From Candidatus Binatia bacterium (GTDB lineage: Bacteria > Desulfobacterota > Binatia > UBA9968): a stretch of DNA of 64,000 bases. Shown piece by piece: positions 1-64,000 of this stretch. The first letter of the stretch is position 1, and every line of letters begins with the position of its first letter. The position numbers were made by a program, and so were the translations under genes. The notes below the pieces were generated by a model that saw only the letters and a list, made by a program, of their open reading frames with translations, was not told the origin of the DNA and searched no databases. Location of the stretch: NCBI GenBank assembly GCA_046757725.1, contig JBHHYU010000008.1, positions 230 through 64,229 of the forward strand. The letters are read 5' to 3'.

Positions 1-1
1 C

Positions 2-367
2 AATAAGATTCCATGCCAATACTGCCATGTGAATGCGCGGCGGTCTTCGGTTGCCGGCATCCCTACCGTCGCACGCTGCATGGGTTGCCACAAGATCACG
101 GCAGCTAAGAAACCCGAAATCAAGAAACTAAAGGGCTACTGGGATAAGAAAGCAGCTATCGTCTGGAGTAAGGTTACCCGGGTGCCGGACTTTGTTTTCT
201 TTGAGCACTGGCCCCATGTCAGGGCTGGGCTCCATTGTCAGACCTGTCATGGTCAAGTTGAGAGCATGGAGAAAGTACGACAGGCAAAGGAGCTTTCCAT
301 GAGTGAGTGTGTGACCTGTCACCGTCAAAAGAAAGCGAGTATCGATTGCCTTACCTGCCACAGGTAA
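2..367 (+). CDS. actA: Multihaem cytochrome c, 5' partial (ActA-like pentahaem subunit of Alternative Complex III)
   Basis: The open frame reaches the window edge. The fragment carries five CxxCH haem-binding motifs (CQYCH, CMGCH, CQTCH, CVTCH, CLTCH) and lies directly upstream of an ActB-like gene. Confidence 0.6.
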   Translation, partial: NKIPCQYCHVNARRSSVAGIPTVARCMGCHKITAAKKPEIKKLKGYWDKKAAIVWSKVTRVPDFVFFEHWPHVRAGLHCQTCHGQVESMEKVRQAKELSMSECVTCHRQKKASIDCLTCHR

Positions 368-465
368 GGCAAAGTCAAAGGCCAATTGTTAGTAAGGAGA
401 CCAGGAAAAAGAAAAGAGACACGAGAGAGCAAGGAGCAGTGAGCGGTGATTGAGGAACTGAAACC

Positions 466-3387
466 ATGACGATGAACCGGCGGGAATTTTTGAAGATCGC
501 GGGCGCGGGAAGCGCCACGGCAGCCATGGTGGGCTGTGCGGCGGAGCCTCCTGAGAAGATTATACCGTACCTTATCCCGCACGAGGAGATCACCCCGGGA
601 AAGGCCACCTGGTACGCGACGACCTGTCGGGAATGTCCCGCAGGATGTGGAATGCTGGTCAAGACGATGGAAGGACGAGCCATAAAAGTGGAAGGTAATC
701 CCGACCACCCGGTCAACCAGGGCCGTCTCTGCGCACGAGGGCAGGCCAGCCTGCAGGGGCTCTACAATCCGGATCGGATTCGCCGGCCCCTAAAAAAAGG
801 GGCACAACACAAACTCCAACCGATCTCCTGGGAGGAGGGCGAAAAATTAGTCGCCGAACAGCTTACGAATCTGAAGGGCCGGGGAAATCGGATCGCATTT
901 GTCACTTCCCTTGTCACAGGGAGCATGGATCGTTTGATAGAAACATGGCTCCAGCAAATGGGAGGAGGCAAACATCTTCGCTACGAAACGATCAGCTATG
1001 AATCTCTCCGGGAGGCAAATCGACTCGCCTTCGGTGTTAAAGCCATCCCTTTCTACGACATCGAGCAGGCCGATCTAGTGTTCTCCTTTGGAGCCGACTT
1101 TCTGGAGACATGGCTCTCCCCGGTAGAATACTCACGCCAGTTTTCCTCAATGCGGACTTACCGGGAGGGTCGGATGGGGCGCTTCGCCTATATCGGCCCC
1201 CGTCTCTCTCTTACGGGAGCAAACGCCGACGAGTGGATCACTCTGCGCCCGGGAACGGAGGGGTTCCTCGCGTTGGGCATGATCCATGTTATTCTCAGGG
1301 ACACGTTGAGGAAATCCCTGCCTGATAAGGAGGACGAGGGACTCCGAAAGCTGACAACTCCCTTTACCCCCAGCAAGGTCGCAGATCTCACCGGGATATC
1401 AGCGGATAAGGTCCAGGTTTTGGCACGAGCTTTTGCTCGGGCACGCCCCAGTCTAGCGTTGGCGGACGGCAAGGGTTCCAACGGAACTGAGACCTGCCTG
1501 GCAGTCAACCTCCTTAACTATGTTGCCGGCAACGTTGGCCGGACCATCCGCTTCGCTAAGACATCAGCGGCAGGCCACCTTTCGTCCTATCACGAGATGC
1601 GAGACCTCATAAAAGCTATGGAGGAAGGGAAAGTCTCCGTTTTACTTCTTGCCGGGGTAAATCCGGTCTTCACGCTTCCGGAAGGAGAACGCTTTAAAAC
1701 CGCGATGGAGAAGGTCCCCTTAGTAGTGAGTTTTTCGAGTTTTCTTGATGAAACGGGGGCCGCAGCCAACCTGATCCTGCCGGATCATACTTTTCTAGAG
1801 AGTTGGGGAGACTACGAGCCCTGGGATGGTGTAACCGGGTTGCAGCAGCCAACCATGCAGCCCTTGTACGATACCAGGAACCTGGGCGACCTGCTTCTTT
1901 CGGTGGCAAAGCGGGCCGGTGCAAAAAATAGCTTCCCGTGGGAAAACTTTCATGCCTACCTGAGAGAGCAGTGGACAAAACGGCACCAGCAGCTCAAACA
2001 TACTGACAACTTTGAGGAGTTCTGGACGGGAACACTTCAGCGGGGCAGCCTTCAAGCCTCTATGGCACCACGAGACGTCCAGCTTAGCCCTGAACTCTTT
2101 CAGAGTCGATTTGAGTCTCCAAAATTTATCGGAGAAAAAGAGGCATTCATACTAACTCCCTATGTCTCACCCCTCCTTTATGATGGGCGCATGGCGAATC
2201 GTCCCTGGCTCCAGGAGCTCCCAGACACATTGACGCAGATTGTCTGGGACAGTTGGCTGGAGATCCATCCCACCGACGCCAAGCGATTGGGGGTGGAAGA
2301 AGGAGGGTTAATTCGACTACAGTCTCCAGCAGGTCACATCCAGCTGGCCTCGCATATTTCGGGTGGTGTACGACCAGGGACAGTGGCCGTACCTGTTGGG
2401 CAAGGACATACTGGTTTTGGCCGTTATGCGGAAGGACGCGGCGCTAATCCGATTCCCCTTCTCTCCCCGGAACCGGAACCGGTTTCCGGGGGGCTTCGCT
2501 GGAACAGTACCCGAGTTTTCGTCTTTCCTACGGGCAAGCGGCGGCCTTTTGCCTCGGTTGAAGGAAGCGCCCGTCCCCATAAGAGAGAGATCATCCAGAC
2601 CGTTTCCCTGGCTACACTGCAAAGAGACGGTCATGGCGAGAAACCTCCGGACCTTCTTCAGATGTATCCGGAGCATTCCCATCCGGAGCATCGTTGGGGC
2701 ATGGCGATCGACCTCAACGCCTGCATTGGCTGTGGAGCCTGCGTAGCTGCCTGCGCCGCTGAGAACAACATCCCTGTCGTGGGGAAAGACGAAGTGCTCA
2801 AGGGACGTGAAATGTCCTGGATCCGGATCGAACGAGTCGACGAAGGGGAGGCCGGCTATCCCGATCAACACTTCCTCCCCATGCTCTGCCAGCAATGCGA
2901 TAAGGCGCCGTGTGAGCCAGTTTGTCCGGTCTACGCGACCTACCACAGTCCGGAAGGACTTAACGCCCAGGTCTACAATCGCTGCGTCGGAACACGATAC
3001 TGTTCCAACAACTGTCCTTACAAGGTTCGAAGATTCAACTGGTTTACCGCAGAGTGGCCTGAGCCGCTACAGCTCCAACTCAACCCGGATGTCACGGTCC
3101 GGACCATGGGGGTTATGGAAAAGTGTACATTTTGCGTGCAGCGTATCCGACACGAGGAGTTGACGGCGAAAGAAGAGGGACGCCGTGTCAAGGATGGTGA
3201 GATCAGCCCTGCATGCGCACAAACTTGCCCAACCCAGGCTATAGTTTTTGGAGATATGAAAGATCCCGGGAGCAGGGTGTCCAAGCAGGCGGCGAGCCCA
3301 CGAAATTATCGAGTCTTGGAGCATCTGAACACGCAACCGGCAATCAACTATCTTAAGAAGATCAAGCCCGGCCCTGTGGAGGATTAG
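466..3387 (+). CDS. actB: ACIII ActB-like subunit: Tat-exported molybdopterin-oxidoreductase-like domain fused to a 4Fe-4S multicluster domain (973 aa)
   Basis: The N-terminus has a twin-arginine motif (RREFLKIAGAG). The large MopB-like domain is followed by four Cys clusters (CIGCGACVAAC, CQQCDKAPCEPVCP, CVGTRYCSNNCP, CTFCVQR...CAQTCP). The gene context is actA upstream and an NrfD-like gene downstream. Confidence 0.75.
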   Translation: MTMNRREFLKIAGAGSATAAMVGCAAEPPEKIIPYLIPHEEITPGKATWYATTCRECPAGCGMLVKTMEGRAIKVEGNPDHPVNQGRLCARGQASLQGLYNPDRIRRPLKKGAQHKLQPISWEEGEKLVAEQLTNLKGRGNRIAFVTSLVTGSMDRLIETWLQQMGGGKHLRYETISYESLREANRLAFGVKAIPFYDIEQADLVFSFGADFLETWLSPVEYSRQFSSMRTYREGRMGRFAYIGPRLSLTGANADEWITLRPGTEGFLALGMIHVILRDTLRKSLPDKEDEGLRKLTTPFTPSKVADLTGISADKVQVLARAFARARPSLALADGKGSNGTETCLAVNLLNYVAGNVGRTIRFAKTSAAGHLSSYHEMRDLIKAMEEGKVSVLLLAGVNPVFTLPEGERFKTAMEKVPLVVSFSSFLDETGAAANLILPDHTFLESWGDYEPWDGVTGLQQPTMQPLYDTRNLGDLLLSVAKRAGAKNSFPWENFHAYLREQWTKRHQQLKHTDNFEEFWTGTLQRGSLQASMAPRDVQLSPELFQSRFESPKFIGEKEAFILTPYVSPLLYDGRMANRPWLQELPDTLTQIVWDSWLEIHPTDAKRLGVEEGGLIRLQSPAGHIQLASHISGGVRPGTVAVPVGQGHTGFGRYAEGRGANPIPLLSPEPEPVSGGLRWNSTRVFVFPTGKRRPFASVEGSARPHKREIIQTVSLATLQRDGHGEKPPDLLQMYPEHSHPEHRWGMAIDLNACIGCGACVAACAAENNIPVVGKDEVLKGREMSWIRIERVDEGEAGYPDQHFLPMLCQQCDKAPCEPVCPVYATYHSPEGLNAQVYNRCVGTRYCSNNCPYKVRRFNWFTAEWPEPLQLQLNPDVTVRTMGVMEKCTFCVQRIRHEELTAKEEGRRVKDGEISPACAQTCPTQAIVFGDMKDPGSRVSKQAASPRNYRVLEHLNTQPAINYLKKIKPGPVED

Positions 3388-4716
3388 ATGTCTCAGCTCA
3401 CATACAGCCAGGTCGATCAGGACATCCTTCGGGTCATGAGGAAACCCGGGTGGCGCTACTACACATTGCTATTTCTCGACCTCATCGTTTTAGGATGGGG
3501 TGCTTATGCCTGGCGATATCAGATAGTGCACGGCATGGGGGTCTCAGGACTTACCCACCCGGTGATGTGGGCGATCTACATTACCAACTTCGTCTTCTGG
3601 GTGGGCATAGCCCATTCGGGGACTTTGATATCAGCTATTCTCTACCTATTTCGCGTTCGGTGGCGAGCCGGCGTTTACCGGACTGCCGAAGCTGTTACAA
3701 TCTTTGCCCTTTTCACAGCCGGCCTCTTTCCGATCATTCACCTCGGTCGTCCCTGGTTCTTTTACTGGCTTCTCCCCTATTCTCAGGTGGGCGGCCTTTG
3801 GATCAACTTTCGCTCCCCTTTGGTCTGGGACGTCTTTGCAGTGATGACCTACATGATTATCAGTATCCTCTTTTTCTTTACCGGTCTGGTCCCGGACATG
3901 GCCATCGCTCGGAACAAGACTACGGGATGGCGGCATCGGCTTTACACCTTTATGGCCCAGGGTTGGCAAGGAACCGACCGGCAGTGGCGTCACTACAAGG
4001 CCGCTTACCTCTTTCTGGCAGCCCTGGCTACTCCACTGGTCATCTCGGTCCACAGCGTAGTCTCCTGGGATTTTGCCCAGACCATTGTCGCAGGTTGGCA
4101 CAGTACTATCTTTGCCCCCTATTTTGTTGCAGGCGCAATCCATTCAGGCCTAGCCATGGTGATCACCCTGCTTATTCCGGTCCGGAGAATCTTCCGCCTC
4201 GATGCCTATATCACTCAGAGACACCTGGAGAATCTGGCAAAGCTGATCATCCTCACCGGTCTCATCGTCGGATACGCCTACGTGGTGGAGACCTATATTA
4301 CCTGGTACAGCAATAACATCCCGGAATGGCAACGCTTCGTTTTCAACGTGACGGGAGCATACGCCATTCCGTTCTGGATCATGATTCTTTTTAACTCTCT
4401 CGTTCCTCTCCTCTTCTTCGTCCAGCGCATCCGCACCAGCACCCCCTGGCTCTTCGGGATTGCGATCCTGATCAATATCGGAATGTGGATGGAACGGTTC
4501 GTGATCATCGTTGGTTCATTGGCCCATGGGTACGATCCCCATTCCTGGGGGCTTTACTTTCCAACCTGGGTGGATATCAGCATCACCCTCGGCAGCTTCG
4601 CCTGGTTCTTTTTCTGGTTTCTCTTGTTCACAAAGTTTCTCCCCGTGGTTTCTATGGTGGAGGTGAAGGAAGAGTTGCCGCCTCCTATAAAGAAGATGGA
4701 AGGAAAGGAGGAATAA
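3388..4716 (+). CDS. actC: NrfD/PsrC-like polytopic membrane quinone-binding subunit (ActC-like)
   Basis: 442 aa, highly hydrophobic with many TM segments. The start codon directly abuts the actB stop (TAGATG), and a GGAGGA ribosome-binding site lies upstream. Confidence 0.7.
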   Translation: MSQLTYSQVDQDILRVMRKPGWRYYTLLFLDLIVLGWGAYAWRYQIVHGMGVSGLTHPVMWAIYITNFVFWVGIAHSGTLISAILYLFRVRWRAGVYRTAEAVTIFALFTAGLFPIIHLGRPWFFYWLLPYSQVGGLWINFRSPLVWDVFAVMTYMIISILFFFTGLVPDMAIARNKTTGWRHRLYTFMAQGWQGTDRQWRHYKAAYLFLAALATPLVISVHSVVSWDFAQTIVAGWHSTIFAPYFVAGAIHSGLAMVITLLIPVRRIFRLDAYITQRHLENLAKLIILTGLIVGYAYVVETYITWYSNNIPEWQRFVFNVTGAYAIPFWIMILFNSLVPLLFFVQRIRTSTPWLFGIAILINIGMWMERFVIIVGSLAHGYDPHSWGLYFPTWVDISITLGSFAWFFFWFLLFTKFLPVVSMVEVKEELPPPIKKMEGKEE

Positions 4717-4717
4717 A

Positions 4718-5233
4718 ATGGCTGCCTTATCGGACGGCCTTGTCGGGAGTTTTGCCCATCTTGATAGCCTGCTTACGGCCATCGAAGGATTGCGTCAAGC
4801 CGGTTATCACGAGATACAAGCCCTCTCTCCCGTCCCTCACCATGCCATCGACAAGGCACTGGAGAAACCGACTAGTCCGGTGCGTGTCTTTACGCTGATC
4901 GGTTGTCTTCTTGGCGCCATCACCGGCTTTGTGCTGACCATAGCCACTTCACTCCATTACCCGCTCATCACCGGCGGCAAACCGATTGTCTCGATCCCTC
5001 CCTTCCTCATCATCGTCTTCGAACTCACGATTCTGTTCGGCGGGCTCCTGACTCTCGGGGGCATGCTTTTGAATGCTCGTCTACCACAGGTACAGATCGT
5101 TCCAGCCTATAATCCTCGCTTCTCAGAGGATCGGTTCGGTTTGTGGGTCCGCTGCGAGACCAACAATTATAACGCCGTAACCGAACTGCTCCGAAACGCA
5201 GGTGCGGAGGAGATACGCCATGCCAAGGATTAG
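4718..5233 (+). CDS. actD: ActD-like small membrane subunit of ACIII (DUF3341-like)
   Basis: 171 aa with two central TM helices. There is a perfect AAGGAGG ribosome-binding site 8 nt upstream, and the position after actC matches the ACIII gene order. Confidence 0.6.
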   Translation: MAALSDGLVGSFAHLDSLLTAIEGLRQAGYHEIQALSPVPHHAIDKALEKPTSPVRVFTLIGCLLGAITGFVLTIATSLHYPLITGGKPIVSIPPFLIIVFELTILFGGLLTLGGMLLNARLPQVQIVPAYNPRFSEDRFGLWVRCETNNYNAVTELLRNAGAEEIRHAKD

Positions 5234-5269
5234 CTACATCGTCAAGAACGACGCCAAGGGAAGGCGCTG

Positions 5270-6550
5270 ATGCAAGAGGGCTTCGAAAAATGTTGGAACA
5301 TAAGGCCTAGGGTCTCCGAGGGATTGACCTGGGGATTGACCGGGTTATTGGGCGTTGGCTTGGTAGCGTTTGGCGCCAGCCTCCAACTTGACCCGATACG
5401 GGCCTGGCAGATCTATCTGGTCAACTTCCTTTTCTGGGCGGGACTGGCCCAAGGCGGAGTGGTTTTCGCTGCAGTTTACCATGTGGTTGGAGCAAAATGG
5501 GGAGCTTCCATAAGGCGCATGGCCGAGGGGTTCGCCGTCTTTCTCCCAGTGAGCCTCATCATGTTCTTGCCGCTCTTCTTCGGTCTCAGATTATTTTTCG
5601 ACCGGGTCCTTGAGCTGAACCCGGACCGTGGTGCATGGTTTGATCCCAGGTTTATATTTATCAGGGGTGTTCTGGGATTAGGATCGATGACGGTCTTAAG
5701 CCTATTTTTCGTTTACTACTCACTCCGGCCCGAGGTGGGGTTGGCCCTTAAACAAAACCTCATGCCTCGCCGCTGGTTCTACGACTGGTTGGCAGAGGAA
5801 TGGGGGGGCGGCGAGCTGATCGAGATTCAGCGAAGTCGCCGGGGAATGAGTGTGCTCGCGGCAGGTGTACTTTTGGCATACCCGATGATCTACAGCTTCA
5901 TGGCCTTCGATCTGATCATGGCGCTGGATCCGTTCTGGTACAGCTCCCTCTTTGGAGGCTACTTTTTTATCAGCACCTTCTATCTCGGCCTCGCCGGCCT
6001 AGCTGTGGTGGCAGTGCTGATCCGGCGGAACCTCGGCATTTCGGTGGTCACTGACGCCCACCTCTCGGATCTGGGCAAGCTCCTCCTGGGATTCGACCTG
6101 ACCTATGTCTCCATGCTCTGGTCACAATACATCGTCATATGGTACGGGAATCTTCCTGAAGAAACCCACTTCATCGTGCTTCGTCTGTGGGAAAGGCCCT
6201 GGGCGTTTCTTTCTTGGGGTGTACTGATTCTCAGTTCTTTGATCCCTTTCCTGGTGTTTCTGAGCAAGCGGGCCAAACAGATACCTTGGATTTTGCTGAC
6301 GGTCAGCCTATTGATCGCAACAGGGTTATGGCTCGAGCGATATGTCCTGATAGCGCCGTCCATAGGGCAACACGGGTCGCTCTCCTTTAGCCTGTTGGAG
6401 ATCGGAGTAACTTTAGGCTTCTTGGGAGCAGCCGGGTTAAGCTACCTTTTCTTTTTAAAGCACTTTCCCGTGCTTCCGCTTATCCAATTGCCGGTTTCGG
6501 CTGTTCCAGGTGAAACAGATGTTGTTGAAGAAGTCTCACCCAATGTTTAG
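5270..6550 (+). CDS. actF: Second NrfD-like membrane subunit (ActF-like)
   Basis: 426 aa polytopic membrane protein with NrfD-like composition. A GGGAAGG ribosome-binding site lies upstream. Confidence 0.6.
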   Translation: MQEGFEKCWNIRPRVSEGLTWGLTGLLGVGLVAFGASLQLDPIRAWQIYLVNFLFWAGLAQGGVVFAAVYHVVGAKWGASIRRMAEGFAVFLPVSLIMFLPLFFGLRLFFDRVLELNPDRGAWFDPRFIFIRGVLGLGSMTVLSLFFVYYSLRPEVGLALKQNLMPRRWFYDWLAEEWGGGELIEIQRSRRGMSVLAAGVLLAYPMIYSFMAFDLIMALDPFWYSSLFGGYFFISTFYLGLAGLAVVAVLIRRNLGISVVTDAHLSDLGKLLLGFDLTYVSMLWSQYIVIWYGNLPEETHFIVLRLWERPWAFLSWGVLILSSLIPFLVFLSKRAKQIPWILLTVSLLIATGLWLERYVLIAPSIGQHGSLSFSLLEIGVTLGFLGAAGLSYLFFLKHFPVLPLIQLPVSAVPGETDVVEEVSPNV

Positions 6551-7130
6551 AAATTTGCCGTTAAGGCTGCCTACCATGGTAGGGAAAACGATAAGGCAGC
6601 TGCAAAGCTGTTCTCGGCGTCGGAAGCGATTTGCTCTCAGAAGGGCCGGATTGTGCTTGGCTACCTTAGCGGGCCTGTTGTGGCTCGGTGTCAGTATGGC
6701 CTACGGATGGCCCTGGAGCACTGACATGGAGAAACAGCCTTCAGTCAAGCCACAGGAGGCACCCCTAGCGCCACCGCCCAACTCGATTCCAAGGAAAGGC
6801 AGAGAGCCGCGCATGAATCGGATTGAGGCGGGAAAGCGGTTGCGCAATCCCATAGACCCAACGGCCATGTCAGTTGAACACGGCAAGAAGCTTTTTCAGG
6901 TCTACTGCGCCCTTTGTCACGGACCCGATGCGAAGGGCGGGGGCCCTGTGGCCAAAAAATTTGTCCCACCTCCCGACCTGACTTTGGAAATATTCCGCAA
7001 GCGAACCGACGGCTTTATCTACGCAACCATTCGAGACGGAGGACCCCTCATGCCCAGCCAAGCGGAGGCCGTTTCTCCAAAAGAAAGATGGGACATCGTC
7101 AACTACCTCCGCACCTTGCAGGAGAAGTAA
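6510..7130 (+). CDS. actE: Monohaem membrane-anchored cytochrome c (ActE-like)
   Basis: Single CALCHG motif and an N-terminal TM anchor preceded by an Arg-rich stretch. The true start is probably an internal ATG (6543 or 6576), because the 6510 start overlaps actF by 40 bp. Confidence 0.55.
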   Translation: MKQMLLKKSHPMFRNLPLRLPTMVGKTIRQLQSCSRRRKRFALRRAGLCLATLAGLLWLGVSMAYGWPWSTDMEKQPSVKPQEAPLAPPPNSIPRKGREPRMNRIEAGKRLRNPIDPTAMSVEHGKKLFQVYCALCHGPDAKGGGPVAKKFVPPPDLTLEIFRKRTDGFIYATIRDGGPLMPSQAEAVSPKERWDIVNYLRTLQEK

Positions 7131-7425
7131 CGTACGTGAGTGCCTTAGAGAGCTTCTCCCTCCCGTTGCAAATCGAATAGTCTTTCGCAAATTTGGGAAA
7201 AGAGAGATTTTTAATTCTCAACCTCCGGAAGCATCACCCTAATCATCACCAGTTTATCCCAAGTTTTAACGTTCAGGTCAGTGGTATGTTTCTTGCGAAC
7301 CCCTCTTTCTAACTACCCGAGCAAAGGACCTCGCGGCATGGTGACCGAAACGTGTTTGGCGGCTAAATTGGATCGTACCGACAGGCACCGGTATCAGAGT
7401 GCAAACCAATGGTGGAGGCTTCTTC

Positions 7426-8154
7426 ATGCGAACAGTAAGATGGTTATTTATGCTCCTCTCGCTCTTTTTTTGGGGGTGGACGTTTTTCCCGAGCGCTGAG
7501 GCTATTGCCTTTGAACGGGACTCCCGATGGAACAGCTCTTACTCAAAGGGGCGCTCACTGTATCTTATTCAGTGCGCAGCCTGCCATGGCAAAAACGGTG
7601 AGGGCGGCGTCAGTCTCCCTCTTAACTTGCAAAGCTTTCTTGCCGTAGCCCCTCCGGGCTACATCCGTCGTTCGATTTTCTACGGGCGACTACCGCGGCC
7701 AATGGCCGCCTTCGGGACTATTCTCAAAAAGGAAGAGATCGAGTCCATCGCCGCCTATGTACGTTCCTGGCAGCTCCAGGATTACAAGGGCATTGACATG
7801 AATCGTGTGGCCGGTTCCGTATCCAACGGCAAGTTTCTCTTTGATGGAATCTGTTCCGGGTGTCACGGGAGGGACGGTGTCGGCGGCCCCCAAGTGGGTG
7901 GCGGTCACGTCACCAGCTCCATTGCCGGATATACCGGGCCCTCACTTAATAACCAGGGCTTTCTGAAGTCGGCCACGGACGGATATATCAAAGCGACCCT
8001 GATGTATGGCCGCGTTGGTACCCCCATGGGTTCCTACCTGAAGGGCAAGCAAGGTTTTGTCGAGCTGAGCGAGGAAGAGATCAGCGACATCGTGGCATAC
8101 ATTCGCTCCTGGGAAAAGCGAGACGCCGGGCCACGAGATCCCTGGAGAGAATGA
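7426..8154 (+). CDS. Dihaem class-I c-type cytochrome (periplasmic, Sec signal)
   Basis: Two CxxCH motifs (CAACHG, CSGCHG) and an N-terminal signal peptide (MRTVRWLFMLLSLFFWGWTFFPSAEA). A GGTGGAGG ribosome-binding site precedes the ATG at 7426. Confidence 0.7.
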   Translation: MRTVRWLFMLLSLFFWGWTFFPSAEAIAFERDSRWNSSYSKGRSLYLIQCAACHGKNGEGGVSLPLNLQSFLAVAPPGYIRRSIFYGRLPRPMAAFGTILKKEEIESIAAYVRSWQLQDYKGIDMNRVAGSVSNGKFLFDGICSGCHGRDGVGGPQVGGGHVTSSIAGYTGPSLNNQGFLKSATDGYIKATLMYGRVGTPMGSYLKGKQGFVELSEEEISDIVAYIRSWEKRDAGPRDPWRE

Positions 8155-8176
8155 ACAATCTTGAGGAGGAATAAAA

Positions 8177-10819
8177 ATGCTTAAGATAAATCGGCGCAAT
8201 TTTTTGCAGACATCCGCGGCTGCCCTGGCCACGGGCCTGGCCATGGGAGGCAGGCTTTTCAGAGACAGGGAGTTGTTCCAGTTTGTCGGGGATGCAGAAG
8301 GCGCAGCGACGGACACGCGCAAGCTGGTCCCAACCCAGTGTCCTTACTGCGGCGTGGGTTGCCATACTTACTTCGTTGTCGAAAAGGGAAAGATAGTGGC
8401 CTCGGTCCCTGACAAGGACTCCCCGGTAAACCAGGGCATGCAGTGTATCAAGGGACTGACGGCTGCGGAAGCGCTTTATGTAGACCGGCTGGATCAGGTC
8501 CTCATCCGCAAAGACATGTCAAACCCCCTGACCGGCCATGTCTCCAAAACCAAGGGGCGTTTTGATGACAGTGTATTCCGCGTTGGAACATGGGAGGAGG
8601 GGGCGGAGATCGTCTCCGACATGCTTCTCCGAGTGCTGAAAAAGCACGGGGGTAACGCGCTCGGGGTCTACCAGTCCGGCCAGCTCACGATGGAAGAACA
8701 GTGGCTGGACAATATTTTCTACAAGGGCGTGCTCCAGTCAAACACCATCGAAGCCAACGCACGGATGTGCATGACCTCGGCAGTTACCGGATACATCCAC
8801 AGTCTGGGCAGCGACCATCCTCCCGGCAATTATGCAGACATCGAAGAGGCGGATTTCATAAACCACTGGGGTCATAATTCACGTGGCTCGCACCCTGTCC
8901 TTTTCTGGCGGGTGGCCGCATCGAAAGAAAAACGGAATATTCCCACTATGGTGGTAGACCCACGTTACACCGGGACCATGGATGGCTACGCTCAGGTTAA
9001 TCCTAGTAACAGCCTTTCTGTCACCATCCGTCCGAACGGCGACATTTCGCTCCAGAACGCCATTGCCCATGTCTTAATGAAGGAATTCCCTCAGAGCGTG
9101 GACAGTGCCTTTATCCGCAAGCATACGGAAGGCTTTGACAGTTACCGTGCCGGCATTATGGCGCGTTACAGTCCCGAGCAGGTAGTCGACCGAACGGGCA
9201 TCGCTCCGTCGGTAGTGCGGCGGATCGCCGGGATCTGGGCAGACGCCACTATAAAGGGTCGACAGCGTGGCCGAGGTGGTGTGCTGACCTTCTGGGGAAT
9301 CGGCTACAACCAATCGGTTCACGGGCAGCATCGGACCATCAATCTGATCAACCTACACCTCCTGACCGGCAACATCGGCCGGCCCGGATGCGGGCCGTTT
9401 TCGATGACGGGTCAACCCAATGCCATGAGCGAGCGTCTCATGGGGGGGCTCACCGGCCGCCTCCCTTTCAATGAGGGAATTAAGAACGCCAAACACCGTA
9501 AGCTGATCAACCAGATGTGGGGCCTGCCGCCGGGACGCCTCGACGTCACCGCTGCCGCTCCAAACAAAGGCATGGCCATTGGCATGTTCGAGCGCGCATT
9601 CAAGGGCGAGGTCAAGGTTATACAGTTCGCCTACGCCACACACATCGACCTGCCTGAGGTCAACACCCTCGTCCGCCCGGCTATCACCAAAACGTTTACC
9701 TATATGAATGAGGCCTATCGCCATGCGCCGAACCTGCTTTACGCGGACGTGGTCTTCCCCGCCGCCACGCACGGGGAGAAGTGGGGAGTGTACCAGAACA
9801 GCGAGCGCCGGATGTACGTCACCGACAAGGCCATGGAGCCGCCCCGGAACTGCCGACCTGACCTCGACGTCACCATCGACGAGGGAAAGCATATCGCTGC
9901 CAAGCTGGGGCTCGATCCGGACAGGGTCTTCCCTTACAAAAAAAAGGCAAACGGCCGGTACGATCCCGAGGATGTCTTTCGCCACATCTGTAGGGCGAGC
10001 AAGGGCTCAGACGCAGATCTCACGGGGATCCTCGAAGTGGAAAAACGCGACCGCATCTCTCCCTATGAGCAGATGCGGAAGCTCAAGGGCATCTTCTATC
10101 CGGCACCCAGTTACGAATACGCGAAGAAGGGAGGCATCCCCCGCAAGTACATGGATCAAGAGGTTGGGTGGAGAAATAAGCCCTATGGCGCCTTTCGGCG
10201 TAAGAACGGCAAGGCTAAATTCAAGCTCACAGAACAGAACTATTCGCGCGCTAGGGAGATCATTTCCAAGTTGGACAAGGTCGGCAAAGATCCAAACTTC
10301 TTCGTAACCGACCATTACGATGTGCTTGTGGCAATGCGCGATAATGCACTGACGCCGGAGCTCCCCGACTTTGATTTTTACGGCAAGTCGATCACGGAGA
10401 CCAAAAGGGCTGATAAGTATCCCTACTGGCTCAGCCTTGGTGTAGTCTTTGAGCACTTTCATACGACCAAGACCATCCGCGCGGCCACGACCCGGCGACT
10501 TGTCCCTGAACAGTACGTTGAGATCAACCCCCGGGACGCCCGCCAGCTCGGCGTCGAGGATGGCGAATGGGTCCGCATTGTCACGCCTCGGGCGAGTTAT
10601 GAGGCACGAGTCAGTATCGGCACCAAGAGCAAGGTCAAACCGGCCCGCAACAAGGTCATGCCTGGCCAGCTCTTTAGTCCATGGAACCTTTCCGTCGCGG
10701 ATAGCGCGGACCCCAAGAAAAACCGTTGGTTGGTCAACGCAGTCTCGCATCGCGCCTTTGACCCTGTCTCCGGGCAGGCGGATTTCAAACACCTGAGAGC
10801 GCGGATCGAAAAGATCTAG
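8177..10819 (+). CDS. Tat-exported molybdopterin oxidoreductase, NapA-like periplasmic nitrate reductase catalytic subunit candidate (880 aa)
   Basis: Twin-arginine motif (RRNFLQTSAAA). The N-terminal 4Fe-4S motif C-x2-C-x3-C-x27-C is followed by ...PVNQGMQCIKGL, which resembles NapA/Nas (DAPVNRGLNCIKGY). A strong GAGGAGGA ribosome-binding site lies upstream and NapG/NapH-like genes lie downstream. Confidence 0.55.
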   Translation: MLKINRRNFLQTSAAALATGLAMGGRLFRDRELFQFVGDAEGAATDTRKLVPTQCPYCGVGCHTYFVVEKGKIVASVPDKDSPVNQGMQCIKGLTAAEALYVDRLDQVLIRKDMSNPLTGHVSKTKGRFDDSVFRVGTWEEGAEIVSDMLLRVLKKHGGNALGVYQSGQLTMEEQWLDNIFYKGVLQSNTIEANARMCMTSAVTGYIHSLGSDHPPGNYADIEEADFINHWGHNSRGSHPVLFWRVAASKEKRNIPTMVVDPRYTGTMDGYAQVNPSNSLSVTIRPNGDISLQNAIAHVLMKEFPQSVDSAFIRKHTEGFDSYRAGIMARYSPEQVVDRTGIAPSVVRRIAGIWADATIKGRQRGRGGVLTFWGIGYNQSVHGQHRTINLINLHLLTGNIGRPGCGPFSMTGQPNAMSERLMGGLTGRLPFNEGIKNAKHRKLINQMWGLPPGRLDVTAAAPNKGMAIGMFERAFKGEVKVIQFAYATHIDLPEVNTLVRPAITKTFTYMNEAYRHAPNLLYADVVFPAATHGEKWGVYQNSERRMYVTDKAMEPPRNCRPDLDVTIDEGKHIAAKLGLDPDRVFPYKKKANGRYDPEDVFRHICRASKGSDADLTGILEVEKRDRISPYEQMRKLKGIFYPAPSYEYAKKGGIPRKYMDQEVGWRNKPYGAFRRKNGKAKFKLTEQNYSRAREIISKLDKVGKDPNFFVTDHYDVLVAMRDNALTPELPDFDFYGKSITETKRADKYPYWLSLGVVFEHFHTTKTIRAATTRRLVPEQYVEINPRDARQLGVEDGEWVRIVTPRASYEARVSIGTKSKVKPARNKVMPGQLFSPWNLSVADSADPKKNRWLVNAVSHRAFDPVSGQADFKHLRARIEKI

Positions 10820-10840
10820 AGAGCGAGCTGGAGGATAGCT

Positions 10841-11437
10841 GTGAGATTGAAATGGAACCGGCGGCGTTTCCTGCGAGCTGCCGGAGGCGCACTGGGAACG
10901 GCAATACTCTGGGTTCTAGCGGGTGCGCGGGTATCCGCGCGGAGTGGGTCGAACTTCGCCAACCTGCTACGTCCTCCGGGGGCGTTGCCCGAACCTGAGT
11001 TTCTCCAGCGCTGCATCCGCTGCACCCGGTGCGCGGGCGTGTGTCCGAACACCGCCATTCGGATGGCCGGTTTCAGCTCTGGGCTCCACAATCTCAATAC
11101 CCCTTACATCATGCCCCGGGTGCAGGCCTGTATGCTCTGCATGAAATGCACCGAAGTCTGCCCGACGGGCGCGCTGCATCAAATCCCGGCGGATAACAAA
11201 CAGATCACTACCCGTGTCAAGATGGGGCGCGCCTATGTGGATAAGTCCATGTGTTATTCCTATCAAAAACGCACCTGCGGGGTCTGTATTCGCGCCTGTC
11301 CGTTCCCCGGTCTCGCCATGAAGACGGGGCTATACGAGCAGCCCATCGTGACCGACTCCTGTGTCGGATGCGGCCTGTGCGAGCGTGCCTGCATCCACAT
11401 TCCGCAGGCGATTCGAATCGTTCGGGAGGAGGCCTGA
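10841..11437 (+). CDS. NapG-like periplasmic ferredoxin (4x 4Fe-4S, Tat signal)
   Basis: GTG start with a GGAGGA ribosome-binding site. The RRRFLRAAGGALG motif is a Tat signal. Four CxxCxxCxxxCP-type cluster motifs are present. Confidence 0.65.
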   Translation: MRLKWNRRRFLRAAGGALGTAILWVLAGARVSARSGSNFANLLRPPGALPEPEFLQRCIRCTRCAGVCPNTAIRMAGFSSGLHNLNTPYIMPRVQACMLCMKCTEVCPTGALHQIPADNKQITTRVKMGRAYVDKSMCYSYQKRTCGVCIRACPFPGLAMKTGLYEQPIVTDSCVGCGLCERACIHIPQAIRIVREEA

Positions 11438-11441
11438 AGTC

Positions 11442-12968
11442 ATGACTCGATGGCCCCGCCGCATGGTGCAAATCTCGGCACTCGCCTTCCTTATCGCGGT
11501 GCCTGCGCTGAACTACGGCGGTGTCCTCTACCAACAGTACGGAAAAAACGGTTACCACAAGATTGCCCTCATGGGGACACTTTTCGAACGCGGGTTATAC
11601 AATCTCTTCTCAGCGATGGCGCGGGTGCTACCCAATCCGGCGGGAAACTCAACGAGTCTTGTGGGGGGATACGGCTCTTTTTCGATATTCGGTATCTCTT
11701 TCCTCGATCCTGTGATTGCCCTCGAGACGGTGCTTCGCGTGCAGGCAGTCTGGACCGCTATCCTCGTAGGGGCTGCGCTGCCACTGCTGCTGGCCGTGCT
11801 GTTGGGGCGGATCTTCTGCGGATGGCTTTGTCCCGTGAACACGGTGCTCGAAGGTTTCGACCTGCTTCGAAAGCGCGCCCTGCCGCGCATTGGCTTCCGG
11901 CCGCTGGACGTGGCAGTGCCGCGCTGGTTGAAGTGGGTTCTCTTGTTCGCCGGTGTGACCGTAGCCGTCCTGGCGGATCTCACCATCTGGACGCACTTAC
12001 TCCCCCATGTCCAGATCGGCCGGGACGTTTTTTCTCTTATCGTGTTCGGTACGACCACGGTGGGCGCTCCTCTCCTCCTAGGAATCATCCTGGCAGAGAT
12101 TCTCTTTTCCCGCAGGGTATGGTGCCGGTCGCTTTGCCCCACCGGGGCGCTACTCGGCCTGGCGGCCCTGGTAGCTCCACTACGAGTGCGTCGGGCGAAG
12201 GAACCGTGCCTTAAAGGCTGTGCGGCCTGTGCCCAGGCCTGCCCCATGGCACTGAATCCCGCAAAGCCGTTCCCGGTAGCTGAATGCTACAACTGCGGGC
12301 TCTGTGTCGCCACTTGCCCGGCTCAGTTGCTCACTCTCGGCTTCCCGCGGCCGCGCTGGGTCGTTGTTCAAGAGATATTTCCCATGTTTAAGCGCATGAC
12401 GCTTTTTGTCCTCACTGCTACCCTGCTTCTCTCCTCACCGGCGGCGGCCCACCACATGCGCGGCCAGCCACACTACGGGTATGCCGAGAACTATCCACAG
12501 GTCCCTACGAAGGAAACCCGCGCGCACATCGGCAACTTTGATATCACGATCGTCAGTTATTTCTTCGAAGGCCTGCGGCGTGACCTCTCGGACACCCCAC
12601 ACGACGTCCAGTTCTATGTAGGTCTTAGTGACAGCCGGACCCATCAGAGCTACATGGGCCCGCTTTCCATTGAGTTGTGGCGTGGGGGGCAGCGCATCGC
12701 CACCTTCAACCACACGCACCCCTTCGAAGAAGCAGTCTATCGCATTCGTCAGGCAGTTCCCGGACCGGGGACATATGAGATTCGCCTCGCAGGGGGTGGG
12801 ATCAGCGGAGTCGTCACCGTGGATGTGGAGGGAGAATCAGCTCAGTTGACGCCTTTCATCCTGACGGGGGCTGCCGCCCTGCTCGGCCTTCTTATTTTCT
12901 TAAACCGCCGACGGAGGCAGAGAAGGAGAGTCTATGTGGCATCTAATGCGCAAAACCATGTCCAATAG
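11442..12968 (+). CDS. NapH/MauN/CcoG-like polytopic membrane ferredoxin with an in-frame ~200-aa C-terminal extension (His-rich periplasmic domain plus terminal TM anchor)
   Basis: TM helices, a GWLCP motif and two C-terminal 4Fe-4S motifs (CLKGCAACAQACP, CYNCGLCVATCP). The frame then continues without a stop through a hydrophobic segment (MFKRMTLFVLTATLLLSSPAAAHHMRGQPHYGY...), a ~150-aa soluble domain and a final TM helix followed by an RRRRQRRR stretch. The ATG at 11442 has a GGGAGGAGG ribosome-binding site. Confidence 0.55.
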   Translation: MTRWPRRMVQISALAFLIAVPALNYGGVLYQQYGKNGYHKIALMGTLFERGLYNLFSAMARVLPNPAGNSTSLVGGYGSFSIFGISFLDPVIALETVLRVQAVWTAILVGAALPLLLAVLLGRIFCGWLCPVNTVLEGFDLLRKRALPRIGFRPLDVAVPRWLKWVLLFAGVTVAVLADLTIWTHLLPHVQIGRDVFSLIVFGTTTVGAPLLLGIILAEILFSRRVWCRSLCPTGALLGLAALVAPLRVRRAKEPCLKGCAACAQACPMALNPAKPFPVAECYNCGLCVATCPAQLLTLGFPRPRWVVVQEIFPMFKRMTLFVLTATLLLSSPAAAHHMRGQPHYGYAENYPQVPTKETRAHIGNFDITIVSYFFEGLRRDLSDTPHDVQFYVGLSDSRTHQSYMGPLSIELWRGGQRIATFNHTHPFEEAVYRIRQAVPGPGTYEIRLAGGGISGVVTVDVEGESAQLTPFILTGAAALLGLLIFLNRRRRQRRRVYVASNAQNHVQ

Positions 12969-13018
12969 GGTCCGGCGCGTCGTCTTCTCTGATAGGGAAT
13001 CGTCACGGGGGTGAATAG

Positions 13019-13615
13019 ATGACCGAGAAGCCTATCGACCGTAAGACCTTTCTACGTAAGGCCCCGTTGGCAATCGCGCGTGCCTTTGCCCAGGCCGTGC
13101 GCGAGGCGCATCCAACCATCCCAAAATCTTCTCTGCCTCTCCTTCGGCCGCCCGGGGGGGCCGCCAAAGAGACTTTCCTCGACTTGTGCTGCGGGACCGG
13201 TGCGTGCGCAGATGTCTGCCCGGCCAAAGCCATCCAGCTCCGCCCGCGTGAGGATACACCTTCGCTTCGCGCCCCGGTTATCATCCCCAACGAGGCTGCC
13301 TGCGTTGTCTGCGACGAACTCGCTTGCATGTCCGCTTGCCCCAGCGGCGCACTTGTGCCGGTCCCCCGAGAGAAGATCCGCATCGGCTTTGCCCGTGTCA
13401 ACACCGAGACATGCGTGGCATGGACGGGGACGGACCCGGGGTGCAACTATTGCGTTGCCCGTTGTCCACTCGGAACACCGGCCATCTCGATAGATAAGAA
13501 AGCAGACGGAAAAGGGCCGGTCGTTAAGGACGCCTGCATCGGCTGCGGTGTGTGCGAATACTACTGCCCGACCCAACCGCCCGCAATCCGCGTGCTTGCG
13601 AGGGAGCAGGGTTGA
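13019..13615 (+). CDS. Second NapG/NapF-like poly-ferredoxin (4x 4Fe-4S)
   Basis: Four Cys-cluster motifs. The N-terminus (DRKTFLRKAPLAIARAFAQAV) resembles a Tat signal but carries RK instead of RR. A ribosome-binding site lies upstream. Confidence 0.55.
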   Translation: MTEKPIDRKTFLRKAPLAIARAFAQAVREAHPTIPKSSLPLLRPPGGAAKETFLDLCCGTGACADVCPAKAIQLRPREDTPSLRAPVIIPNEAACVVCDELACMSACPSGALVPVPREKIRIGFARVNTETCVAWTGTDPGCNYCVARCPLGTPAISIDKKADGKGPVVKDACIGCGVCEYYCPTQPPAIRVLAREQG

Positions 13616-13738
13616 ACCTTTGTGCTTCCAGGATTTCCGCCTACCGGCCTGTGAAAAAGTTTCCATAAGCGGCCATTTTTTTCTTGACAAAGGGTTAGCG
13701 ATGCTTTAAACAGACTCATAAGAGTTAAACGACCTATT

Positions 13739-13749
13739 AGGTCTTTTGA
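13739..13749. promoter_or_regulatory. Exact 11-mer AGGTCTTTTGA, copy 1 (overlaps the Rrf2 RBS region, -17..-7 from ATG)
   Basis: An identical 11-mer recurs at 14258-14268 in the next intergenic region. A CTATTAG/CTAATAG half-site lies just 5' of each copy. Confidence 0.4.
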
Positions 13750-13755
13750 CTCCTA

Positions 13756-14229
13756 ATGAGTGAAATGAAGTTAGGGCGGGAAAGTTCATACGGAATCGAA
13801 GGCCTGTTGACTCTGGCTGCAAGGCCGCGGGGCACTGCGATGCTCTTAAGCGACATTGCCGCCGATAGAGGGATCCCCCAGAGTTTTCTCGCTAAAATCT
13901 TTCAGAAACTCACCAGATACGGAATCGTCCATTCTTTCCGTGGGGTCGTCCGCGGTTACGCCCTCGCTCGGCACCCAAAAGAGATCAAGGTTAAAGAGAT
14001 CCTATTGGCGATCGAAGGGCCTGATCTTTTCGAGCGTTGTATCTTCTGGAGCGATCGCTGTGCCGATCGCAACCCCTGTCCTCTGCATGACCAGTGGAAG
14101 CAATTAAAACATCAGTTCATCGGAGGATTGATGGAACGGACAACCCTGGCCGACCTGATAAAAAAAAGACCAGCCAGGCCTACGACGGCCAAGCGTCACT
14201 TTGTTCAGGACGCAAGGCGGGGAAGTTAA
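13756..14229 (+). CDS. Rrf2-family transcriptional regulator (NsrR/IscR-like, putative Fe-S cluster ligands)
   Basis: The N-terminal wHTH is typical of Rrf2. The motif CIFWSDRCADRNPCP gives C-x6-C-x5-C spacing as in NsrR/IscR. The gene sits between the Nap-like and NXR-like modules. Confidence 0.7.
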   Translation: MSEMKLGRESSYGIEGLLTLAARPRGTAMLLSDIAADRGIPQSFLAKIFQKLTRYGIVHSFRGVVRGYALARHPKEIKVKEILLAIEGPDLFERCIFWSDRCADRNPCPLHDQWKQLKHQFIGGLMERTTLADLIKKRPARPTTAKRHFVQDARRGS

Positions 14230-14257
14230 AAATTTTTGTGTCTCTAATAGACTAAAA

Positions 14258-14268
14258 AGGTCTTTTGA
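14258..14268. promoter_or_regulatory. Exact 11-mer AGGTCTTTTGA, copy 2 (128 bp upstream of the nxrC-like start)
   Basis: This is an exact repeat of 13739-13749. Chance recurrence of an 11-mer within ~300 bp of intergenic DNA is improbable. Confidence 0.4.
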
Positions 14269-14395
14269 ATCATTTGGTACACCCTAAGGAGTGCGGAAAC
14301 GGCATGATTTAATTTCCACGCGCTCATCAGGGACTCAACGAAAATAGAAGTAGGAGACATGAGGCGTTGAGCTAGTCATAGGGAGGAGGTCAGAA

Positions 14396-15976
14396 ATGAG
14401 ACGGTGTTTTTTGTTGATTGCCGGTGTGTTCCTCCTGTTACGTGCAGCAGGAGTCGGGACCTCCGCCGAATTAAAATCTCCTCCCCCTTCACCTAAACTC
14501 CTTGCCCTCGGAAAGCAGACTTACAACAAACATTGTGTCGCGTGCCATGGAGTGAATGGACGAGGAAATGGAGAAGCGGCCTACCTTCTCTATCCCAAAC
14601 CCCGTAATTTTGTGGCCGCAAGGTACCGCCTAGTGTCGACCTGGGAACGCATCCCGACCGACCAGGATCTCTTCAACACGATTTCGCGCGGCATGCCGGG
14701 ATCAGCCATGCCCTCGTGGGGGCATCTCTCGTCAAAGCAGCGCTGGGGGCTTGTTCATTACGTAAAGTCATTTGCTGAAAGGCCACTAACCACCAAGCCT
14801 CAGAGGAGACCAGGGGCTGATGGCAGCGATGGTCAAGGGGTCATCTATGTTGGGCCGGAGCCCTCTTACGATGCCACTGCCAAGGCGCGTGCTAAAGAGC
14901 TTTTCCGAGAGGCGTGTGCCTCCTGTCACGGTGCAACGGCAAAAGGGGATGGCGTGAAAAAGCAGTGGGACGTGGAAGGCTTTCCCACGCGCCCACGTGA
15001 TCTCACAGCCGGCGTTTTCAAGGGAAGTCCGGACCCCTTGCAACTGTACCGCCGCATCATCGCAGGCATTCCGGGTAGCCCCATGCCGATGAACAGCTGG
15101 GCTTATGGTAATGACGCCTGGCACCTCGTTCACTTTATCCGCTCCCTCTCAAGTGATGAGCAACGAGAGCGCGTGGAGATGAAAAAATTTCAGATCGTGG
15201 CCACGCGCGTAAAGAAGGTACCGGACAATCCCGACTCCGGCACTTGGCGTCTCGCCCAACCGGTAAACCTTCATCTGATGCCGCTCTGGTGGCGCTCCCA
15301 GCGGCCGGAAGAATTGACCGTGCGGGCACTCTACGACAGGAAGGAATTGGCTTTACTTTTAGTCTGGGCCGATCAGACGCATGACCATACAGCGATCCGG
15401 CCACAGGATTTCCGGGATGCTGCAGCGGTAGAGTTCTCGCTTACCAGGGATCCTCCTTTTTTCGCCATGGGCGAGAAGGGGAAATCCGTCAATATCTGGA
15501 TGTGGAAATCGGAGCGGCAGGCAGACCTTGAACCTGCCTTTCAGGACCTTGACAAGATCTACCCTAACCTCGGCATCGACTCTTACCCTAATCTATTACG
15601 CTCGCCGGTGGAACAGCCTTCGCGTAACGCGCTCACGCTCAAGTCAGACAAGACCTTCGTGACCGGATGGGGGGCGGGGAATATTGTTTCTGACCCCCAG
15701 CGCAAGAGCCCAGCCGAGGATCTCACGGCGCAGGGATTCGGCACGCTGCGAGCACGACCGCGGATCGACCAGAAGGTCAATGCGAAGGGCATTTATGGTG
15801 TCGGTGCCTACCGGGTCATCTTCCGGCGGGCGTTAAAGCCCAGCGGTAAGCACGCGCCGAAGTTTCAACCCGGCACGGCTGTGCCGGTGGCCTTTGCGGT
15901 CTGGAACGGCAGCGCCGGAGACCGTGACGGAAAAAAATCTGTGACCATCTGGCAGGAGCTGAAGATCGCAAAATGA
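14396..15976 (+). CDS. NxrC-like gamma subunit: Sec-signal, N-terminal dihaem cytochrome c fused to a C-terminal EB_dh-like (type-II DMSO-reductase haem-b subunit) domain
   Basis: Strong GGGAGGAGG ribosome-binding site and a signal peptide. Two cbb3/c552-type haem motifs (CVACHG, CASCHG) are followed by ...WNHLVHFIRSL. The C-terminal ~260 aa ends in VAFAVWNGSAGDRDGKKSVTIWQEL, which recalls from memory the gamma subunits of EbdC/SerC/NxrC enzymes. The gene lies immediately upstream of the alpha subunit. Confidence 0.55.
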   Translation: MRRCFLLIAGVFLLLRAAGVGTSAELKSPPPSPKLLALGKQTYNKHCVACHGVNGRGNGEAAYLLYPKPRNFVAARYRLVSTWERIPTDQDLFNTISRGMPGSAMPSWGHLSSKQRWGLVHYVKSFAERPLTTKPQRRPGADGSDGQGVIYVGPEPSYDATAKARAKELFREACASCHGATAKGDGVKKQWDVEGFPTRPRDLTAGVFKGSPDPLQLYRRIIAGIPGSPMPMNSWAYGNDAWHLVHFIRSLSSDEQRERVEMKKFQIVATRVKKVPDNPDSGTWRLAQPVNLHLMPLWWRSQRPEELTVRALYDRKELALLLVWADQTHDHTAIRPQDFRDAAAVEFSLTRDPPFFAMGEKGKSVNIWMWKSERQADLEPAFQDLDKIYPNLGIDSYPNLLRSPVEQPSRNALTLKSDKTFVTGWGAGNIVSDPQRKSPAEDLTAQGFGTLRARPRIDQKVNAKGIYGVGAYRVIFRRALKPSGKHAPKFQPGTAVPVAFAVWNGSAGDRDGKKSVTIWQELKIAK

Positions 15977-16058
15977 AGAGCGCAGCAGAAATAGAATTCA
16001 CAAAGCGGAATGGGGCAGGGGGTCTTGATGCTGACCAGTGGATTCCAGAAGGAGAGTG

Positions 16059-19000
16059 ATGACCATGAACGATGAAAAACTACAAGATCGGAATCGCTTG
16101 ACGCGCCGGGATTTCCTGCGCTGGATGGGTATCGGGAGCGGCACAGCAGTACTCAGCACAGGGTTGCCGTTGAGGCTTCTGGCTGCTGCGCGCCCCGGCG
16201 AGAATCCCCTCGCTGGTTCGGTGGACCGTAACTGGGAAAAAATATATCGCAATCAGTACAAGTATGATCGTGTTTTCGACTGGGTCTGCTCCCCCAATGA
16301 CACTCATGCCTGTCGAGTACGGGCCTATGTCCGAAATGAGATCGTGACGAGACTCGGATCAACCTACGACTACCAGACTTACGCCGACCTTTACGGTAAC
16401 AAAGCCACCCCGAACTGGAACCCACGGCAGTGCGCCAAGGGCTATACTTTCCATCGGGTGATCTACGGACCCTACCGGCTCAGGCATCCCATCGTCCGCA
16501 AAGGCTGGAAGGCCTGGGCCGACGCCGGCTTCCCTGAGCTGAGACCGGAAAACAAAGCGAAGTACATGTTCGACAACCGCGGCCAGGACGAGTTTGTTCA
16601 GATCTCCTGGGAGGATGCGCTTCAAAGCATCGCCAAGGCCATCGTCGCCATTTCGACACGTTACAGCGGTGAGGGGGGAAAGAGGCGGTTGCTGGCCCAG
16701 GGCTACCAGCCGGAAATGGTTGAGGCTGCCGCGGGTGCCGGCACTCGTTGCGTCAAGATGCGTGGAGGCATGGGCCTTCTAGGGGTCATCGGCAAATACG
16801 GGTTGTACCGGCTCAACAATTCGCTTGCGCTCCTCGATGCGAAGATTCGAGGGGTAGGTCCAGAAAAAGCACTAGCTGGCCGCAACTGGTCTAATTATAC
16901 CTGGCACGGAGATCAGGCGCCCGGCCACCCATGGGTGCACGGACTGCAAACATCGGACTGCGATTTCAACGACTTGCGCTTCACCAAGCTCATTATCTTG
17001 GACGGAAAGAATCTCGTAGAAAATAAGCTACCCGATGCCCACTGGTTCATCGAGTGCATGGAGCGTGGGGGAAAAATTGTCGTTATCGCCCCGGAATACG
17101 GACCTCCTGCAACCAAGGCTGATTACTGGATTCCCATTAGGCCCGAGACCGACACGGCACTCTGGCTTGGTGTTACTAAACTGATTTTCGAAAACAAGTG
17201 GTACGATGAGACATTCGTCAAACGCCATACCGATTTCCCCCTCCTCGTCCGTACCGATACGTTGAGGCGTCTGCGGGCACATGAGATCTTCCCGAACTAT
17301 TCCTCCAACCTCTCCCCTGATGGGCCTTCGATGAAGATCCAAGGTCTTACACGGGAGCAACACTCCAAACTCGGTGATTTTGTAATCTGGGACCAGAAAA
17401 ACAATGGCCCAGCCGCGCTCACGCGAGATGATGTGGGAGAGACGATGGCTAAAAAGAGGCTGGACCCAACCCTGGAAGGAACGTTCAAGGTCAAGCTTGT
17501 CGACGGTAAAGAGGTGGAGGTCGCCACGCTTTGGACGCTCTATCGGACCCATCTTCGGGACTATGACCTTGACACGGTATCAGAGATCACGCATGCACCC
17601 AAGAACCTGATCGAACAGCTTGCCAAGGACATCGGAGCGATAAAACCAGTTGCGATCCACCAGGGCGAGGGGATCAATCACTGGTTCCACGGTACCGAGA
17701 TGAACCGTGCAGCCTACCTGCCACTGATGCTAACCGGCAACATTGGCAGGCCGGGAGCCGGGGGCCATACATGGGCAGGAAATTACAAAGCAGGTCTTTT
17801 TCAGGGTTCCCCATGGACCGGGCCGGGCTTTAAGGGGTGGGTAGCCGAGGACCCATTCCACCCGAATTTGGACCCCAAGGCCCATGGAAAAAACGTAAAG
17901 ATCCATGGCTACACTAAGGGCGAGGAGCCAGCCTACTGGAACCATGGGGACCGGGCATTGATTCTCAACACACCGAAGTTCGGCCGTAAGAATTTTACCG
18001 GCGAGACCCACATGCCAACACCGACCAAAGCCATTATCTTTAACAACGTTAACCTGATCAATAATGCCAAGTGGGCCTACGGGATGATTAAGAACGTCAA
18101 CCCCAACATCGAGATGATCGTCTCGCTGGATATTCAGATGACTGCCTCTATTGAGTATGCAGACATTGCGCTGCCAGCGAATAGCTGGATGGAGTTTGAA
18201 GGGTTGGAGATGACGGCGAGCTGCTCAAATCCCTTCTTGCAGATCTGGAAGGGAGGTATTTCACCGGTGTTTGATAGCAGGGATGACCTGACGATTCTGG
18301 CTGGCATCGCCGGCGAGCTTGCCGAGATTACGGGAGAGAGCCGCTTTCGGGATCATTTTAAGTTCGCTGCGCCCGAACAGCGCGGGATCTATATCCAGCG
18401 CCTGCTCGACACCTGCACGACCACGGCAGGGTATAAACTCAAGGACATTATGGCCGGCAAGTATGGACCCCCGGGGGGCAGCCTGTTGAACTTCCGCACC
18501 TACCCTCGCATCCCCTTCTATGAGCAGATCCATGATTCAGAGCCGTTCCACACGGACACGGGGAGACTCCACGCCTATGCTGATATCCCTGAGGCAATCG
18601 AGTACGGGGAAAACTTCATCGTGCATCGGGAGGGACCAGAGGCTACGCCCTACTTGCCCAACGTCATTGTCAGTTCAAACCCTCACATTCGCCCGGAGGA
18701 TTACGGGATCCCTCTAACCGCGGAACACTGGGATGAACGCACCGTCCGCAACGTCAAGCTTCCATGGAGCAGAGTCAAAGAGACGAAAAATTTCCTGTGG
18801 GAGAAAGGCTTCCATTTCTACTGCCTCACTCCGAAGACACGCCACCGGGTCCACAGTGGTTGGTCAAACGTCGATTGGCACATGCTCTATGACTCAAACT
18901 TCGGCGACCCTTACCGTCTTGATAAGCGTGCGCCAACGGTGGGAGAGCACCAGCTCCATATCAATCCTCAGGCAGCACGGAAATTAGGGATCAACGATGG

Positions 19001-19538
19001 CGATTACGTTTACGTGGATGCCAACCCGGCCGACCGCCCCTACCTCGGCGCAACGCCCAGCGATCCTTTCTACAAGGTATCGCGCTGCATGCTGCGAGTG
19101 AAATACAACCATGCTTATCCCTATAACATCGTCATGATGAAGCACGCCCCGTTCATCGCCACAGAAAAGAGCGTCAAGGCACACGAAACACGCCCCGACG
19201 GCCGCGCCCTATCGGAAAATACCGGCTACCAGGCCAATCTCCGCTACGGCTCCCAGCAATCCGTCACCCGTAATTGGCACATGCCAATGCACCAAACGGA
19301 CAACCTTTTTCACAAGTCAAAGGTCTTTATGGGGTTTATCTTTGGCGGTGAAGCCGACAACCACGCGATCAACACCGTACCGAAGGAAACCCTGGTGCGC
19401 GTCACGAAGGCTGAGGACGGAGGCCTTGGCGCCAAAGGCATCTGGAAACCGGCCACCACCGGCTACACGCCGGACAACGAGAACGACTTCATGAAACGAT
19501 ATCTGGCAGGGGAGCTGGTCAAGGTGCCGGGCAAATAG
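16059..19538 (+). CDS. nxrA: Tat-exported NarG-type molybdopterin oxidoreductase alpha subunit, periplasmic NXR/NarG-like (NxrA candidate, ~1160 aa)
   Basis: Twin-arginine motif TRRDFLRWMGIGSG. The N-terminal Cys/His FS0-type motif is VCSPNDTHACRV. The size matches periplasmic NxrA (~1150 aa) rather than type-II enzymes (~920-980 aa) or cytoplasmic NarG (~1250 aa). A gamma-like subunit lies upstream and a beta subunit downstream. The alternative ATG at 16065 has better ribosome-binding-site spacing. Confidence 0.7.
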   Translation: MTMNDEKLQDRNRLTRRDFLRWMGIGSGTAVLSTGLPLRLLAAARPGENPLAGSVDRNWEKIYRNQYKYDRVFDWVCSPNDTHACRVRAYVRNEIVTRLGSTYDYQTYADLYGNKATPNWNPRQCAKGYTFHRVIYGPYRLRHPIVRKGWKAWADAGFPELRPENKAKYMFDNRGQDEFVQISWEDALQSIAKAIVAISTRYSGEGGKRRLLAQGYQPEMVEAAAGAGTRCVKMRGGMGLLGVIGKYGLYRLNNSLALLDAKIRGVGPEKALAGRNWSNYTWHGDQAPGHPWVHGLQTSDCDFNDLRFTKLIILDGKNLVENKLPDAHWFIECMERGGKIVVIAPEYGPPATKADYWIPIRPETDTALWLGVTKLIFENKWYDETFVKRHTDFPLLVRTDTLRRLRAHEIFPNYSSNLSPDGPSMKIQGLTREQHSKLGDFVIWDQKNNGPAALTRDDVGETMAKKRLDPTLEGTFKVKLVDGKEVEVATLWTLYRTHLRDYDLDTVSEITHAPKNLIEQLAKDIGAIKPVAIHQGEGINHWFHGTEMNRAAYLPLMLTGNIGRPGAGGHTWAGNYKAGLFQGSPWTGPGFKGWVAEDPFHPNLDPKAHGKNVKIHGYTKGEEPAYWNHGDRALILNTPKFGRKNFTGETHMPTPTKAIIFNNVNLINNAKWAYGMIKNVNPNIEMIVSLDIQMTASIEYADIALPANSWMEFEGLEMTASCSNPFLQIWKGGISPVFDSRDDLTILAGIAGELAEITGESRFRDHFKFAAPEQRGIYIQRLLDTCTTTAGYKLKDIMAGKYGPPGGSLLNFRTYPRIPFYEQIHDSEPFHTDTGRLHAYADIPEAIEYGENFIVHREGPEATPYLPNVIVSSNPHIRPEDYGIPLTAEHWDERTVRNVKLPWSRVKETKNFLWEKGFHFYCLTPKTRHRVHSGWSNVDWHMLYDSNFGDPYRLDKRAPTVGEHQLHINPQAARKLGINDGDYVYVDANPADRPYLGATPSDPFYKVSRCMLRVKYNHAYPYNIVMMKHAPFIATEKSVKAHETRPDGRALSENTGYQANLRYGSQQSVTRNWHMPMHQTDNLFHKSKVFMGFIFGGEADNHAINTVPKETLVRVTKAEDGGLGAKGIWKPATTGYTPDNENDFMKRYLAGELVKVPGK

Positions 19539-19572
19539 AGGGAGCTTGCAAGATAGACCGAGGAGAACTCAG

Positions 19573-19869
19573 ATGCCTTATGACGATCCTGATCCCACGG
19601 ATCCCAATATCTTGGTGGGGGTAGCCCTGCCGGCCGATGCGGAAGTAATATGCGAGATGGCCTACGTCTTTGCCGAAGAATTTATCCGAATGGGGTACGA
19701 TCGAGAGCGAGTGCTGCAGGTTTTCAAGAACCCGTTTTACACCGGTCCGCACAATGCTTACCGGGACCTGGGCGAAGAGAAAGTCCAGTCCATTATCGAG
19801 GAGTGTATCCACGCATGGGGCGGTGTCTGTTTTGTTGATTGCGACGACGGAAAGGAGACAGAACCATGA
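19573..19869 (+). CDS. Small acidic Cys-containing protein of unknown function, translationally coupled to nxrB
   Basis: 98 aa with a GAGGAG ribosome-binding site upstream. Its stop overlaps the nxrB start (ATGA). Cys residues include a C-terminal CFVDCDD. It occupies the entire nxrA-nxrB intergenic space. Confidence 0.5.
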   Translation: MPYDDPDPTDPNILVGVALPADAEVICEMAYVFAEEFIRMGYDRERVLQVFKNPFYTGPHNAYRDLGEEKVQSIIEECIHAWGGVCFVDCDDGKETEP

Positions 19870-21131
19870 GTCAGGTTTACAACTGGCAACTCGGCCGCAA
19901 GATGGATTATCCCTTTCCGGCCGCATATCCGAAGCGGCAGTTCGCCTTTGTCTTTAATATCAACCGCTGCATCGCCTGCCAGACCTGTACCATGGCCTGC
20001 AAATCAACCTGGACCTTCAGCAAGGGCCAGGAACATATGTGGTGGGCCAACGTCGAGACCAAACCTTATGGTGGTTATCCCCAGTTTTGGGACATGAAGA
20101 TCCTGCGGCTTCTCGAGGAAGCCAACCCCGGAGGGCAGCAATGGTCGGGAACCCCTTCCGGGAACTCCAAAAACCCCTACGGTCGTTTTGACGGACAAAC
20201 TATTTTTGAGGCTAAGAAAGCGCTTCAGCCCGGGAGCTCACGGGTCCTAGGTTACCTTCCCACCGACGAGGAGTGGAACTTTCCCAACATCTATGAGGAC
20301 AATCCGCTCGGCAAGAAAGGGGTGCCCAACCAATTCGACACAACCGGAGTGGAGCTGCCCGTACACAAGACCTGGTTCTTTTATCTGGCGCGTATTTGCA
20401 ACCACTGTACCTACCCCGGGTGTCTGGCAGCCTGCCCGCGCAAGGCCATTTACAAACGCCCTGAGGACGGCATCGTCCTCATCGACCAGAAGGAGTGCCG
20501 TGGCTACCGTAAGTGCGTGGAGGCCTGCCCTTACAAAAAGGCAATGTATCGGGGCAATACCCGAGTGACCGAGAAATGCATTGCCTGCTACCCACGAGTC
20601 GAGGGTAAAGACCCCGAGAGTGGTGGCCAGCCTATGGAAACGCGTTGCATGGCGGCGTGCGTGGGCCAGATGCGCATGCAGGGCCTAGTCAAAATGAACC
20701 GGGACGGCACCTGGACCGAAGACCGACACAATCCGATCTACTACCTCGTGCATGTGGCCAAAGTAGCCCTACCGCTTTATCCCGAACTCGGCACTTTACC
20801 CAATGGTTACTATATTCCTCCCCGCTGGGTACCGCGACCTTATCTTCGGCAGATGTTCGGTCCAGGCGTTGACAACGCGATCGAGCGTTATATTAACCCG
20901 GACCGAGAACTCCTTGCGGTCCTGCAGCTTTACCGGCGCTCCAACCGAATCATCTTCCGCTATGAAATTAAGAAGGGGCCAAAGATCTATGAGGCCACGC
21001 ACCGCGGCCGGAAAGTGACGCTGTACAACGACACCATTATCGCTTATGGCCGAAACAACAAGGAGATCTTCCGAACCACTGTTGAGGAGCCGGTTTATGT
21101 ACGGTCGAAAAAACATGCCAACTCGATATGA
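19866..21131 (+). CDS. nxrB: NarH/NxrB-type Fe-S beta subunit (4 clusters, NxrB-like insertion), 421 aa
   Basis: The N-terminus MSQVYNWQLGRKMDYPF...FAFVFNINRCIACQTCTMACKSTW resembles periplasmic NxrB. Four Cys clusters are present, including the inserted CIACYPRVEGKDPESGGQPMETRCMAAC. A GGAAAGGAGA ribosome-binding site lies upstream. Confidence 0.75.
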   Translation: MSQVYNWQLGRKMDYPFPAAYPKRQFAFVFNINRCIACQTCTMACKSTWTFSKGQEHMWWANVETKPYGGYPQFWDMKILRLLEEANPGGQQWSGTPSGNSKNPYGRFDGQTIFEAKKALQPGSSRVLGYLPTDEEWNFPNIYEDNPLGKKGVPNQFDTTGVELPVHKTWFFYLARICNHCTYPGCLAACPRKAIYKRPEDGIVLIDQKECRGYRKCVEACPYKKAMYRGNTRVTEKCIACYPRVEGKDPESGGQPMETRCMAACVGQMRMQGLVKMNRDGTWTEDRHNPIYYLVHVAKVALPLYPELGTLPNGYYIPPRWVPRPYLRQMFGPGVDNAIERYINPDRELLAVLQLYRRSNRIIFRYEIKKGPKIYEATHRGRKVTLYNDTIIAYGRNNKEIFRTTVEEPVYVRSKKHANSI

Positions 21132-21217
21132 AGAGATAAAGAGCCCGTATTCCGTTCGTTTTCATTTCCTCCTGCGCAACGTCCGGCGCCTTCAGGTCAC
21201 CCACAGTTCAGGAGATC

Positions 21218-22024
21218 GTGATGAAACCTGAAAATCTGAGAAAAGAACAAGAGGTCAGGGAGGGCGATCTAGCCCTCTGCCGAGCCACTCTGTATAGCGC
21301 GCTGGCGCTCGGCTTCCGACCGCCCACAGAGGAAACATTAACTCGCCTCGCCTCTACGGAGGGTGCAACGGTTTTGGCCGGCGCAGCGGCGCTGCTGGAC
21401 GGACAGCACCAGGTAACCCTCACCTCCGCCGCAGAGGATCTCAGCAAAATAAAAAAAACCTCCGTATCAGAGCTCGAAGTCTCATTCTGGCGCCTATTCG
21501 GCCATACCGTACGCGGCCAGGTACCCCTATATGAAACCGAGTACGGTGTTGATTCTCTTTTCCAGCAACCGCAGGAATTGGCAGACCTATTAGGTTTTTA
21601 CCACGCATTCGGTCTCGCCTTAGACCCGAAAGAACACGAACGGGCAGATCATGTTAGTTGCGAACTCGAGTTTCTCTCCTTTCTTGCCCTCAAAGAGGTC
21701 TACGGCTTGGAGCAACGGGACGACCCTATGCTGGAAGAGACACGTAAGGCCGCGCGCACCTTCTTACGGGATCATCTCGGTCGGTTCGCGCCTGCCTTCA
21801 CCAGGAAGCTTTCTCGTGAAGACCGGGAGGGCTTTTACGGGGCTCTAGGTGAGCTCTGCGCGAGGTTTGTGATCGAAGATTGTACCCGACTCAGCGTGTC
21901 GGTCGGCCCAGAGAGTTTAGGCTTGCGTCCAGCTGCTGAAGATCAAGTGCCGATGGCATGTGACAATGGAGCGGAGTGCACTGAGTTGTCCGGCGCTTGC
22001 GAACAGGAAATAATGGAAAAATGA
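21218..22024 (+). CDS. TorD/NarJ/DmsD-family redox enzyme maturation chaperone (delta subunit)
   Basis: Contains the family motif E-H-E-R-A-D-H-V-S-C-E-L-E-F-L-S-F-L (DHxxxELEFLxxL), typical of TorD/NarJ. The gene lies downstream of the beta subunit. Confidence 0.7.
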   Translation: MMKPENLRKEQEVREGDLALCRATLYSALALGFRPPTEETLTRLASTEGATVLAGAAALLDGQHQVTLTSAAEDLSKIKKTSVSELEVSFWRLFGHTVRGQVPLYETEYGVDSLFQQPQELADLLGFYHAFGLALDPKEHERADHVSCELEFLSFLALKEVYGLEQRDDPMLEETRKAARTFLRDHLGRFAPAFTRKLSREDREGFYGALGELCARFVIEDCTRLSVSVGPESLGLRPAAEDQVPMACDNGAECTELSGACEQEIMEK

Positions 22025-22977
22025 GCCCTGGGGTTCTTCTCAGTTACGACTCCAGTTTAATGGAAGAGGCTGTCTTCCTCGCTTTGCAGGGACATCCGGC
22101 CGCCGTGGAATTTTTCGGTGAGCGCAACAAACTCTACGAAATCAGTGATTCGGAGGAACAAGAGCGTGCCTTTCGGGATTTCCATTGCGCCTGGTTTACC
22201 CGTTTAGAATTCGCCGACCAGATCGAAAAGGCAGTCAACGAACACCCTTTTCTTACTTCCAGTGTCAGGCGCTGTGTCGTAGCTTGCGTCTCAAGAAAGC
22301 AAGATGAAGGAGCTGAACTCTTTGTCGGTTCCCAAGCAGAAAACAGCGAAAAAGAGCGTCGTACGGTGCGAATCCTATTGAGACCTGAATCATTTCTTGA
22401 CTCCCTTACTCTACTAAGACTGCTTCGCCATGAACTTTTGCACATCACGGACATGCTCAGCACTAGCTTCGGCTATGACCCGATCCTACCGAAGGCACCA
22501 GGCGGGCCCGCCTATGACCAATTACTACAAGACCGCTACCGTGTCCTGTGGGATGCAACGATAGATGGTCGAATGGTGCGGCGCGGCTGGGCGCCCGATT
22601 CGATCCGTGTAGAGCGCCTTTGTGAATTCCGCCATGCCTTTCCCATGTTCAGGGAAGCGGCCTCTCAGCTGTTTGATCGCTTTTTCGACCAAGAGCCACA
22701 TACGCATGGCGAATTGGTTACATTCGCCTGCAACCCCATGGCCGCCGTAGATGACTCACCAATGACGCGCAGCCCCGGAAGCCGGTGCCCTCTTTGCGGT
22801 TTTCCAACGTATGCGTTCGAGCCGGCGCCTGAGCACCTGCCTCTAGAGGTCCTCTCTCAGATCACTCAAGACTTTCCGCGGTGGCGCCCAACTCAGGGTC
22901 TTTGCACCCAGTGTGCGGATCTTTACCGGGCACGTTGGGCCTCGTCTCGTGCAGAGAGTCCTTTTCCGGGAACATAG
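22021..22977 (+). CDS. Hypothetical protein with HExxH motif and C-terminal CxxC...CxxC zinc-ribbon, translationally coupled to the chaperone gene
   Basis: The ATGA overlap with the chaperone gene's stop indicates translational coupling. The motif LLRHELLHITD carries HExxH. The C-terminus holds CPLCGFPTYAF...CTQCADLY. I recognise no known family. Confidence 0.45.
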   Translation: MSPGVLLSYDSSLMEEAVFLALQGHPAAVEFFGERNKLYEISDSEEQERAFRDFHCAWFTRLEFADQIEKAVNEHPFLTSSVRRCVVACVSRKQDEGAELFVGSQAENSEKERRTVRILLRPESFLDSLTLLRLLRHELLHITDMLSTSFGYDPILPKAPGGPAYDQLLQDRYRVLWDATIDGRMVRRGWAPDSIRVERLCEFRHAFPMFREAASQLFDRFFDQEPHTHGELVTFACNPMAAVDDSPMTRSPGSRCPLCGFPTYAFEPAPEHLPLEVLSQITQDFPRWRPTQGLCTQCADLYRARWASSRAESPFPGT

Positions 22978-23082
22978 CCACATCCTCGCGTTGATTGACA
23001 GCCGGGAGAAACGCTACCTCGCAGCAACCGCCTTGCTCATTCCAGCCTAGGAATTATCTGTAAAATTATTGTAGTATACAAA

Positions 23083-24612
23083 GTGATGGCTAAGGTCTAT
23101 GTCGCCGGCGTGGGAATGACAAAATTCGGGAAGAGCCCTCAATCGCTGGTTGAGCTTTTTTGTGAAGCTGCTTCCCGCGCCCTCTCAAACTCATCGTTCC
23201 AGGAAATGGATGCCTTGTACATTGGCGCCATGAACCCCGAACAGTTTACGGGAGAGAGCAATATCGCGTCGCATATCGTCGATGCCTTAGGTGGAACCGG
23301 TTTGCCCGCACTCAGGATAGAAACGGCCTCCTCCGCCGGGGCAGCGGCACTGCTCGCCGCATACCAGGCAGTGGCCTCGGGGTATTACCGGCGCGTTCTG
23401 GTGCTGGCTGGAGAAAAAATGACCCATCTCAGCACTAGCGCAACCACTCGGATTCTAGCTGAGGTCATCGACAGGCAAGAGCGACAGTGCGGGGCAACTA
23501 TGCCGGCCCTAGCAGCCATGATCACGGAAAAGTACCGAAAGAGATATCGTCTTTCGGCATCACGTCTGGAGCATATGCTTTGTCGCGTAGCGATGAAAAA
23601 TCACCGGAACGGCTCACACAACCCCCATGCGCAGTTTCAAAAACCTCTTTCGGAAAAGGCATACTTTTCGAGCAAGATGATCTCCACGCCACTCAGGCTT
23701 TATGATTGTGCGCCCATTACCGACGGCGCAGCAGCTGTGATCTTGACCTCGGAACATACGGACCTAGTTATCGCCGGCATAGGGCAGAGCACGGGGCCTG
23801 TCAGCCTTAGAGAGCGAGATTCTTTCACTTCCTTTCCCGCTACCCAGATTGCTGCTGCGAGGGCTTATGAGATGGCTGGTGTCTCCCCTAAGGACATCGA
23901 TTTTGCGGAAGTGCATGACGCCTTTACTCCATTTGAAATCATCGGTACGGAAGACCTAGGATTTTTTCCTCCTGGAAAAGGTGGTGAGGCTGTGGAGGCG
24001 GGAAAAACTGCCTTGGAAGGGTCACTGCCCGTCAACCCTTCGGGAGGTCTCAAATCCCGCGGGCATCCCGTGGGAGCAAGCGGTTTGGCACAGATCGTGG
24101 ATAACGCAGACCGACTAAGGGGAAACTCTGAGGCAAAGTCGCGACGCGAGGCCAAGAGGGCCTTGGCTCAAAGTATCGGGGGCCTAGCCGCCAACAACTT
24201 TGTGACCATCCTCGAGCGCAGTGACAGCTCGACTCAAGTCCAAAACCTATGGCCTCACCGGTACCCTCCCTCTTCCCTTCGGCGTCTTTCCCAACCTAAG
24301 TCGGATCACAAGGCGCCCGGCGATGAGGGTCGCATTGAAACGTTTACAGTTCTTCATGTCACCCCTGATGGCTTCCTTCCTCCTCTGGCACTTGCTCTCA
24401 TTCGTGACAAGCTCGGACGCCTCCATATGGCCCGGGGAGAGGATATCTCCCTTCTAAAAATCGGAAGAGAAGTGTACCTACGTCAAGGGGTGGATGGTTA
24501 TTATTTTACGGTAAAGAGCCACCTGCGTCGAGTCATGGATTCCATAGAAAAAGTTTTAGGGCGGCTTCCTCCATTGCCCCGAAGCAAAAAAACGGCTCAC
24601 GGCAAAAAGTAA
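23083..24612 (+). CDS. Thiolase-like (SCP-x/Ltp2-type) domain fused to a C-terminal DUF35 OB-fold domain; nucleophilic Cys apparently replaced by Ser
   Basis: The N-terminal KVYVAGVGMTKFGK and the GHPVGASG motif mark a thiolase fold. Where thiolases carry CxSG, this protein has ETASSAG. The C-terminal ~120 aa are OB-fold/DUF35-like (GRIETFTVLHV...). Confidence 0.55.
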   Translation: MMAKVYVAGVGMTKFGKSPQSLVELFCEAASRALSNSSFQEMDALYIGAMNPEQFTGESNIASHIVDALGGTGLPALRIETASSAGAAALLAAYQAVASGYYRRVLVLAGEKMTHLSTSATTRILAEVIDRQERQCGATMPALAAMITEKYRKRYRLSASRLEHMLCRVAMKNHRNGSHNPHAQFQKPLSEKAYFSSKMISTPLRLYDCAPITDGAAAVILTSEHTDLVIAGIGQSTGPVSLRERDSFTSFPATQIAAARAYEMAGVSPKDIDFAEVHDAFTPFEIIGTEDLGFFPPGKGGEAVEAGKTALEGSLPVNPSGGLKSRGHPVGASGLAQIVDNADRLRGNSEAKSRREAKRALAQSIGGLAANNFVTILERSDSSTQVQNLWPHRYPPSSLRRLSQPKSDHKAPGDEGRIETFTVLHVTPDGFLPPLALALIRDKLGRLHMARGEDISLLKIGREVYLRQGVDGYYFTVKSHLRRVMDSIEKVLGRLPPLPRSKKTAHGKK

Positions 24613-24616
24613 TTCT

Positions 24617-25294
24617 ATGATTAAGAGACACCCGACCCGCGTAGAGAAGGATTTCAGATCCCTGACGAGACTCCTGACTGAGAAGCTCAAGGACGCAATC
24701 GTGAAAGGGAAATTCTCCCCAGGGGAACGGCTTTCCGAGGAGAAACTCGCGTCGATGCTAAAAGTGAGCCGGGTACCACTGCGGGAGACCTTGCGTCGCC
24801 TGGAAGCTGAAGGTTATATCACCTTTCTCTTCAACAACGAAGTAACGGTCAGCAAACCGCCCGTGGAAGACATTCAAGACTACTACTCCATTGCCAGTGT
24901 CCTCGAAGGATTAGCGGCAAGGCTCGCTGTGGAGCAGGCCCGTCCTGAGGAGATTTCCCGCCTGAAGGAACTACACCAACTCCTGCGGCAGGCTTATCAA
25001 GCAAGGGACCTGGAACGGTACTTTGAAGCCAACAGCAACTTCCATCGCTTTATCGCTGAGATAGCAAGGAACGAGCATCTTTACCGACTCATAAATCAGA
25101 TGAGACACGAAATCCAAAAAGCCAGGATTCTTGCTCTGCAGATACCGCAGCGCCTTGATTATTCAATGCGGGAACACGACCAGATCCTCGACGCCTTCCT
25201 TAAAAAAAATCCTGAGTTAGCAGAAGTAACCGTCGTCAAACATCTGGATAACCAGAAGGACGCAATAAAACAGATGTTAGAAGCGGAAGCCTAG
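24617..25294 (+). CDS. GntR-family transcriptional regulator (HTH + FCD domain)
   Basis: The N-terminal motif SERKLASMLKVSRVPLRETLRRLEAEGYI is a GntR HTH. The C-terminal domain is alpha-helical and FCD-like. Confidence 0.7.
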   Translation: MIKRHPTRVEKDFRSLTRLLTEKLKDAIVKGKFSPGERLSEEKLASMLKVSRVPLRETLRRLEAEGYITFLFNNEVTVSKPPVEDIQDYYSIASVLEGLAARLAVEQARPEEISRLKELHQLLRQAYQARDLERYFEANSNFHRFIAEIARNEHLYRLINQMRHEIQKARILALQIPQRLDYSMREHDQILDAFLKKNPELAEVTVVKHLDNQKDAIKQMLEAEA

Positions 25295-25367
25295 TAGCAT
25301 GATGACTGATTAGGAATCGATTCCAACTCAAAACTACCCCTGAGATCTTGAAGAACAGGCGTTTGGT

Positions 25368-26081
25368 ATGTCAAAGGTTTGGGTTTTACAACATACTCCA
25401 TGTGAAACCCTGGGCACGATCGCAGATGTCTTGGAAACCACAGGAATTTCTTCTCAGACTGTTCGTGTCTTTGAAGGAGCGCCCGTACCCAAAAGCATAG
25501 GCGATGCCAACGGCCTCATCGTCATGGGCGGCCCCATGGGGGTTCATGACCAGTCCCATTGTCCCTTTCTCACAGAAGAAATGCGTCTGATTGGACAGGC
25601 TCTCCAGGAAGAGAGACCTGTGATGGGAATCTGTTTAGGAAGCCAACTATTGGCCGCGACTTTGGGCGCGCCCGTGATCAAAGGGGAAAGAAAAGAAATT
25701 GGCTGGTATTCAGTCACCTTGGGAGAATCGGCTAAATCCGATGTCTTGTGGGCCGACGTCGAGGCCTCCTTTATGGCCTACCATTGGCACGGGGATGTCT
25801 TTGAGTTGCCACGAAATGCGGTGCCGCTGGCATCCTCAAGTTTAACCAGAACTCAAGCCTTTCGGTATGGTCACCATACGTACGGTTTTCTGTTTCATAT
25901 GGAGGTCACCAAAAAGATCATCCAGGGGATGGTTGCGACGTTTACGGATGAGCTTCAAGAGGCGAAGGTGGATGGCGATGAAATCCTCCATCAGGCAGAG
26001 GACTATTTACCCCGCCTTCAGAGAATCGGCAGCTTAGTTTTTAAGCGGTGGGCAAACACAGTCACAAGAGCAAGCTCATAA
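25368..26081 (+). CDS. Class-I glutamine amidotransferase-like protein (GMP-synthase-type GATase domain)
   Basis: The MGICLGSQLL catalytic Cys context and the HxE region (YHWHGD...FHMEV) are typical of GATase1. Confidence 0.6.
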   Translation: MSKVWVLQHTPCETLGTIADVLETTGISSQTVRVFEGAPVPKSIGDANGLIVMGGPMGVHDQSHCPFLTEEMRLIGQALQEERPVMGICLGSQLLAATLGAPVIKGERKEIGWYSVTLGESAKSDVLWADVEASFMAYHWHGDVFELPRNAVPLASSSLTRTQAFRYGHHTYGFLFHMEVTKKIIQGMVATFTDELQEAKVDGDEILHQAEDYLPRLQRIGSLVFKRWANTVTRASS

Positions 26082-26099
26082 AGGCCGGCCTGTGCTTGC

Positions 26100-29000
26100 C
26101 TAGGTCTCATCTCCTCTTGCCATCCCTGATCCCGTGGTATGGCTCGGCTCTTTAGTCGCAATCACATGATCGGCAACCCTTTGCACACCACGAACCCTGA
26201 GATCCAGCCACAACGAATACAAGGCAGGAATGAGAACGAGGGTAAACAGGGTTGAGAGCGCTAGTCCCCCTAAAACGGCAGAGCCCAACCCCCTGTAGAG
26301 TTCGGAACCCGAGCCCCGGGAGAGGACCAAGGGGAGCATGCCAAAGATAGTCGTGGCGCTGGTCATGAAGATAGGGCGAATCCGGCTTCTAACGCTTAGT
26401 AGGAGCGCTTCCTGTGGTGGGTAGTCTTCCCGCATAAAGTTAAGAGCCTGATGAACAATAAGAATCGCATTGTTGACGACGATACCGGTAAGAATAATGA
26501 AGCCTAATATGGTTACAGAATCCATCTTGATGCTCGGTTCACTTGCATGAGATAGGCTAACACCGAGGACACCACCCGTCATCGCTAGAGGCACGCTGAA
26601 CATGATAATTAAGGGGTAAACCCAAGACTCAAAGAGGGAGCACATGAGCAAGTAGGTCACTACGAGGGCCAGAAGGAACGACCATTTCAGCGCGTTCCAG
26701 GCATCAACGAGATTCTGCACCTGACCGCTCACATCAATAGAATAGCCAAGAGGGAGTGCCCGCCGAGCTTTGCGGACAATGTTATGCTCTACCTGTTCAA
26801 GGGCAGCCGCCAACGGAATCTCTTCATGAAAATTAGCAGTTAGCTTGATGGCCCGGTCAAGATCCACATGCTCCACCTTCGTCGGTCCCTGAGCCCGTTT
26901 GATCACGGCAATGTCCGCGAGCTTAACCAACCCTCCGGACGGGCTCGAGAGAACCACCTGACCCAGGTTCTGGGTTCGGGCCATCTCAGGGTCGGGCCCT
27001 TTTAGAACAATGTCTAACTCCTTTCCACCTTCCCGGTAAACCCCGGCTAATGTCCCGTCAACCATCGTCTCCACGACCTCACCCACTTCGGAAACGCTGA
27101 GTCCAAGGGATGCAATCCGCTCTCGATCCACTAGGACCTGAAGTTCTGGATTTCCCCACTCAAACGTCGAGTTGACAAAGTTCACCGCAGAGAGACCTTT
27201 GACCTTGTCTTCGATGCTACCGGCAACACCACGGATAATCCCGAAATCATCTCCTTTGACATCAAGCTCAACATTGCTGCCCCCGAAAAACGCCCCACGC
27301 TGCCGAAAGAGCGGGGACTGTGTGATAAAGACTCCTTCGGTACCGGGAATTCCTTTGGAGCGCTGTCGCATCTCTGTAACGACTTTGCGCATCCCCCTGA
27401 GGTCGGCATGCTCCCGCTTGACACGCCCTCCCATAATCGAGTTGTCCACCCGTACCACCGAAAAGAGCCGTTTCATCTCCGGGATGGCCAGGAATCGGGC
27501 TTCAAGCGTCTTAATGATCTTCTCCTTCTGGTCGATACTCATACCAGGGGGGGTGCGAACAACAACAAAGATGAGGTTGCGGTTTCCCTGCGGCAAATAA
27601 TCTAGCGGAGGAGCAAACCCGTAAGCAACGACCAGCGCTCCAAGAATAATACCGGCCACCATACAAACACGTCGCAGTATCCCCTGCCGAAGCCATCCAA
27701 GCAGCCCTACGATAGCCTCAACAAAGGCCGCACCGGCTCGATCCAGGAGACCGCGACCCGCCCGGAGCCATCGGACCTGGAATCGGGTGCGCCCTGAGGA
27801 AATACGGGCAGATAGCATGGGAACAAACGTCAGGGCAACCACCAGTGATAGTGAGACAGCCACTGAGATCGCGATGGCAATGTCGCGGAAGAGCTGGCCA
27901 GCCTCTTGCTGGATGAAAAGAATCGGGACAAACACGGCAACGGTCGTTAAAGTTGACGCCAGAATTGCCCCCCACACCTCTTGCGCCCCAGCAAGCGCCG
28001 CCTCAAGCGGGCTCTTGCCTATCTCGCGGTGACGGTGGATATTTTCCAGAACGACGATCGCATTGTCCACTATCATTCCGGTGGCAAAGGCGAGCCCAGC
28101 CAGCGTGATGATATTAAGCGACCTTCCCAGGACATCTAAAACGATGAAGGTGGCCACCACAGAAACCGGAATGGCGAGGCCGATCACGAGGACACTGGAA
28201 AGGCTTTGCAGAAAGAGGAGAAGGACCACGATAGCCATGGCAAACGCGTAGTAAATATTACTCGTCACCAAACCAAGGGAGTCCGTGATATACTCCGTTT
28301 CATCATAGACCTGGTTCAGGTGAATTCCCCTATCTTTGTAAAGCTTGTCATTTAGATAGGTTAATTCAGCCTTGATCCCCTTCATCACCTTTACGGTATT
28401 GGCGCCTGATCGGCGAAGCACACCGAGCCCGATGGCTGGACGGCCGTTGTTCCTGACAACAAAATCCCGGTCCTCATGGCCGAAGGCTACGCTGGCAATG
28501 TCTCGGATGTAGACCGGCCCGCTTCGATCCCTGCGGACGATGACATCCTCTATTTGACGGATATCCGTGAACTGGCCCAGGGTTCGGACGACGTGGCGAC
28601 GCCTACCTTCGCTCAGATCGCCACCTTTGATATCCTGGTTTTCCTTGAGGATGGCTGCGCGCACCTCTTTCACGGTGAGCCCTCTGGCAGCCATTGCCTT
28701 CGGATCCAAGGTCACGTGAACCTCCCGATCCTGGCCCCCGAAGCGCCACACCGCCCCAACACCACTGATGCGTTCCAGACGCGGTGCGATGACATCTTCG
28801 ACCTCTTCCCAGATCTCATTCAGGTCACGCGCCGTTTCCACGATGATCCAGGCGATCGGACTCTCTTCGTCGGTGTTGACTGCACGGATCTGGGATTCCT
28901 CGGCATCCGGTGGAATATCTTTGACCAGATCAAGCTTTTCAGACACTCCGAGCCGCGCAACGTCCTTGTTGGTACCCCAGTCAAACTTGAGAATGATCCT

Positions 29001-29267
29001 GGACTTTCCTTCAATAGAATTTGAGGTCATCTCCCGCAGGTTTTCTACTGCATTAAGCTGGTCCTCAAGACGGTCAGTGATCTCTCGCTCGACCTCAAGC
29101 GGACCAGCCCCCTTATACTCAGTCTCGACGGTAATCTCTGGCCGGTCCACGGTGGGAATCATCTGAACCGGCAGGCGCAAGAGCGCAACCCCACCAAAGA
29201 TGAGCGCCAAAAGAACGCCTACTGTTACTGTGACAGGATAACGAACGCAGAACTCGATGAGTTTCAT
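26100..29267 (-). CDS. RND efflux transporter, HAE-1-like inner-membrane pump (AcrB/MexB family), 1055 aa
   Basis: 12-TM architecture with two large periplasmic loops. The TM4 motif GLAFATGMIVDNAIVVLEN is present. It overlaps the membrane-fusion-protein gene by 4 bp. Confidence 0.8.
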   Translation of the reverse strand: MKLIEFCVRYPVTVTVGVLLALIFGGVALLRLPVQMIPTVDRPEITVETEYKGAGPLEVEREITDRLEDQLNAVENLREMTSNSIEGKSRIILKFDWGTNKDVARLGVSEKLDLVKDIPPDAEESQIRAVNTDEESPIAWIIVETARDLNEIWEEVEDVIAPRLERISGVGAVWRFGGQDREVHVTLDPKAMAARGLTVKEVRAAILKENQDIKGGDLSEGRRRHVVRTLGQFTDIRQIEDVIVRRDRSGPVYIRDIASVAFGHEDRDFVVRNNGRPAIGLGVLRRSGANTVKVMKGIKAELTYLNDKLYKDRGIHLNQVYDETEYITDSLGLVTSNIYYAFAMAIVVLLLFLQSLSSVLVIGLAIPVSVVATFIVLDVLGRSLNIITLAGLAFATGMIVDNAIVVLENIHRHREIGKSPLEAALAGAQEVWGAILASTLTTVAVFVPILFIQQEAGQLFRDIAIAISVAVSLSLVVALTFVPMLSARISSGRTRFQVRWLRAGRGLLDRAGAAFVEAIVGLLGWLRQGILRRVCMVAGIILGALVVAYGFAPPLDYLPQGNRNLIFVVVRTPPGMSIDQKEKIIKTLEARFLAIPEMKRLFSVVRVDNSIMGGRVKREHADLRGMRKVVTEMRQRSKGIPGTEGVFITQSPLFRQRGAFFGGSNVELDVKGDDFGIIRGVAGSIEDKVKGLSAVNFVNSTFEWGNPELQVLVDRERIASLGLSVSEVGEVVETMVDGTLAGVYREGGKELDIVLKGPDPEMARTQNLGQVVLSSPSGGLVKLADIAVIKRAQGPTKVEHVDLDRAIKLTANFHEEIPLAAALEQVEHNIVRKARRALPLGYSIDVSGQVQNLVDAWNALKWSFLLALVVTYLLMCSLFESWVYPLIIMFSVPLAMTGGVLGVSLSHASEPSIKMDSVTILGFIILTGIVVNNAILIVHQALNFMREDYPPQEALLLSVRSRIRPIFMTSATTIFGMLPLVLSRGSGSELYRGLGSAVLGGLALSTLFTLVLIPALYSLWLDLRVRGVQRVADHVIATKEPSHTTGSGMARGDET

Positions 29268-30559
29268 TGAGACCTCGGCCCTGGGCCTCGCCGATAATGG
29301 TCCACTACGCGGATCTTTGCCCCGTCTTTGAGCGTTCCATTGCCGAGCACCACGACGGCTTGGCCCGTTTTCAGGGCATGGTGATAAACCTCCATAAGCC
29401 CTTTGACGACACGGCCGGTTGTGACCTTGTACTCCCTTGCCAACCCATCTACGACAACGAAAATCACCTCATCGGCCTCCCGACGCACGACGGCATCCTT
29501 CGGGACGAAGTAACCCTGGCGCTTTTCGCCCACCTTTACAGAAACTCGTGCCAACATTCCGCTTTTAAGACGGCCGTGTGGATTGGGAATGCTGACTTTG
29601 ACGGGGAACGTGCGACTTTGCGGGTCAGCTTGCGGGACAATGTGGGACACAGTGCCACCAAAGCCCTTACCAGGGATAGCATCCACTCGGACCGTAGCGG
29701 ACAGGCCGATTCGAAGAAGACTGATATAGCGCTCTCCCACCGGACCGGAAGCAAAAACGGGGTCAAGGTCGATGAGGTCTGCAATAGCATCACCCGCATG
29801 CACCCAAGTGCCGACATCCACATATTTCTTGATCAAAAAGCCGGTAAGCGGCGAACGCAGAGTGGTGCGATGGAGTTCGTACGCGATCTGGCTGTGGTGG
29901 GCCTCGGCTTCACGCAACTCAGCCCTAGCCTGGGCGATTTCTTCCTTGCGAGGACCTTCCTCTGCCATCCGGAGGGCCGCAAGAACCCTCCTGTGCTTTT
30001 CTTTTGCCGCCAGGTAATTACTTTGGTGCTGCTCAAACTCGGCTAGGCTGATAAGCTCGCGTCGATATAGGCGCTCTGCCCGCCGAAAATCCTGCTCCGC
30101 TCGAGTGAGTAAGGCTTTTTGTTCCTCTGCCTCTGCGCGCCGTTGGGCAATTTCTTCGGACCGGTAACCCCGCCTGAGCTCCTCCCATCTCTGTCTGGCC
30201 TTATCAACGGCTGCTTGACTCTCATTGAGGGCAATCTCTCTCGATGTCCGATCAAGCTGGACGAGAACGGTTTTCCCCAACACCACACGGTCCCCTTCTC
30301 GCACGGTCGCCTGGACAACTTTCCCATCCACCATCGCCCCGACGGTCGTAGCGATATTTGGCTCAATAGTAGCGACAAAGGAGATTTTTTCCTGTACGTT
30401 TCGGGATACTACGGGAGCAACCTCAACCGGAGTCAGAGGAGATTCTGCAAAGGAAGGTGTTGAACCGACTAGGCCCACTAGAGTTACGATCAAACCTAGA
30501 GCATAGGGAACCGATCGATTTTCCCTAACAGAAAAAAAGGTCAACCTATCTTCATCCAT
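29264..30559 (-). CDS. RND membrane fusion (periplasmic adaptor) protein, HlyD/AcrA family
   Basis: Signal or anchor sequence, a long coiled-coil segment (EIAQRRAEAEEQKALLTRAEQDF...), then a beta-barrel and MP domain. It is coupled to the pump gene. Confidence 0.75.
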   Translation of the reverse strand: MDEDRLTFFSVRENRSVPYALGLIVTLVGLVGSTPSFAESPLTPVEVAPVVSRNVQEKISFVATIEPNIATTVGAMVDGKVVQATVREGDRVVLGKTVLVQLDRTSREIALNESQAAVDKARQRWEELRRGYRSEEIAQRRAEAEEQKALLTRAEQDFRRAERLYRRELISLAEFEQHQSNYLAAKEKHRRVLAALRMAEEGPRKEEIAQARAELREAEAHHSQIAYELHRTTLRSPLTGFLIKKYVDVGTWVHAGDAIADLIDLDPVFASGPVGERYISLLRIGLSATVRVDAIPGKGFGGTVSHIVPQADPQSRTFPVKVSIPNPHGRLKSGMLARVSVKVGEKRQGYFVPKDAVVRREADEVIFVVVDGLAREYKVTTGRVVKGLMEVYHHALKTGQAVVVLGNGTLKDGAKIRVVDHYRRGPGPRSQ

Positions 30560-30683
30560 TGACCTTTTAATCTACGCTACTTCCTGAGGTGTCTCAATAC
30601 ATTGAATGGGCTTCAAAAATCGTGAAAGAAAAAGAACTTAGGATCAGAAGGGGCAGGAGGGGAAAATAGAGAACCTGTGAATC

Positions 30684-31385
30684 TTACGATTGGCCTTTTC
30701 CTCTTTTTTGTAATTTTTCCAAGGCCCTTTTGGCAGCCGCCTGCTCAGACTGTTTTTTGCTCCGACCCTCGCCCTCGCCCATCACTTGGCTGCCGATAAT
30801 GATCTCGGTGACAAAACGTTTCTCGTGATCCGGGCCGATCGCCGACACCAATCGATATTTTGGCGGAGCGTGAAAGAGCATTTGGCTGATCTCTTGAAGT
30901 CTGGTTTTGTAATCCTGCCGCCCTAGGTGCCCCTCCTTTATATTGAGTGCAAAAAGCCGCTCTACCAAATGGCGGGTAGGCTCATAGCCGCCATCCCAAT
31001 AGATACCCCCGAGAAGGGCCTCAAAGGCACCTGCAAGAATGGATCGTTTTTTTCGCCCGCCGCTTCGCTCCTCACCCTTTCCCATCCGAAGCAGGGGGCC
31101 AAGATTTAGCGCAGCTCCTTTTTCCGCCAGAGCGGATGAGTTAACAAGAGAGGCACGCATCCTCGAAAGATCGCCCTCACTTTTTTCCGGAAACCGGCGC
31201 ATCAGCAGATCACTGATGGCAAGATCTAAAACGGCATCACCGAGAAATTCAAGGACCTCGTTGTGCTCGCCGCCTCCTTCATGATTGTAAGAGACGTGAG
31301 TGAGACAACGCAGGAGCAGAGCGGGATTCGAGAATGAATAACCCAACTCTCTCTGCAGGAGGAGTAACTGCGGCTCTTTTTCCAC
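30684..31385 (-). CDS. rnc: Ribonuclease III
   Basis: The catalytic RNase III signature ERLEFLGDAVL-like (EVLEFLGDAVLDL) is present, with a C-terminal dsRBD and a Lys-rich tail. Confidence 0.85.
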   Translation of the reverse strand: MEKEPQLLLLQRELGYSFSNPALLLRCLTHVSYNHEGGGEHNEVLEFLGDAVLDLAISDLLMRRFPEKSEGDLSRMRASLVNSSALAEKGAALNLGPLLRMGKGEERSGGRKKRSILAGAFEALLGGIYWDGGYEPTRHLVERLFALNIKEGHLGRQDYKTRLQEISQMLFHAPPKYRLVSAIGPDHEKRFVTEIIIGSQVMGEGEGRSKKQSEQAAAKRALEKLQKRGKGQS

Positions 31386-31426
31386 CGCTACCTGTTAATC
31401 GCTCGCGGCGATCTGGGTCCCGGGCC

Positions 31427-32764
31427 TCACCTGGACGCCACCATTCTCCCCCTCAACCATCCCCCTTCCAGGTCATACAGTTCGACTTTGGTTTCACGAT
31501 TGATTCGGTCGCTGCCGGTGCAAACAACAACGGGAAGGTAGTTTCGGCTATAACCTCTACGATCGCCACTGTTTTTATCGATCTTTGCTTCGATCAAGAC
31601 GGGAACCTCTCGACCCAGAAAACCGCGGTAAAAATCTCTTTTTTTCTTTCCGCCCAGTTCCCGCATTTTTCTAGCACGTTCTTTCTTCACATCGTTGGGA
31701 ACTTGATCGGGCAATGAGGCGGCGAGTGTGCCTTTTCGAATGGAATAGGGAAATACATGAAAATAAGTCAGCGGAAGAGACGCGAAAAATTCCATGGAGC
31801 ACTCGAAGTCCTCGTCCGTTTCGCCCGGAAACCCTACGATGATATCGCTGCCCAGGGCGGCGTCGGGCAGCCTCTGTTTTACTTTGGAGATAAGCTCCCG
31901 ATAGTAGGCCGTGTCATAGTTCCTACGCATTTGCTTGAGCCTCCCGTCCTCACCTCCCTGAGCACAAACATGAAGATGGGGACACAGCACATCGGATTGC
32001 GCGAGGAGGTCCAACAACCTCTCGGGAACCTCCCGTGGGTCCAGCGAACTCAGTCGTACCCGCGGGACGATTCGGCTCTGCGAGATTTTTTCCAGCAAAA
32101 GCGTGAGATCCAGCTTGGGCTTGAGATCATGTCCGTATCCCCCAAGGTGAATCCCCGTCAGGACGATCTCGGCAAATCCCTCCTCTGCAAGCATTCGCAT
32201 TTGGTTTAACACCTCCTCTGGAGGAACGCTCCGACTCCGTCCTCGTGCAGTAGGAATAATGCAGTACGTACAAGAATAGTTACAGCCCTCTTGAATCTTC
32301 AAAAAGGCGCGAGTGTGCCCGGGAAGCCCCTTCGCTCCCAATACAGAGACCCCGTGCTCTCTCCGCACATCACCTACGGCGATTGTCTCGGTTAGGCGCG
32401 GGCCAGACCGGTCCACATACCGCAGCAAATCCTCCAAGCGATTGAGACCGACTACGTAATCGACGCCGGGAACCTGCGCTACTTTCTCCGGACTGACCTG
32501 GGCATAACAGCCGGTCACGAGGACCGTTGATGCAGGACTTGAGCGCTTGGCACGCCGGACAAGCTGCCGTGCCTCCCAATCCGCACGATCGGTAACCGTG
32601 CAAGTATTGATAATATAGCAGTCGGCATGCTGATCAAAAGAGACGAACAAGTGTTCCTTTTCCAAGCGGGTCCGAATCACCGCAGAATCGTACTGGTTGA
32701 TTTTACAACCGAGCGTCGTTATCGCGATACGCACCCTACCCCCGCTTTCTGCCTCTCTTAACAA
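31427..32764 (-). CDS. Radical-SAM methylthiotransferase, MiaB/MtaB family (MTTase N-domain + CxxxCxxC + TRAM)
   Basis: An N-terminal Cys triad (TLGCKINQYDS..., INTC, TGCYAQ), a radical SAM motif CNYSCTYC and a C-terminal TRAM-like domain. Confidence 0.7.
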   Translation of the reverse strand: MLREAESGGRVRIAITTLGCKINQYDSAVIRTRLEKEHLFVSFDQHADCYIINTCTVTDRADWEARQLVRRAKRSSPASTVLVTGCYAQVSPEKVAQVPGVDYVVGLNRLEDLLRYVDRSGPRLTETIAVGDVRREHGVSVLGAKGLPGHTRAFLKIQEGCNYSCTYCIIPTARGRSRSVPPEEVLNQMRMLAEEGFAEIVLTGIHLGGYGHDLKPKLDLTLLLEKISQSRIVPRVRLSSLDPREVPERLLDLLAQSDVLCPHLHVCAQGGEDGRLKQMRRNYDTAYYRELISKVKQRLPDAALGSDIIVGFPGETDEDFECSMEFFASLPLTYFHVFPYSIRKGTLAASLPDQVPNDVKKERARKMRELGGKKKRDFYRGFLGREVPVLIEAKIDKNSGDRRGYSRNYLPVVVCTGSDRINRETKVELYDLEGGWLRGRMVASR

Positions 32765-32832
32765 ACCAGCTCTCCGGCCTCATCTCCTGGATCCTAATCT
32801 CTGAACTACTGGAGCTTCATTATTCCGCCAGA

Positions 32833-33567
32833 TCACCGGCCTAGATTTTTGAGCAGCTGTCTTACCTCACGGAGTGCTTCGTTTTCTTCGTTCTGGCGCT
32901 CTTCCAATCCGCCTTGGCGAGTGCTTAACGCAGTGACCTGTTTCTCCAGCTTCTGGATGTGTTCGGTCAAACTGCCCATGGCCTTGGCGACGGGGTCAGG
33001 CAGCCGGTTGTGATCTAGGTCGATGAGGTGTGCCTGCGGGTCCCGATGGACCCCTTCTCCTTCGACTACCCTCCCGGGTATCCCTACCACTGTGGAGTTG
33101 GGCGGGACCGAGTTGACTACAACCGAGCCGGAACCGATCTTGCTGTTGCGGCCGATGGTCACAGGTCCAAGGATAGTTGCCCGAGCGCCGATGATCACGC
33201 AATCTTCCACCGTGGGATGTCGCTTTTCTTTCCTCCGGCTGGTACCACCCAAGGTCACGCCCTGGTAGATGGTCACGTCATCGGCGATCTCCGTGGTCTC
33301 TCCGATAACGACTCCCATACCGTGGTCAATAAAAAAACGTCGGCCAACCTCTGCAGCCGGATGAATCTCTATGCCGGTGAAAAAACGTCCTACGTTGCTG
33401 ACAAAGCGGCCTAGTGCTTTAAAGCCTTTCAGCCAGATCAGATGAGCGAGCCGATGGAAGAAGAGCGCATGAAATCCGGGGTAGGTAAAAACGACCTCCC
33501 AGACATTACGCGCCGCTGGGTCGCGCTCAAAAACAACCTGAATATCTTCCCTAATGGTTTTCCACAT
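32833..33567 (-). CDS. cysE: Serine O-acetyltransferase with C-terminal coiled-coil tail
   Basis: A hexapeptide-repeat left-handed beta-helix with CysE-typical N-terminal helices ([15 protein letters not shown]) and the [27 protein letters not shown] motif. Confidence 0.8.
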
Positions 33568-33588
33568 AAGCCGATGTCCATGGTGTCG

Positions 33589-35166
33589 TTAGGCTCGTTG
33601 CCTGGAATCCTTATAGAGTTTGTAATCGATACTATCCACAACGGCCTGCCAACTTGCATCGATAACGTTATGGGATACGCCCACGGTCCCCCACCGATTT
33701 GTACCATCACCCGACTCAATTAACACTCGAACTAACGCAGCCGTTCCCTCACCAGAGGAAAGAACCCGGACTTTGTAATCCAGCAGGTCCATCTCCCTAA
33801 GAGACGGATAAAACTTCATTAAGGCCCTCCGCAGAGCTCGGTCCAAGGCATTCACAGGACCATTACCCATTGCCGCTGCATGTTCCATGGTTCCATCCAC
33901 CTCCACCATAATCGTGGCCTCGGAGATTGGAGGTTCTTCTTCTTTCCTCTTTTCATCGATGACCCGAAAACCAACCAGACGAAAGTTTTTTTTCTTCCTT
34001 CCCAATGCATCCTGAATGAGAAGTTCAAAGGATGCCTCCGCCGCTTCAAACTCGTATCCCTGGCTCTCTAGATGTTTAATACGGCGAAGGATCTCATGTA
34101 TCACCCGATCGTCGTTTTTGAGTCGGATACCGTATTCCTTGGCTTTGTATACAATATTGCTCCGACCAGCCAGATCCGACAGCAATACCCGCTGCTGATT
34201 GCCTACAAGCCCGGGGTTGATGTGTTCGTAGGTTTCGCGGTTTTTGAGAATTGCGGCGACGTGCAGGCCACCCTTGTGTGCAAACGAGCTGTCCCCCACG
34301 TAGGGTTGATGCTTGAGGGGATGGATATTTGCAAGCTCATAAAAAAAGTGCGAGACCTCACGCAGCTTCCTCATCTGGTCGGGTTGAATACACCTCTTCC
34401 CCATCTTAAGCTGCAGGTTAGGGATCACGGAACAGAGATTAAGGTTTCCACATCGTTCACCAAAGCCGTTGATAGTTCCCTGCACCTGGCGCACCCCCAT
34501 TTCCACTCCCACCATGGTGTTGGCCACCGCCAGCTCCCCATCGTTATGACAGTGAATCCCCAGATGGCTCGTCATCTCGCTGTTCAATTTGGCGATCGCG
34601 TCACGAATCTCTCCCGGTAGACGACCACCATTGGTATCACAGAGGACAATCCAGTCCGCCCCCGCTTCCTCGGCCACCCAAAGACATTCCAGGGCATACT
34701 CCGGATTCGAGCGATAGCCGTCAAAGAAATGTTCCGCATCAAAAACGACTTCATCCACACGCTTTTTCATAAATGCGATGGAATCCGAAATCATCTCTAA
34801 ATTTGCCTTCTTGCTAATCCGAAGGGCGTCACGCACATGGAGGTCCCAGGTCTTTCCTACCAGGGTAACCACCGGCATATCCGCATCCAAGAGTATCTTC
34901 AAGCTGAGATCCTGAGAGGGTTTGGATGTCGGTTTCCGCGTGGTGCCGAAGGCGGCTATTTTGGTTCCTTGTAACTTAAGCCTTTTGACTTCCTTAAAAA
35001 AATCCGCATCCCTGGGATTGGAACCGGGATAGCCCCCCTCGATATAGTCGATTCCCAACTCCACAAGCTTGTCTGTAATACGCAGCTTATCCTCAAGGGT
35101 AAAGGAAACATCCTCCGCCTGACAGCCGTCCCTCAAAGTCGTGTCATAGATTAAAACGTCTTTCAT
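33589..35166 (-). CDS. cimA: (R)-citramalate synthase / 2-isopropylmalate synthase family (CimA-like, 525 aa)
   Basis: The N-terminal motif YDTTLRDGCQAEDVSF, an HMGL-like TIM barrel and a C-terminal LeuA dimerisation/regulatory domain. The size matches CimA. Confidence 0.7.
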   Translation of the reverse strand: MKDVLIYDTTLRDGCQAEDVSFTLEDKLRITDKLVELGIDYIEGGYPGSNPRDADFFKEVKRLKLQGTKIAAFGTTRKPTSKPSQDLSLKILLDADMPVVTLVGKTWDLHVRDALRISKKANLEMISDSIAFMKKRVDEVVFDAEHFFDGYRSNPEYALECLWVAEEAGADWIVLCDTNGGRLPGEIRDAIAKLNSEMTSHLGIHCHNDGELAVANTMVGVEMGVRQVQGTINGFGERCGNLNLCSVIPNLQLKMGKRCIQPDQMRKLREVSHFFYELANIHPLKHQPYVGDSSFAHKGGLHVAAILKNRETYEHINPGLVGNQQRVLLSDLAGRSNIVYKAKEYGIRLKNDDRVIHEILRRIKHLESQGYEFEAAEASFELLIQDALGRKKKNFRLVGFRVIDEKRKEEEPPISEATIMVEVDGTMEHAAAMGNGPVNALDRALRRALMKFYPSLREMDLLDYKVRVLSSGEGTAALVRVLIESGDGTNRWGTVGVSHNVIDASWQAVVDSIDYKLYKDSRQRA

Positions 35167-36386
35167 AGCTTCCCCTGCTTCTCGATAAACTCCTCGTGCA
35201 GTATCCGAACCGCAAGCTCCGTATATTTTTCCTCCACCACCACGGATATTTTGATTTCGGATGTAGTAATCATTTCTATGTTGATGCCCTGCTGCGCGAG
35301 AAGCTGAAACATTTTTGCCGCCACTCCGGCATGGGTCCGCATCCCCACCCCAATGATAGAGATCTTGGCGATGTTGGGATTCGCCGTAACCCCCTTAGCC
35401 TGGATGGCGGACGCAGTCTTTTTCACTAGAGAGAAGGCCTCCTTATAATCTGCTTTAGGAACAGTAAAAGTCAAATCCGTCGTACCATCCTCGCTGGCAT
35501 TTTGAATGATCATGTCCACAACAATATTCGCCTTCCAGATCGGTGTAAATATTTGTGACGCAAGCCCTGGCCGGTCAGGGACCTTTAAAAGCGTGATTTT
35601 GGTCTCATCCTTGTCATAAGTTACTCCAGAAACCAAAACCGAATCCATATGCTCGTCCTCCTTTACCAGCCATGTTCCTTCAACTTCTGAGAAGCTGGAA
35701 CGAATATGGACGGGTACATTAAATTTTTTGGCAAGCTCGACAGAACGGATCTGGAGAACTTTAGCCCCGGAACTTGCCATTTCGATCATTTCTTCATGAG
35801 AAATCCGACTTAGTTTTTTTGCCGCGGGACAGATAGCCGGGTCAGTGGTAAAGATACCCTCCACATCCGTATAGATTTCACAAACATCGGCCTTCAGGGC
35901 TGCGGCCATGGCTACGGCACTGGCATCCGATCCACCTCGACCCAATGTAGTAATATTATCTTCTTTGTCCACCCCCTGAAATCCTGCAACCACGACGATA
36001 TTTCCACCTTCCAGTGCTTGACTTATCCGAGTCGAATCAATGCTCTGGATACTCGCTTTTCCATAGGTGCTATCCGTCGCAATTCTCACCTGATGCCCGA
36101 GAAAGGAACGTGCGTGAAGTCCCGAATCTTTAAGCGCAAGGGTCAAAAGGGATGCAGAAACCTGCTCCCCCGAGGCCAGTAGCACATCACGCTCGCGTTC
36201 ATCCGGAGTCTCAGAAATCTGTTGAGCCAGGGCCAGGAGTCTGTTTGTTTCTCCAGCCATTGCAGAAACCACCACGACCACACTATGCTTTGCCTGCCTG
36301 GCTGTTTTGATTTTGTTGGCGACGTGTTTAATTTGTTCTACTGTTCCCAGGGAGGTACCGCCATATTTTTGTACGATCATTGCCAT
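35163..36386 (-). CDS. lysC: Aspartate kinase (monofunctional, two ACT domains)
   Basis: The N-terminus MAMIVQKYGGTSLG, a kinase domain and C-terminal ACT repeats. It overlaps cimA by 4 bp. Confidence 0.85.
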   Translation of the reverse strand: MAMIVQKYGGTSLGTVEQIKHVANKIKTARQAKHSVVVVVSAMAGETNRLLALAQQISETPDERERDVLLASGEQVSASLLTLALKDSGLHARSFLGHQVRIATDSTYGKASIQSIDSTRISQALEGGNIVVVAGFQGVDKEDNITTLGRGGSDASAVAMAAALKADVCEIYTDVEGIFTTDPAICPAAKKLSRISHEEMIEMASSGAKVLQIRSVELAKKFNVPVHIRSSFSEVEGTWLVKEDEHMDSVLVSGVTYDKDETKITLLKVPDRPGLASQIFTPIWKANIVVDMIIQNASEDGTTDLTFTVPKADYKEAFSLVKKTASAIQAKGVTANPNIAKISIIGVGMRTHAGVAAKMFQLLAQQGINIEMITTSEIKISVVVEEKYTELAVRILHEEFIEKQGKL

Positions 36387-36549
36387 CTGCGTATCTCTAG
36401 AAACCAGAAATCAAAATTCACGATTCGGGTGCCCACCTCCCTGTGGAATCCTGGCTCCCGGGCTTCAAATTCTGTTTCCTCCCTTGATCCCTTTCCCGTT
36501 TCCAATGCTAGACTTCGTCGAAACTCCGCAGTCCAAAATCTAAACTCCT

Positions 36550-37050
36550 TTATCCCTGATCCTTTAACCCCTTGATGATCTCCTCATAATGCTCGCCATA
36601 AGGCTTCATCGTGACCTTTCGCCGGTTGTCGTTCATTGCAACAAAATCGACTTGCATATACTCCGTAACCTCTTCTGAAGCAAGGTGATTGAACCATTCG
36701 ATCACGCTTACACCCTCGGAGAAGAGGTACTCTCGAAGGTTCAACTCCTCCATCTCCCTCACGCTATTTATCCGGTAAAGGTCGATATGATAGATGGGTA
36801 ACCGTCCACTGTATTCATTGATCAGTGTAAATGAAGGGCTGCGGATCCATGTCTCTTTAGCCACTTCTAGTCCCTTAACCATGCCACGGGCGAAACAGGT
36901 CTTCCCGCTTCCCAACTCGCCCGTAAGTCCAACGATGTCACCTGCCATGAGAAGCCTGCCCAACCTTTCCCCCAAAATTCGCGTTTGCCGTGATGATCTG
37001 GACAGAGTGCTTAAGAATTTTTTGGGCATGAGGCACCATGCATCAGGCAA
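36550..37050 (-). CDS. tsaE: tRNA threonylcarbamoyladenosine biosynthesis protein TsaE (P-loop ATPase)
   Basis: The Walker A motif GDIVGLTGELGSGKT, typical of YjeE/TsaE, in a 166-aa protein. Confidence 0.75.
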   Translation of the reverse strand: MPDAWCLMPKKFLSTLSRSSRQTRILGERLGRLLMAGDIVGLTGELGSGKTCFARGMVKGLEVAKETWIRSPSFTLINEYSGRLPIYHIDLYRINSVREMEELNLREYLFSEGVSVIEWFNHLASEEVTEYMQVDFVAMNDNRRKVTMKPYGEHYEEIIKGLKDQG

Positions 37051-37077
37051 GAGGCATCAAAAAATGTTATCGCTATT

Positions 37078-38691
37078 CTATCTGCCGGTTGCGCTCTTCC
37101 CTCTGCCTTCTGCCAAACTGCGTATTCCCTGAGGCAGCGCCTCCAGTACATCCGATGCGATCATCCCAATCTGCCCCTTAGTTCCAGCCACCTGGTCTCC
37201 AACAAGACCGTGGAGAAAAACTCCTAGCTTGAGCGCATCTTCCATCCTAAAACCCTGAGCCAAGAGACCCGCCAAAATACCCGCGAGGACATCTCCCATT
37301 CCCCCACTCGCCATCCCGGGATTTCCCGTCGGATTGATAGAGACCTCTCCCCTGGGAGTAGAGATCACCGTCCTTGCCCCTTTGAGCACCACATAGCAAC
37401 CATAATCGCATGCAAAGGAGCGTGCCGTGCCAATCCGATCCTTGTTGACAGTGGCATTATCCTGTCTTACGAGCCTCGCCATCTCTCCGGGATGAGGGGT
37501 CAATACCGGAGGGGTTCTTGCACTACGAAGCCGCTCAACGTCTTCAGCTAAACAGTTGAGCCCATCCGCATCAATGACCCAGGGGATCTCCAGATTTCGA
37601 AGGAGCCACCTGAGCGCGTTTCGAACGAAATCCTTGACTCCTATTCCAGGACCCAAGAGTAAAGCTCTTTTTTTATCGATAAGGTGGTACCAGTCTTGGT
37701 CATTTAGAGACTCCACCTCTTCCTCTGAATTTTCTTTCAGTGGTTCGGTCATAACCTCTACCATGGAACCGGCAAAGATATCATTGAGGGAGCGGGGGCC
37801 CGCCAATGTCACCATCCCTGCTCCCACTCGCATGGCCGCCCGACAAGCCATAATAGCAGCCCCTGTCTTTCCCCTGGAGCCTGCCACTACCAGAAGATGC
37901 CCGTAGGTGCCCTTGTGGACATTTGGCTCTCTCACGGGAACGAGCCAGTGGATATCCTTCTTCTCTAAGAGTTCCGTCGGGACATGCAATTGATCCACCG
38001 CCTTGGGATGGATACCTATATCCCCCACGACCAAGTCTCCCACGTAAGAGAGCCCAGGATAGATAACCTGTCCCACTTTAGGGTAACCAAAGGTTACGGT
38101 CATCTCCGCCTGTATCGCTATACCCAAAGGCCTTCCCAACTCCGCATCCAAGCCCGAAGGAATATCCACAGCCACAACAGGAAGACCCGAGGCATTGATG
38201 ACGGAAATGGCATCCGCGTAAAGACCACGAACCTCCTTTTTGAGGCCGGTTCCCAGGATAGCATCGACCAGAAGCCTTTTTCCTTTCAACCTCTGACTAA
38301 AGAGCGCAAAGGAGTCAGAGGTTACCTCAACGATTTTTCCTTTGATCTTGAGAAAAGCACCCAGATTTTCCTTCGCATCGTGAGAGAGTTCTTCCTTACG
38401 GGCCAGCAGAACCACCTCACAGGGTATCTTTTTCTCTTGGAGTTTCCGAGCAACCACCAATCCATCTCCCCCGTTGTTCCCTTTCCCGGCAACTACCAGT
38501 ACTCCTCCTTTTGCGATTCGCCCAAAGGAGCCCATCAGGGCTTTAGTCACACTTTCTCCTGCCCGCTCCATCAAGACCAGACTCGGAACCCCGTACTTCT
38601 GGATTGTCAAGCGATCCAACGTACGCATCTCTTCTGAGGTTACGACCAACATATTTTTCGTGTCTCGTGCTCGCCTATGGCGCGAACACAA
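37078..38691 (-). CDS. nnr: Bifunctional NAD(P)H-hydrate repair enzyme Nnr (YjeF_N epimerase + carbohydrate-kinase-like dehydratase)
   Basis: Two-domain architecture with an N-terminal YjeF_N (GKGNNGGDGLVVAR) and a C-terminal ADP-dependent dehydratase (GPGIG, ...DADGLN). Confidence 0.8.
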   Translation of the reverse strand: MCSRHRRARDTKNMLVVTSEEMRTLDRLTIQKYGVPSLVLMERAGESVTKALMGSFGRIAKGGVLVVAGKGNNGGDGLVVARKLQEKKIPCEVVLLARKEELSHDAKENLGAFLKIKGKIVEVTSDSFALFSQRLKGKRLLVDAILGTGLKKEVRGLYADAISVINASGLPVVAVDIPSGLDAELGRPLGIAIQAEMTVTFGYPKVGQVIYPGLSYVGDLVVGDIGIHPKAVDQLHVPTELLEKKDIHWLVPVREPNVHKGTYGHLLVVAGSRGKTGAAIMACRAAMRVGAGMVTLAGPRSLNDIFAGSMVEVMTEPLKENSEEEVESLNDQDWYHLIDKKRALLLGPGIGVKDFVRNALRWLLRNLEIPWVIDADGLNCLAEDVERLRSARTPPVLTPHPGEMARLVRQDNATVNKDRIGTARSFACDYGCYVVLKGARTVISTPRGEVSINPTGNPGMASGGMGDVLAGILAGLLAQGFRMEDALKLGVFLHGLVGDQVAGTKGQIGMIASDVLEALPQGIRSLAEGRGKSATGR

Positions 38692-38694
38692 TCA

Positions 38695-39420
38695 TCAAGC
38701 ACGAATCAAAAGCTCCTTCATCTCCCTGACCGCTTGTTCCATACCGACCATGATCGCCCGAGCGACGATGCTGTGTCCGATGTTGAGTTCAATGATTTCA
38801 CTGATCCGCGCAATAGAAGAGACGTTATCATAATTCAGGCCGTGGCCGCCGTGTACCTCCAGCCCCAACCTGTGGGCAAGGGCGGCGATGGCAGCGATCT
38901 CGTCAAGCTCCTCGGCTCGATCCCCCAAGGCGTTACAATAGCGGCCCGTATGAAGCTCCACGCTGTTGGCCCCAACAACTTGGCTCGCCTGGATCTGCCT
39001 GTCTTTTGGATCTACAAAGAGACTGACTCGGATCCCTTGTCTCTGGAGCCGCTGCACAGCCTCCCGGACCCCGGCCTGGTGAGCCACGACATCGAGCCCG
39101 CCTTCTGTAGTCAATTCCTCACGGCGCTCAGGAACAAAACAGGCATCATCTGGATGAAGCTTTTCGGCCCGGTCCACCATCTCCGGGGTTACGGCCATTT
39201 CCAGGTTAAGCTTCGTTTTTACTCTCTGACGTAGAATTTCAACATCCCGTTCCTGAATATGGCGGCGATCTTCCCGCAGGTGAACGGTAATTCCGTCCGC
39301 CCCTCCCCTCTCCGCCAAAAGTGCCGCCTCCACCGGATCGGGAACTCCGATTCCCCTAGCTTGGCGCACCGTAGCAACATGATCGACATTGATACCTAAT
39401 CGAGGCATGGCATGGTTCAC
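38695..39420 (-). CDS. pdxJ: Pyridoxine 5'-phosphate synthase
   Basis: The N-terminal motif [16 protein letters not shown] and the TIM-barrel PdxJ signature throughout the 241-aa protein. Confidence 0.85.
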
Positions 39421-40871
39421 CCCAACTGAGACCGGATCTCCTCAGCCACCTCTTGAGCCATTGCGTGGATCCGGTCCTCACTTTCCCCTTCCAACATGAC
39501 CCGTGCCAGAGGTTCGGTCCCTGAATAGCGAACCAAGATCCTCCCGTGTCCGCTTAATTCTTTTTCAATAGCAGCGATCTTCCGACTGAGCCGAGGGAGC
39601 CGGGAAAGGTCTCTCTTTTCTTTCACCCTCACGTTAAGTAGAATCTGCGGGAGCTTGGTCATCACTTTTTTCAATTCCCCGAGTCGCATTCCTTTCTCCA
39701 CCATGATGGCCAGGAGCTGTAACCCCGTGATACAGCCATCTCCGGTTGTATTGTGATCTAGAAAAATGATGTGACCTGACTGCTCCCCGCCGAGGTTATG
39801 TCCTCGTCGCAGCATCTCTTCAACCACGTAACGGTCCCCCACCGCGGTGCGTACCACTTTGATCCCCATTCCGTGAAGCGCAAGATCCAATCCCAAATTG
39901 CTCATGACCGTAGCCACCACTGTCTCACCTTTAAGGGTTCCGTGCTCTTGCATCTCCTTGGCACAGATTACAAGGGCTTGATCCCCATCCAGCACCTCGC
40001 CTTCTTCATCAATGAATATAGCCCGATCCCCGTCCCCATCCAAAGATAAGGCGAGATCCGCGTGATGCTCCAACAATGCCTGCCGAGCCGTTTCCGGATA
40101 GAGAGAGCCGCAATCCTGGTTGATATTTTCCCCATCCGGATGCACCCCAATGGGGATTACCTCGGCCCCTAGTTCCGACAATACCTCAGGCGCAACCCGA
40201 TAGCACGCTCCGTAGCCACAATCCACCACAATTTTTAACCCCTCCAGGGTCAGATGGCGGGGAAAGGTATTTTTAAGATAGACGATGTACCTTCCCACAG
40301 CATCGGAGATACGGAACGCCTTGCCAATCGCAGATGCCGTCGGTTTGTTCCGCTCAGTCTCACCATGTAAAATCATCTCTTCCATGCGGGCTTCGACCCC
40401 ATCTGGAAGTTTGAACCCGTTATAAGAGAAGAATTTTATCCCATTATCTTCATAAGAATTATGAGAGGCGGAGATCACAACACCGGCATCGGCTCTCATG
40501 CTCCGGGTTAGAAAGGCCACACCAGGAGTTGGCAAAGGACCGACAAGCAGGACATCCGCGCCCTTAGAGCAGATTCCGGAAGCTAGGGCTGTTTCGAGCA
40601 TATAGCCTGAAAGACGCGTATCTTTCCCGATCAGGATTTTATGGCGGTGTTTTCCACTGCCTTCTCGCGAGTTCGAGGAGGAAGAGGCACGTTTTTCGCC
40701 GGTTCTGCCGGTAGAACGGGGGAAAGTCTCATGAAGAACGTCGGCTACGGCTCGACCCAGTTTTAATGCCATCTCGGAGGTCATGGGCTCGAGGTTTGCA
40801 ACACCTCGGACCCCATCGGTTCCGAAAAGGTGTCGCTTGTGGTTTTTCTTTTTTACAGGTGCTGATGACAT
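39417..40871 (-). CDS. glmM: Phosphoglucosamine mutase
   Basis: The phosphoserine-loop region [15 protein letters not shown] (SHNP-like), four phosphohexomutase domains, and a position downstream of cdaA-cdaR. Confidence 0.8.
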
Positions 40872-40897
40872 CGCTGTTCACTCCTCTTTCGAAGGAC

Positions 40898-41836
40898 TTA
40901 CTTTTTCGGCTTTAAAATCCTAACCTTAAAACGGTCCGGCTTTTGCTCCAGCACTTCAATCTCCTCGGGGAGATCAAGACCCAGGGCGAGCGTGTGCTTC
41001 CCGGGTTTCAATCCGTTCAAATCCAGGTATACCTGCTCCGCTCCCACTTGTAATTGTTCGATGATGCGCTTGGGACCTGATAGACGGAGGGTAACTCGCC
41101 TAGGGCTTATGCGATAGCTTCCCTCAAAATTTTTTACTTTCACTTCAACGTGACTGAACTCTTTTGTTACCCACTCCTCCTTCACTGTGACTGAAACGGT
41201 AACTCGATCCCGAGAAAGTGAAAAAGATTTTCCCGTAGAGCTGAGATGGACCTCGCGTGATAAACGCTTTTTGATCCCCTCCAGCTTAACAGGCAATGTC
41301 TCCAACGAAATCATCGGGTTGAGCTCACGAGCCGGACCTCTAATCTTGATGGTCTCTGGATCGGTCTCAACATGGGCCACCTTATAGCCAAAAGGGGGTT
41401 TCCCGACAAAGCGAACCGTAACAGGAAGCGAACGTGTGACCATCAATTCCAAAACTAGATTGACCACTGAGGGGCTGATCCGGGTAATTTTTACCCCACG
41501 AGGAGGATTAAAAAAATCAGGACTTAGCCGGAATGTCGAGGTTCCCGGCCGGGCTCCGTCCAGATCCAGGATGACTTTCAGACGATCCGGATCCATAGTG
41601 GAGAGCAGTGCCGGGGGCCCCATCACCCGGACCTCGATTTTTCCAAGCTCCGGATTCCCTACCATCACATTGGAGGGAATATTGCGCAACTCCACGGGAA
41701 CCTCCATAGCCCGCTCTACGGCTTTTTGGCCGGCATTAACATAGAGCCATAGACCGAGAGCAAAGACTAAAGAAAAGAGCTTCAACCCTAGATTGCTACC
41801 CGCCAAAGCCATCATTGCTTTCCAACCGCGCTTCAT
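40898..41836 (-). CDS. cdaR: YbbR-domain CdaA regulatory protein
   Basis: An N-terminal TM anchor followed by repeated YbbR-like beta-rich domains. It overlaps cdaA by 4 bp. Confidence 0.65.
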   Translation of the reverse strand: MKRGWKAMMALAGSNLGLKLFSLVFALGLWLYVNAGQKAVERAMEVPVELRNIPSNVMVGNPELGKIEVRVMGPPALLSTMDPDRLKVILDLDGARPGTSTFRLSPDFFNPPRGVKITRISPSVVNLVLELMVTRSLPVTVRFVGKPPFGYKVAHVETDPETIKIRGPARELNPMISLETLPVKLEGIKKRLSREVHLSSTGKSFSLSRDRVTVSVTVKEEWVTKEFSHVEVKVKNFEGSYRISPRRVTLRLSGPKRIIEQLQVGAEQVYLDLNGLKPGKHTLALGLDLPEEIEVLEQKPDRFKVRILKPKK

Positions 41837-42585
41837 GAGGCAAACAGTCCCTCTAGCAGTTTGCGAAGCTGGAGAGCGTCAAGGTCCTGGGTGACTTTTC
41901 CTTCCACGACCAAAGAGATCTTTCCATGCTCCTCTGAGACGACGATGGCCACCGCGTCAGTCTCCTCCGTCAAGCTAATCGCTGCACGATGGCGGGTCCC
42001 GAGGGCCTTACTCAAGTTGATATCCACGGTAAGAGGCAGAAAGCATCTGACCGCAGCGACCCTTCCTTTCTGGATCACCAAGGCGCCATCATGGATCGGA
42101 GTCCCGGGCAAAAAGACGCTTTCCAGGAGTTCCCGACTCACTTGCGCATCGAGACGCGTGCCCACTTCTATATAATCGTTTAATCCCACCTCCCGCTCGA
42201 GAATCATCAAAGCCCCTATCCTTTCACGGGCGAGAGCGACGGCAGCATTGGTGACCTCTTCGACGACCGGCCCATGCTCAATACGATCGGGGCCTCCGAA
42301 GAGGGGTGCCGTTCCCACCTGTGTTAGGGCACGCCGGATGTCGCTTTGAAAGATCACAACAATAACTAGAATGATAGACCCTAACAGGCTGTCGAGAACC
42401 CAATTGAGTGTAAAGAAACCCCACACCTTGGATGAAACAGAAGCCAAGAGGACCACCACCAGCCCAATGAGCATCTGCATGGCGCGGGTCCCTTTGATCA
42501 TGTAAATCAGCCGATAAATCACAAAGGTGATGACGCCGACATCAACGGCATCTTGCCACCGCAGGTGCGCAAAGATCTCAAGCAT
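41833..42585 (-). CDS. cdaA: Diadenylate cyclase CdaA (c-di-AMP synthase, DAC domain)
   Basis: Three N-terminal TM helices and a DisA_N/DAC domain (DGA...RHRAA-like motifs GALVIQKGRVAAVRC, TRHRAAISL). The start is set at the internal Met (MLEIFAHLRWQD) and the ORF extends further upstream. Confidence 0.75.
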   Translation of the reverse strand: MLEIFAHLRWQDAVDVGVITFVIYRLIYMIKGTRAMQMLIGLVVVLLASVSSKVWGFFTLNWVLDSLLGSIILVIVVIFQSDIRRALTQVGTAPLFGGPDRIEHGPVVEEVTNAAVALARERIGALMILEREVGLNDYIEVGTRLDAQVSRELLESVFLPGTPIHDGALVIQKGRVAAVRCFLPLTVDINLSKALGTRHRAAISLTEETDAVAIVVSEEHGKISLVVEGKVTQDLDALQLRKLLEGLFAS

Positions 42586-43408
42586 CTTGTCTTCCCTTGG
42601 ACTCTGACATCCCAAAACGAAGCGCATCGGCAACTCGTATCGCCCGACAGGCTGTTTTTACATCGTGGATCCGGATCATGTTCGCCCCACGCAGCACAGC
42701 CGCAACGGTAGCTGCCAAGCTCCCTTCCAGACGATCGCCGGGACCAACCTCCAAAATCTCACCGATAAAGGTCTTGCGTGATGGCCCTACCAGAAGTGGG
42801 CGTCCCAAAACATCAAGGGAAGAGAGGTCCCGTAACAATGTCAAGTTATGGTCCAAGTTTTTGCCGAAGCCGATTCCAGGGTCGATGATGATCTGTTTCG
42901 GTTCTACACCCCTTTTCGCAGCAAATCGCATTCGGTCCAGCAAAAAATTTTTCACTTCGTCCAGTACATTCTGATAGTAAGGCTTTTCCTGCATCGTTTG
43001 CGGCTTCCCCTGCATATGCATTAGAATCACGGGAGTCTTTTTCTCCGCAACCAAAGAAACCATACCAGGATCAAACCTCAACGCGCTGATATCATTGACT
43101 ATATCCGCTCCCTCATCCAAGGCAGCCCGCGCCACTTCAGCCTTATAAGTATCGATGGAAATAGGGATGGCCACGGCTTGGCGTAGGCCACGGATAATCG
43201 GCAGGACTCGTTCCATTTCTTCTTGTACCGAGACAGGCCGAGCGCCCGGGCGACTGGATTCTCCCCCAATGTCAATGACGTCCGCCCCACTACAAGCCAA
43301 CTCCACCCCGCGAGCTACTGCTCTCGCCGGGTCTAGGTACTTCCCACCGTCAAAGAAAGAATCCGGCGTGATGTTGAGGATTCCCATCACAGCGGTCCGC
43401 CGTTCCAT
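42578..43408 (-). CDS. folP: Dihydropteroate synthase
   Basis: The motifs MGILNITPDSFFDGG and a pterin-binding TIM barrel (DIGGESSRPGA). The ORF extends to 43510, but the conserved N-terminus begins near the internal Met. Confidence 0.8.
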   Translation of the reverse strand: MERRTAVMGILNITPDSFFDGGKYLDPARAVARGVELACSGADVIDIGGESSRPGARPVSVQEEMERVLPIIRGLRQAVAIPISIDTYKAEVARAALDEGADIVNDISALRFDPGMVSLVAEKKTPVILMHMQGKPQTMQEKPYYQNVLDEVKNFLLDRMRFAAKRGVEPKQIIIDPGIGFGKNLDHNLTLLRDLSSLDVLGRPLLVGPSRKTFIGEILEVGPGDRLEGSLAATVAAVLRGANMIRIHDVKTACRAIRVADALRFGMSESKGRQDA

Positions 43409-43742
43409 GTCAATGTTTCCCCGAGAGGTCGCTAGAATCCAGCCCCGCGGCGGAGCAGAAACCTCTATCGCACTTACGTATTGATTCACACTATGCCTAG
43501 GAGGCTTCATGATCAGCCATCAGTGAAAATTCTTTGGGCAACCAGGTAGTGGCACAATAGGTAGGCTAACCTTTGCCGACACCCTCTTCACTTTTAGACA
43601 ACCCGCTGCTGACCCCTCCCAGCAGCCAATGACGTAAACCCGTCATTTATACCGGTGAGGATCCTGCCCCCACGACTTGCAACAAATGCTTGATTTGAGG
43701 GGTGAAATTTCCGAGGGTTAGCAAATCCTTTGGGAGGCCAAC

Positions 43743-45584
43743 TCAGGCTTGAGCTGTAACGGACGAAGGGGAAAGTGATCCCCCTCCGTTTGCACCAAAC
43801 TCTTGGACTAAGGCATCAATCTCCGCGCCATCCAGGACCTCCTTTTCGAGAAGGTTCTCAGCAATTTTATGAAGAAGCTGAAGATTACTCGCCAGGATAG
43901 CCTTAGCCCGTTGATAGCTCTCCAGCACGATGCGTCTGACCTCAGCATCAATTTCCATAGCGGTGCTCTCCGAGTAATCCTGTTGTTGGGTAAAATCTCT
44001 TCCCAAAAAAATCTCTTGCTCCTTCTTGCCAAAGGTCATGGGACCCAACTTTTCACTCATCCCCCACTCACAAACCATTTGATGGGCTAGCTCCGTTGCA
44101 CGTTCAATGTCGTTACCCGCACCGGTGGTCATATGGTTGAGGACCAGTTCCTCAGCGACGCGCCCGCCGAAGAGAATCGCGAGGTTGTTGAGGAGATACT
44201 CCTTAGGATAGGTGTGCTTTTCATCTACGGGGAGCTGCTGGGTAAGGCCGAGTGCCAGCCCCCGAGGAATGATCGTCACTTTGTGGATCGGGTCAGTTCC
44301 GGGTATGAGCTTGGCAACCAGGGTGTGCCCAGCTTCATGAAAAGCCGTATTGCGCTTTTCTTCTTCGCTGATGATCATACTCTTACGCTCGGAGCCCATC
44401 ATGACTTTATCCTTGGCCAACTCAAAGTCACCCATATTAACCTTTTCCTTGTTATCCCGAGCCGCTAAAAGCGCTGCTTCGTTGACCAGATTCTCAAGGT
44501 CGGCTCCGGCAAATCCCGGAGTGCCTCGGGCCAGAACCTTGACATCAACATCCGGCGCCAAAGGAACCTTCCGGGTATGAACCGACAAGATACCCTCCCT
44601 ACCCTTTATATCGGGCCTGGGGACTACGACTCTGCGATCAAACCGTCCAGGCCGAAGCAGCGCAGGATCCAGAACATCGGGGCGATTGGTGGCTGCAATT
44701 AAAATAACTCCATCATTGCCTTCAAAACCGTCCATCTCCACCAGGAGCTGGTTCAGAGTCTGTTCCCGCTCGTCGTGCCCGCCGCCAAGACCAGCTCCTC
44801 GATGGCGCCCAACCGCATCCAGCTCATCGATAAAGACAATACAGGGAGCATTCTTTTTGCCTTGGATAAACAGGTCCCGGACCCTGGATGCACCGACCCC
44901 AACAAACATCTCTACAAAATCAGAACCGCTGATGCTGAAGAATGGGACCCCCGCTTCCCCGGCGATAGCCCGGGCCAACAGCGTTTTGCCGGTTCCCGGG
45001 GGACCGACGAGCAGGCATCCTTTGGGAATTCTGCCACCTAATCGAGTAAACCTTTTAGGCTCCTTGAGAAAGGCGATGATCTCTTGCAATTCATCCTTTG
45101 CCTCCTCCACGCCGGCCACGTCGTTAAACGTTACCCGTTGTTGATTTTCGGTCAAGAGCTTGGCACGGCTTTTGCCAAAGGACATCGCCTTGCCTCCACC
45201 GACTTGCATCTGACGCATAAAAAAGATCCACACCCCGATTAAGAGAAGCATCGGAAACCAGTTAAGGAGGAGCACCATGTACCAGGGAGATTCGTCCGCG
45301 GGTTTTGCCGAGATCTTAACCTTCTTTTCCCGAAGTGTCTTCACCAACTCCGGGTCATTGGGAGTAAAGGTCTTAAAACGTTCCCCGCTTTTGAATTCGC
45401 CTTGAACGTGACTCCCTTGAATCGTAACCCCTTGGATCTCATCCTTTTCAATAGCCGCCCAGAATTCACTAAAGGCGATCTCCGGTTCTCTACCTTTCTG
45501 CTTGCTAAACAGATTATACAGAAGCAGGAAAACCAAGCCGAGGACCAACCAGAGCGCCAAATTTTTAGACAATGGGTTCAACAA
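43743..45584 (-). CDS. ftsH: ATP-dependent zinc metalloprotease FtsH
   Basis: Two N-terminal TM helices, an AAA+ domain ([12 protein letters not shown]-like), a second-region-of-homology motif, and the protease HEAGH zinc motif. Confidence 0.9.
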
Positions 45585-45665
45585 AAGCCTCCATTAACAC
45601 TAAAACCCAGCAAATTCTAACACACTCAAATACTTAGTTCAATCTATACATGTACAGAGACTCAG

Positions 45666-47099
45666 TCAGCTATGGCCACTTCTGTGATGGGCTGCCAGTC
45701 TCACCCAAAGAAACTTTTTGGTTTCAGGTCTGACTTTACCGATTTCGCTTCTAGCGTATCCGGGAACCCAGAGAATTTCACCTCTGGCCAGGAGCAAAGG
45801 AAGAGTACGGCGAACAGTCTGTGGTACCCGCTTCTCGATAAAGAGATCTTTGACTTTCTTATGCCCCTGCATTCCCAAAGGCTGAAACCGGTCCCCTTCC
45901 CGAAAATTTCGTACCTCCAGGGTACCGGGGAGAAACGAAAGGTCAAAGACGGCTTCCCGGTTCCCCTGACGTCGTACCCTGGGCGAGCGACAAGTCCGCG
46001 AACTTTGTATCCTGATTCTAGCCTCGGGGATGAACAGCACTGCGTCATGCGGCAGGGCATAGGTATAGCGCACCGGTGTCCCTTTTCGCCCTCCTTTTAC
46101 AAGCCGCACACTGTCATAGGTTCGGACTAAGTTCCATCCCCTCGGGACGGACAGGCAACCCTGTGGCGGTCCCTGGGCGATGAGCTTGAGGAAGTCTTCC
46201 ACATGATCGAATCCAATACCTCTCAGGTCACCTAACTTGGCCTCAAGCCAACTACGGATGATCCTTCTTTGCATCGCCTTGTCTTCCTTCAGCAAAAGCT
46301 CCCGCTGCAGTTTACCTCCGTGCACCACCCGCTGGAGATGTTCCCGAGCCGTTTGCTCCAAGATTTTCTCTTCCTGACGTAAAAGGTCTGCCATCTGTGC
46401 CAGTCTCTCATCCAGACCGGGATTTATTCTCTCTCTGAGTTGGGGCAGCAGGTGAAGGCGCAGCCAGTTACGGAGCGGACCTGAGTCCAGATTGGTTCGG
46501 TCCGTCCGGTAGGCAAGACATTGAGCTGTGAGATACTCGACAATCTCCTTTTTCGATACCTCGATCAATGGATGGATGAGCAACGGTCCCGACAGTGCTT
46601 TGCGCGTGGAAGGAGCCAGCTTGCGGACCGGAGGCATACCGCTCAATCCCTTTCTGCCGCTGCCCCGTAAAAGCCACATTAGAAGCGTCTCTACCTGGTC
46701 GTCCCTTGTGTGCCCCGTGGCGATTCTGGAAACCCCGGCCCCGACCGCTACCCTGTTAAAAAAACGATATCTCTCCTCTCTGGCCATAGCTTCGAGATTG
46801 CCCATTCCCCTCTGGGACCTCATCCCTGGAAGATCCACATGCTTGAGATGAAAGGGAAGGGCTAAGCGCTTCGCGAGTTCAGCCACAAACTGGGCGTCTT
46901 GCCGCGCATCTTCTCCCCGGATCCCATGTTGAAGATGAGCGACCTCCAAACGCAAACCCAGTTGCTTGCCGAATCCGGACAAGAGGTGGACTAATGCCAC
47001 CGAATCCGGTCCACCGGAAACGGCCACTAAAACTCCGTCACCGGATGAGAGCATCTTGTATTTTTGAATGGTCTCTCTTACTTTTTCGTCAAGGGTCAT
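45666..47099 (-). CDS. tilS: tRNA(Ile)-lysidine synthetase
   Basis: The PP-loop motif SGGPDSVAL close to the N-terminus and TilS C-terminal domains (477 aa). Confidence 0.8.
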   Translation of the reverse strand: MTLDEKVRETIQKYKMLSSGDGVLVAVSGGPDSVALVHLLSGFGKQLGLRLEVAHLQHGIRGEDARQDAQFVAELAKRLALPFHLKHVDLPGMRSQRGMGNLEAMAREERYRFFNRVAVGAGVSRIATGHTRDDQVETLLMWLLRGSGRKGLSGMPPVRKLAPSTRKALSGPLLIHPLIEVSKKEIVEYLTAQCLAYRTDRTNLDSGPLRNWLRLHLLPQLRERINPGLDERLAQMADLLRQEEKILEQTAREHLQRVVHGGKLQRELLLKEDKAMQRRIIRSWLEAKLGDLRGIGFDHVEDFLKLIAQGPPQGCLSVPRGWNLVRTYDSVRLVKGGRKGTPVRYTYALPHDAVLFIPEARIRIQSSRTCRSPRVRRQGNREAVFDLSFLPGTLEVRNFREGDRFQPLGMQGHKKVKDLFIEKRVPQTVRRTLPLLLARGEILWVPGYARSEIGKVRPETKKFLWVRLAAHHRSGHS

Positions 47100-47283
47100 A
47101 AAAACGTTCGGCTATAGAACGATTCCGTTCACTTTCCTAGTCCAAATCAACGATGGACGTTCCACACGGGTCTAAGGTAAGACCGCGTGCTTGGTTAGGG
47201 AAGTTTCTGAAAGCAGACTAATGCTCGTTCGGAATCTACGTCCTTCCTGTCATGAACTTACCCTATGGCAGTAGAGCCGTCGC

Positions 47284-48372
47284 CTAGATTTTTAACCGTC
47301 CGACATAACCGGTCATCTCCACGTAACCGAGGCCTCCTACGCGATGAGCTCGATAGGTCCCACGAATCTGTACGCTGCCTTCCCAATAAGTGATCTTCGT
47401 GCTCTTGCGGGTATCCAACTCCTGTCCGGGAAAAAAGGGAATAACCTCCAGACTAATCTTCTCACGGGGTATTGTCACCTTCCATTGCATCGGGTAATCG
47501 CCGCCGCTTTTAGGGCTCTTCCATCGCCTCAATGTTTTTATACGGAAGTCGCTGAGAGCAAGATGCCGGGTAGTACCATTCTTATAGACCAGGGTGCCGC
47601 TCGAGTACGGGTCCGGAGATCCATCTTTCCTTCGGATCAGGTAGAGCATGATTTCTGTCTCATTATCAAGTTGAATGCTGAACCAGTCCCACCCCACTTG
47701 ATCCTCTCTTAGCTGGTTGCTGCCAAACTCATGGTCCATCCAGCTTATTCCGTGCACTTTTTGTTTTCTTCCCCCGATCTCCAGCTCTCCTTCGCTCTGA
47801 AGGCGCGTGAATGAATAGTAGTAGGACGCTTTTCCTTCTCCTGCCCCTTTCTGGCTCAAGCCCTCCTTCCCGTGCAAAACCGGCGGCTTAAGGGAAGTTA
47901 ATTGTAATCGCAAAACATAATCCGGATCTTTCACCTCGATCACATGGCTTTTCCCTTTTCCCTCAATTTTCCAGTCCTCATTCCAAACTAAAAAACGGTG
48001 GACTGAGGCCCCCGCCTTCTTTTTGTATCCGCGATTCACTCTCTCGCGATACGAAAACTTTTTCTCTTGCAGATCTGAAAGGGCAAAGTGGGCCATGTAA
48101 AGCTCGGTAAAAAGTGGTGGAACCTTTTTCTCTTCAGTCTGCCTATCACGCAAGCCAAAGCGAAAAAAGGTTACCTGATAACCGTAAGTTTTTCCCGTTT
48201 CCGACTCCAGGTGACCGGTATAGTACCACCACTCGGTTTTAAAATTTGGATGGGAAAAATGGTCTCGAGGAAAAGAGATGCTTCTTCCGGGTAAAGCAAC
48301 TTGATACGTGAAAGCGGAGGCAAGAAAGAAAACACTTAGCAACCAAAGCACTGTCCATCGGTTCTGGGGCAT
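47284..48372 (-). CDS. Secreted lipocalin-like AttH/CrtC-family protein (carotenoid-1,2-hydratase-like fold)
   Basis: A signal peptide followed by the motif DHFSHPNFKTEWWYYTGHL, characteristic of AttH/CrtC hydratase-like proteins. Confidence 0.5.
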   Translation of the reverse strand: MPQNRWTVLWLLSVFFLASAFTYQVALPGRSISFPRDHFSHPNFKTEWWYYTGHLESETGKTYGYQVTFFRFGLRDRQTEEKKVPPLFTELYMAHFALSDLQEKKFSYRERVNRGYKKKAGASVHRFLVWNEDWKIEGKGKSHVIEVKDPDYVLRLQLTSLKPPVLHGKEGLSQKGAGEGKASYYYSFTRLQSEGELEIGGRKQKVHGISWMDHEFGSNQLREDQVGWDWFSIQLDNETEIMLYLIRRKDGSPDPYSSGTLVYKNGTTRHLALSDFRIKTLRRWKSPKSGGDYPMQWKVTIPREKISLEVIPFFPGQELDTRKSTKITYWEGSVQIRGTYRAHRVGGLGYVEMTGYVGRLKI

Positions 48373-48380
48373 GAAGAACC

Positions 48381-49721
48381 TCAGAGATAGGGATTGAGGA
48401 GACGGCTCACTTTCCGGCGGACTCTCTCGGCAACCTCCACCCGCCGGTAACGCTCACTTCCATCAGTGAGAGCCGTAGCATCAATTCCCACCCGGGTCAT
48501 AGTTTTGCCGTGAGCCGATGGATCGATAGCCATCGCCCTACCCCCCGGTTCTACCCACAGATTCTCATCTGCATGGAGGCGGGTAGAGAGGACCCACCAT
48601 AAATCTCCGCCACCCTCTAAGGAAACATCGGCATCAGCCACTACTACATTTTTGGCTATTGGAATAGCCTCCCAAAGTGCCCGGATTAGGGTTTTTACCT
48701 CCGCATGAGGCATCGGCCTAACCGCCGCCAGCACTGTGAGCCCTAAAGTGCGCGGGGGGAAATGGATCCGAACGAGTGAGGGAAATTTCTGCCTAAGATG
48801 CGAGAGGTTTTCAGCCTCCCAGAGAAACTCGATCAGAGTCGAATCTTCTTGGCTAAAAGGCACTAGAGCATGATAGATGGCATCTCTCCTGTGCATTACC
48901 GAGAAGATCCGCCCCACAGGGCTTTCGAAGGTCATATAATAGCCTGACGTTTCGCCAAACGGACCTTCGGTCTCTCTCACACCGGGGAGGATTTCGCCTT
49001 CCAAAACAAACTCCGCATGGGCTGGGACCTCCAAATCGGAGTTGAGACAACTAACTACCTCAATGGCCCTGGAGGCAAGAGCCCCGCCGACAGCGAACTT
49101 CTCCCCCTCTGGTAAGCGGATCACAGAGGAAAGAAAGGTCACCGGGTCGCAACCGATCACCAAGGCTATCGGTAGAGGCTGGGATCGAGCCTCGGCCTTG
49201 CGGAAATAGGCAGCAATAGGAGGATTGTTAAGTAGAATGCCGATCTTGTCTCCTCCTTTAAGCTGCACCCGGTGGATACCGCAGCTCAGTTTCCCCGATT
49301 CCGGGTCACGGGCAATAGCGATGGCACTGGTAAGATACGGTCCCGCGTCGCCCTCATGATGGATCAAGGCAGGAAGAAGCCGAGGGAGGTCAATGCTTTC
49401 CCGCTGGACGACTTCCATAATAGGTCCATCAGTGACTCTGATGGGTGGGATCAGCTCTTTTCGCCTTGCCCCATAAAAGGAGAGAAGATTCTCAGGGTTC
49501 CCGAAGGCTAGGGCGATTCTCCTGCGATTGCCAAGGAGGCTTCCGACAAGAGAAAAGGAATGACCCTCAACCTGCGAGAGGTGGAGTGCCTTCCCTGTCT
49601 TTTCCTCGACCTCACGGATTGCCGCAGAGATCTCTTGATTGCAAGAGACTCCAACAGGCACTTTTAGGACCTCTCCTTCAAGTTGAAGCAGATTGAGAAA
49701 TTCTCGCAGATCACGAAACAT
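48381..49721 (-). CDS. UbiD-family (prenyl-FMN-dependent) decarboxylase
   Basis: The hallmark motif EGPFGETSGYY and overall UbiD layout in a 446-aa protein. No UbiX homologue is adjacent. Confidence 0.7.
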   Translation of the reverse strand: MFRDLREFLNLLQLEGEVLKVPVGVSCNQEISAAIREVEEKTGKALHLSQVEGHSFSLVGSLLGNRRRIALAFGNPENLLSFYGARRKELIPPIRVTDGPIMEVVQRESIDLPRLLPALIHHEGDAGPYLTSAIAIARDPESGKLSCGIHRVQLKGGDKIGILLNNPPIAAYFRKAEARSQPLPIALVIGCDPVTFLSSVIRLPEGEKFAVGGALASRAIEVVSCLNSDLEVPAHAEFVLEGEILPGVRETEGPFGETSGYYMTFESPVGRIFSVMHRRDAIYHALVPFSQEDSTLIEFLWEAENLSHLRQKFPSLVRIHFPPRTLGLTVLAAVRPMPHAEVKTLIRALWEAIPIAKNVVVADADVSLEGGGDLWWVLSTRLHADENLWVEPGGRAMAIDPSAHGKTMTRVGIDATALTDGSERYRRVEVAERVRRKVSRLLNPYL

Positions 49722-49776
49722 ATCTGGCCTCGGGCATGGTTTGAGATACTAGCCAAGCGATGCTATAAGGGCACCT

Positions 49777-50607
49777 ATGGATGATGCAAAATACACCTGT
49801 GCGAAGTTACTCACAACCCCGGCAGAGCTGATAAAAAAGTTGGGACGCCCCGACCTCCGCCTTATCGATACCCGGCCGGCGGAAAGGTTTGCTCAGGGCC
49901 ACATCCCCGGTTCCATCCATTTCGACCTTTTTGGAATAAGCCTCGTTGACACCAGTCCTGCCCCGCTCAAAGCCTTCCTGTCAATGATACGTCATCTTTT
50001 TGAGTTGCGTGGTATAGACCTCGACAAGGAGGTTGTCTTCTACGAAGACGATTCGGGTATGCGGGCGGCCCGCGGGTTATGGTTTCTGGAGTACTTTGGT
50101 CACCAAAGAGTCCATGTGCTTGATGGCGGCATACACGCCTGGGAACGAGCCGGCTACCAGATCACGACCGATACTATCTCACCCGAGCCATCTCAACTGA
50201 TAACGGCAGAGAAACGCGATGTCCTGGCCACAGCCGATGATGTTTTGAGTTCTTTAAAAAAGAAGAGGGTGTGCATAATTGATACCCGTAGCGACGATGA
50301 GTATCTGGGCAGGAATATTCGAGCAGCGCGAGGCGGAGCGATTCCTGGGGCTATACATCTGGAGTGGGTTCAAAACCTTGATCCTTCGGGAAGATACAAA
50401 CCCAATACCGAGCTACGAGAACTCTATTTCAACATGGGGCTCACTCAAGACAAAGAGGTTATCACCTACTGCCAGGGGGGCTATCGTGCGGCCCATAGTT
50501 ATCTAGCCCTAAGACTCCTCGGTTATCCAAGAGTGCGCAATTATCTGGGCTCATGGAGAGAATGGGGGGACCGGCTGGACCTACCGATCGAGAAACCCTG
50601 GGAGTAA
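49777..50607 (+). CDS. Tandem-rhodanese thiosulfate/3-mercaptopyruvate sulfurtransferase
   Basis: Two rhodanese domains, with the active-site loop CQGGYRAAHS in the second. Confidence 0.7.
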   Translation: MDDAKYTCAKLLTTPAELIKKLGRPDLRLIDTRPAERFAQGHIPGSIHFDLFGISLVDTSPAPLKAFLSMIRHLFELRGIDLDKEVVFYEDDSGMRAARGLWFLEYFGHQRVHVLDGGIHAWERAGYQITTDTISPEPSQLITAEKRDVLATADDVLSSLKKKRVCIIDTRSDDEYLGRNIRAARGGAIPGAIHLEWVQNLDPSGRYKPNTELRELYFNMGLTQDKEVITYCQGGYRAAHSYLALRLLGYPRVRNYLGSWREWGDRLDLPIEKPWE

Positions 50608-50711
50608 ACTAAGCCTGTCTGAGCAAGTAGGCAGCGCAGCAGCTAGTAGCGAGGTCAGATACTGGCTACAGCAAACCTACTCGTCATCTCCCGGATTCTC
50701 GGAGGGGGGCA

Positions 50712-51092
50712 TTACGAACAGACAACGTAACTATACTGTAGCGCCCCCCGTAAGGCGACAACAGGAAGGAGCGCGCAGTTCACCCTGCTGCGTGCGGTGG
50801 TCCCCCCCAGGTTTTCTAAAACCTGCTGATCGCTAATCCGTATGATTGCAGCAGGTGTCAACCCTTCGAGAGACTCAAAAAGAATAGACGCCGACGCCTT
50901 GGCAATGGCGCACATCTCGCCGGAAAATTTAGCTTCCAGGACATCGCGCTCTTCTGTCCATCTAATCTCCACCCGGATGCGGTCCCCACATAACGGATTG
51001 ACATGCTCGAATTGGAGATCTGGGTTTGTAATCCTCCCAAATCGTTTTGGGTGTTTCGCATGGTTCAGGATTTTATCACTATACAAACTCAC
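50712..51092 (-). CDS. SufU/IscU-type Fe-S cluster scaffold (NifU N-terminal domain)
   Basis: The motif HAKHPKRFGRI...NPLCGDRI...GEMCAIAKAS and a C-terminal Cys give the three-Cys scaffold pattern. Confidence 0.7.
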   Translation of the reverse strand: MSLYSDKILNHAKHPKRFGRITNPDLQFEHVNPLCGDRIRVEIRWTEERDVLEAKFSGEMCAIAKASASILFESLEGLTPAAIIRISDQQVLENLGGTTARSRVNCALLPVVALRGALQYSYVVCS

Positions 51093-51132
51093 CGGGAACG
51101 TCCTGCGTGGCAGAGGAGAAAATACTGTTTCA

Positions 51133-52251
51133 TTACGAGGTGAGAATACCCTTTGCCGACCTCATGTTTCCACCCGTTCGACCGGTCCGCACCATGAGCA
51201 GCTCGCTCACCACCGCCACGGCCAGCTGTTCCGGAGTTTCTGCCCCAATATCGAGCCCAACAGGAATATGAATTCTGCCGATCTCGCCATCTTCGAAACC
51301 CATCTCTTTGAGCCTCCCGGCCAATGCCACTGCCCGCTTCCGGCTACCCAAAACCCCTATATATCTTGCATCGGACCGAAGCAACACCTTTAAGACCGGC
51401 AAGTCGTGTTTGGCCGCATGGGCGAGAAGCACCGCAAAACTAAACTTGTTAAATACTCGCTCTTGGGCGATCTCCCCCGGAAATCCCACTAGAATTTCGC
51501 TGGCGGTCGGAAAACGCTCCCGATTGGCAAAGATCGGCCTGCTATCGATGACATGGACACGAAATCCTACCTCGGCGCCAAGCCTAGCTACAGGTACCGC
51601 TACCTGACCCGCCCCGAAAACATAGAGATCGGGGCTATAATTAACAATATCAATGAATACTTCTACGGCGGCTGACTTCCCACTTACCGGTTTCCATGTG
51701 CTGTCCAGATCCAGTGATCGGGAAATTCCCTTGGACAATAGATCCTTTGCTACCCGCCAGGCCACCTGGTTGAGCCCTTCCTCGCCAAGGGAACCACAAG
51801 TCTCCCCTTCCGGAGTCACAATGGCCTTTGCGGAGATTTTAACCGAGGAAAGAGAAGAGCGGATAACGGTCAAAAGAGCGAAAGGATTCCCCGTACCTAT
51901 GAGACCCTTGATTCGACCGGAGAGGTCAGGCTCCATCCTGACCGGCTCGACTAAGACCCGTAGGGCTCCCGCACACGTCAGCCCGATCTCAAGCGCATCT
52001 TCTTCGCCGAGCTGCATCCGGAGGAGCTGTGGTATACCCGACCGAGCCACTTCCACTGAAGCCTCCATCACCTGGGAATCCACACAACCTCCGATGGTCA
52101 CTGCACCTTTAAGGCTCTGGCCTCCAATGACAAGCATCTTGGAGCCCTCTTTCCTTGGGGCCGTCCCCTCGGTAGCAACCACCGTAGCCAAACAGGCTTC
52201 AGAAGAACACTCCTCCGAGGCCTTCAGAAGATCATCAAGGAATTGTCTCAT
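51133..52251 (-). CDS. XdhC/CoxI-family molybdoenzyme maturation factor
   Basis: An N-terminal XdhC_CoxI domain (ATVVATEGTAPRKEGSKMLV) plus a C-terminal Rossmann-like XdhC_C domain. Confidence 0.7.
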   Translation of the reverse strand: MRQFLDDLLKASEECSSEACLATVVATEGTAPRKEGSKMLVIGGQSLKGAVTIGGCVDSQVMEASVEVARSGIPQLLRMQLGEEDALEIGLTCAGALRVLVEPVRMEPDLSGRIKGLIGTGNPFALLTVIRSSLSSVKISAKAIVTPEGETCGSLGEEGLNQVAWRVAKDLLSKGISRSLDLDSTWKPVSGKSAAVEVFIDIVNYSPDLYVFGAGQVAVPVARLGAEVGFRVHVIDSRPIFANRERFPTASEILVGFPGEIAQERVFNKFSFAVLLAHAAKHDLPVLKVLLRSDARYIGVLGSRKRAVALAGRLKEMGFEDGEIGRIHIPVGLDIGAETPEQLAVAVVSELLMVRTGRTGGNMRSAKGILTS

Positions 52252-52448
52252 CCGTAGCTGTTCTGCACAAAAATACGCCCCGCATGCAGAGAAACCTTAA
52301 CCGTAGTCATCCAGCTAGTTGTAGTTCCTCAATATTCGCTCAGCTTGTGTTTCGGCTACCTAGACTTCGCCTCTGGAGGTCTGCCGGTTTCCCGATCACT
52401 AAGGTTGCCTTGAAACAAAATATTCCTTCCCCGAATAGCAATCGAGTA

Positions 52449-53048
52449 TCACGAAGGTAAAGCAGAAGAGAGCTTCACGTAGTCTTCCCAGGTATCCATA
52501 TCGCCCGGAAAAGACCGGTCAACCTCGACCTCGCGCACCCACTCCGGATGGGTGGCCAGGAGCTTCCAGACCCCTTTGTCGCCGTGCAAGGCTTTGAGCT
52601 GTTCGAATAGCGCAGCCGCAAAGAGCATCGGGTGCCCCGAGCGACCACGATAGGAAACGCGCACAACCGGCGACTTCATCTCTTGCCAAACCCTCATCAC
52701 CGCAGCTATGGTCTCATGCTCTAACCCAGGCTGATCTGCCAGGATCAAAGCAGCTGCTTCTGCCTTCCGGTCGATCGCCTCAAGACCAGCTCGAATGGAG
52801 GCACTACAACCCTCATGGAAGTCGGTTGCCTCCACGAACCGGGCCCTTTTTACAGTCACGCTGCGCCGAACCTCTTCAGCCTCGTGACCAATCACCACCA
52901 CCACTTCATCAAGAGGCGAAGTCTCTACTTGCTTGATAACCCATTCCAGCACCGTCGTTCCACGCCAGGGAAGGAGTTGCTTAGTTCGTTTTCCAAGCCG
53001 ACTGGAAGTACCGGCAGCAAGAACCAGACCGGAAACAAACGCGCTCAT
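52449..53048 (-). CDS. MobA-like nucleotidyltransferase, molybdenum cofactor cytidylyltransferase (MocA-like)
   Basis: The motif LVLAAGTSSRLG is a GT-A nucleotidyltransferase signature. The gene sits inside the CODH cluster and overlaps the XdhC-YHS gene by 4 bp. Confidence 0.65.
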   Translation of the reverse strand: MSAFVSGLVLAAGTSSRLGKRTKQLLPWRGTTVLEWVIKQVETSPLDEVVVVIGHEAEEVRRSVTVKRARFVEATDFHEGCSASIRAGLEAIDRKAEAAALILADQPGLEHETIAAVMRVWQEMKSPVVRVSYRGRSGHPMLFAAALFEQLKALHGDKGVWKLLATHPEWVREVEVDRSFPGDMDTWEDYVKLSSALPS

Positions 53049-54028
53049 GCCTGCGTATCTGCCGGGAGATACTTTCGGGGGTCTTTTTCAAAGCTTTTCT
53101 TGCAGTGGCTATTGCAGAAATAATACATCGCATTTTGGAATCGGAAGCTGTGCCCCGCCGTCCGAGGATCGACGGTCATATGGCAAACGGGATCCTCTAC
53201 CAAGGCAGCCTTTGCCGGTGTTTCGGAGCTACGCTGCTCCGATGCATTCTTACCTCGGGTCCGCCGAAGAACAACGATTTCCGCCACGATGCTCAGTGCC
53301 ACCTCCTGGAAGGTTCGCGCGGAAATATCCAAACCCGCCGGCCCCTTAACCAACGCCAGTTTCTCCCTGGGAATTCCGTCTTCACACACGTGGTTAACGG
53401 TCTCTTTAAATCTCTTTTTGCTGGCCACAAGACCGAGATATTCTGGAGACAGACCTATTAGCCCTTTTACGGCCTCCTCGTCCCAATTTCCATTGGTAGC
53501 CACGACCGAGTACCGATCCCCCCTCTCCCCTAATTCCTTCTTATCTATTCGATTTAAAATGATGTCGGCATCGGGAAATCTTTCTTTTGTGGCGGCGGGA
53601 TCAATGAGAACGACCTTGAAGCCAACGGCTTTACCTATTTTCACCAGTGCTTCAGCAGCCGGTGAAACACCGCAAACTAGAAGTTCCGGCTCCGGAAGGT
53701 AGGGCTCTACGTAGATCTCCATCGTTCCACCGCTATAACAGCTCATCCGGTAGAGCTCAATTCCCTGCCGTGATTCCTCGTTTAGATTCGGGGTCAGCAC
53801 TACCAGCCTGGGCTCGCCATCCATGATGGCTTTCTGCGCTTCCTGTAGTACGGTGGGCTGGGCACAGGCCCCTCCAACCCACCCCAGAAAATCCCCAGCA
53901 GCGCTAATAATGGCTTTGTCCCCAGGCGCACCCGAAGTAGGTCGTTCTCTCCGGACGACAGTGGCAAGCGCGAACGGCTTTCCCTCAGCCAAAAGCTCGC
54001 TGGCCTTCTTTAAGACAGGGTTATTCAC
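53045..54028 (-). CDS. XdhC-family maturation factor with C-terminal YHS metal-binding domain
   Basis: An N-terminal XdhC_CoxI and Rossmann-like domain, then DPVCHMTVDP...HSFRFQNAMYYFCNSHCKKSFEKDPRKY, a textbook YHS domain. Confidence 0.65.
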   Translation of the reverse strand: MNNPVLKKASELLAEGKPFALATVVRRERPTSGAPGDKAIISAAGDFLGWVGGACAQPTVLQEAQKAIMDGEPRLVVLTPNLNEESRQGIELYRMSCYSGGTMEIYVEPYLPEPELLVCGVSPAAEALVKIGKAVGFKVVLIDPAATKERFPDADIILNRIDKKELGERGDRYSVVATNGNWDEEAVKGLIGLSPEYLGLVASKKRFKETVNHVCEDGIPREKLALVKGPAGLDISARTFQEVALSIVAEIVVLRRTRGKNASEQRSSETPAKAALVEDPVCHMTVDPRTAGHSFRFQNAMYYFCNSHCKKSFEKDPRKYLPADTQA

Positions 54029-54098
54029 GGGACCGCGCTAATGATAGCACGCAGACGAACTGCAAGAAAGGCTTTTCGCTTACAGCCTGCCTAGAATG

Positions 54099-56465
54099 CT
54101 ATTCAGCGGCCCCGTGATCATGGAGGCATTTCCAGACTTTGTCCGGTGTAACGGGGATATCAATGTGGCGCACCCCGAGATGCCAGAGGGCATCCACAAC
54201 AGCATTTACGATCGCTGCAGGGGCACCTACTGTGGCTGACTCTCCCACCCCTTTAGCACCTAGCGGATGATGGGGGGATGGCGTACAGGTTTTGTCGGTT
54301 TCCCATTTTGGCGTCTCCACGGCTGTGGGTAAGAGGTAGTCCATGAAGCTCCCTCCATGTATGTTGCCCTCGGCGTCGTAACTGATCTCTTCGTACATCG
54401 CAGGGGCAAGGCCCATTGTAAGGCCGCCGTGAATCTGCCCTTCTACAATCATGGGGTTGATGATATTGCCGCAGTCATCTACGGCCACGAAGCGCCGGAT
54501 CTTCACCTCCCCGGTGCCTTTGTCAATATCCACCACGCAAATATAGCTTCCGAAAGGGTAGGTGAGGTTCGGCGGATCGTAATAAGAGACCGCTTCAAGA
54601 CCTGCTTCCATGCCTTGTGGATGATTGGTATAAGCGGCGAAGGCAATCTCCTGAATCGTCTTCGCCTGGGAAGGATTGCCTCGTACGAAAAATTTCCCCG
54701 GCTCCCACTCGAGATCAGCCTCGTTGGCCTCCAGCAGGTGAGCAGCAATCTTTTTCGCCTTATCCCGTATCTTGCGTGCTGCCATCGCGCCTGCAGCCCC
54801 TGCCACAGGAGTGCTGCGGCTAGCATAGGTGCCTAGACCATAAGGAGCCGTGTCAGTATCCCCTTCTTCGACCGTGATGTGGTCTACCGGGATCCCGAGC
54901 TCTTCCGCAACAATCTGGGCATAGGTTGTCTCGTGTCCTTGCCCCTGAGACTTGGTTCCGAAACGGGCAATGACTTTGCCCGTAGGATGGATTCTAATCT
55001 CGGCGGAGTCAAACATTTTCAGGCCCAGGATATCAAAGTGTTTGGACGGACCGGCCCCCAGGATCTCGGTGAAGCTGGATACACCGATTCCCATGAACTC
55101 TCCCTTTTTCCGCTTCTCCGCTTGCTCCTTGCGGAGAGCGGCGTAGCCGATCTTTTCCATAGCCAAATCAAGGGCTCGTGAGTAGTTGCCGCTGTCATAT
55201 TCCCAACCTAAAGCTGACTTGTACGGGAATTGTTCGGCCTTGATGAAATTCTTCTTTCTAAAGTCGGTTGGATCCATCTTGAGTTCATGGGCCATAATGT
55301 CCGCCATCCTCTCGATGGCGTGAACAGCTTCGGTCACGCGGAATGAACAACGGTAGGCGATGCCACCGGGTGGTTTATTGGTATAGACACCGTCCACCTC
55401 TACATGAGCCGCTTTGAAGTCGTACGAGCCCGTACAAATGTGGAATAGTCCGGCTGGAAACTTCGACGGGTTAGCCGCTGCATCCGTGTAGCCGTGATCG
55501 GCTATGGTCTTCACGCGCAGTCCGGTAAGGGTCCCATCCTTCTTGGCCGCTAGCTCGCCGGTGATATGGTAGTCACGGGCGAAGGAATCGGCCTGGAGGT
55601 TTTCCATCCGATCCTCGATCCATTTTATCGGCAACCCGGTTACGACTGCGGCAGCGACAGCGATCACATAACCGGGATAGACCGGTACCTTTCCACCAAA
55701 GCCTCCACCGATATCCGGTGAGATAATGCGGATCTTTTCCTCCGAAAGCCCAACATGCCCTGCCACAAGCGCAAAGACGGTACGGATGGCATGGGGCGCC
55801 TGGGTTGTCATCCAGACCGTGAGCTTTCCACTTACCTTGTCGAACTGGGCTACGCAGCCCGGTGTCTCAATGGATGCCACATGAATCCGCGGGAGGTAGA
55901 TATCCTGCTTGACCTTGACATCCGCCTCCTTAAAAGCCTTCTCAGTAGCCGCCTTATCACCAACCTCCCAGTGCCAGATGTGGTTATCTTTCTTGTCCTT
56001 CTTGTCGGTCCGCAGCACCGGCGCCCCAGGCTCTAGTGCCTTGAAGGGATCCACGACCACCGGAAGCGGCTCATACTCCACTTCAACCGCCGCCACTCCG
56101 TCCGCAGCAATATAGCGGTCGGTCGCCACAACGGCAGCCACCTCCTGCGCCTGATACATGACCTTTTCCACGGGCAAAACCATCTGCGTATCCGACATGA
56201 GTGTCGGCATCCAGTGAAGATTATAGCCGGCCAGCGTCTCGCCGGTAATCACCGCCGCCACGCCCGGGATCGCAGTGGCCTTGGAAGTATCAATCTTCTT
56301 AATTTTGGCATGGGCATAAGGGCTCCGAACGATGTCTAAATAGACCATCCCCGGAAGCTTGACATCATCAATGTATGTCCCTTTACCACGGATGAACCGC
56401 GCGTCCTCCTTCCGCTTTACGGAGTGACCCATACCTCCGATTTCCGGGCTTGTTCGAGGCGCCAT
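54099..56465 (-). CDS. coxL: Aerobic carbon monoxide dehydrogenase large subunit, form I (Mo-Cu) active-site signature
   Basis: The xanthine dehydrogenase/CoxL-family Mo-binding subunit carries the loop GIAYRCSFR. Form I is characterised by AYxCSFR, whereas form II has AYRGAGR. It lies downstream of coxM-coxS. Confidence 0.75.
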   Translation of the reverse strand: MAPRTSPEIGGMGHSVKRKEDARFIRGKGTYIDDVKLPGMVYLDIVRSPYAHAKIKKIDTSKATAIPGVAAVITGETLAGYNLHWMPTLMSDTQMVLPVEKVMYQAQEVAAVVATDRYIAADGVAAVEVEYEPLPVVVDPFKALEPGAPVLRTDKKDKKDNHIWHWEVGDKAATEKAFKEADVKVKQDIYLPRIHVASIETPGCVAQFDKVSGKLTVWMTTQAPHAIRTVFALVAGHVGLSEEKIRIISPDIGGGFGGKVPVYPGYVIAVAAAVVTGLPIKWIEDRMENLQADSFARDYHITGELAAKKDGTLTGLRVKTIADHGYTDAAANPSKFPAGLFHICTGSYDFKAAHVEVDGVYTNKPPGGIAYRCSFRVTEAVHAIERMADIMAHELKMDPTDFRKKNFIKAEQFPYKSALGWEYDSGNYSRALDLAMEKIGYAALRKEQAEKRKKGEFMGIGVSSFTEILGAGPSKHFDILGLKMFDSAEIRIHPTGKVIARFGTKSQGQGHETTYAQIVAEELGIPVDHITVEEGDTDTAPYGLGTYASRSTPVAGAAGAMAARKIRDKAKKIAAHLLEANEADLEWEPGKFFVRGNPSQAKTIQEIAFAAYTNHPQGMEAGLEAVSYYDPPNLTYPFGSYICVVDIDKGTGEVKIRRFVAVDDCGNIINPMIVEGQIHGGLTMGLAPAMYEEISYDAEGNIHGGSFMDYLLPTAVETPKWETDKTCTPSPHHPLGAKGVGESATVGAPAAIVNAVVDALWHLGVRHIDIPVTPDKVWKCLHDHGAAE

Positions 56466-56467
56466 CT

Positions 56468-56947
56468 CTATCCTCCTTGCCGCAACTTCTCAGCGGCATA
56501 AAGAACGGACTTCACAATATTTACATAACCCGTGCAACGACAGAGGTTTCCGGATATCGCTACCCTGACCTCATCCTCGGTCGGACTTGGGTTCTCCTTC
56601 AGAAAGGCTGTTGCCGTCATCATCATACCAGGCGTGCAGAAACCGCATTGCAGTCCGTGCTCCTGCCAGAACCCCTCCTGGATAGGATTGAGTTTCCCGT
56701 CTTGTTCCAGCCCTTCAACCGTGGTGATCTCTCGACCATCCGCCTGGACCGCAAAGACCGTACATGATTTGACCGCTTTCCCGTCCAGAATCACACTGCA
56801 AGCCCCACAGTGGGACGTATCACAGCCTATGTGGGTACCGGTGAGGCCCAAGACATCCCTCAGGCAATGAACCAAAAGGAGCCTGGGCTCGACCTCAGCT
56901 TCCCTATCCGCCCCATTGACTTTGATACGGATCTTTTGTGTCGCCAT
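56468..56947 (-). CDS. coxS: CO dehydrogenase small subunit, 2x[2Fe-2S]
   Basis: A plant-type ferredoxin motif [11 protein letters not shown] plus the second-cluster motif [10 protein letters not shown] in a 159-aa protein. Confidence 0.85.
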
Positions 56948-56949
56948 GA

Positions 56950-57825
56950 CTAGATCCCTCCTCGAGCCCGATCCAGGGCACGGTTGAGCGCACGGACCGT
57001 AAGCACTCGGACCACATTCTTTTTATATTCCTCGGATCCTCGCCGATCCTCTATGGGTTGCGACGCCTCGGATGCCAGTTGCCCGGCACGTTTGATGGCT
57101 ACGTCGTCAATTTTCTTGCCCTGCAGCGCGTCTTCTGCTTTCTTCGGCTTCATCGGAGTCGAACCAACATTCGTAAGGCCGATCCCAACCCGTTCGCAAC
57201 TACCATTTTTTCCCAGAGTCAACTGGGCAGCCACTCCGACGGTAGCGAAATCACCCACTTTTCTCTCCAGTTTGAAATATGCCCCGCCGCTACCGGAGGG
57301 GGGGATCGGTATGCGAATTTCAGTGAGGATCTCATCGGACCCGAGAGCCGTATCAAATAGGCCGGTAAAGAAAGCCGTGATAGGAATCACCCGCTCGCCC
57401 TTGGACCCGGTAACTGCCAGCTCAGCCCCTATAGCCAACATGGTGGCCGGGTGGTCGTTGGCCGGATCTCCATGGGCGAGGTTTCCACCCACCGTGGCCC
57501 GGTTACGAACAAGCGGGTCCGCAATAACGGCGCTCGTGTCTAAAAGGATCGGATATTTTGAGCGTATCAGATCAGACTTTTCGAGTTCAGCTTCCTTGGT
57601 AAGGGCGCCGATCCTGAGAAAACCACCGGCCTCCTTGATATACTCCAATCCTGAGATCCGATTGATATCAACGAGATAACGCGGCCCAGCCAGACGCAAC
57701 TTCATCAGAGGAATCAGACTCATGCCGCCCGATAATATCTTCGCTTCCGTTCCATGGCGCTGCAGCAACCCGATGGCCTCATGCACGGTAGCCGGCGCAT
57801 AATAGTCAAAAGAGGGAGGAATCAT
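56950..57825 (-). CDS. coxM: CO dehydrogenase medium subunit, FAD-binding
   Basis: An FAD-binding PCMH-type domain ([15 protein letters not shown]) and a CO_deh_flav_C domain. Confidence 0.8.
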
Positions 57826-57846
57826 GACGTTGCCTCCTTACTGATT

Positions 57847-58713
57847 TTAGAAGTTGATCCCTACATACGGCCCTACCTGCAGGTTGTTCACGTTGATTTG
57901 GTTCCTGTCTTTGTTGAAATAATTGAAGCTAAAGGCCACACCAAGGCTAAACTGCCTTGCCAATACATATTCAACTCCGGCGCCTGAAGTCCCACCCACA
58001 GTTAGATACGTGACTCCATTGGATGGCGGGGAGTTTACCTGGAAGGCTAATCCAACAGGAATGAGGTAAGGTCGAACATTTCGTAACCAAGGAGCGACTT
58101 CTCCCAGATTGTCAAACCGGTATTTAGGTGACACGGCAATCTTGTATAGATTCTGGCTCCCGTTACTGCTCAAACCCAGAATACCGGAGGTTTTGTTACG
58201 CATGCCGCTAAAATCCATGGAGATCTGGCCTACCAAGGTATTGTTAAACCAGGGATCCTTGAGAAGAGGAATATCCAGGGCGGCGCCAACCATCCACCCA
58301 TCCTTGCCGCCATTTGTATTAAAAGCACTTTTGGCAGGACCGTCGAGGTGAGTATATCCACTTCTAAAAGATACCTGACCACCCCACAATTTTTTGTCCC
58401 GCCCAGGTATGCTGGCAGACACCAGAGCGGATGGAACGGCCAGCGGCATTCCGTTATGCCCGTCTCGAGTCGATGCCACGATGGTTCCTCTTCCTGTTGA
58501 AACGAGCTGGGGCCTCGCCGCTAGGCGTGCCTCTATACGCGCCTCCAGTTTTTCGAGTTTTTTGAGCTTAGCGTCAACGCGAGCCTCAAGGGCCTCTAAC
58601 CTTTTAATCTTGGTACCCGCGTCTTGAACCTGAGCCATAGCCCCCTGAGGTAACAAGCTTAGAAACGCTAGCAGAAGAAAACTTTGCAGGAAGTTTTTAA
58701 TTAACTTTCCCAT
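57847..58713 (-). CDS. Putative outer-membrane beta-barrel protein with N-terminal coiled-coil segment
   Basis: A Sec signal (MGKLIKNFLQSFLLLAFLSLLPQGAMA), a coiled-coil stretch (KIKRLEALEARVDAKLKKLEKLEARIEARLA), then an amphipathic beta-rich region ending in the aromatic residue ...GINF. Confidence 0.4.
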   Translation of the reverse strand: MGKLIKNFLQSFLLLAFLSLLPQGAMAQVQDAGTKIKRLEALEARVDAKLKKLEKLEARIEARLAARPQLVSTGRGTIVASTRDGHNGMPLAVPSALVSASIPGRDKKLWGGQVSFRSGYTHLDGPAKSAFNTNGGKDGWMVGAALDIPLLKDPWFNNTLVGQISMDFSGMRNKTSGILGLSSNGSQNLYKIAVSPKYRFDNLGEVAPWLRNVRPYLIPVGLAFQVNSPPSNGVTYLTVGGTSGAGVEYVLARQFSLGVAFSFNYFNKDRNQINVNNLQVGPYVGINF

Positions 58714-59242
58714 AGCGGACCTCCCTTGAACTAACAATAAATGAACTGACAATAAAATTACAAAACGCCATAATCTTAAATTAACTCCAAAAGGCCCCTA
58801 AAAGTTCCTTAAAAAGCAGAAAAAACTCAAAAGATGCAAAAACCGCACATTTAAAAACTGACGGACGCAAGCCCTTCTCCACGGCTATCGTCACCGCACC
58901 GTGATACACTAGGCCCTCTTTCCAGACCACAGGGACAACTGCATAATTCCGAGTTCGGGTTATCGTATCTCTCGCAACCTTGTCAAGAGAAATTCCCCTC
59001 AAATTTGATCTTTCCAACTAATGGAGTATGTGCTAACAACGAAGCCCTAATCACTTGTATTAAAAGGATTATCAATGACCAAAGGCCCTCTCCTAACGTA
59101 CCCATAGGTCTCCCTTACTCAGGGCAGAACTCTTGTCGCGCTAGGCCGGGCCCTGGCCTTGGTATTCCCGCTCAAGCCCTCAATACAAATAAGGAAATAC
59201 GGGAAAACCAGGAGTTGAGGGAGAAGAAAAGGAACTTTCCAA

Positions 59243-59980
59243 ATGAAGATTAAAGACCAGGCTGCCATCGTGACGGGAGGTGGGAGTGGACTCGGTCGCG
59301 CTATGGCCCTGGGGCTAGCCCGTGAAGGGGCCAGGGTTCTCATCGCTGACGCCCGAGAGGCCGAAGGAAGGAAAGTCCTGGCAGAGATTCGATCGCTGGG
59401 TGGTGATGGTGATCTCTTCGTCGGAGATCTCAGCCAAGAGAAAATGGCACAACAGATGGTGAATCTCTCCGTCCAGCAACTAAAAGGTGTGGACATCCTT
59501 ATTAACAACGCCGGCCTGAGAATGGAAAAACATGAGGACCGCATTTACGAATCCTGGAGATGTCTGGAGATGCGACACACCCACGAACTCCCGGTTGAGG
59601 AGTGGGACCTTGTTCTCAACGTCAATCTCAGGGCGGTCTTTCTCTGTACTCACTTTGCTCTTCCATACATGATCCACCAGAGAAGCGGAACCATCATCAG
59701 CATATCGTCCAATGCAGGAAACCGAGGAGTCTCCGGAAAGAGCGCCTACTGCGCCCCCAAACATGCCATTGAGGGTCTTATGAAAACCGTTGCTGAAGAG
59801 GTGCGTCCATACGGAGTCAGCGCTAATGCCATTCATCCGGGCAGCCGGGTCGACGTGGACGGTCGCGGAGGACAATCCCCCGATGTGGTCGTACCCTTGG
59901 TCTTGTTTCTAGCCGAACAGGATAAACCCCTTATGAGCGGAAGAACTATCAACGCAAGGGATTGGAACAAGGAAAAATAA
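59243..59980 (+). CDS. Short-chain dehydrogenase/reductase (SDR) family oxidoreductase
   Basis: The cofactor-binding motif TGGGSGLGRA and the catalytic YCAPKHA (YxxxK). Confidence 0.8.
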   Translation: MKIKDQAAIVTGGGSGLGRAMALGLAREGARVLIADAREAEGRKVLAEIRSLGGDGDLFVGDLSQEKMAQQMVNLSVQQLKGVDILINNAGLRMEKHEDRIYESWRCLEMRHTHELPVEEWDLVLNVNLRAVFLCTHFALPYMIHQRSGTIISISSNAGNRGVSGKSAYCAPKHAIEGLMKTVAEEVRPYGVSANAIHPGSRVDVDGRGGQSPDVVVPLVLFLAEQDKPLMSGRTINARDWNKEK

Positions 59981-60041
59981 AACTGCTATAATCCTGGGAG
60001 AGTATATAAACTCGCGCTGTGAGTCATCGGCGAAACACTTT

Positions 60042-60596
60042 ATGATCCGTGTATCACCAAAATTGTCGGTTAGGCATATTATAATTCTGCTCACTAGCGT
60101 CTGGGTCATTTCGTTAATATTTGGAGGCACAGCCATGGCTATGGAACTCAAAAGCTCTGCGTTTCAGAATAGTGAGAGCATTCCGCGTCGCTATACATGC
60201 GACGGGGCTGATCTGTCCCCTCCCTTGAACTGGCAAAATCCCCCTCCCGGGACCAAGGGCTTTGCGCTGATTGTCGATGATCCGGATGCTCCTATCGGAA
60301 CATGGGTTCACTGGGTCATCTATGACTTGCCTGCAGAAACCAAAGAGTTGGCTGAGGGAATCTCCCCGTCAGAAATCCTACCCAACGGGGCCAAACAGGG
60401 GATCAACGATTTTAGAAAGGTCGGCTACGGCGGCCCATGCCCACCACATGGACCGGCCCATCGTTACTTTTTTAAACTCTACGCTCTGGATGAACAGACA
60501 AACCTAAAGCCCAGGCCCACGAAAGGACAACTCCTTGACGCTATCAAAGGACACACGCTCAGCGAGACCCAACTCATAGGGCACTATAAGCGATAG
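60042..60596 (+). CDS. YbhB/YbcL-family PEBP (Raf-kinase-inhibitor-like) protein with signal peptide
   Basis: A conserved PEBP core (DPDAP...WVHWV...RYFFKLYALD) and an N-terminal hydrophobic signal. Confidence 0.75.
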   Translation: MIRVSPKLSVRHIIILLTSVWVISLIFGGTAMAMELKSSAFQNSESIPRRYTCDGADLSPPLNWQNPPPGTKGFALIVDDPDAPIGTWVHWVIYDLPAETKELAEGISPSEILPNGAKQGINDFRKVGYGGPCPPHGPAHRYFFKLYALDEQTNLKPRPTKGQLLDAIKGHTLSETQLIGHYKR

Positions 60597-60637
60597 GCCC
60601 GGCCTCGCACCCGACGGAGAAATCACAGGCTCTGACT

Positions 60638-61447
60638 TTGGCGCACTACCAACGCCGAGTCTCCAAACGTGCATTTTTTATTGACACCGCGGCGCTTTTG
60701 CAAATACTATCCGGAAGCGGCGCGATAAGACGGAACGCGTTGCGCGGAGATGTTTGGCTACCGCTCGAGTTTAGCAGAATGGGAACACAGAGCTTTGTAG
60801 ATTCAGTCGTCCGGGAAATCATTCAGCCGGGAGTTCAAGGATTAATGGACAGCCGTTACTTCCTTGAGCTTAGGGAAGGGAAGCTCTCCACCCGGAGACT
60901 CCGGGGTTGGGCCCTCCAGCATTATCTTCACAACGTCGCGCTCTGTAAAGGCTTCGCCCTCTGCATGGCGAAACATGCTCATGATCCGTTCCTCTACGAC
61001 TACTTCTCGAAACAGCTGCGCGAGGAACAACCCCATCCGGAGCTGGCCAAGCAATTCGGACTCGCCCTAGGTTTAACGGAAGAGGATTTCGATAACGCCG
61101 TGCCGGTCTACGAATGTCTGGCACATACAAGCGCCGTTATCCGCACTATGTTTTTGGGTTCTCCGGAAGAGAACCGTGCTTCAGCTCTGGTTAACGAAAG
61201 TATGGTCCTGCGTTACTCCGGCGAATTCAACAACTACCTGCGCAAGCACTACGGGCTTAACGACGAGGCCCTGGAGTTCTTTACGGTTCACGCCGTTGCA
61301 GACAAGGAGCACACCGTACAGGCGGCCAGAGTTATGGAACGTTATGCCAGCACTCCTTTGAAGCAGTGCCTGGCACGGGAAACCGCGCATCATATGGTTA
61401 GATTCAAGCTCGGAAAATTCGATGGGATCTACAAGGAATATGCCTAG
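60638..61447 (+). CDS. Hypothetical all-alpha protein, possibly a haem-oxygenase-like fold (TenA/PqqC/CADD-type iron-containing redox enzyme)
   Basis: The composition is helical, and spaced His/Glu residues (HYLHN..., HAVADKEH) recall that fold from memory. The true start may be the Met at 60779. Confidence 0.3.
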   Translation: MAHYQRRVSKRAFFIDTAALLQILSGSGAIRRNALRGDVWLPLEFSRMGTQSFVDSVVREIIQPGVQGLMDSRYFLELREGKLSTRRLRGWALQHYLHNVALCKGFALCMAKHAHDPFLYDYFSKQLREEQPHPELAKQFGLALGLTEEDFDNAVPVYECLAHTSAVIRTMFLGSPEENRASALVNESMVLRYSGEFNNYLRKHYGLNDEALEFFTVHAVADKEHTVQAARVMERYASTPLKQCLARETAHHMVRFKLGKFDGIYKEYA

Positions 61448-62061
61448 GTGTAACGGAAGCCACTGTTTTTTATTTAAGCTCATTCCCCAGTACAGTGCAT
61501 CTGACTCGGAGACGTTATAGTCTAGAGGTCTGTTTGTGTAAGCCTCGTGCTCTGACGATCGCTTCTACGAACGGCTTAGGGTGGCGATCAATACTTACCC
61601 TGCTCATGGCGAGAACCGGTGCCAACGGGGCGTACCTAATCACTAGTGACGTGGATGAAAGGGATCGGCCTTTCCTCATCGGCGAGAAAACAACAGACGG
61701 ATTTTTCAGGACAAGGGGGAGGTTAGAGACGGCTACCGCGAGAGGGTTGGCCTATCCGCTTTATGCTGATATGCTTTCGCGTGAAATGGCGAAACAGGAT
61801 TTGAACGAGCCGAAAAAGTTTGCGGCCAAAATTCTTAGCGAATTTCCATACGGATTTGAGGCCTACAACGGCTTTCCCTCAAGTCCGTGAAGGTAGGATA
61901 CTTCGACAAGGCATTCGGGGGCCGATCACATGGGGGCCTCTTCTATCCTGACTCTTAGGGGGACCACTGAAGACGCACATTTTAGCCGGGATATTAACGT
62001 TGCCGGTATACGGCTTTCAGCGTACCAAAGAATAAATAAACTCAGGGGGTTAAACAAATCT

Positions 62062-63237
62062 ATGATTTCACCGCTCAAACTTCCACAGAGAATTCTTCTA
62101 GGACCGGGTCCCAGCAATGTACACTCGGCGGTACTGAAGGCGCTCTCAGCTCCAGTGGTAGGCCATCTCGATCCCGAGTTCTTTAATATCATGGAAGAGA
62201 ACAAGGAGATGCTTCGGTGGCTCTTCCAAACCAAAAATGAACTCACCTTTCCGGTTTCCGGAACAGGCAGTGCCGGTATGGAGACATGCCTGGTGAACCT
62301 GATCGAGGAAGGAGATCCTGTCCTGGTAGGCATCAACGGGGTTTTCGGTACGCGTATGGCGGACGTCGTCGAACGCTGTGGGGGAAAGCTTATCCGCGTG
62401 GAGGCTCCCTGGGGCGAGATCATCCGGCCCGAACAGATTGCAAGGGTACTTAAACAGAACCCGGTTAAGATCGTAAGCCTCGTTCACGCTGAGACCTCTA
62501 CTGGCATCTGGCAACCCGTGGAGGAAATTTCAAGGATGGTCCATGACGCCGGGGCACTTCTGGTTCTCGATACGGTAACCTCTTTGGGTGGCTGTCCGGT
62601 CACCTTGGATACCTGGCACGTGGATGCCTGTTATAGTGGCACCCAGAAATGTCTTAGTTGCCCTCCGGGACTCTCTCCTGCCTCCTTCAATGATGCAGCG
62701 CGGAAAAAATTTGAAAATCGCAAGAAAAAAGTCAAGAGTTGGTACCTGGATGTCACAATGATCGAACGCTACTGGGGAAAAGAGAGAGTTTATCACCACA
62801 CGGCACCGGTCTCCATGAATTATGGCCTCCACGAGGCTCTGCGTTTGGTCAAGGAAGAGGGACTGAAAGTAAGGTTCCGCCGTCACGAGCTGAACCACAA
62901 AGCCCTTGCAGCCGGCCTCCAAGCCCTGGGAATACAGCTCGCATCGCAGGGCGGCCACCGCCTGTGGATGCTCAATAGCGTAGCGATTCCGGAAGGTGCA
63001 AAAGACTCTGAGGTCCGAAAAAGACTACTCCAAGAATTCAGTATTGAGATCGGTTCCGGCCTGGGATCGTTGGCGGGAAAGACATGGCGCATTGGCCTGA
63101 TGGGAGAATCCAGCAGAAAAGAGTACGTTATTAAATTACTCCGGGCCCTGGGTGATATCCTCCCTGATTACGGTCTCAAGGCTTCTGCCAAGGAGGCAGT
63201 CGCTGCAGCAGAGGAGACTTACCGACTCAATCAGTAA
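62062..63237 (+). CDS. Class-V aminotransferase (serine-pyruvate / alanine-glyoxylate aminotransferase family)
   Basis: The N-terminus LLGPGPSNV, a PLP-fold, and the Lys context SGTQKCLS. The start is set at the ATG at 62062, which has an AGGGGG ribosome-binding site; the ORF track extends further upstream. Confidence 0.75.
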   Translation: MISPLKLPQRILLGPGPSNVHSAVLKALSAPVVGHLDPEFFNIMEENKEMLRWLFQTKNELTFPVSGTGSAGMETCLVNLIEEGDPVLVGINGVFGTRMADVVERCGGKLIRVEAPWGEIIRPEQIARVLKQNPVKIVSLVHAETSTGIWQPVEEISRMVHDAGALLVLDTVTSLGGCPVTLDTWHVDACYSGTQKCLSCPPGLSPASFNDAARKKFENRKKKVKSWYLDVTMIERYWGKERVYHHTAPVSMNYGLHEALRLVKEEGLKVRFRRHELNHKALAAGLQALGIQLASQGGHRLWMLNSVAIPEGAKDSEVRKRLLQEFSIEIGSGLGSLAGKTWRIGLMGESSRKEYVIKLLRALGDILPDYGLKASAKEAVAAAEETYRLNQ

Positions 63238-63289
63238 ACACCCAGGCTGGAATTTGATAACTGGAAAACAGGTGATTTGGGGCTAGGCC

Positions 63290-63907
63290 TCAGTTTCTTC
63301 TCTTGATGAACATGGCGTCGTCCCGGTGTATAAACCCGGGAGGGTTGCCATGCTTGGACCGGACCTCAAGCCACTCTCCAACAGACTTCACGACAGTGAC
63401 CCTTGTTCTCTTTTGGATGGTCATCACTTTTCGGGAAGCCCCCGATGGCCGTTCAAAAACAGTGGTGTCTCGTATAACTTCATAGGTTCCCGGATCAGCC
63501 GACCGCCTACGGAATCCAGGTGATGCGGGTTCCGTACGTCTTTGGGTAGCCCTCCGTCTAGCTTGCATCTGAGTCGCTGTCAATTGCTTTATCGTCTCTT
63601 TTGCCCCTTTTAACCTCTCCCGAGCAGAGGAAAGTGACTCCGCATCCTTTTTCACCCGGGCTTTTAACTGTCCGACCTGTTTTGAGTTCTCCTCCAGTTC
63701 CTTCCGAAGCTCGCTGATCTGAGCATTTCTTTCCTCGATCTGTCTCTCTTTCTTTTCCAGTTCCCCTGTCTTTTCTTCAAGTGATGCAGTGAGTCGTTCA
63801 CTGTCCTCTTGGGTTCCGACCATACTTAGGCCCACCCAGAAAGCTCCCACGGCAACAACCAATACGATGAGAATGTAGCTCCATGTATCCCGGGATTTCT
63901 TTTCCAT
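63290..63907 (-). CDS. Membrane-anchored coiled-coil protein with C-terminal bacterial SH3-like domain
   Basis: An N-terminal TM helix, a long coiled coil (ELEKKERQIEERNAQISELRKELEEN), and a C-terminal VTVVKSVGEWLEVRS...GFIH SH3b-like motif. Confidence 0.45.
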   Translation of the reverse strand: MEKKSRDTWSYILIVLVVAVGAFWVGLSMVGTQEDSERLTASLEEKTGELEKKERQIEERNAQISELRKELEENSKQVGQLKARVKKDAESLSSARERLKGAKETIKQLTATQMQARRRATQRRTEPASPGFRRRSADPGTYEVIRDTTVFERPSGASRKVMTIQKRTRVTVVKSVGEWLEVRSKHGNPPGFIHRDDAMFIKRRN

Positions 63908-64000
63908 ACATTACCTCCCTCAAAAGTACCTTGACATGATTTGCGTTCTCCGTCACAAAAAACCCCCTGAAGTTCTTTATGCTAGGTATCACTCACCTTT

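Follow-up and report, generated by a model that had tools for sequence, protein, structure and literature searches.

Genetic evidence for CoxF in Cu incorporation exists for O. carboxidovorans only, where the protein is needed for incorporation of Cu into the [CuSMoO2] site and is the proposed source of the metal (Pelzmann et al. 2014, PMC4240915). In O. carboxidovorans OM5, CoxF is encoded downstream of form-I coxL in the pHCG3 cluster coxBCMSLDEFGHIK, and combines an XdhC_CoxI domain with an XdhC Rossmann domain. XdhC itself binds Moco, protects the sulfido ligand and inserts Moco (summarised in PMC4240915). R. capsulatus XdhC, the mycobacterial XdhC-like entries PDB 2WE7-2WE8, and 3ON5 belong to the same fold family as the XdhC-type proteins described below, but lack a YHS domain and serve Cu-free enzymes. 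The YHS domain is known from another setting, the adenylyl cyclase of M. phlei, on which it conferred Cu-specific activation (PMC4626032). Among cultured CO oxidisers, T. roseum DSM 5159, in which CO oxidation is proven (PMC2615216, PMC6776052), comes closest to the local layout of the locus analysed here. Its megaplasmid (trd_A0564-6 and a downstream XdhC family gene) has the same coxM-coxS-coxL-CoxF::YHS arrangement without a MoxR/VWA neighbour and with a MocA-like nucleotidyltransferase nearby, although adjacent xdhC2 and SufU-like genes are missing there. Thermogemmatispora also oxidises CO with a structural operon, coxMSLIG, that has no adjacent D/E genes (PMC6776052).

The locus comes from the MAG of an uncultured Candidatus Binatia bacterium and lies within a 64 kb window, by which we mean the whole stretch of DNA that was analysed. 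It encodes a form-I (Mo-Cu) aerobic CO dehydrogenase in an operon where coxM-coxS-coxL is followed by coxF::YHS-mocA-xdhC2-sufU-like, all on the minus strand. ORF calls and Pfam searches reproduced, in order and coordinates, the six minus-strand ORFs of the first-pass annotation (coxMSL, then XdhC::YHS, MocA and XdhC). That annotation had listed XdhC::YHS, the cytidylyltransferase and the second XdhC as the only maturation genes; all three are present, but a SufU-like gene lying 40 bp downstream of xdhC2, outside its coordinates, had been overlooked and is the seventh member of the unit. The FAD-binding medium subunit coxM (56950..57825, 291 aa) carries FAD_binding_5 (PF00941, 164 bits) and CO_deh_flav_C (PF03450, 84 bits) domains and is separated by 2 bp from coxS (56468..56947, 159 aa), which encodes the [2Fe-2S] small subunit (Fer2_2, PF01799, 112 bits; PF00111). 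The M-S-L gene order is that of form I, as opposed to the S-L-M order of form II. The large subunit coxL (54099..56465, 788 aa) scores 1261.5 bits against the equivalog TIGR02416 (cutoff 991.15), and its product is 72.8% identical to the form-I CoxL of T. roseum and 61.6% identical to CoxL of O. carboxidovorans. Direct reading and a regular-expression search place the active-site loop AYRCSFR, which includes the Cu-ligand Cys373, at residues 370-376 (55338..55358), and the same loop is found in both reference proteins. The form-I loop, and with it a need for Cu, had been proposed at the outset; the re-read motif and the equivalog match bear this out and, at the level of sequence, identify CoxL as a true form-I, Cu-requiring enzyme.

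Directly after coxL lies coxF::YHS (53045..54028, 327 aa, GTG start), which overlaps mocA by 4 bp and encodes XdhC_CoxI (63.4 bits) and XdhC_C (91.9 bits) domains, each above its Pfam cutoff, followed by a C-terminal YHS/TRASH domain; its N-terminus, MNNxxL, is common to 327-aa homologues. The earlier reasoning that nothing CoxF-like is encoded here was wrong. The protein is 38.8% identical to O. carboxidovorans CoxF over 273 residues (E 3e-45 to 1e-53) and 38% identical to the T. roseum fusion, as against about 24-26% identity to CoxI (24%) or the XdhC2 of the window, and the corresponding bit scores are 145-166 to CoxF and 73-75 to CoxI/XdhC2. In the reverse direction, the best matches of O. 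carboxidovorans CoxF among 126 XdhC-type genes bear a YHS domain, lie directly after coxE and reach 44% identity; this post-coxE slot is occupied by the homologues in Acidobacteriota, Gammaproteobacteria and Paraburkholderia. The core cysteines C55 (GGxCA) and C97 (53738..53866) are conserved across the alignments, being present in 202/202 fusion proteins as well as in YHS-less paralogues and the O. carboxidovorans protein. C97 corresponds to C108 of O. carboxidovorans CoxF, within the putative Cu-binding motif MCPSHGTM, and is kept in 204/204 proteins; S110 and G112 are likewise shared with the window protein. Among the motifs of the published CoxF model, this Cys motif alone is conserved in the fusion family, whereas the RGD (CoxE-binding) and RHGXRXP (phytase) motifs are not conserved at homologous positions (RHGxRx[PS] in 0/204) and look specific to O. 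carboxidovorans rather than family-defining. On these comparisons we assign XdhC::YHS as an orthologue of CoxF with an extra C-terminal YHS domain and, given this orthology, CoxF is not missing from the locus. The O. carboxidovorans protein differs in lacking the 20-residue linker and 47-residue YHS domain, and its cluster in having coxD, coxE and coxG, none of which is adjacent to coxF::YHS in the window.

The YHS domain (residues 277-323; 53060..53200; PF04945, 40.2 bits against a cutoff of 30.3) is joined to the CoxF core by a linker (residues 257-276; 53201..53260), TRGKNASEQRSSETPAKAAL, that varies in length and sequence between homologues. An AF2 model of CoxF::YHS gives pLDDT 74-87 for the YHS domain and below 50 for residues 259-273, and so shows a domain predicted to be folded and flexibly tethered to the core. 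Because the model as a whole is of moderate quality (pLDDT 65.8, pTM 0.50), we claim no docking geometry from it. The spacing D-x2-C-x22-C-x3-C matches the family pattern of an Asp and Cys-x(19-22)-Cys-x3-Cys, and the candidate ligands D279, C282, C305 and C309 occur in 202/202 family members, with a possible further ligand, M284, in 201/202. The YHS/TRASH domains of Cu-ATPases and of the M. phlei cyclase belong to the same Pfam family and have the same Asp and three Cys pattern, although those domains regulate or feed a transporter or cyclase, whereas the one in the window forms part of a maturation factor for a Moco enzyme. By analogy, the YHS tail of CoxF is a putative Cu-binding module. 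CoxF does not strictly need it, since alphaproteobacterial CoxF has no YHS domain and in the fusion of Deinococcus sp. AJ005 the first of the YHS cysteines is gone.

A CoxF core with a YHS tail is the form common outside Alphaproteobacteria: the more than 200 family members examined span at least 8 phylum-level lineages and include cultured isolates. The pairing of an XdhC-YHS fusion with form-I coxL, singled out by the first-pass annotation at this one locus, proved almost exclusive in the survey, as the nearest coxL encodes AYRCSFR in 65 loci and is ambiguous in 1, and none of 44 XdhC paralogues in the same loci carries a YHS domain. MocA::CoxF::YHS and CoxG::CoxF::YHS fusions also occur and link it to the Moco/CODH pathway. 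The idea of an undescribed Cu-delivery factor needs dividing: the fusion is a good candidate for Cu handling, but CoxF is already the published Cu supplier (PMC4240915). What is apparently undiscussed is the widespread YHS-tailed CoxF, as we found no discussion of a CoxF-YHS fusion in the literature.

The observation that CoxD/CoxE-like genes are missing from the locus holds. Pfam searches of the other large ORFs and tblastn (E<=1) with CoxD, CoxE and CoxG of O. carboxidovorans and a metagenomic CoxG found no MoxR-type CoxD, VWA CoxE or SRPBCC CoxG anywhere in the window, nor any of the three in about 3.3 kb of further sequence from that strain past position 64000. CoxD/E were found within 10 kb in 0/7 contexts from the clade of the window. 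Of 44 well-flanked loci, defined by 6 kb or more of sequence on each side, 11 have neither gene; these are mostly from Dehalococcoidia/Chloroflexia and include T. roseum. These absences favour a reading in which the organism lacks CoxD, CoxE (and CoxF) and uses the YHS-XdhC fusion in their place as a self-sufficient alternative route of Cu delivery, which we nevertheless consider improbable. Both CoxD and CoxE are present in the CoxF::YHS cluster in 27 of the 44 well-flanked loci and one of them in 6 more (CoxE at the locus edge in 5), and in the PGAP-annotated isolates of Paraburkholderia, Natronorubrum and Deinococcus the XdhC(YHS) gene stands beside MoxR and VWA genes. One locus (L063) has the exact cassette of the window together with D, E and G, and in two others (L062 and L056) a form-I M-S-L-F::YHS unit adjoins a second cox-like operon that bears the D/E genes. 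Because the fusion usually adjoins both genes, CoxF::YHS is no substitute for CoxD/CoxE, and replacing them is not what the YHS tail evolved for. Moreover, the fusion protein is itself CoxF, and T. roseum, whose locus has neither gene, carries chromosomal genes for CoxE, for a CoxI-like protein and for an AAA ATPase '(CODH associated)'. That a 64 kb window lacks these genes says little about the rest of the genome. Most likely CoxD/CoxE are encoded at another site and, like those of T. roseum, would act in trans; their dispensability in this clade is less likely. We give a probability of roughly 65% to the joint reading that the protein is a CoxF orthologue whose Cu-binding YHS tail adds to CoxF, with CoxD/CoxE not replaced and probably supplied in trans.

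YHS/TRASH folds can also hold structural Zn, and the tail could instead be a structural zinc ribbon, a module for docking to a partner such as CoxL, CoxE or a membrane component, or a Cu sensor gating CoxF, none of which would make it a Cu carrier. Among solved proteins it resembles only the L24e ribbon, a TRASH-fold relative, and the C-terminal tail of phenol hydroxylase PHN, the domain is a sensor in the M. phlei cyclase (PMC4626032), and alphaproteobacterial CoxF functions without it. We nonetheless hold this reading to be improbable: the structural resemblances are statistically non-significant (E>=0.07), the Asp-Cys3 set does not vary, nor, with a single exception, does the adjacent Met, and the domain is linked to the one XOR-family enzyme that requires Cu; the sensor and carrier readings alike imply Cu binding. 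That the operon is silent or decaying, its CODH left unmatured for want of coxD, coxE and coxG, is very improbable even though coxG adjoins coxF::YHS in 4/7 clade relatives and is missing here, and no D/E genes were found, as all seven ORFs are undamaged, lie close together or overlap, and keep all invariant residues of their families, coxG is needed neither for cluster maturation nor for CO use in O. carboxidovorans (PMC4240915), and T. roseum and Thermogemmatispora oxidise CO without D/E beside the structural operon (PMC6776052).

If the YHS tail does bind Cu and supplement CoxF, with CoxD/CoxE still used, maturation could proceed as follows. MocA would make the MCD cofactor, which XdhC2 would carry and load into apo-CoxL, and the Mo centre would be sulfurated, the SufU-like protein possibly relaying sulfur. 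Cytoplasmic Cu(I) would be taken up by the YHS domain and handed to the core thiolates C55/C97, and from these it would reach Mo-SH and, in CoxL, Cys373. A bolder scheme, which we regard as unlikely, is that clusters of the Binatia/Dehalococcoidia type build Mo-S-Cu without CoxD/CoxE, using CoxF::YHS for Cu, XdhC2 for MCD and the SufU-like protein for S. The existence of MocA::CoxF::YHS triple fusions raises the possibility that the XdhC-type CoxF scaffold is where the Cu-S-Mo cofactor is pre-assembled, in which case assembly would precede insertion rather than take place inside the folded apoenzyme, as in the O. carboxidovorans model.

The mocA-like Moco cytidylyltransferase (52449..53048, 199 aa) has a PF12804 domain (134 bits) and scores 155.3 bits against the equivalog TIGR03310 (cutoff 186.45). 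The XdhC-type Moco chaperone xdhC2 (51133..52251, 372 aa) encodes two N-terminal XdhC_CoxI stretches (PF02625) and a Rossmann domain (PF13478), is 26% identical to the CoxF::YHS core and 23% to CoxI, and scores 217.9 bits against NF045664 (<350). The XdhC-type Rossmann domain matches PDB 2WE7-2WE8 and 3ON5 at E 5e-18 and 1e-12, and XdhC is taken as the model for both XdhC2 and the CoxF core. The SufU/IscU-like gene (50712..51092, 126 aa; PF01592, 71 bits) follows xdhC2 in 7/7 clade contexts and is thus a constant member of the cassette. SufU is a zinc-dependent sulfurtransferase of the SUF-like system, and M. tuberculosis and B. subtilis SufU are the nearest PDB relatives of the window protein, which has the cysteines Cys35, Cys61 and Cys106 and shares with SufU the NifU_N fold, the NPLCGD motif with its Asp, and the second and third Cys. 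It differs in having no SufU-specific insertion and in that its gene belongs to a cox cassette with neither sufS nor sufBCD, and it scores 74.8 bits against TIGR01994 SufU (<92.5), with the first 88 residues alone aligned. The roles of XdhC2 and the SufU-like protein are predicted from family membership, and both proteins are under their equivalog cutoffs. On the plus strand, a two-domain rhodanese (49777..50607; PF00581, 147 bits) resembles 3-mercaptopyruvate sulfurtransferase (130 bits, <250) and is a possible sulfur donor of uncertain membership in the unit; it occupies the same antisense position in one clade relative (L092) and is absent from the other clade contexts.

The cox operon lies on the minus strand and comprises coxM (56950-57825), coxS (56468-56947), coxL (54099-56465), a gene encoding an XdhC protein with a fused YHS domain (XdhC::YHS, 53045-54028), a MocA-like gene (52449-53048), a second XdhC gene (xdhC2, 51133-52251) whose product has two N-terminal XdhC_CoxI stretches, and a NifU_N-family gene of 126 aa (50712-51092) located 40 bp downstream of xdhC2, all assigned with Pfam except coxL, which was assigned with TIGR02416. 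The first-pass annotation had placed the first six of these genes accurately, and its form-I assignment of CoxL is borne out by an AYRCSFR loop at residues 370-376 and a score of 1261.5 bits on TIGR02416, the NCBIfam form-I equivalog (cutoff 991.15). CoxL shares 72.8% identity with its form-I counterpart in Thermomicrobium roseum and 61.6% with that in O. carboxidovorans, and the operon belongs to the known form-I CO dehydrogenase (CODH) family. The genes are tightly spaced, with intervals from coxM to the NifU_N-family gene of 2, 2, 70, -4, 197 and 40 bp, and the XdhC::YHS stop overlaps the mocA start. A promoter and terminator scan of 50.4-59.0 kb gave counts no different from those of shuffled sequence, so we draw no operon boundaries from it.

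The XdhC part of XdhC::YHS aligns with O. carboxidovorans CoxF at 38.8% identity over 273 residues (E 3e-45 to 1e-53), compared with 24% identity to CoxI and 26% to the xdhC2 product of its own operon. In the reverse comparison, with 126 XdhC-type genes drawn from 80 genomes, O. carboxidovorans CoxF matches YHS-bearing proteins best (up to 44% identity), and these are encoded directly after coxE, the same slot that coxF occupies in strain OM5. Judged by these alignments, XdhC::YHS is CoxF, and the lack of CoxF implied by the first-pass annotation was an error. Pelzmann et al. 2014 (PMC4240915) found CODH from coxE and coxF mutants to be devoid of Cu and put CoxF forward as the copper supplier. 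The suggestion that XdhC::YHS is an undescribed copper-delivery factor thus agrees with coxF genetics in its copper role but not in its novelty: the protein is a CoxF family member in a domain architecture visible in Pfam annotations. Within the literature that could be searched, we found no paper combining CoxF or XdhC with YHS or TRASH, and a 2026 review of the sulfido ligand of Moco says nothing about CODH maturation. On plasmid pHCG3 of O. carboxidovorans OM5, CoxF and CoxI are alike annotated as XdhC family protein; next to a form-I coxL, this label should be read as CoxF.

The YHS domain scores 40.2 bits (Pfam gathering score 30.3) and has the pattern D279-x2-C282-x22-C305-x3-C309. These four residues, together with C55 and C97 of the core, are invariant among 202 family members, and M284 is kept in 201. 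C97 corresponds to C108 in the MCPSHGTM motif of O. carboxidovorans CoxF, the Cu site proposed by Pelzmann (PMC4240915), of which C108, S110 and G112 are kept in 204, 203 and 204 of 204 aligned members and no other residue is conserved. Across the same 204 proteins, the histidine-acid-phytase motif RHGxRx[PS] of O. carboxidovorans CoxF (residues 266-272) occurs in none, and the RGD motif assigned to CoxE binding in the published model (residues 191-193) is not conserved. An AlphaFold2 model of moderate quality (pLDDT 65.8, pTM 0.50) confidently folds the Rossmann domain and the YHS domain (74-87), and folds the linker, residues 259-273, with low confidence, which is consistent with YHS being a tethered module. 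With its N-terminal domain at pLDDT 36-59, the model is too uncertain to place YHS relative to C55 and C97, and the YHS tail gave non-significant matches only against PDB sequences.

The fusion is tied to the copper enzyme. Of 66 loci with a readable motif, 65 have AYRCSFR in the coxL closest to CoxF::YHS; in the single AYRGAGR case, probably locus L074, CoxF::YHS lies between form-I and form-II operons, directly after the form-I coxL. YHS is absent from all 44 other XdhC paralogues at the same loci (27 xdhC2-type and 17 of a second CoxF-like type). Where the two operon forms adjoin at locus L062, it is the form-II operon that has a CoxD-CoxE-XdhC2-CoxG set, and the form-I operon has CoxF::YHS and CoxG only. 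In addition, a YHS domain conferred Cu-specific activation on an adenylyl cyclase (Linder 2015, PMC4626032). Together, this distribution and the analogy with the cyclase support copper binding by the YHS tail, short of proof. For assembly of the [CuSMoO2] centre there is a single model, built on mutants of O. carboxidovorans and on two sequence motifs, RGD and phytase, that are not conserved. The fusion corrects these two elements. Its YHS domain, tethered and with a fully conserved Asp-Cys3 set, and its tie to form I lend independent support, from comparison, to CoxF as the step that handles copper. The CoxF of most lineages carries YHS, and the pattern points to a thiolate-based Cu(I) hand-off.

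A survey of XdhC-YHS fusions beside form-I coxL, as the first-pass annotation had proposed, upholds the form-I association and also reveals a widespread architecture, with CoxD and CoxE at many loci. Each of the 120 clusters (59-73% identity) from an initial database search has the three Pfam domains, and a 50%-identity representative library gave 481 clusters at E<=1e-30; among the best 150 of these, 108 of 125 full-length proteins end in C-x19-26-C-x2-3-C. GTDB species representatives contain at least 80 loci, nearly all matched via the YHS end; the matches listed span Chloroflexota, Acidobacteriota, Gemmatimonadota, Gammaproteobacteria (including Saccharospirillum impatiens DSM 12546), SAR324, Myxococcota and Actinomycetota. 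In a plasmid collection, full-length matches occur in T. roseum, the archaeon Natronorubrum bangense, Paraburkholderia aromaticivorans, Caballeronia and Deinococcus, and all alphaproteobacterial CoxF proteins in it, as well as that of Nonomuraea, end before the YHS region. Among these, P. aromaticivorans, N. bangense and T. roseum are isolates in which CoxF::YHS is open to testing. Plasmid p380k of Deinococcus sp. AJ005 (L088:8001-9062) encodes a degenerate YHS tail with the first Cys replaced (SPVDGE...TCANC); MoxR and VWA genes nonetheless follow its CoxF.

The reported lack of CoxD- and CoxE-like genes holds for the window. Neither Pfam searches of the remaining large ORFs nor tblastn with CoxD, CoxE and CoxG of O. 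carboxidovorans and a metagenomic CoxG detected any of these three genes in the 64 kb, and same-strain contigs reaching ~3.3 kb past position 64000 contribute just a cyclodeaminase-like gene and a hydantoinase gene. The idea that the fusion replaces CoxD and CoxE is not supported, as CoxF::YHS shares its locus with both in 27 of 44 well-flanked loci (at least 6 kb either side). Six further loci have one of the two: in five, CoxE sits at the extreme locus edge, where CoxD probably falls outside the retrieved stretch, and L042 has CoxD alone. The order M-S-L-G-D-E-F::YHS (letters denoting cox genes) is typical of Acidobacteriota and Gammaproteobacteria, D-E-G-M-S-L-F::YHS of several Chloroflexota and Myxococcota, and xdhC2-mocA-F::YHS-D-E-G-M-S-L of Gemmatimonadota. 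In Paraburkholderia, Natronorubrum and Deinococcus, too, PGAP annotation shows genes for a MoxR ATPase and a VWA protein next to XdhC(YHS). L063, the locus most similar to ours, has the window's cassette plus coxD, coxE and coxG. When its CoxD was compared with a set of 5.8 billion proteins, all 8000 scored candidates passed 1e-30, with no Binatia names among the best 120, and the comparison thus says nothing for or against CoxD in Binatia.

Neither gene is present at the remaining 11 well-flanked loci, which include that of T. roseum. There, the AYRCSFR coxL that we retrieved is on megaplasmid NC_011961, whereas CoxD/E-like genes are carried by the chromosomal operon; absence from a 64-kb window is therefore weak evidence of absence, and a lack of adjacent coxD and coxE should not be annotated as a lack of maturation capacity. 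Wu et al. 2009 assigned form I to megaplasmid genes trd_A0564-6 (PMC2615216), whereas Islam et al. 2019 took chromosomal trd_1206-1208, in the order coxGSLM, as the type I CODH (PMC6776052). The chromosomal operon may instead encode a form-II-type enzyme. Form-I and form-II operons adjoin at L062, L056, L038, L039 and L074, and the arrangement at L062 suggests that CoxD and CoxE are shared in trans.

In all seven contexts available for the window's clade (XdhC::YHS 66-100% identical), the order coxM-S-L-(coxG)-XdhC::YHS-(mocA)-xdhC2-nifU-like is kept wherever the contig reaches far enough, and the L001 contig has the cassette but no coxMSL within 10 kb of it. XdhC::YHS, xdhC2 and the NifU-like gene thus make up the conserved accessory unit, whereas mocA and coxG vary. 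Directly before or after coxF::YHS, coxG is found in four of the seven relatives; in the window, the gap between coxL and coxF::YHS (54029-54098) holds none. The SufU/IscU-like gene, which the first-pass annotation missed, is a constant member of the clade's cassette (relatives at L001:12896-13294, L091:12821-13195, L092:12214-12600 and L063:~12640-13017). Its product has the three Cys and the NPLCGD Asp and is closest to SufU sulfurtransferases, yet scores below the equivalog cutoff. NifU_N-family genes recur in form-I cox clusters of four phylum-level lineages as three subtypes, with the first Cys changed to Asp in Acidobacteriota and a SufU-type insertion in Gammaproteobacteria and SAR324; we found no literature on such genes in cox clusters. 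By its recurrence and sequence, the gene is a candidate sulfur donor or relay for the Mo-S-Cu site. The Parageobacillus G301 cluster has CtaG and two CoxF genes instead, suggesting that the copper modules recruited differ between lineages.

In the mechanism we propose, the MocA-like enzyme would make MCD, XdhC2, acting like R. capsulatus XdhC, would hold and insert the cofactor, and Mo would be sulfurated to Mo-SH with the SufU-like protein as candidate relay, possibly fed by an adjacent rhodanese. The YHS domain would capture Cu(I) and pass it on to the CoxF core (C55/C97), and the core would deliver it to Mo-SH and CoxL Cys373, with CoxD and CoxE probably acting in trans. CoxF is physically tied to the Moco pathway (MCD synthesis) and to CoxG by MocA::CoxF::YHS triple fusions (P0250, P0258, P0286 and P0291, 533-565 aa) and one CoxF::YHS protein with a CoxG/SRPBCC-like N-terminus, judged by eye (P0327, 399 aa). 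Such fusions would also fit a more novel but improbable reading, in which the Cu-S-Mo cofactor is pre-assembled on CoxF.

The rhodanese (49777-50607, plus strand) is a two-domain, 3-mercaptopyruvate sulfurtransferase-like protein, below cutoff, encoded antisense beside the SufU-like gene. This arrangement, with a CrtC/AttH-like neighbour, recurs at L092:12592-13425 and is absent from the other clade contexts; with conservation in two of seven, we leave its cassette membership uncertain. A class-V aminotransferase (61930-63237) considered as a cysteine desulfurase best matches transaminases (211 bits; desulfurase models <=40 bits), and we rejected that role for it. The contig is unusually rich in molybdoenzymes. 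On the plus strand, 466-7130 encodes an ACIII-like complex, in which a fused, QrcB/QrcC-like molybdopterin/4Fe-4S protein is accompanied by NrfD, ActD and cytochrome c subunits, and 8177-13615 encodes a NapA/Fdh-like molybdoenzyme together with partners of ferredoxin type. A cluster of the type II DMSO-reductase family (14396-22977, plus strand; NXR/ethylbenzene-dehydrogenase-like, all genes far below NCBIfam cutoffs) encodes a di-haem cytochrome c::EB_dh haem subunit (526 aa), a 1166-aa alpha and a 430-aa beta subunit, a NarJ-like chaperone and a 326-aa ORF without family.
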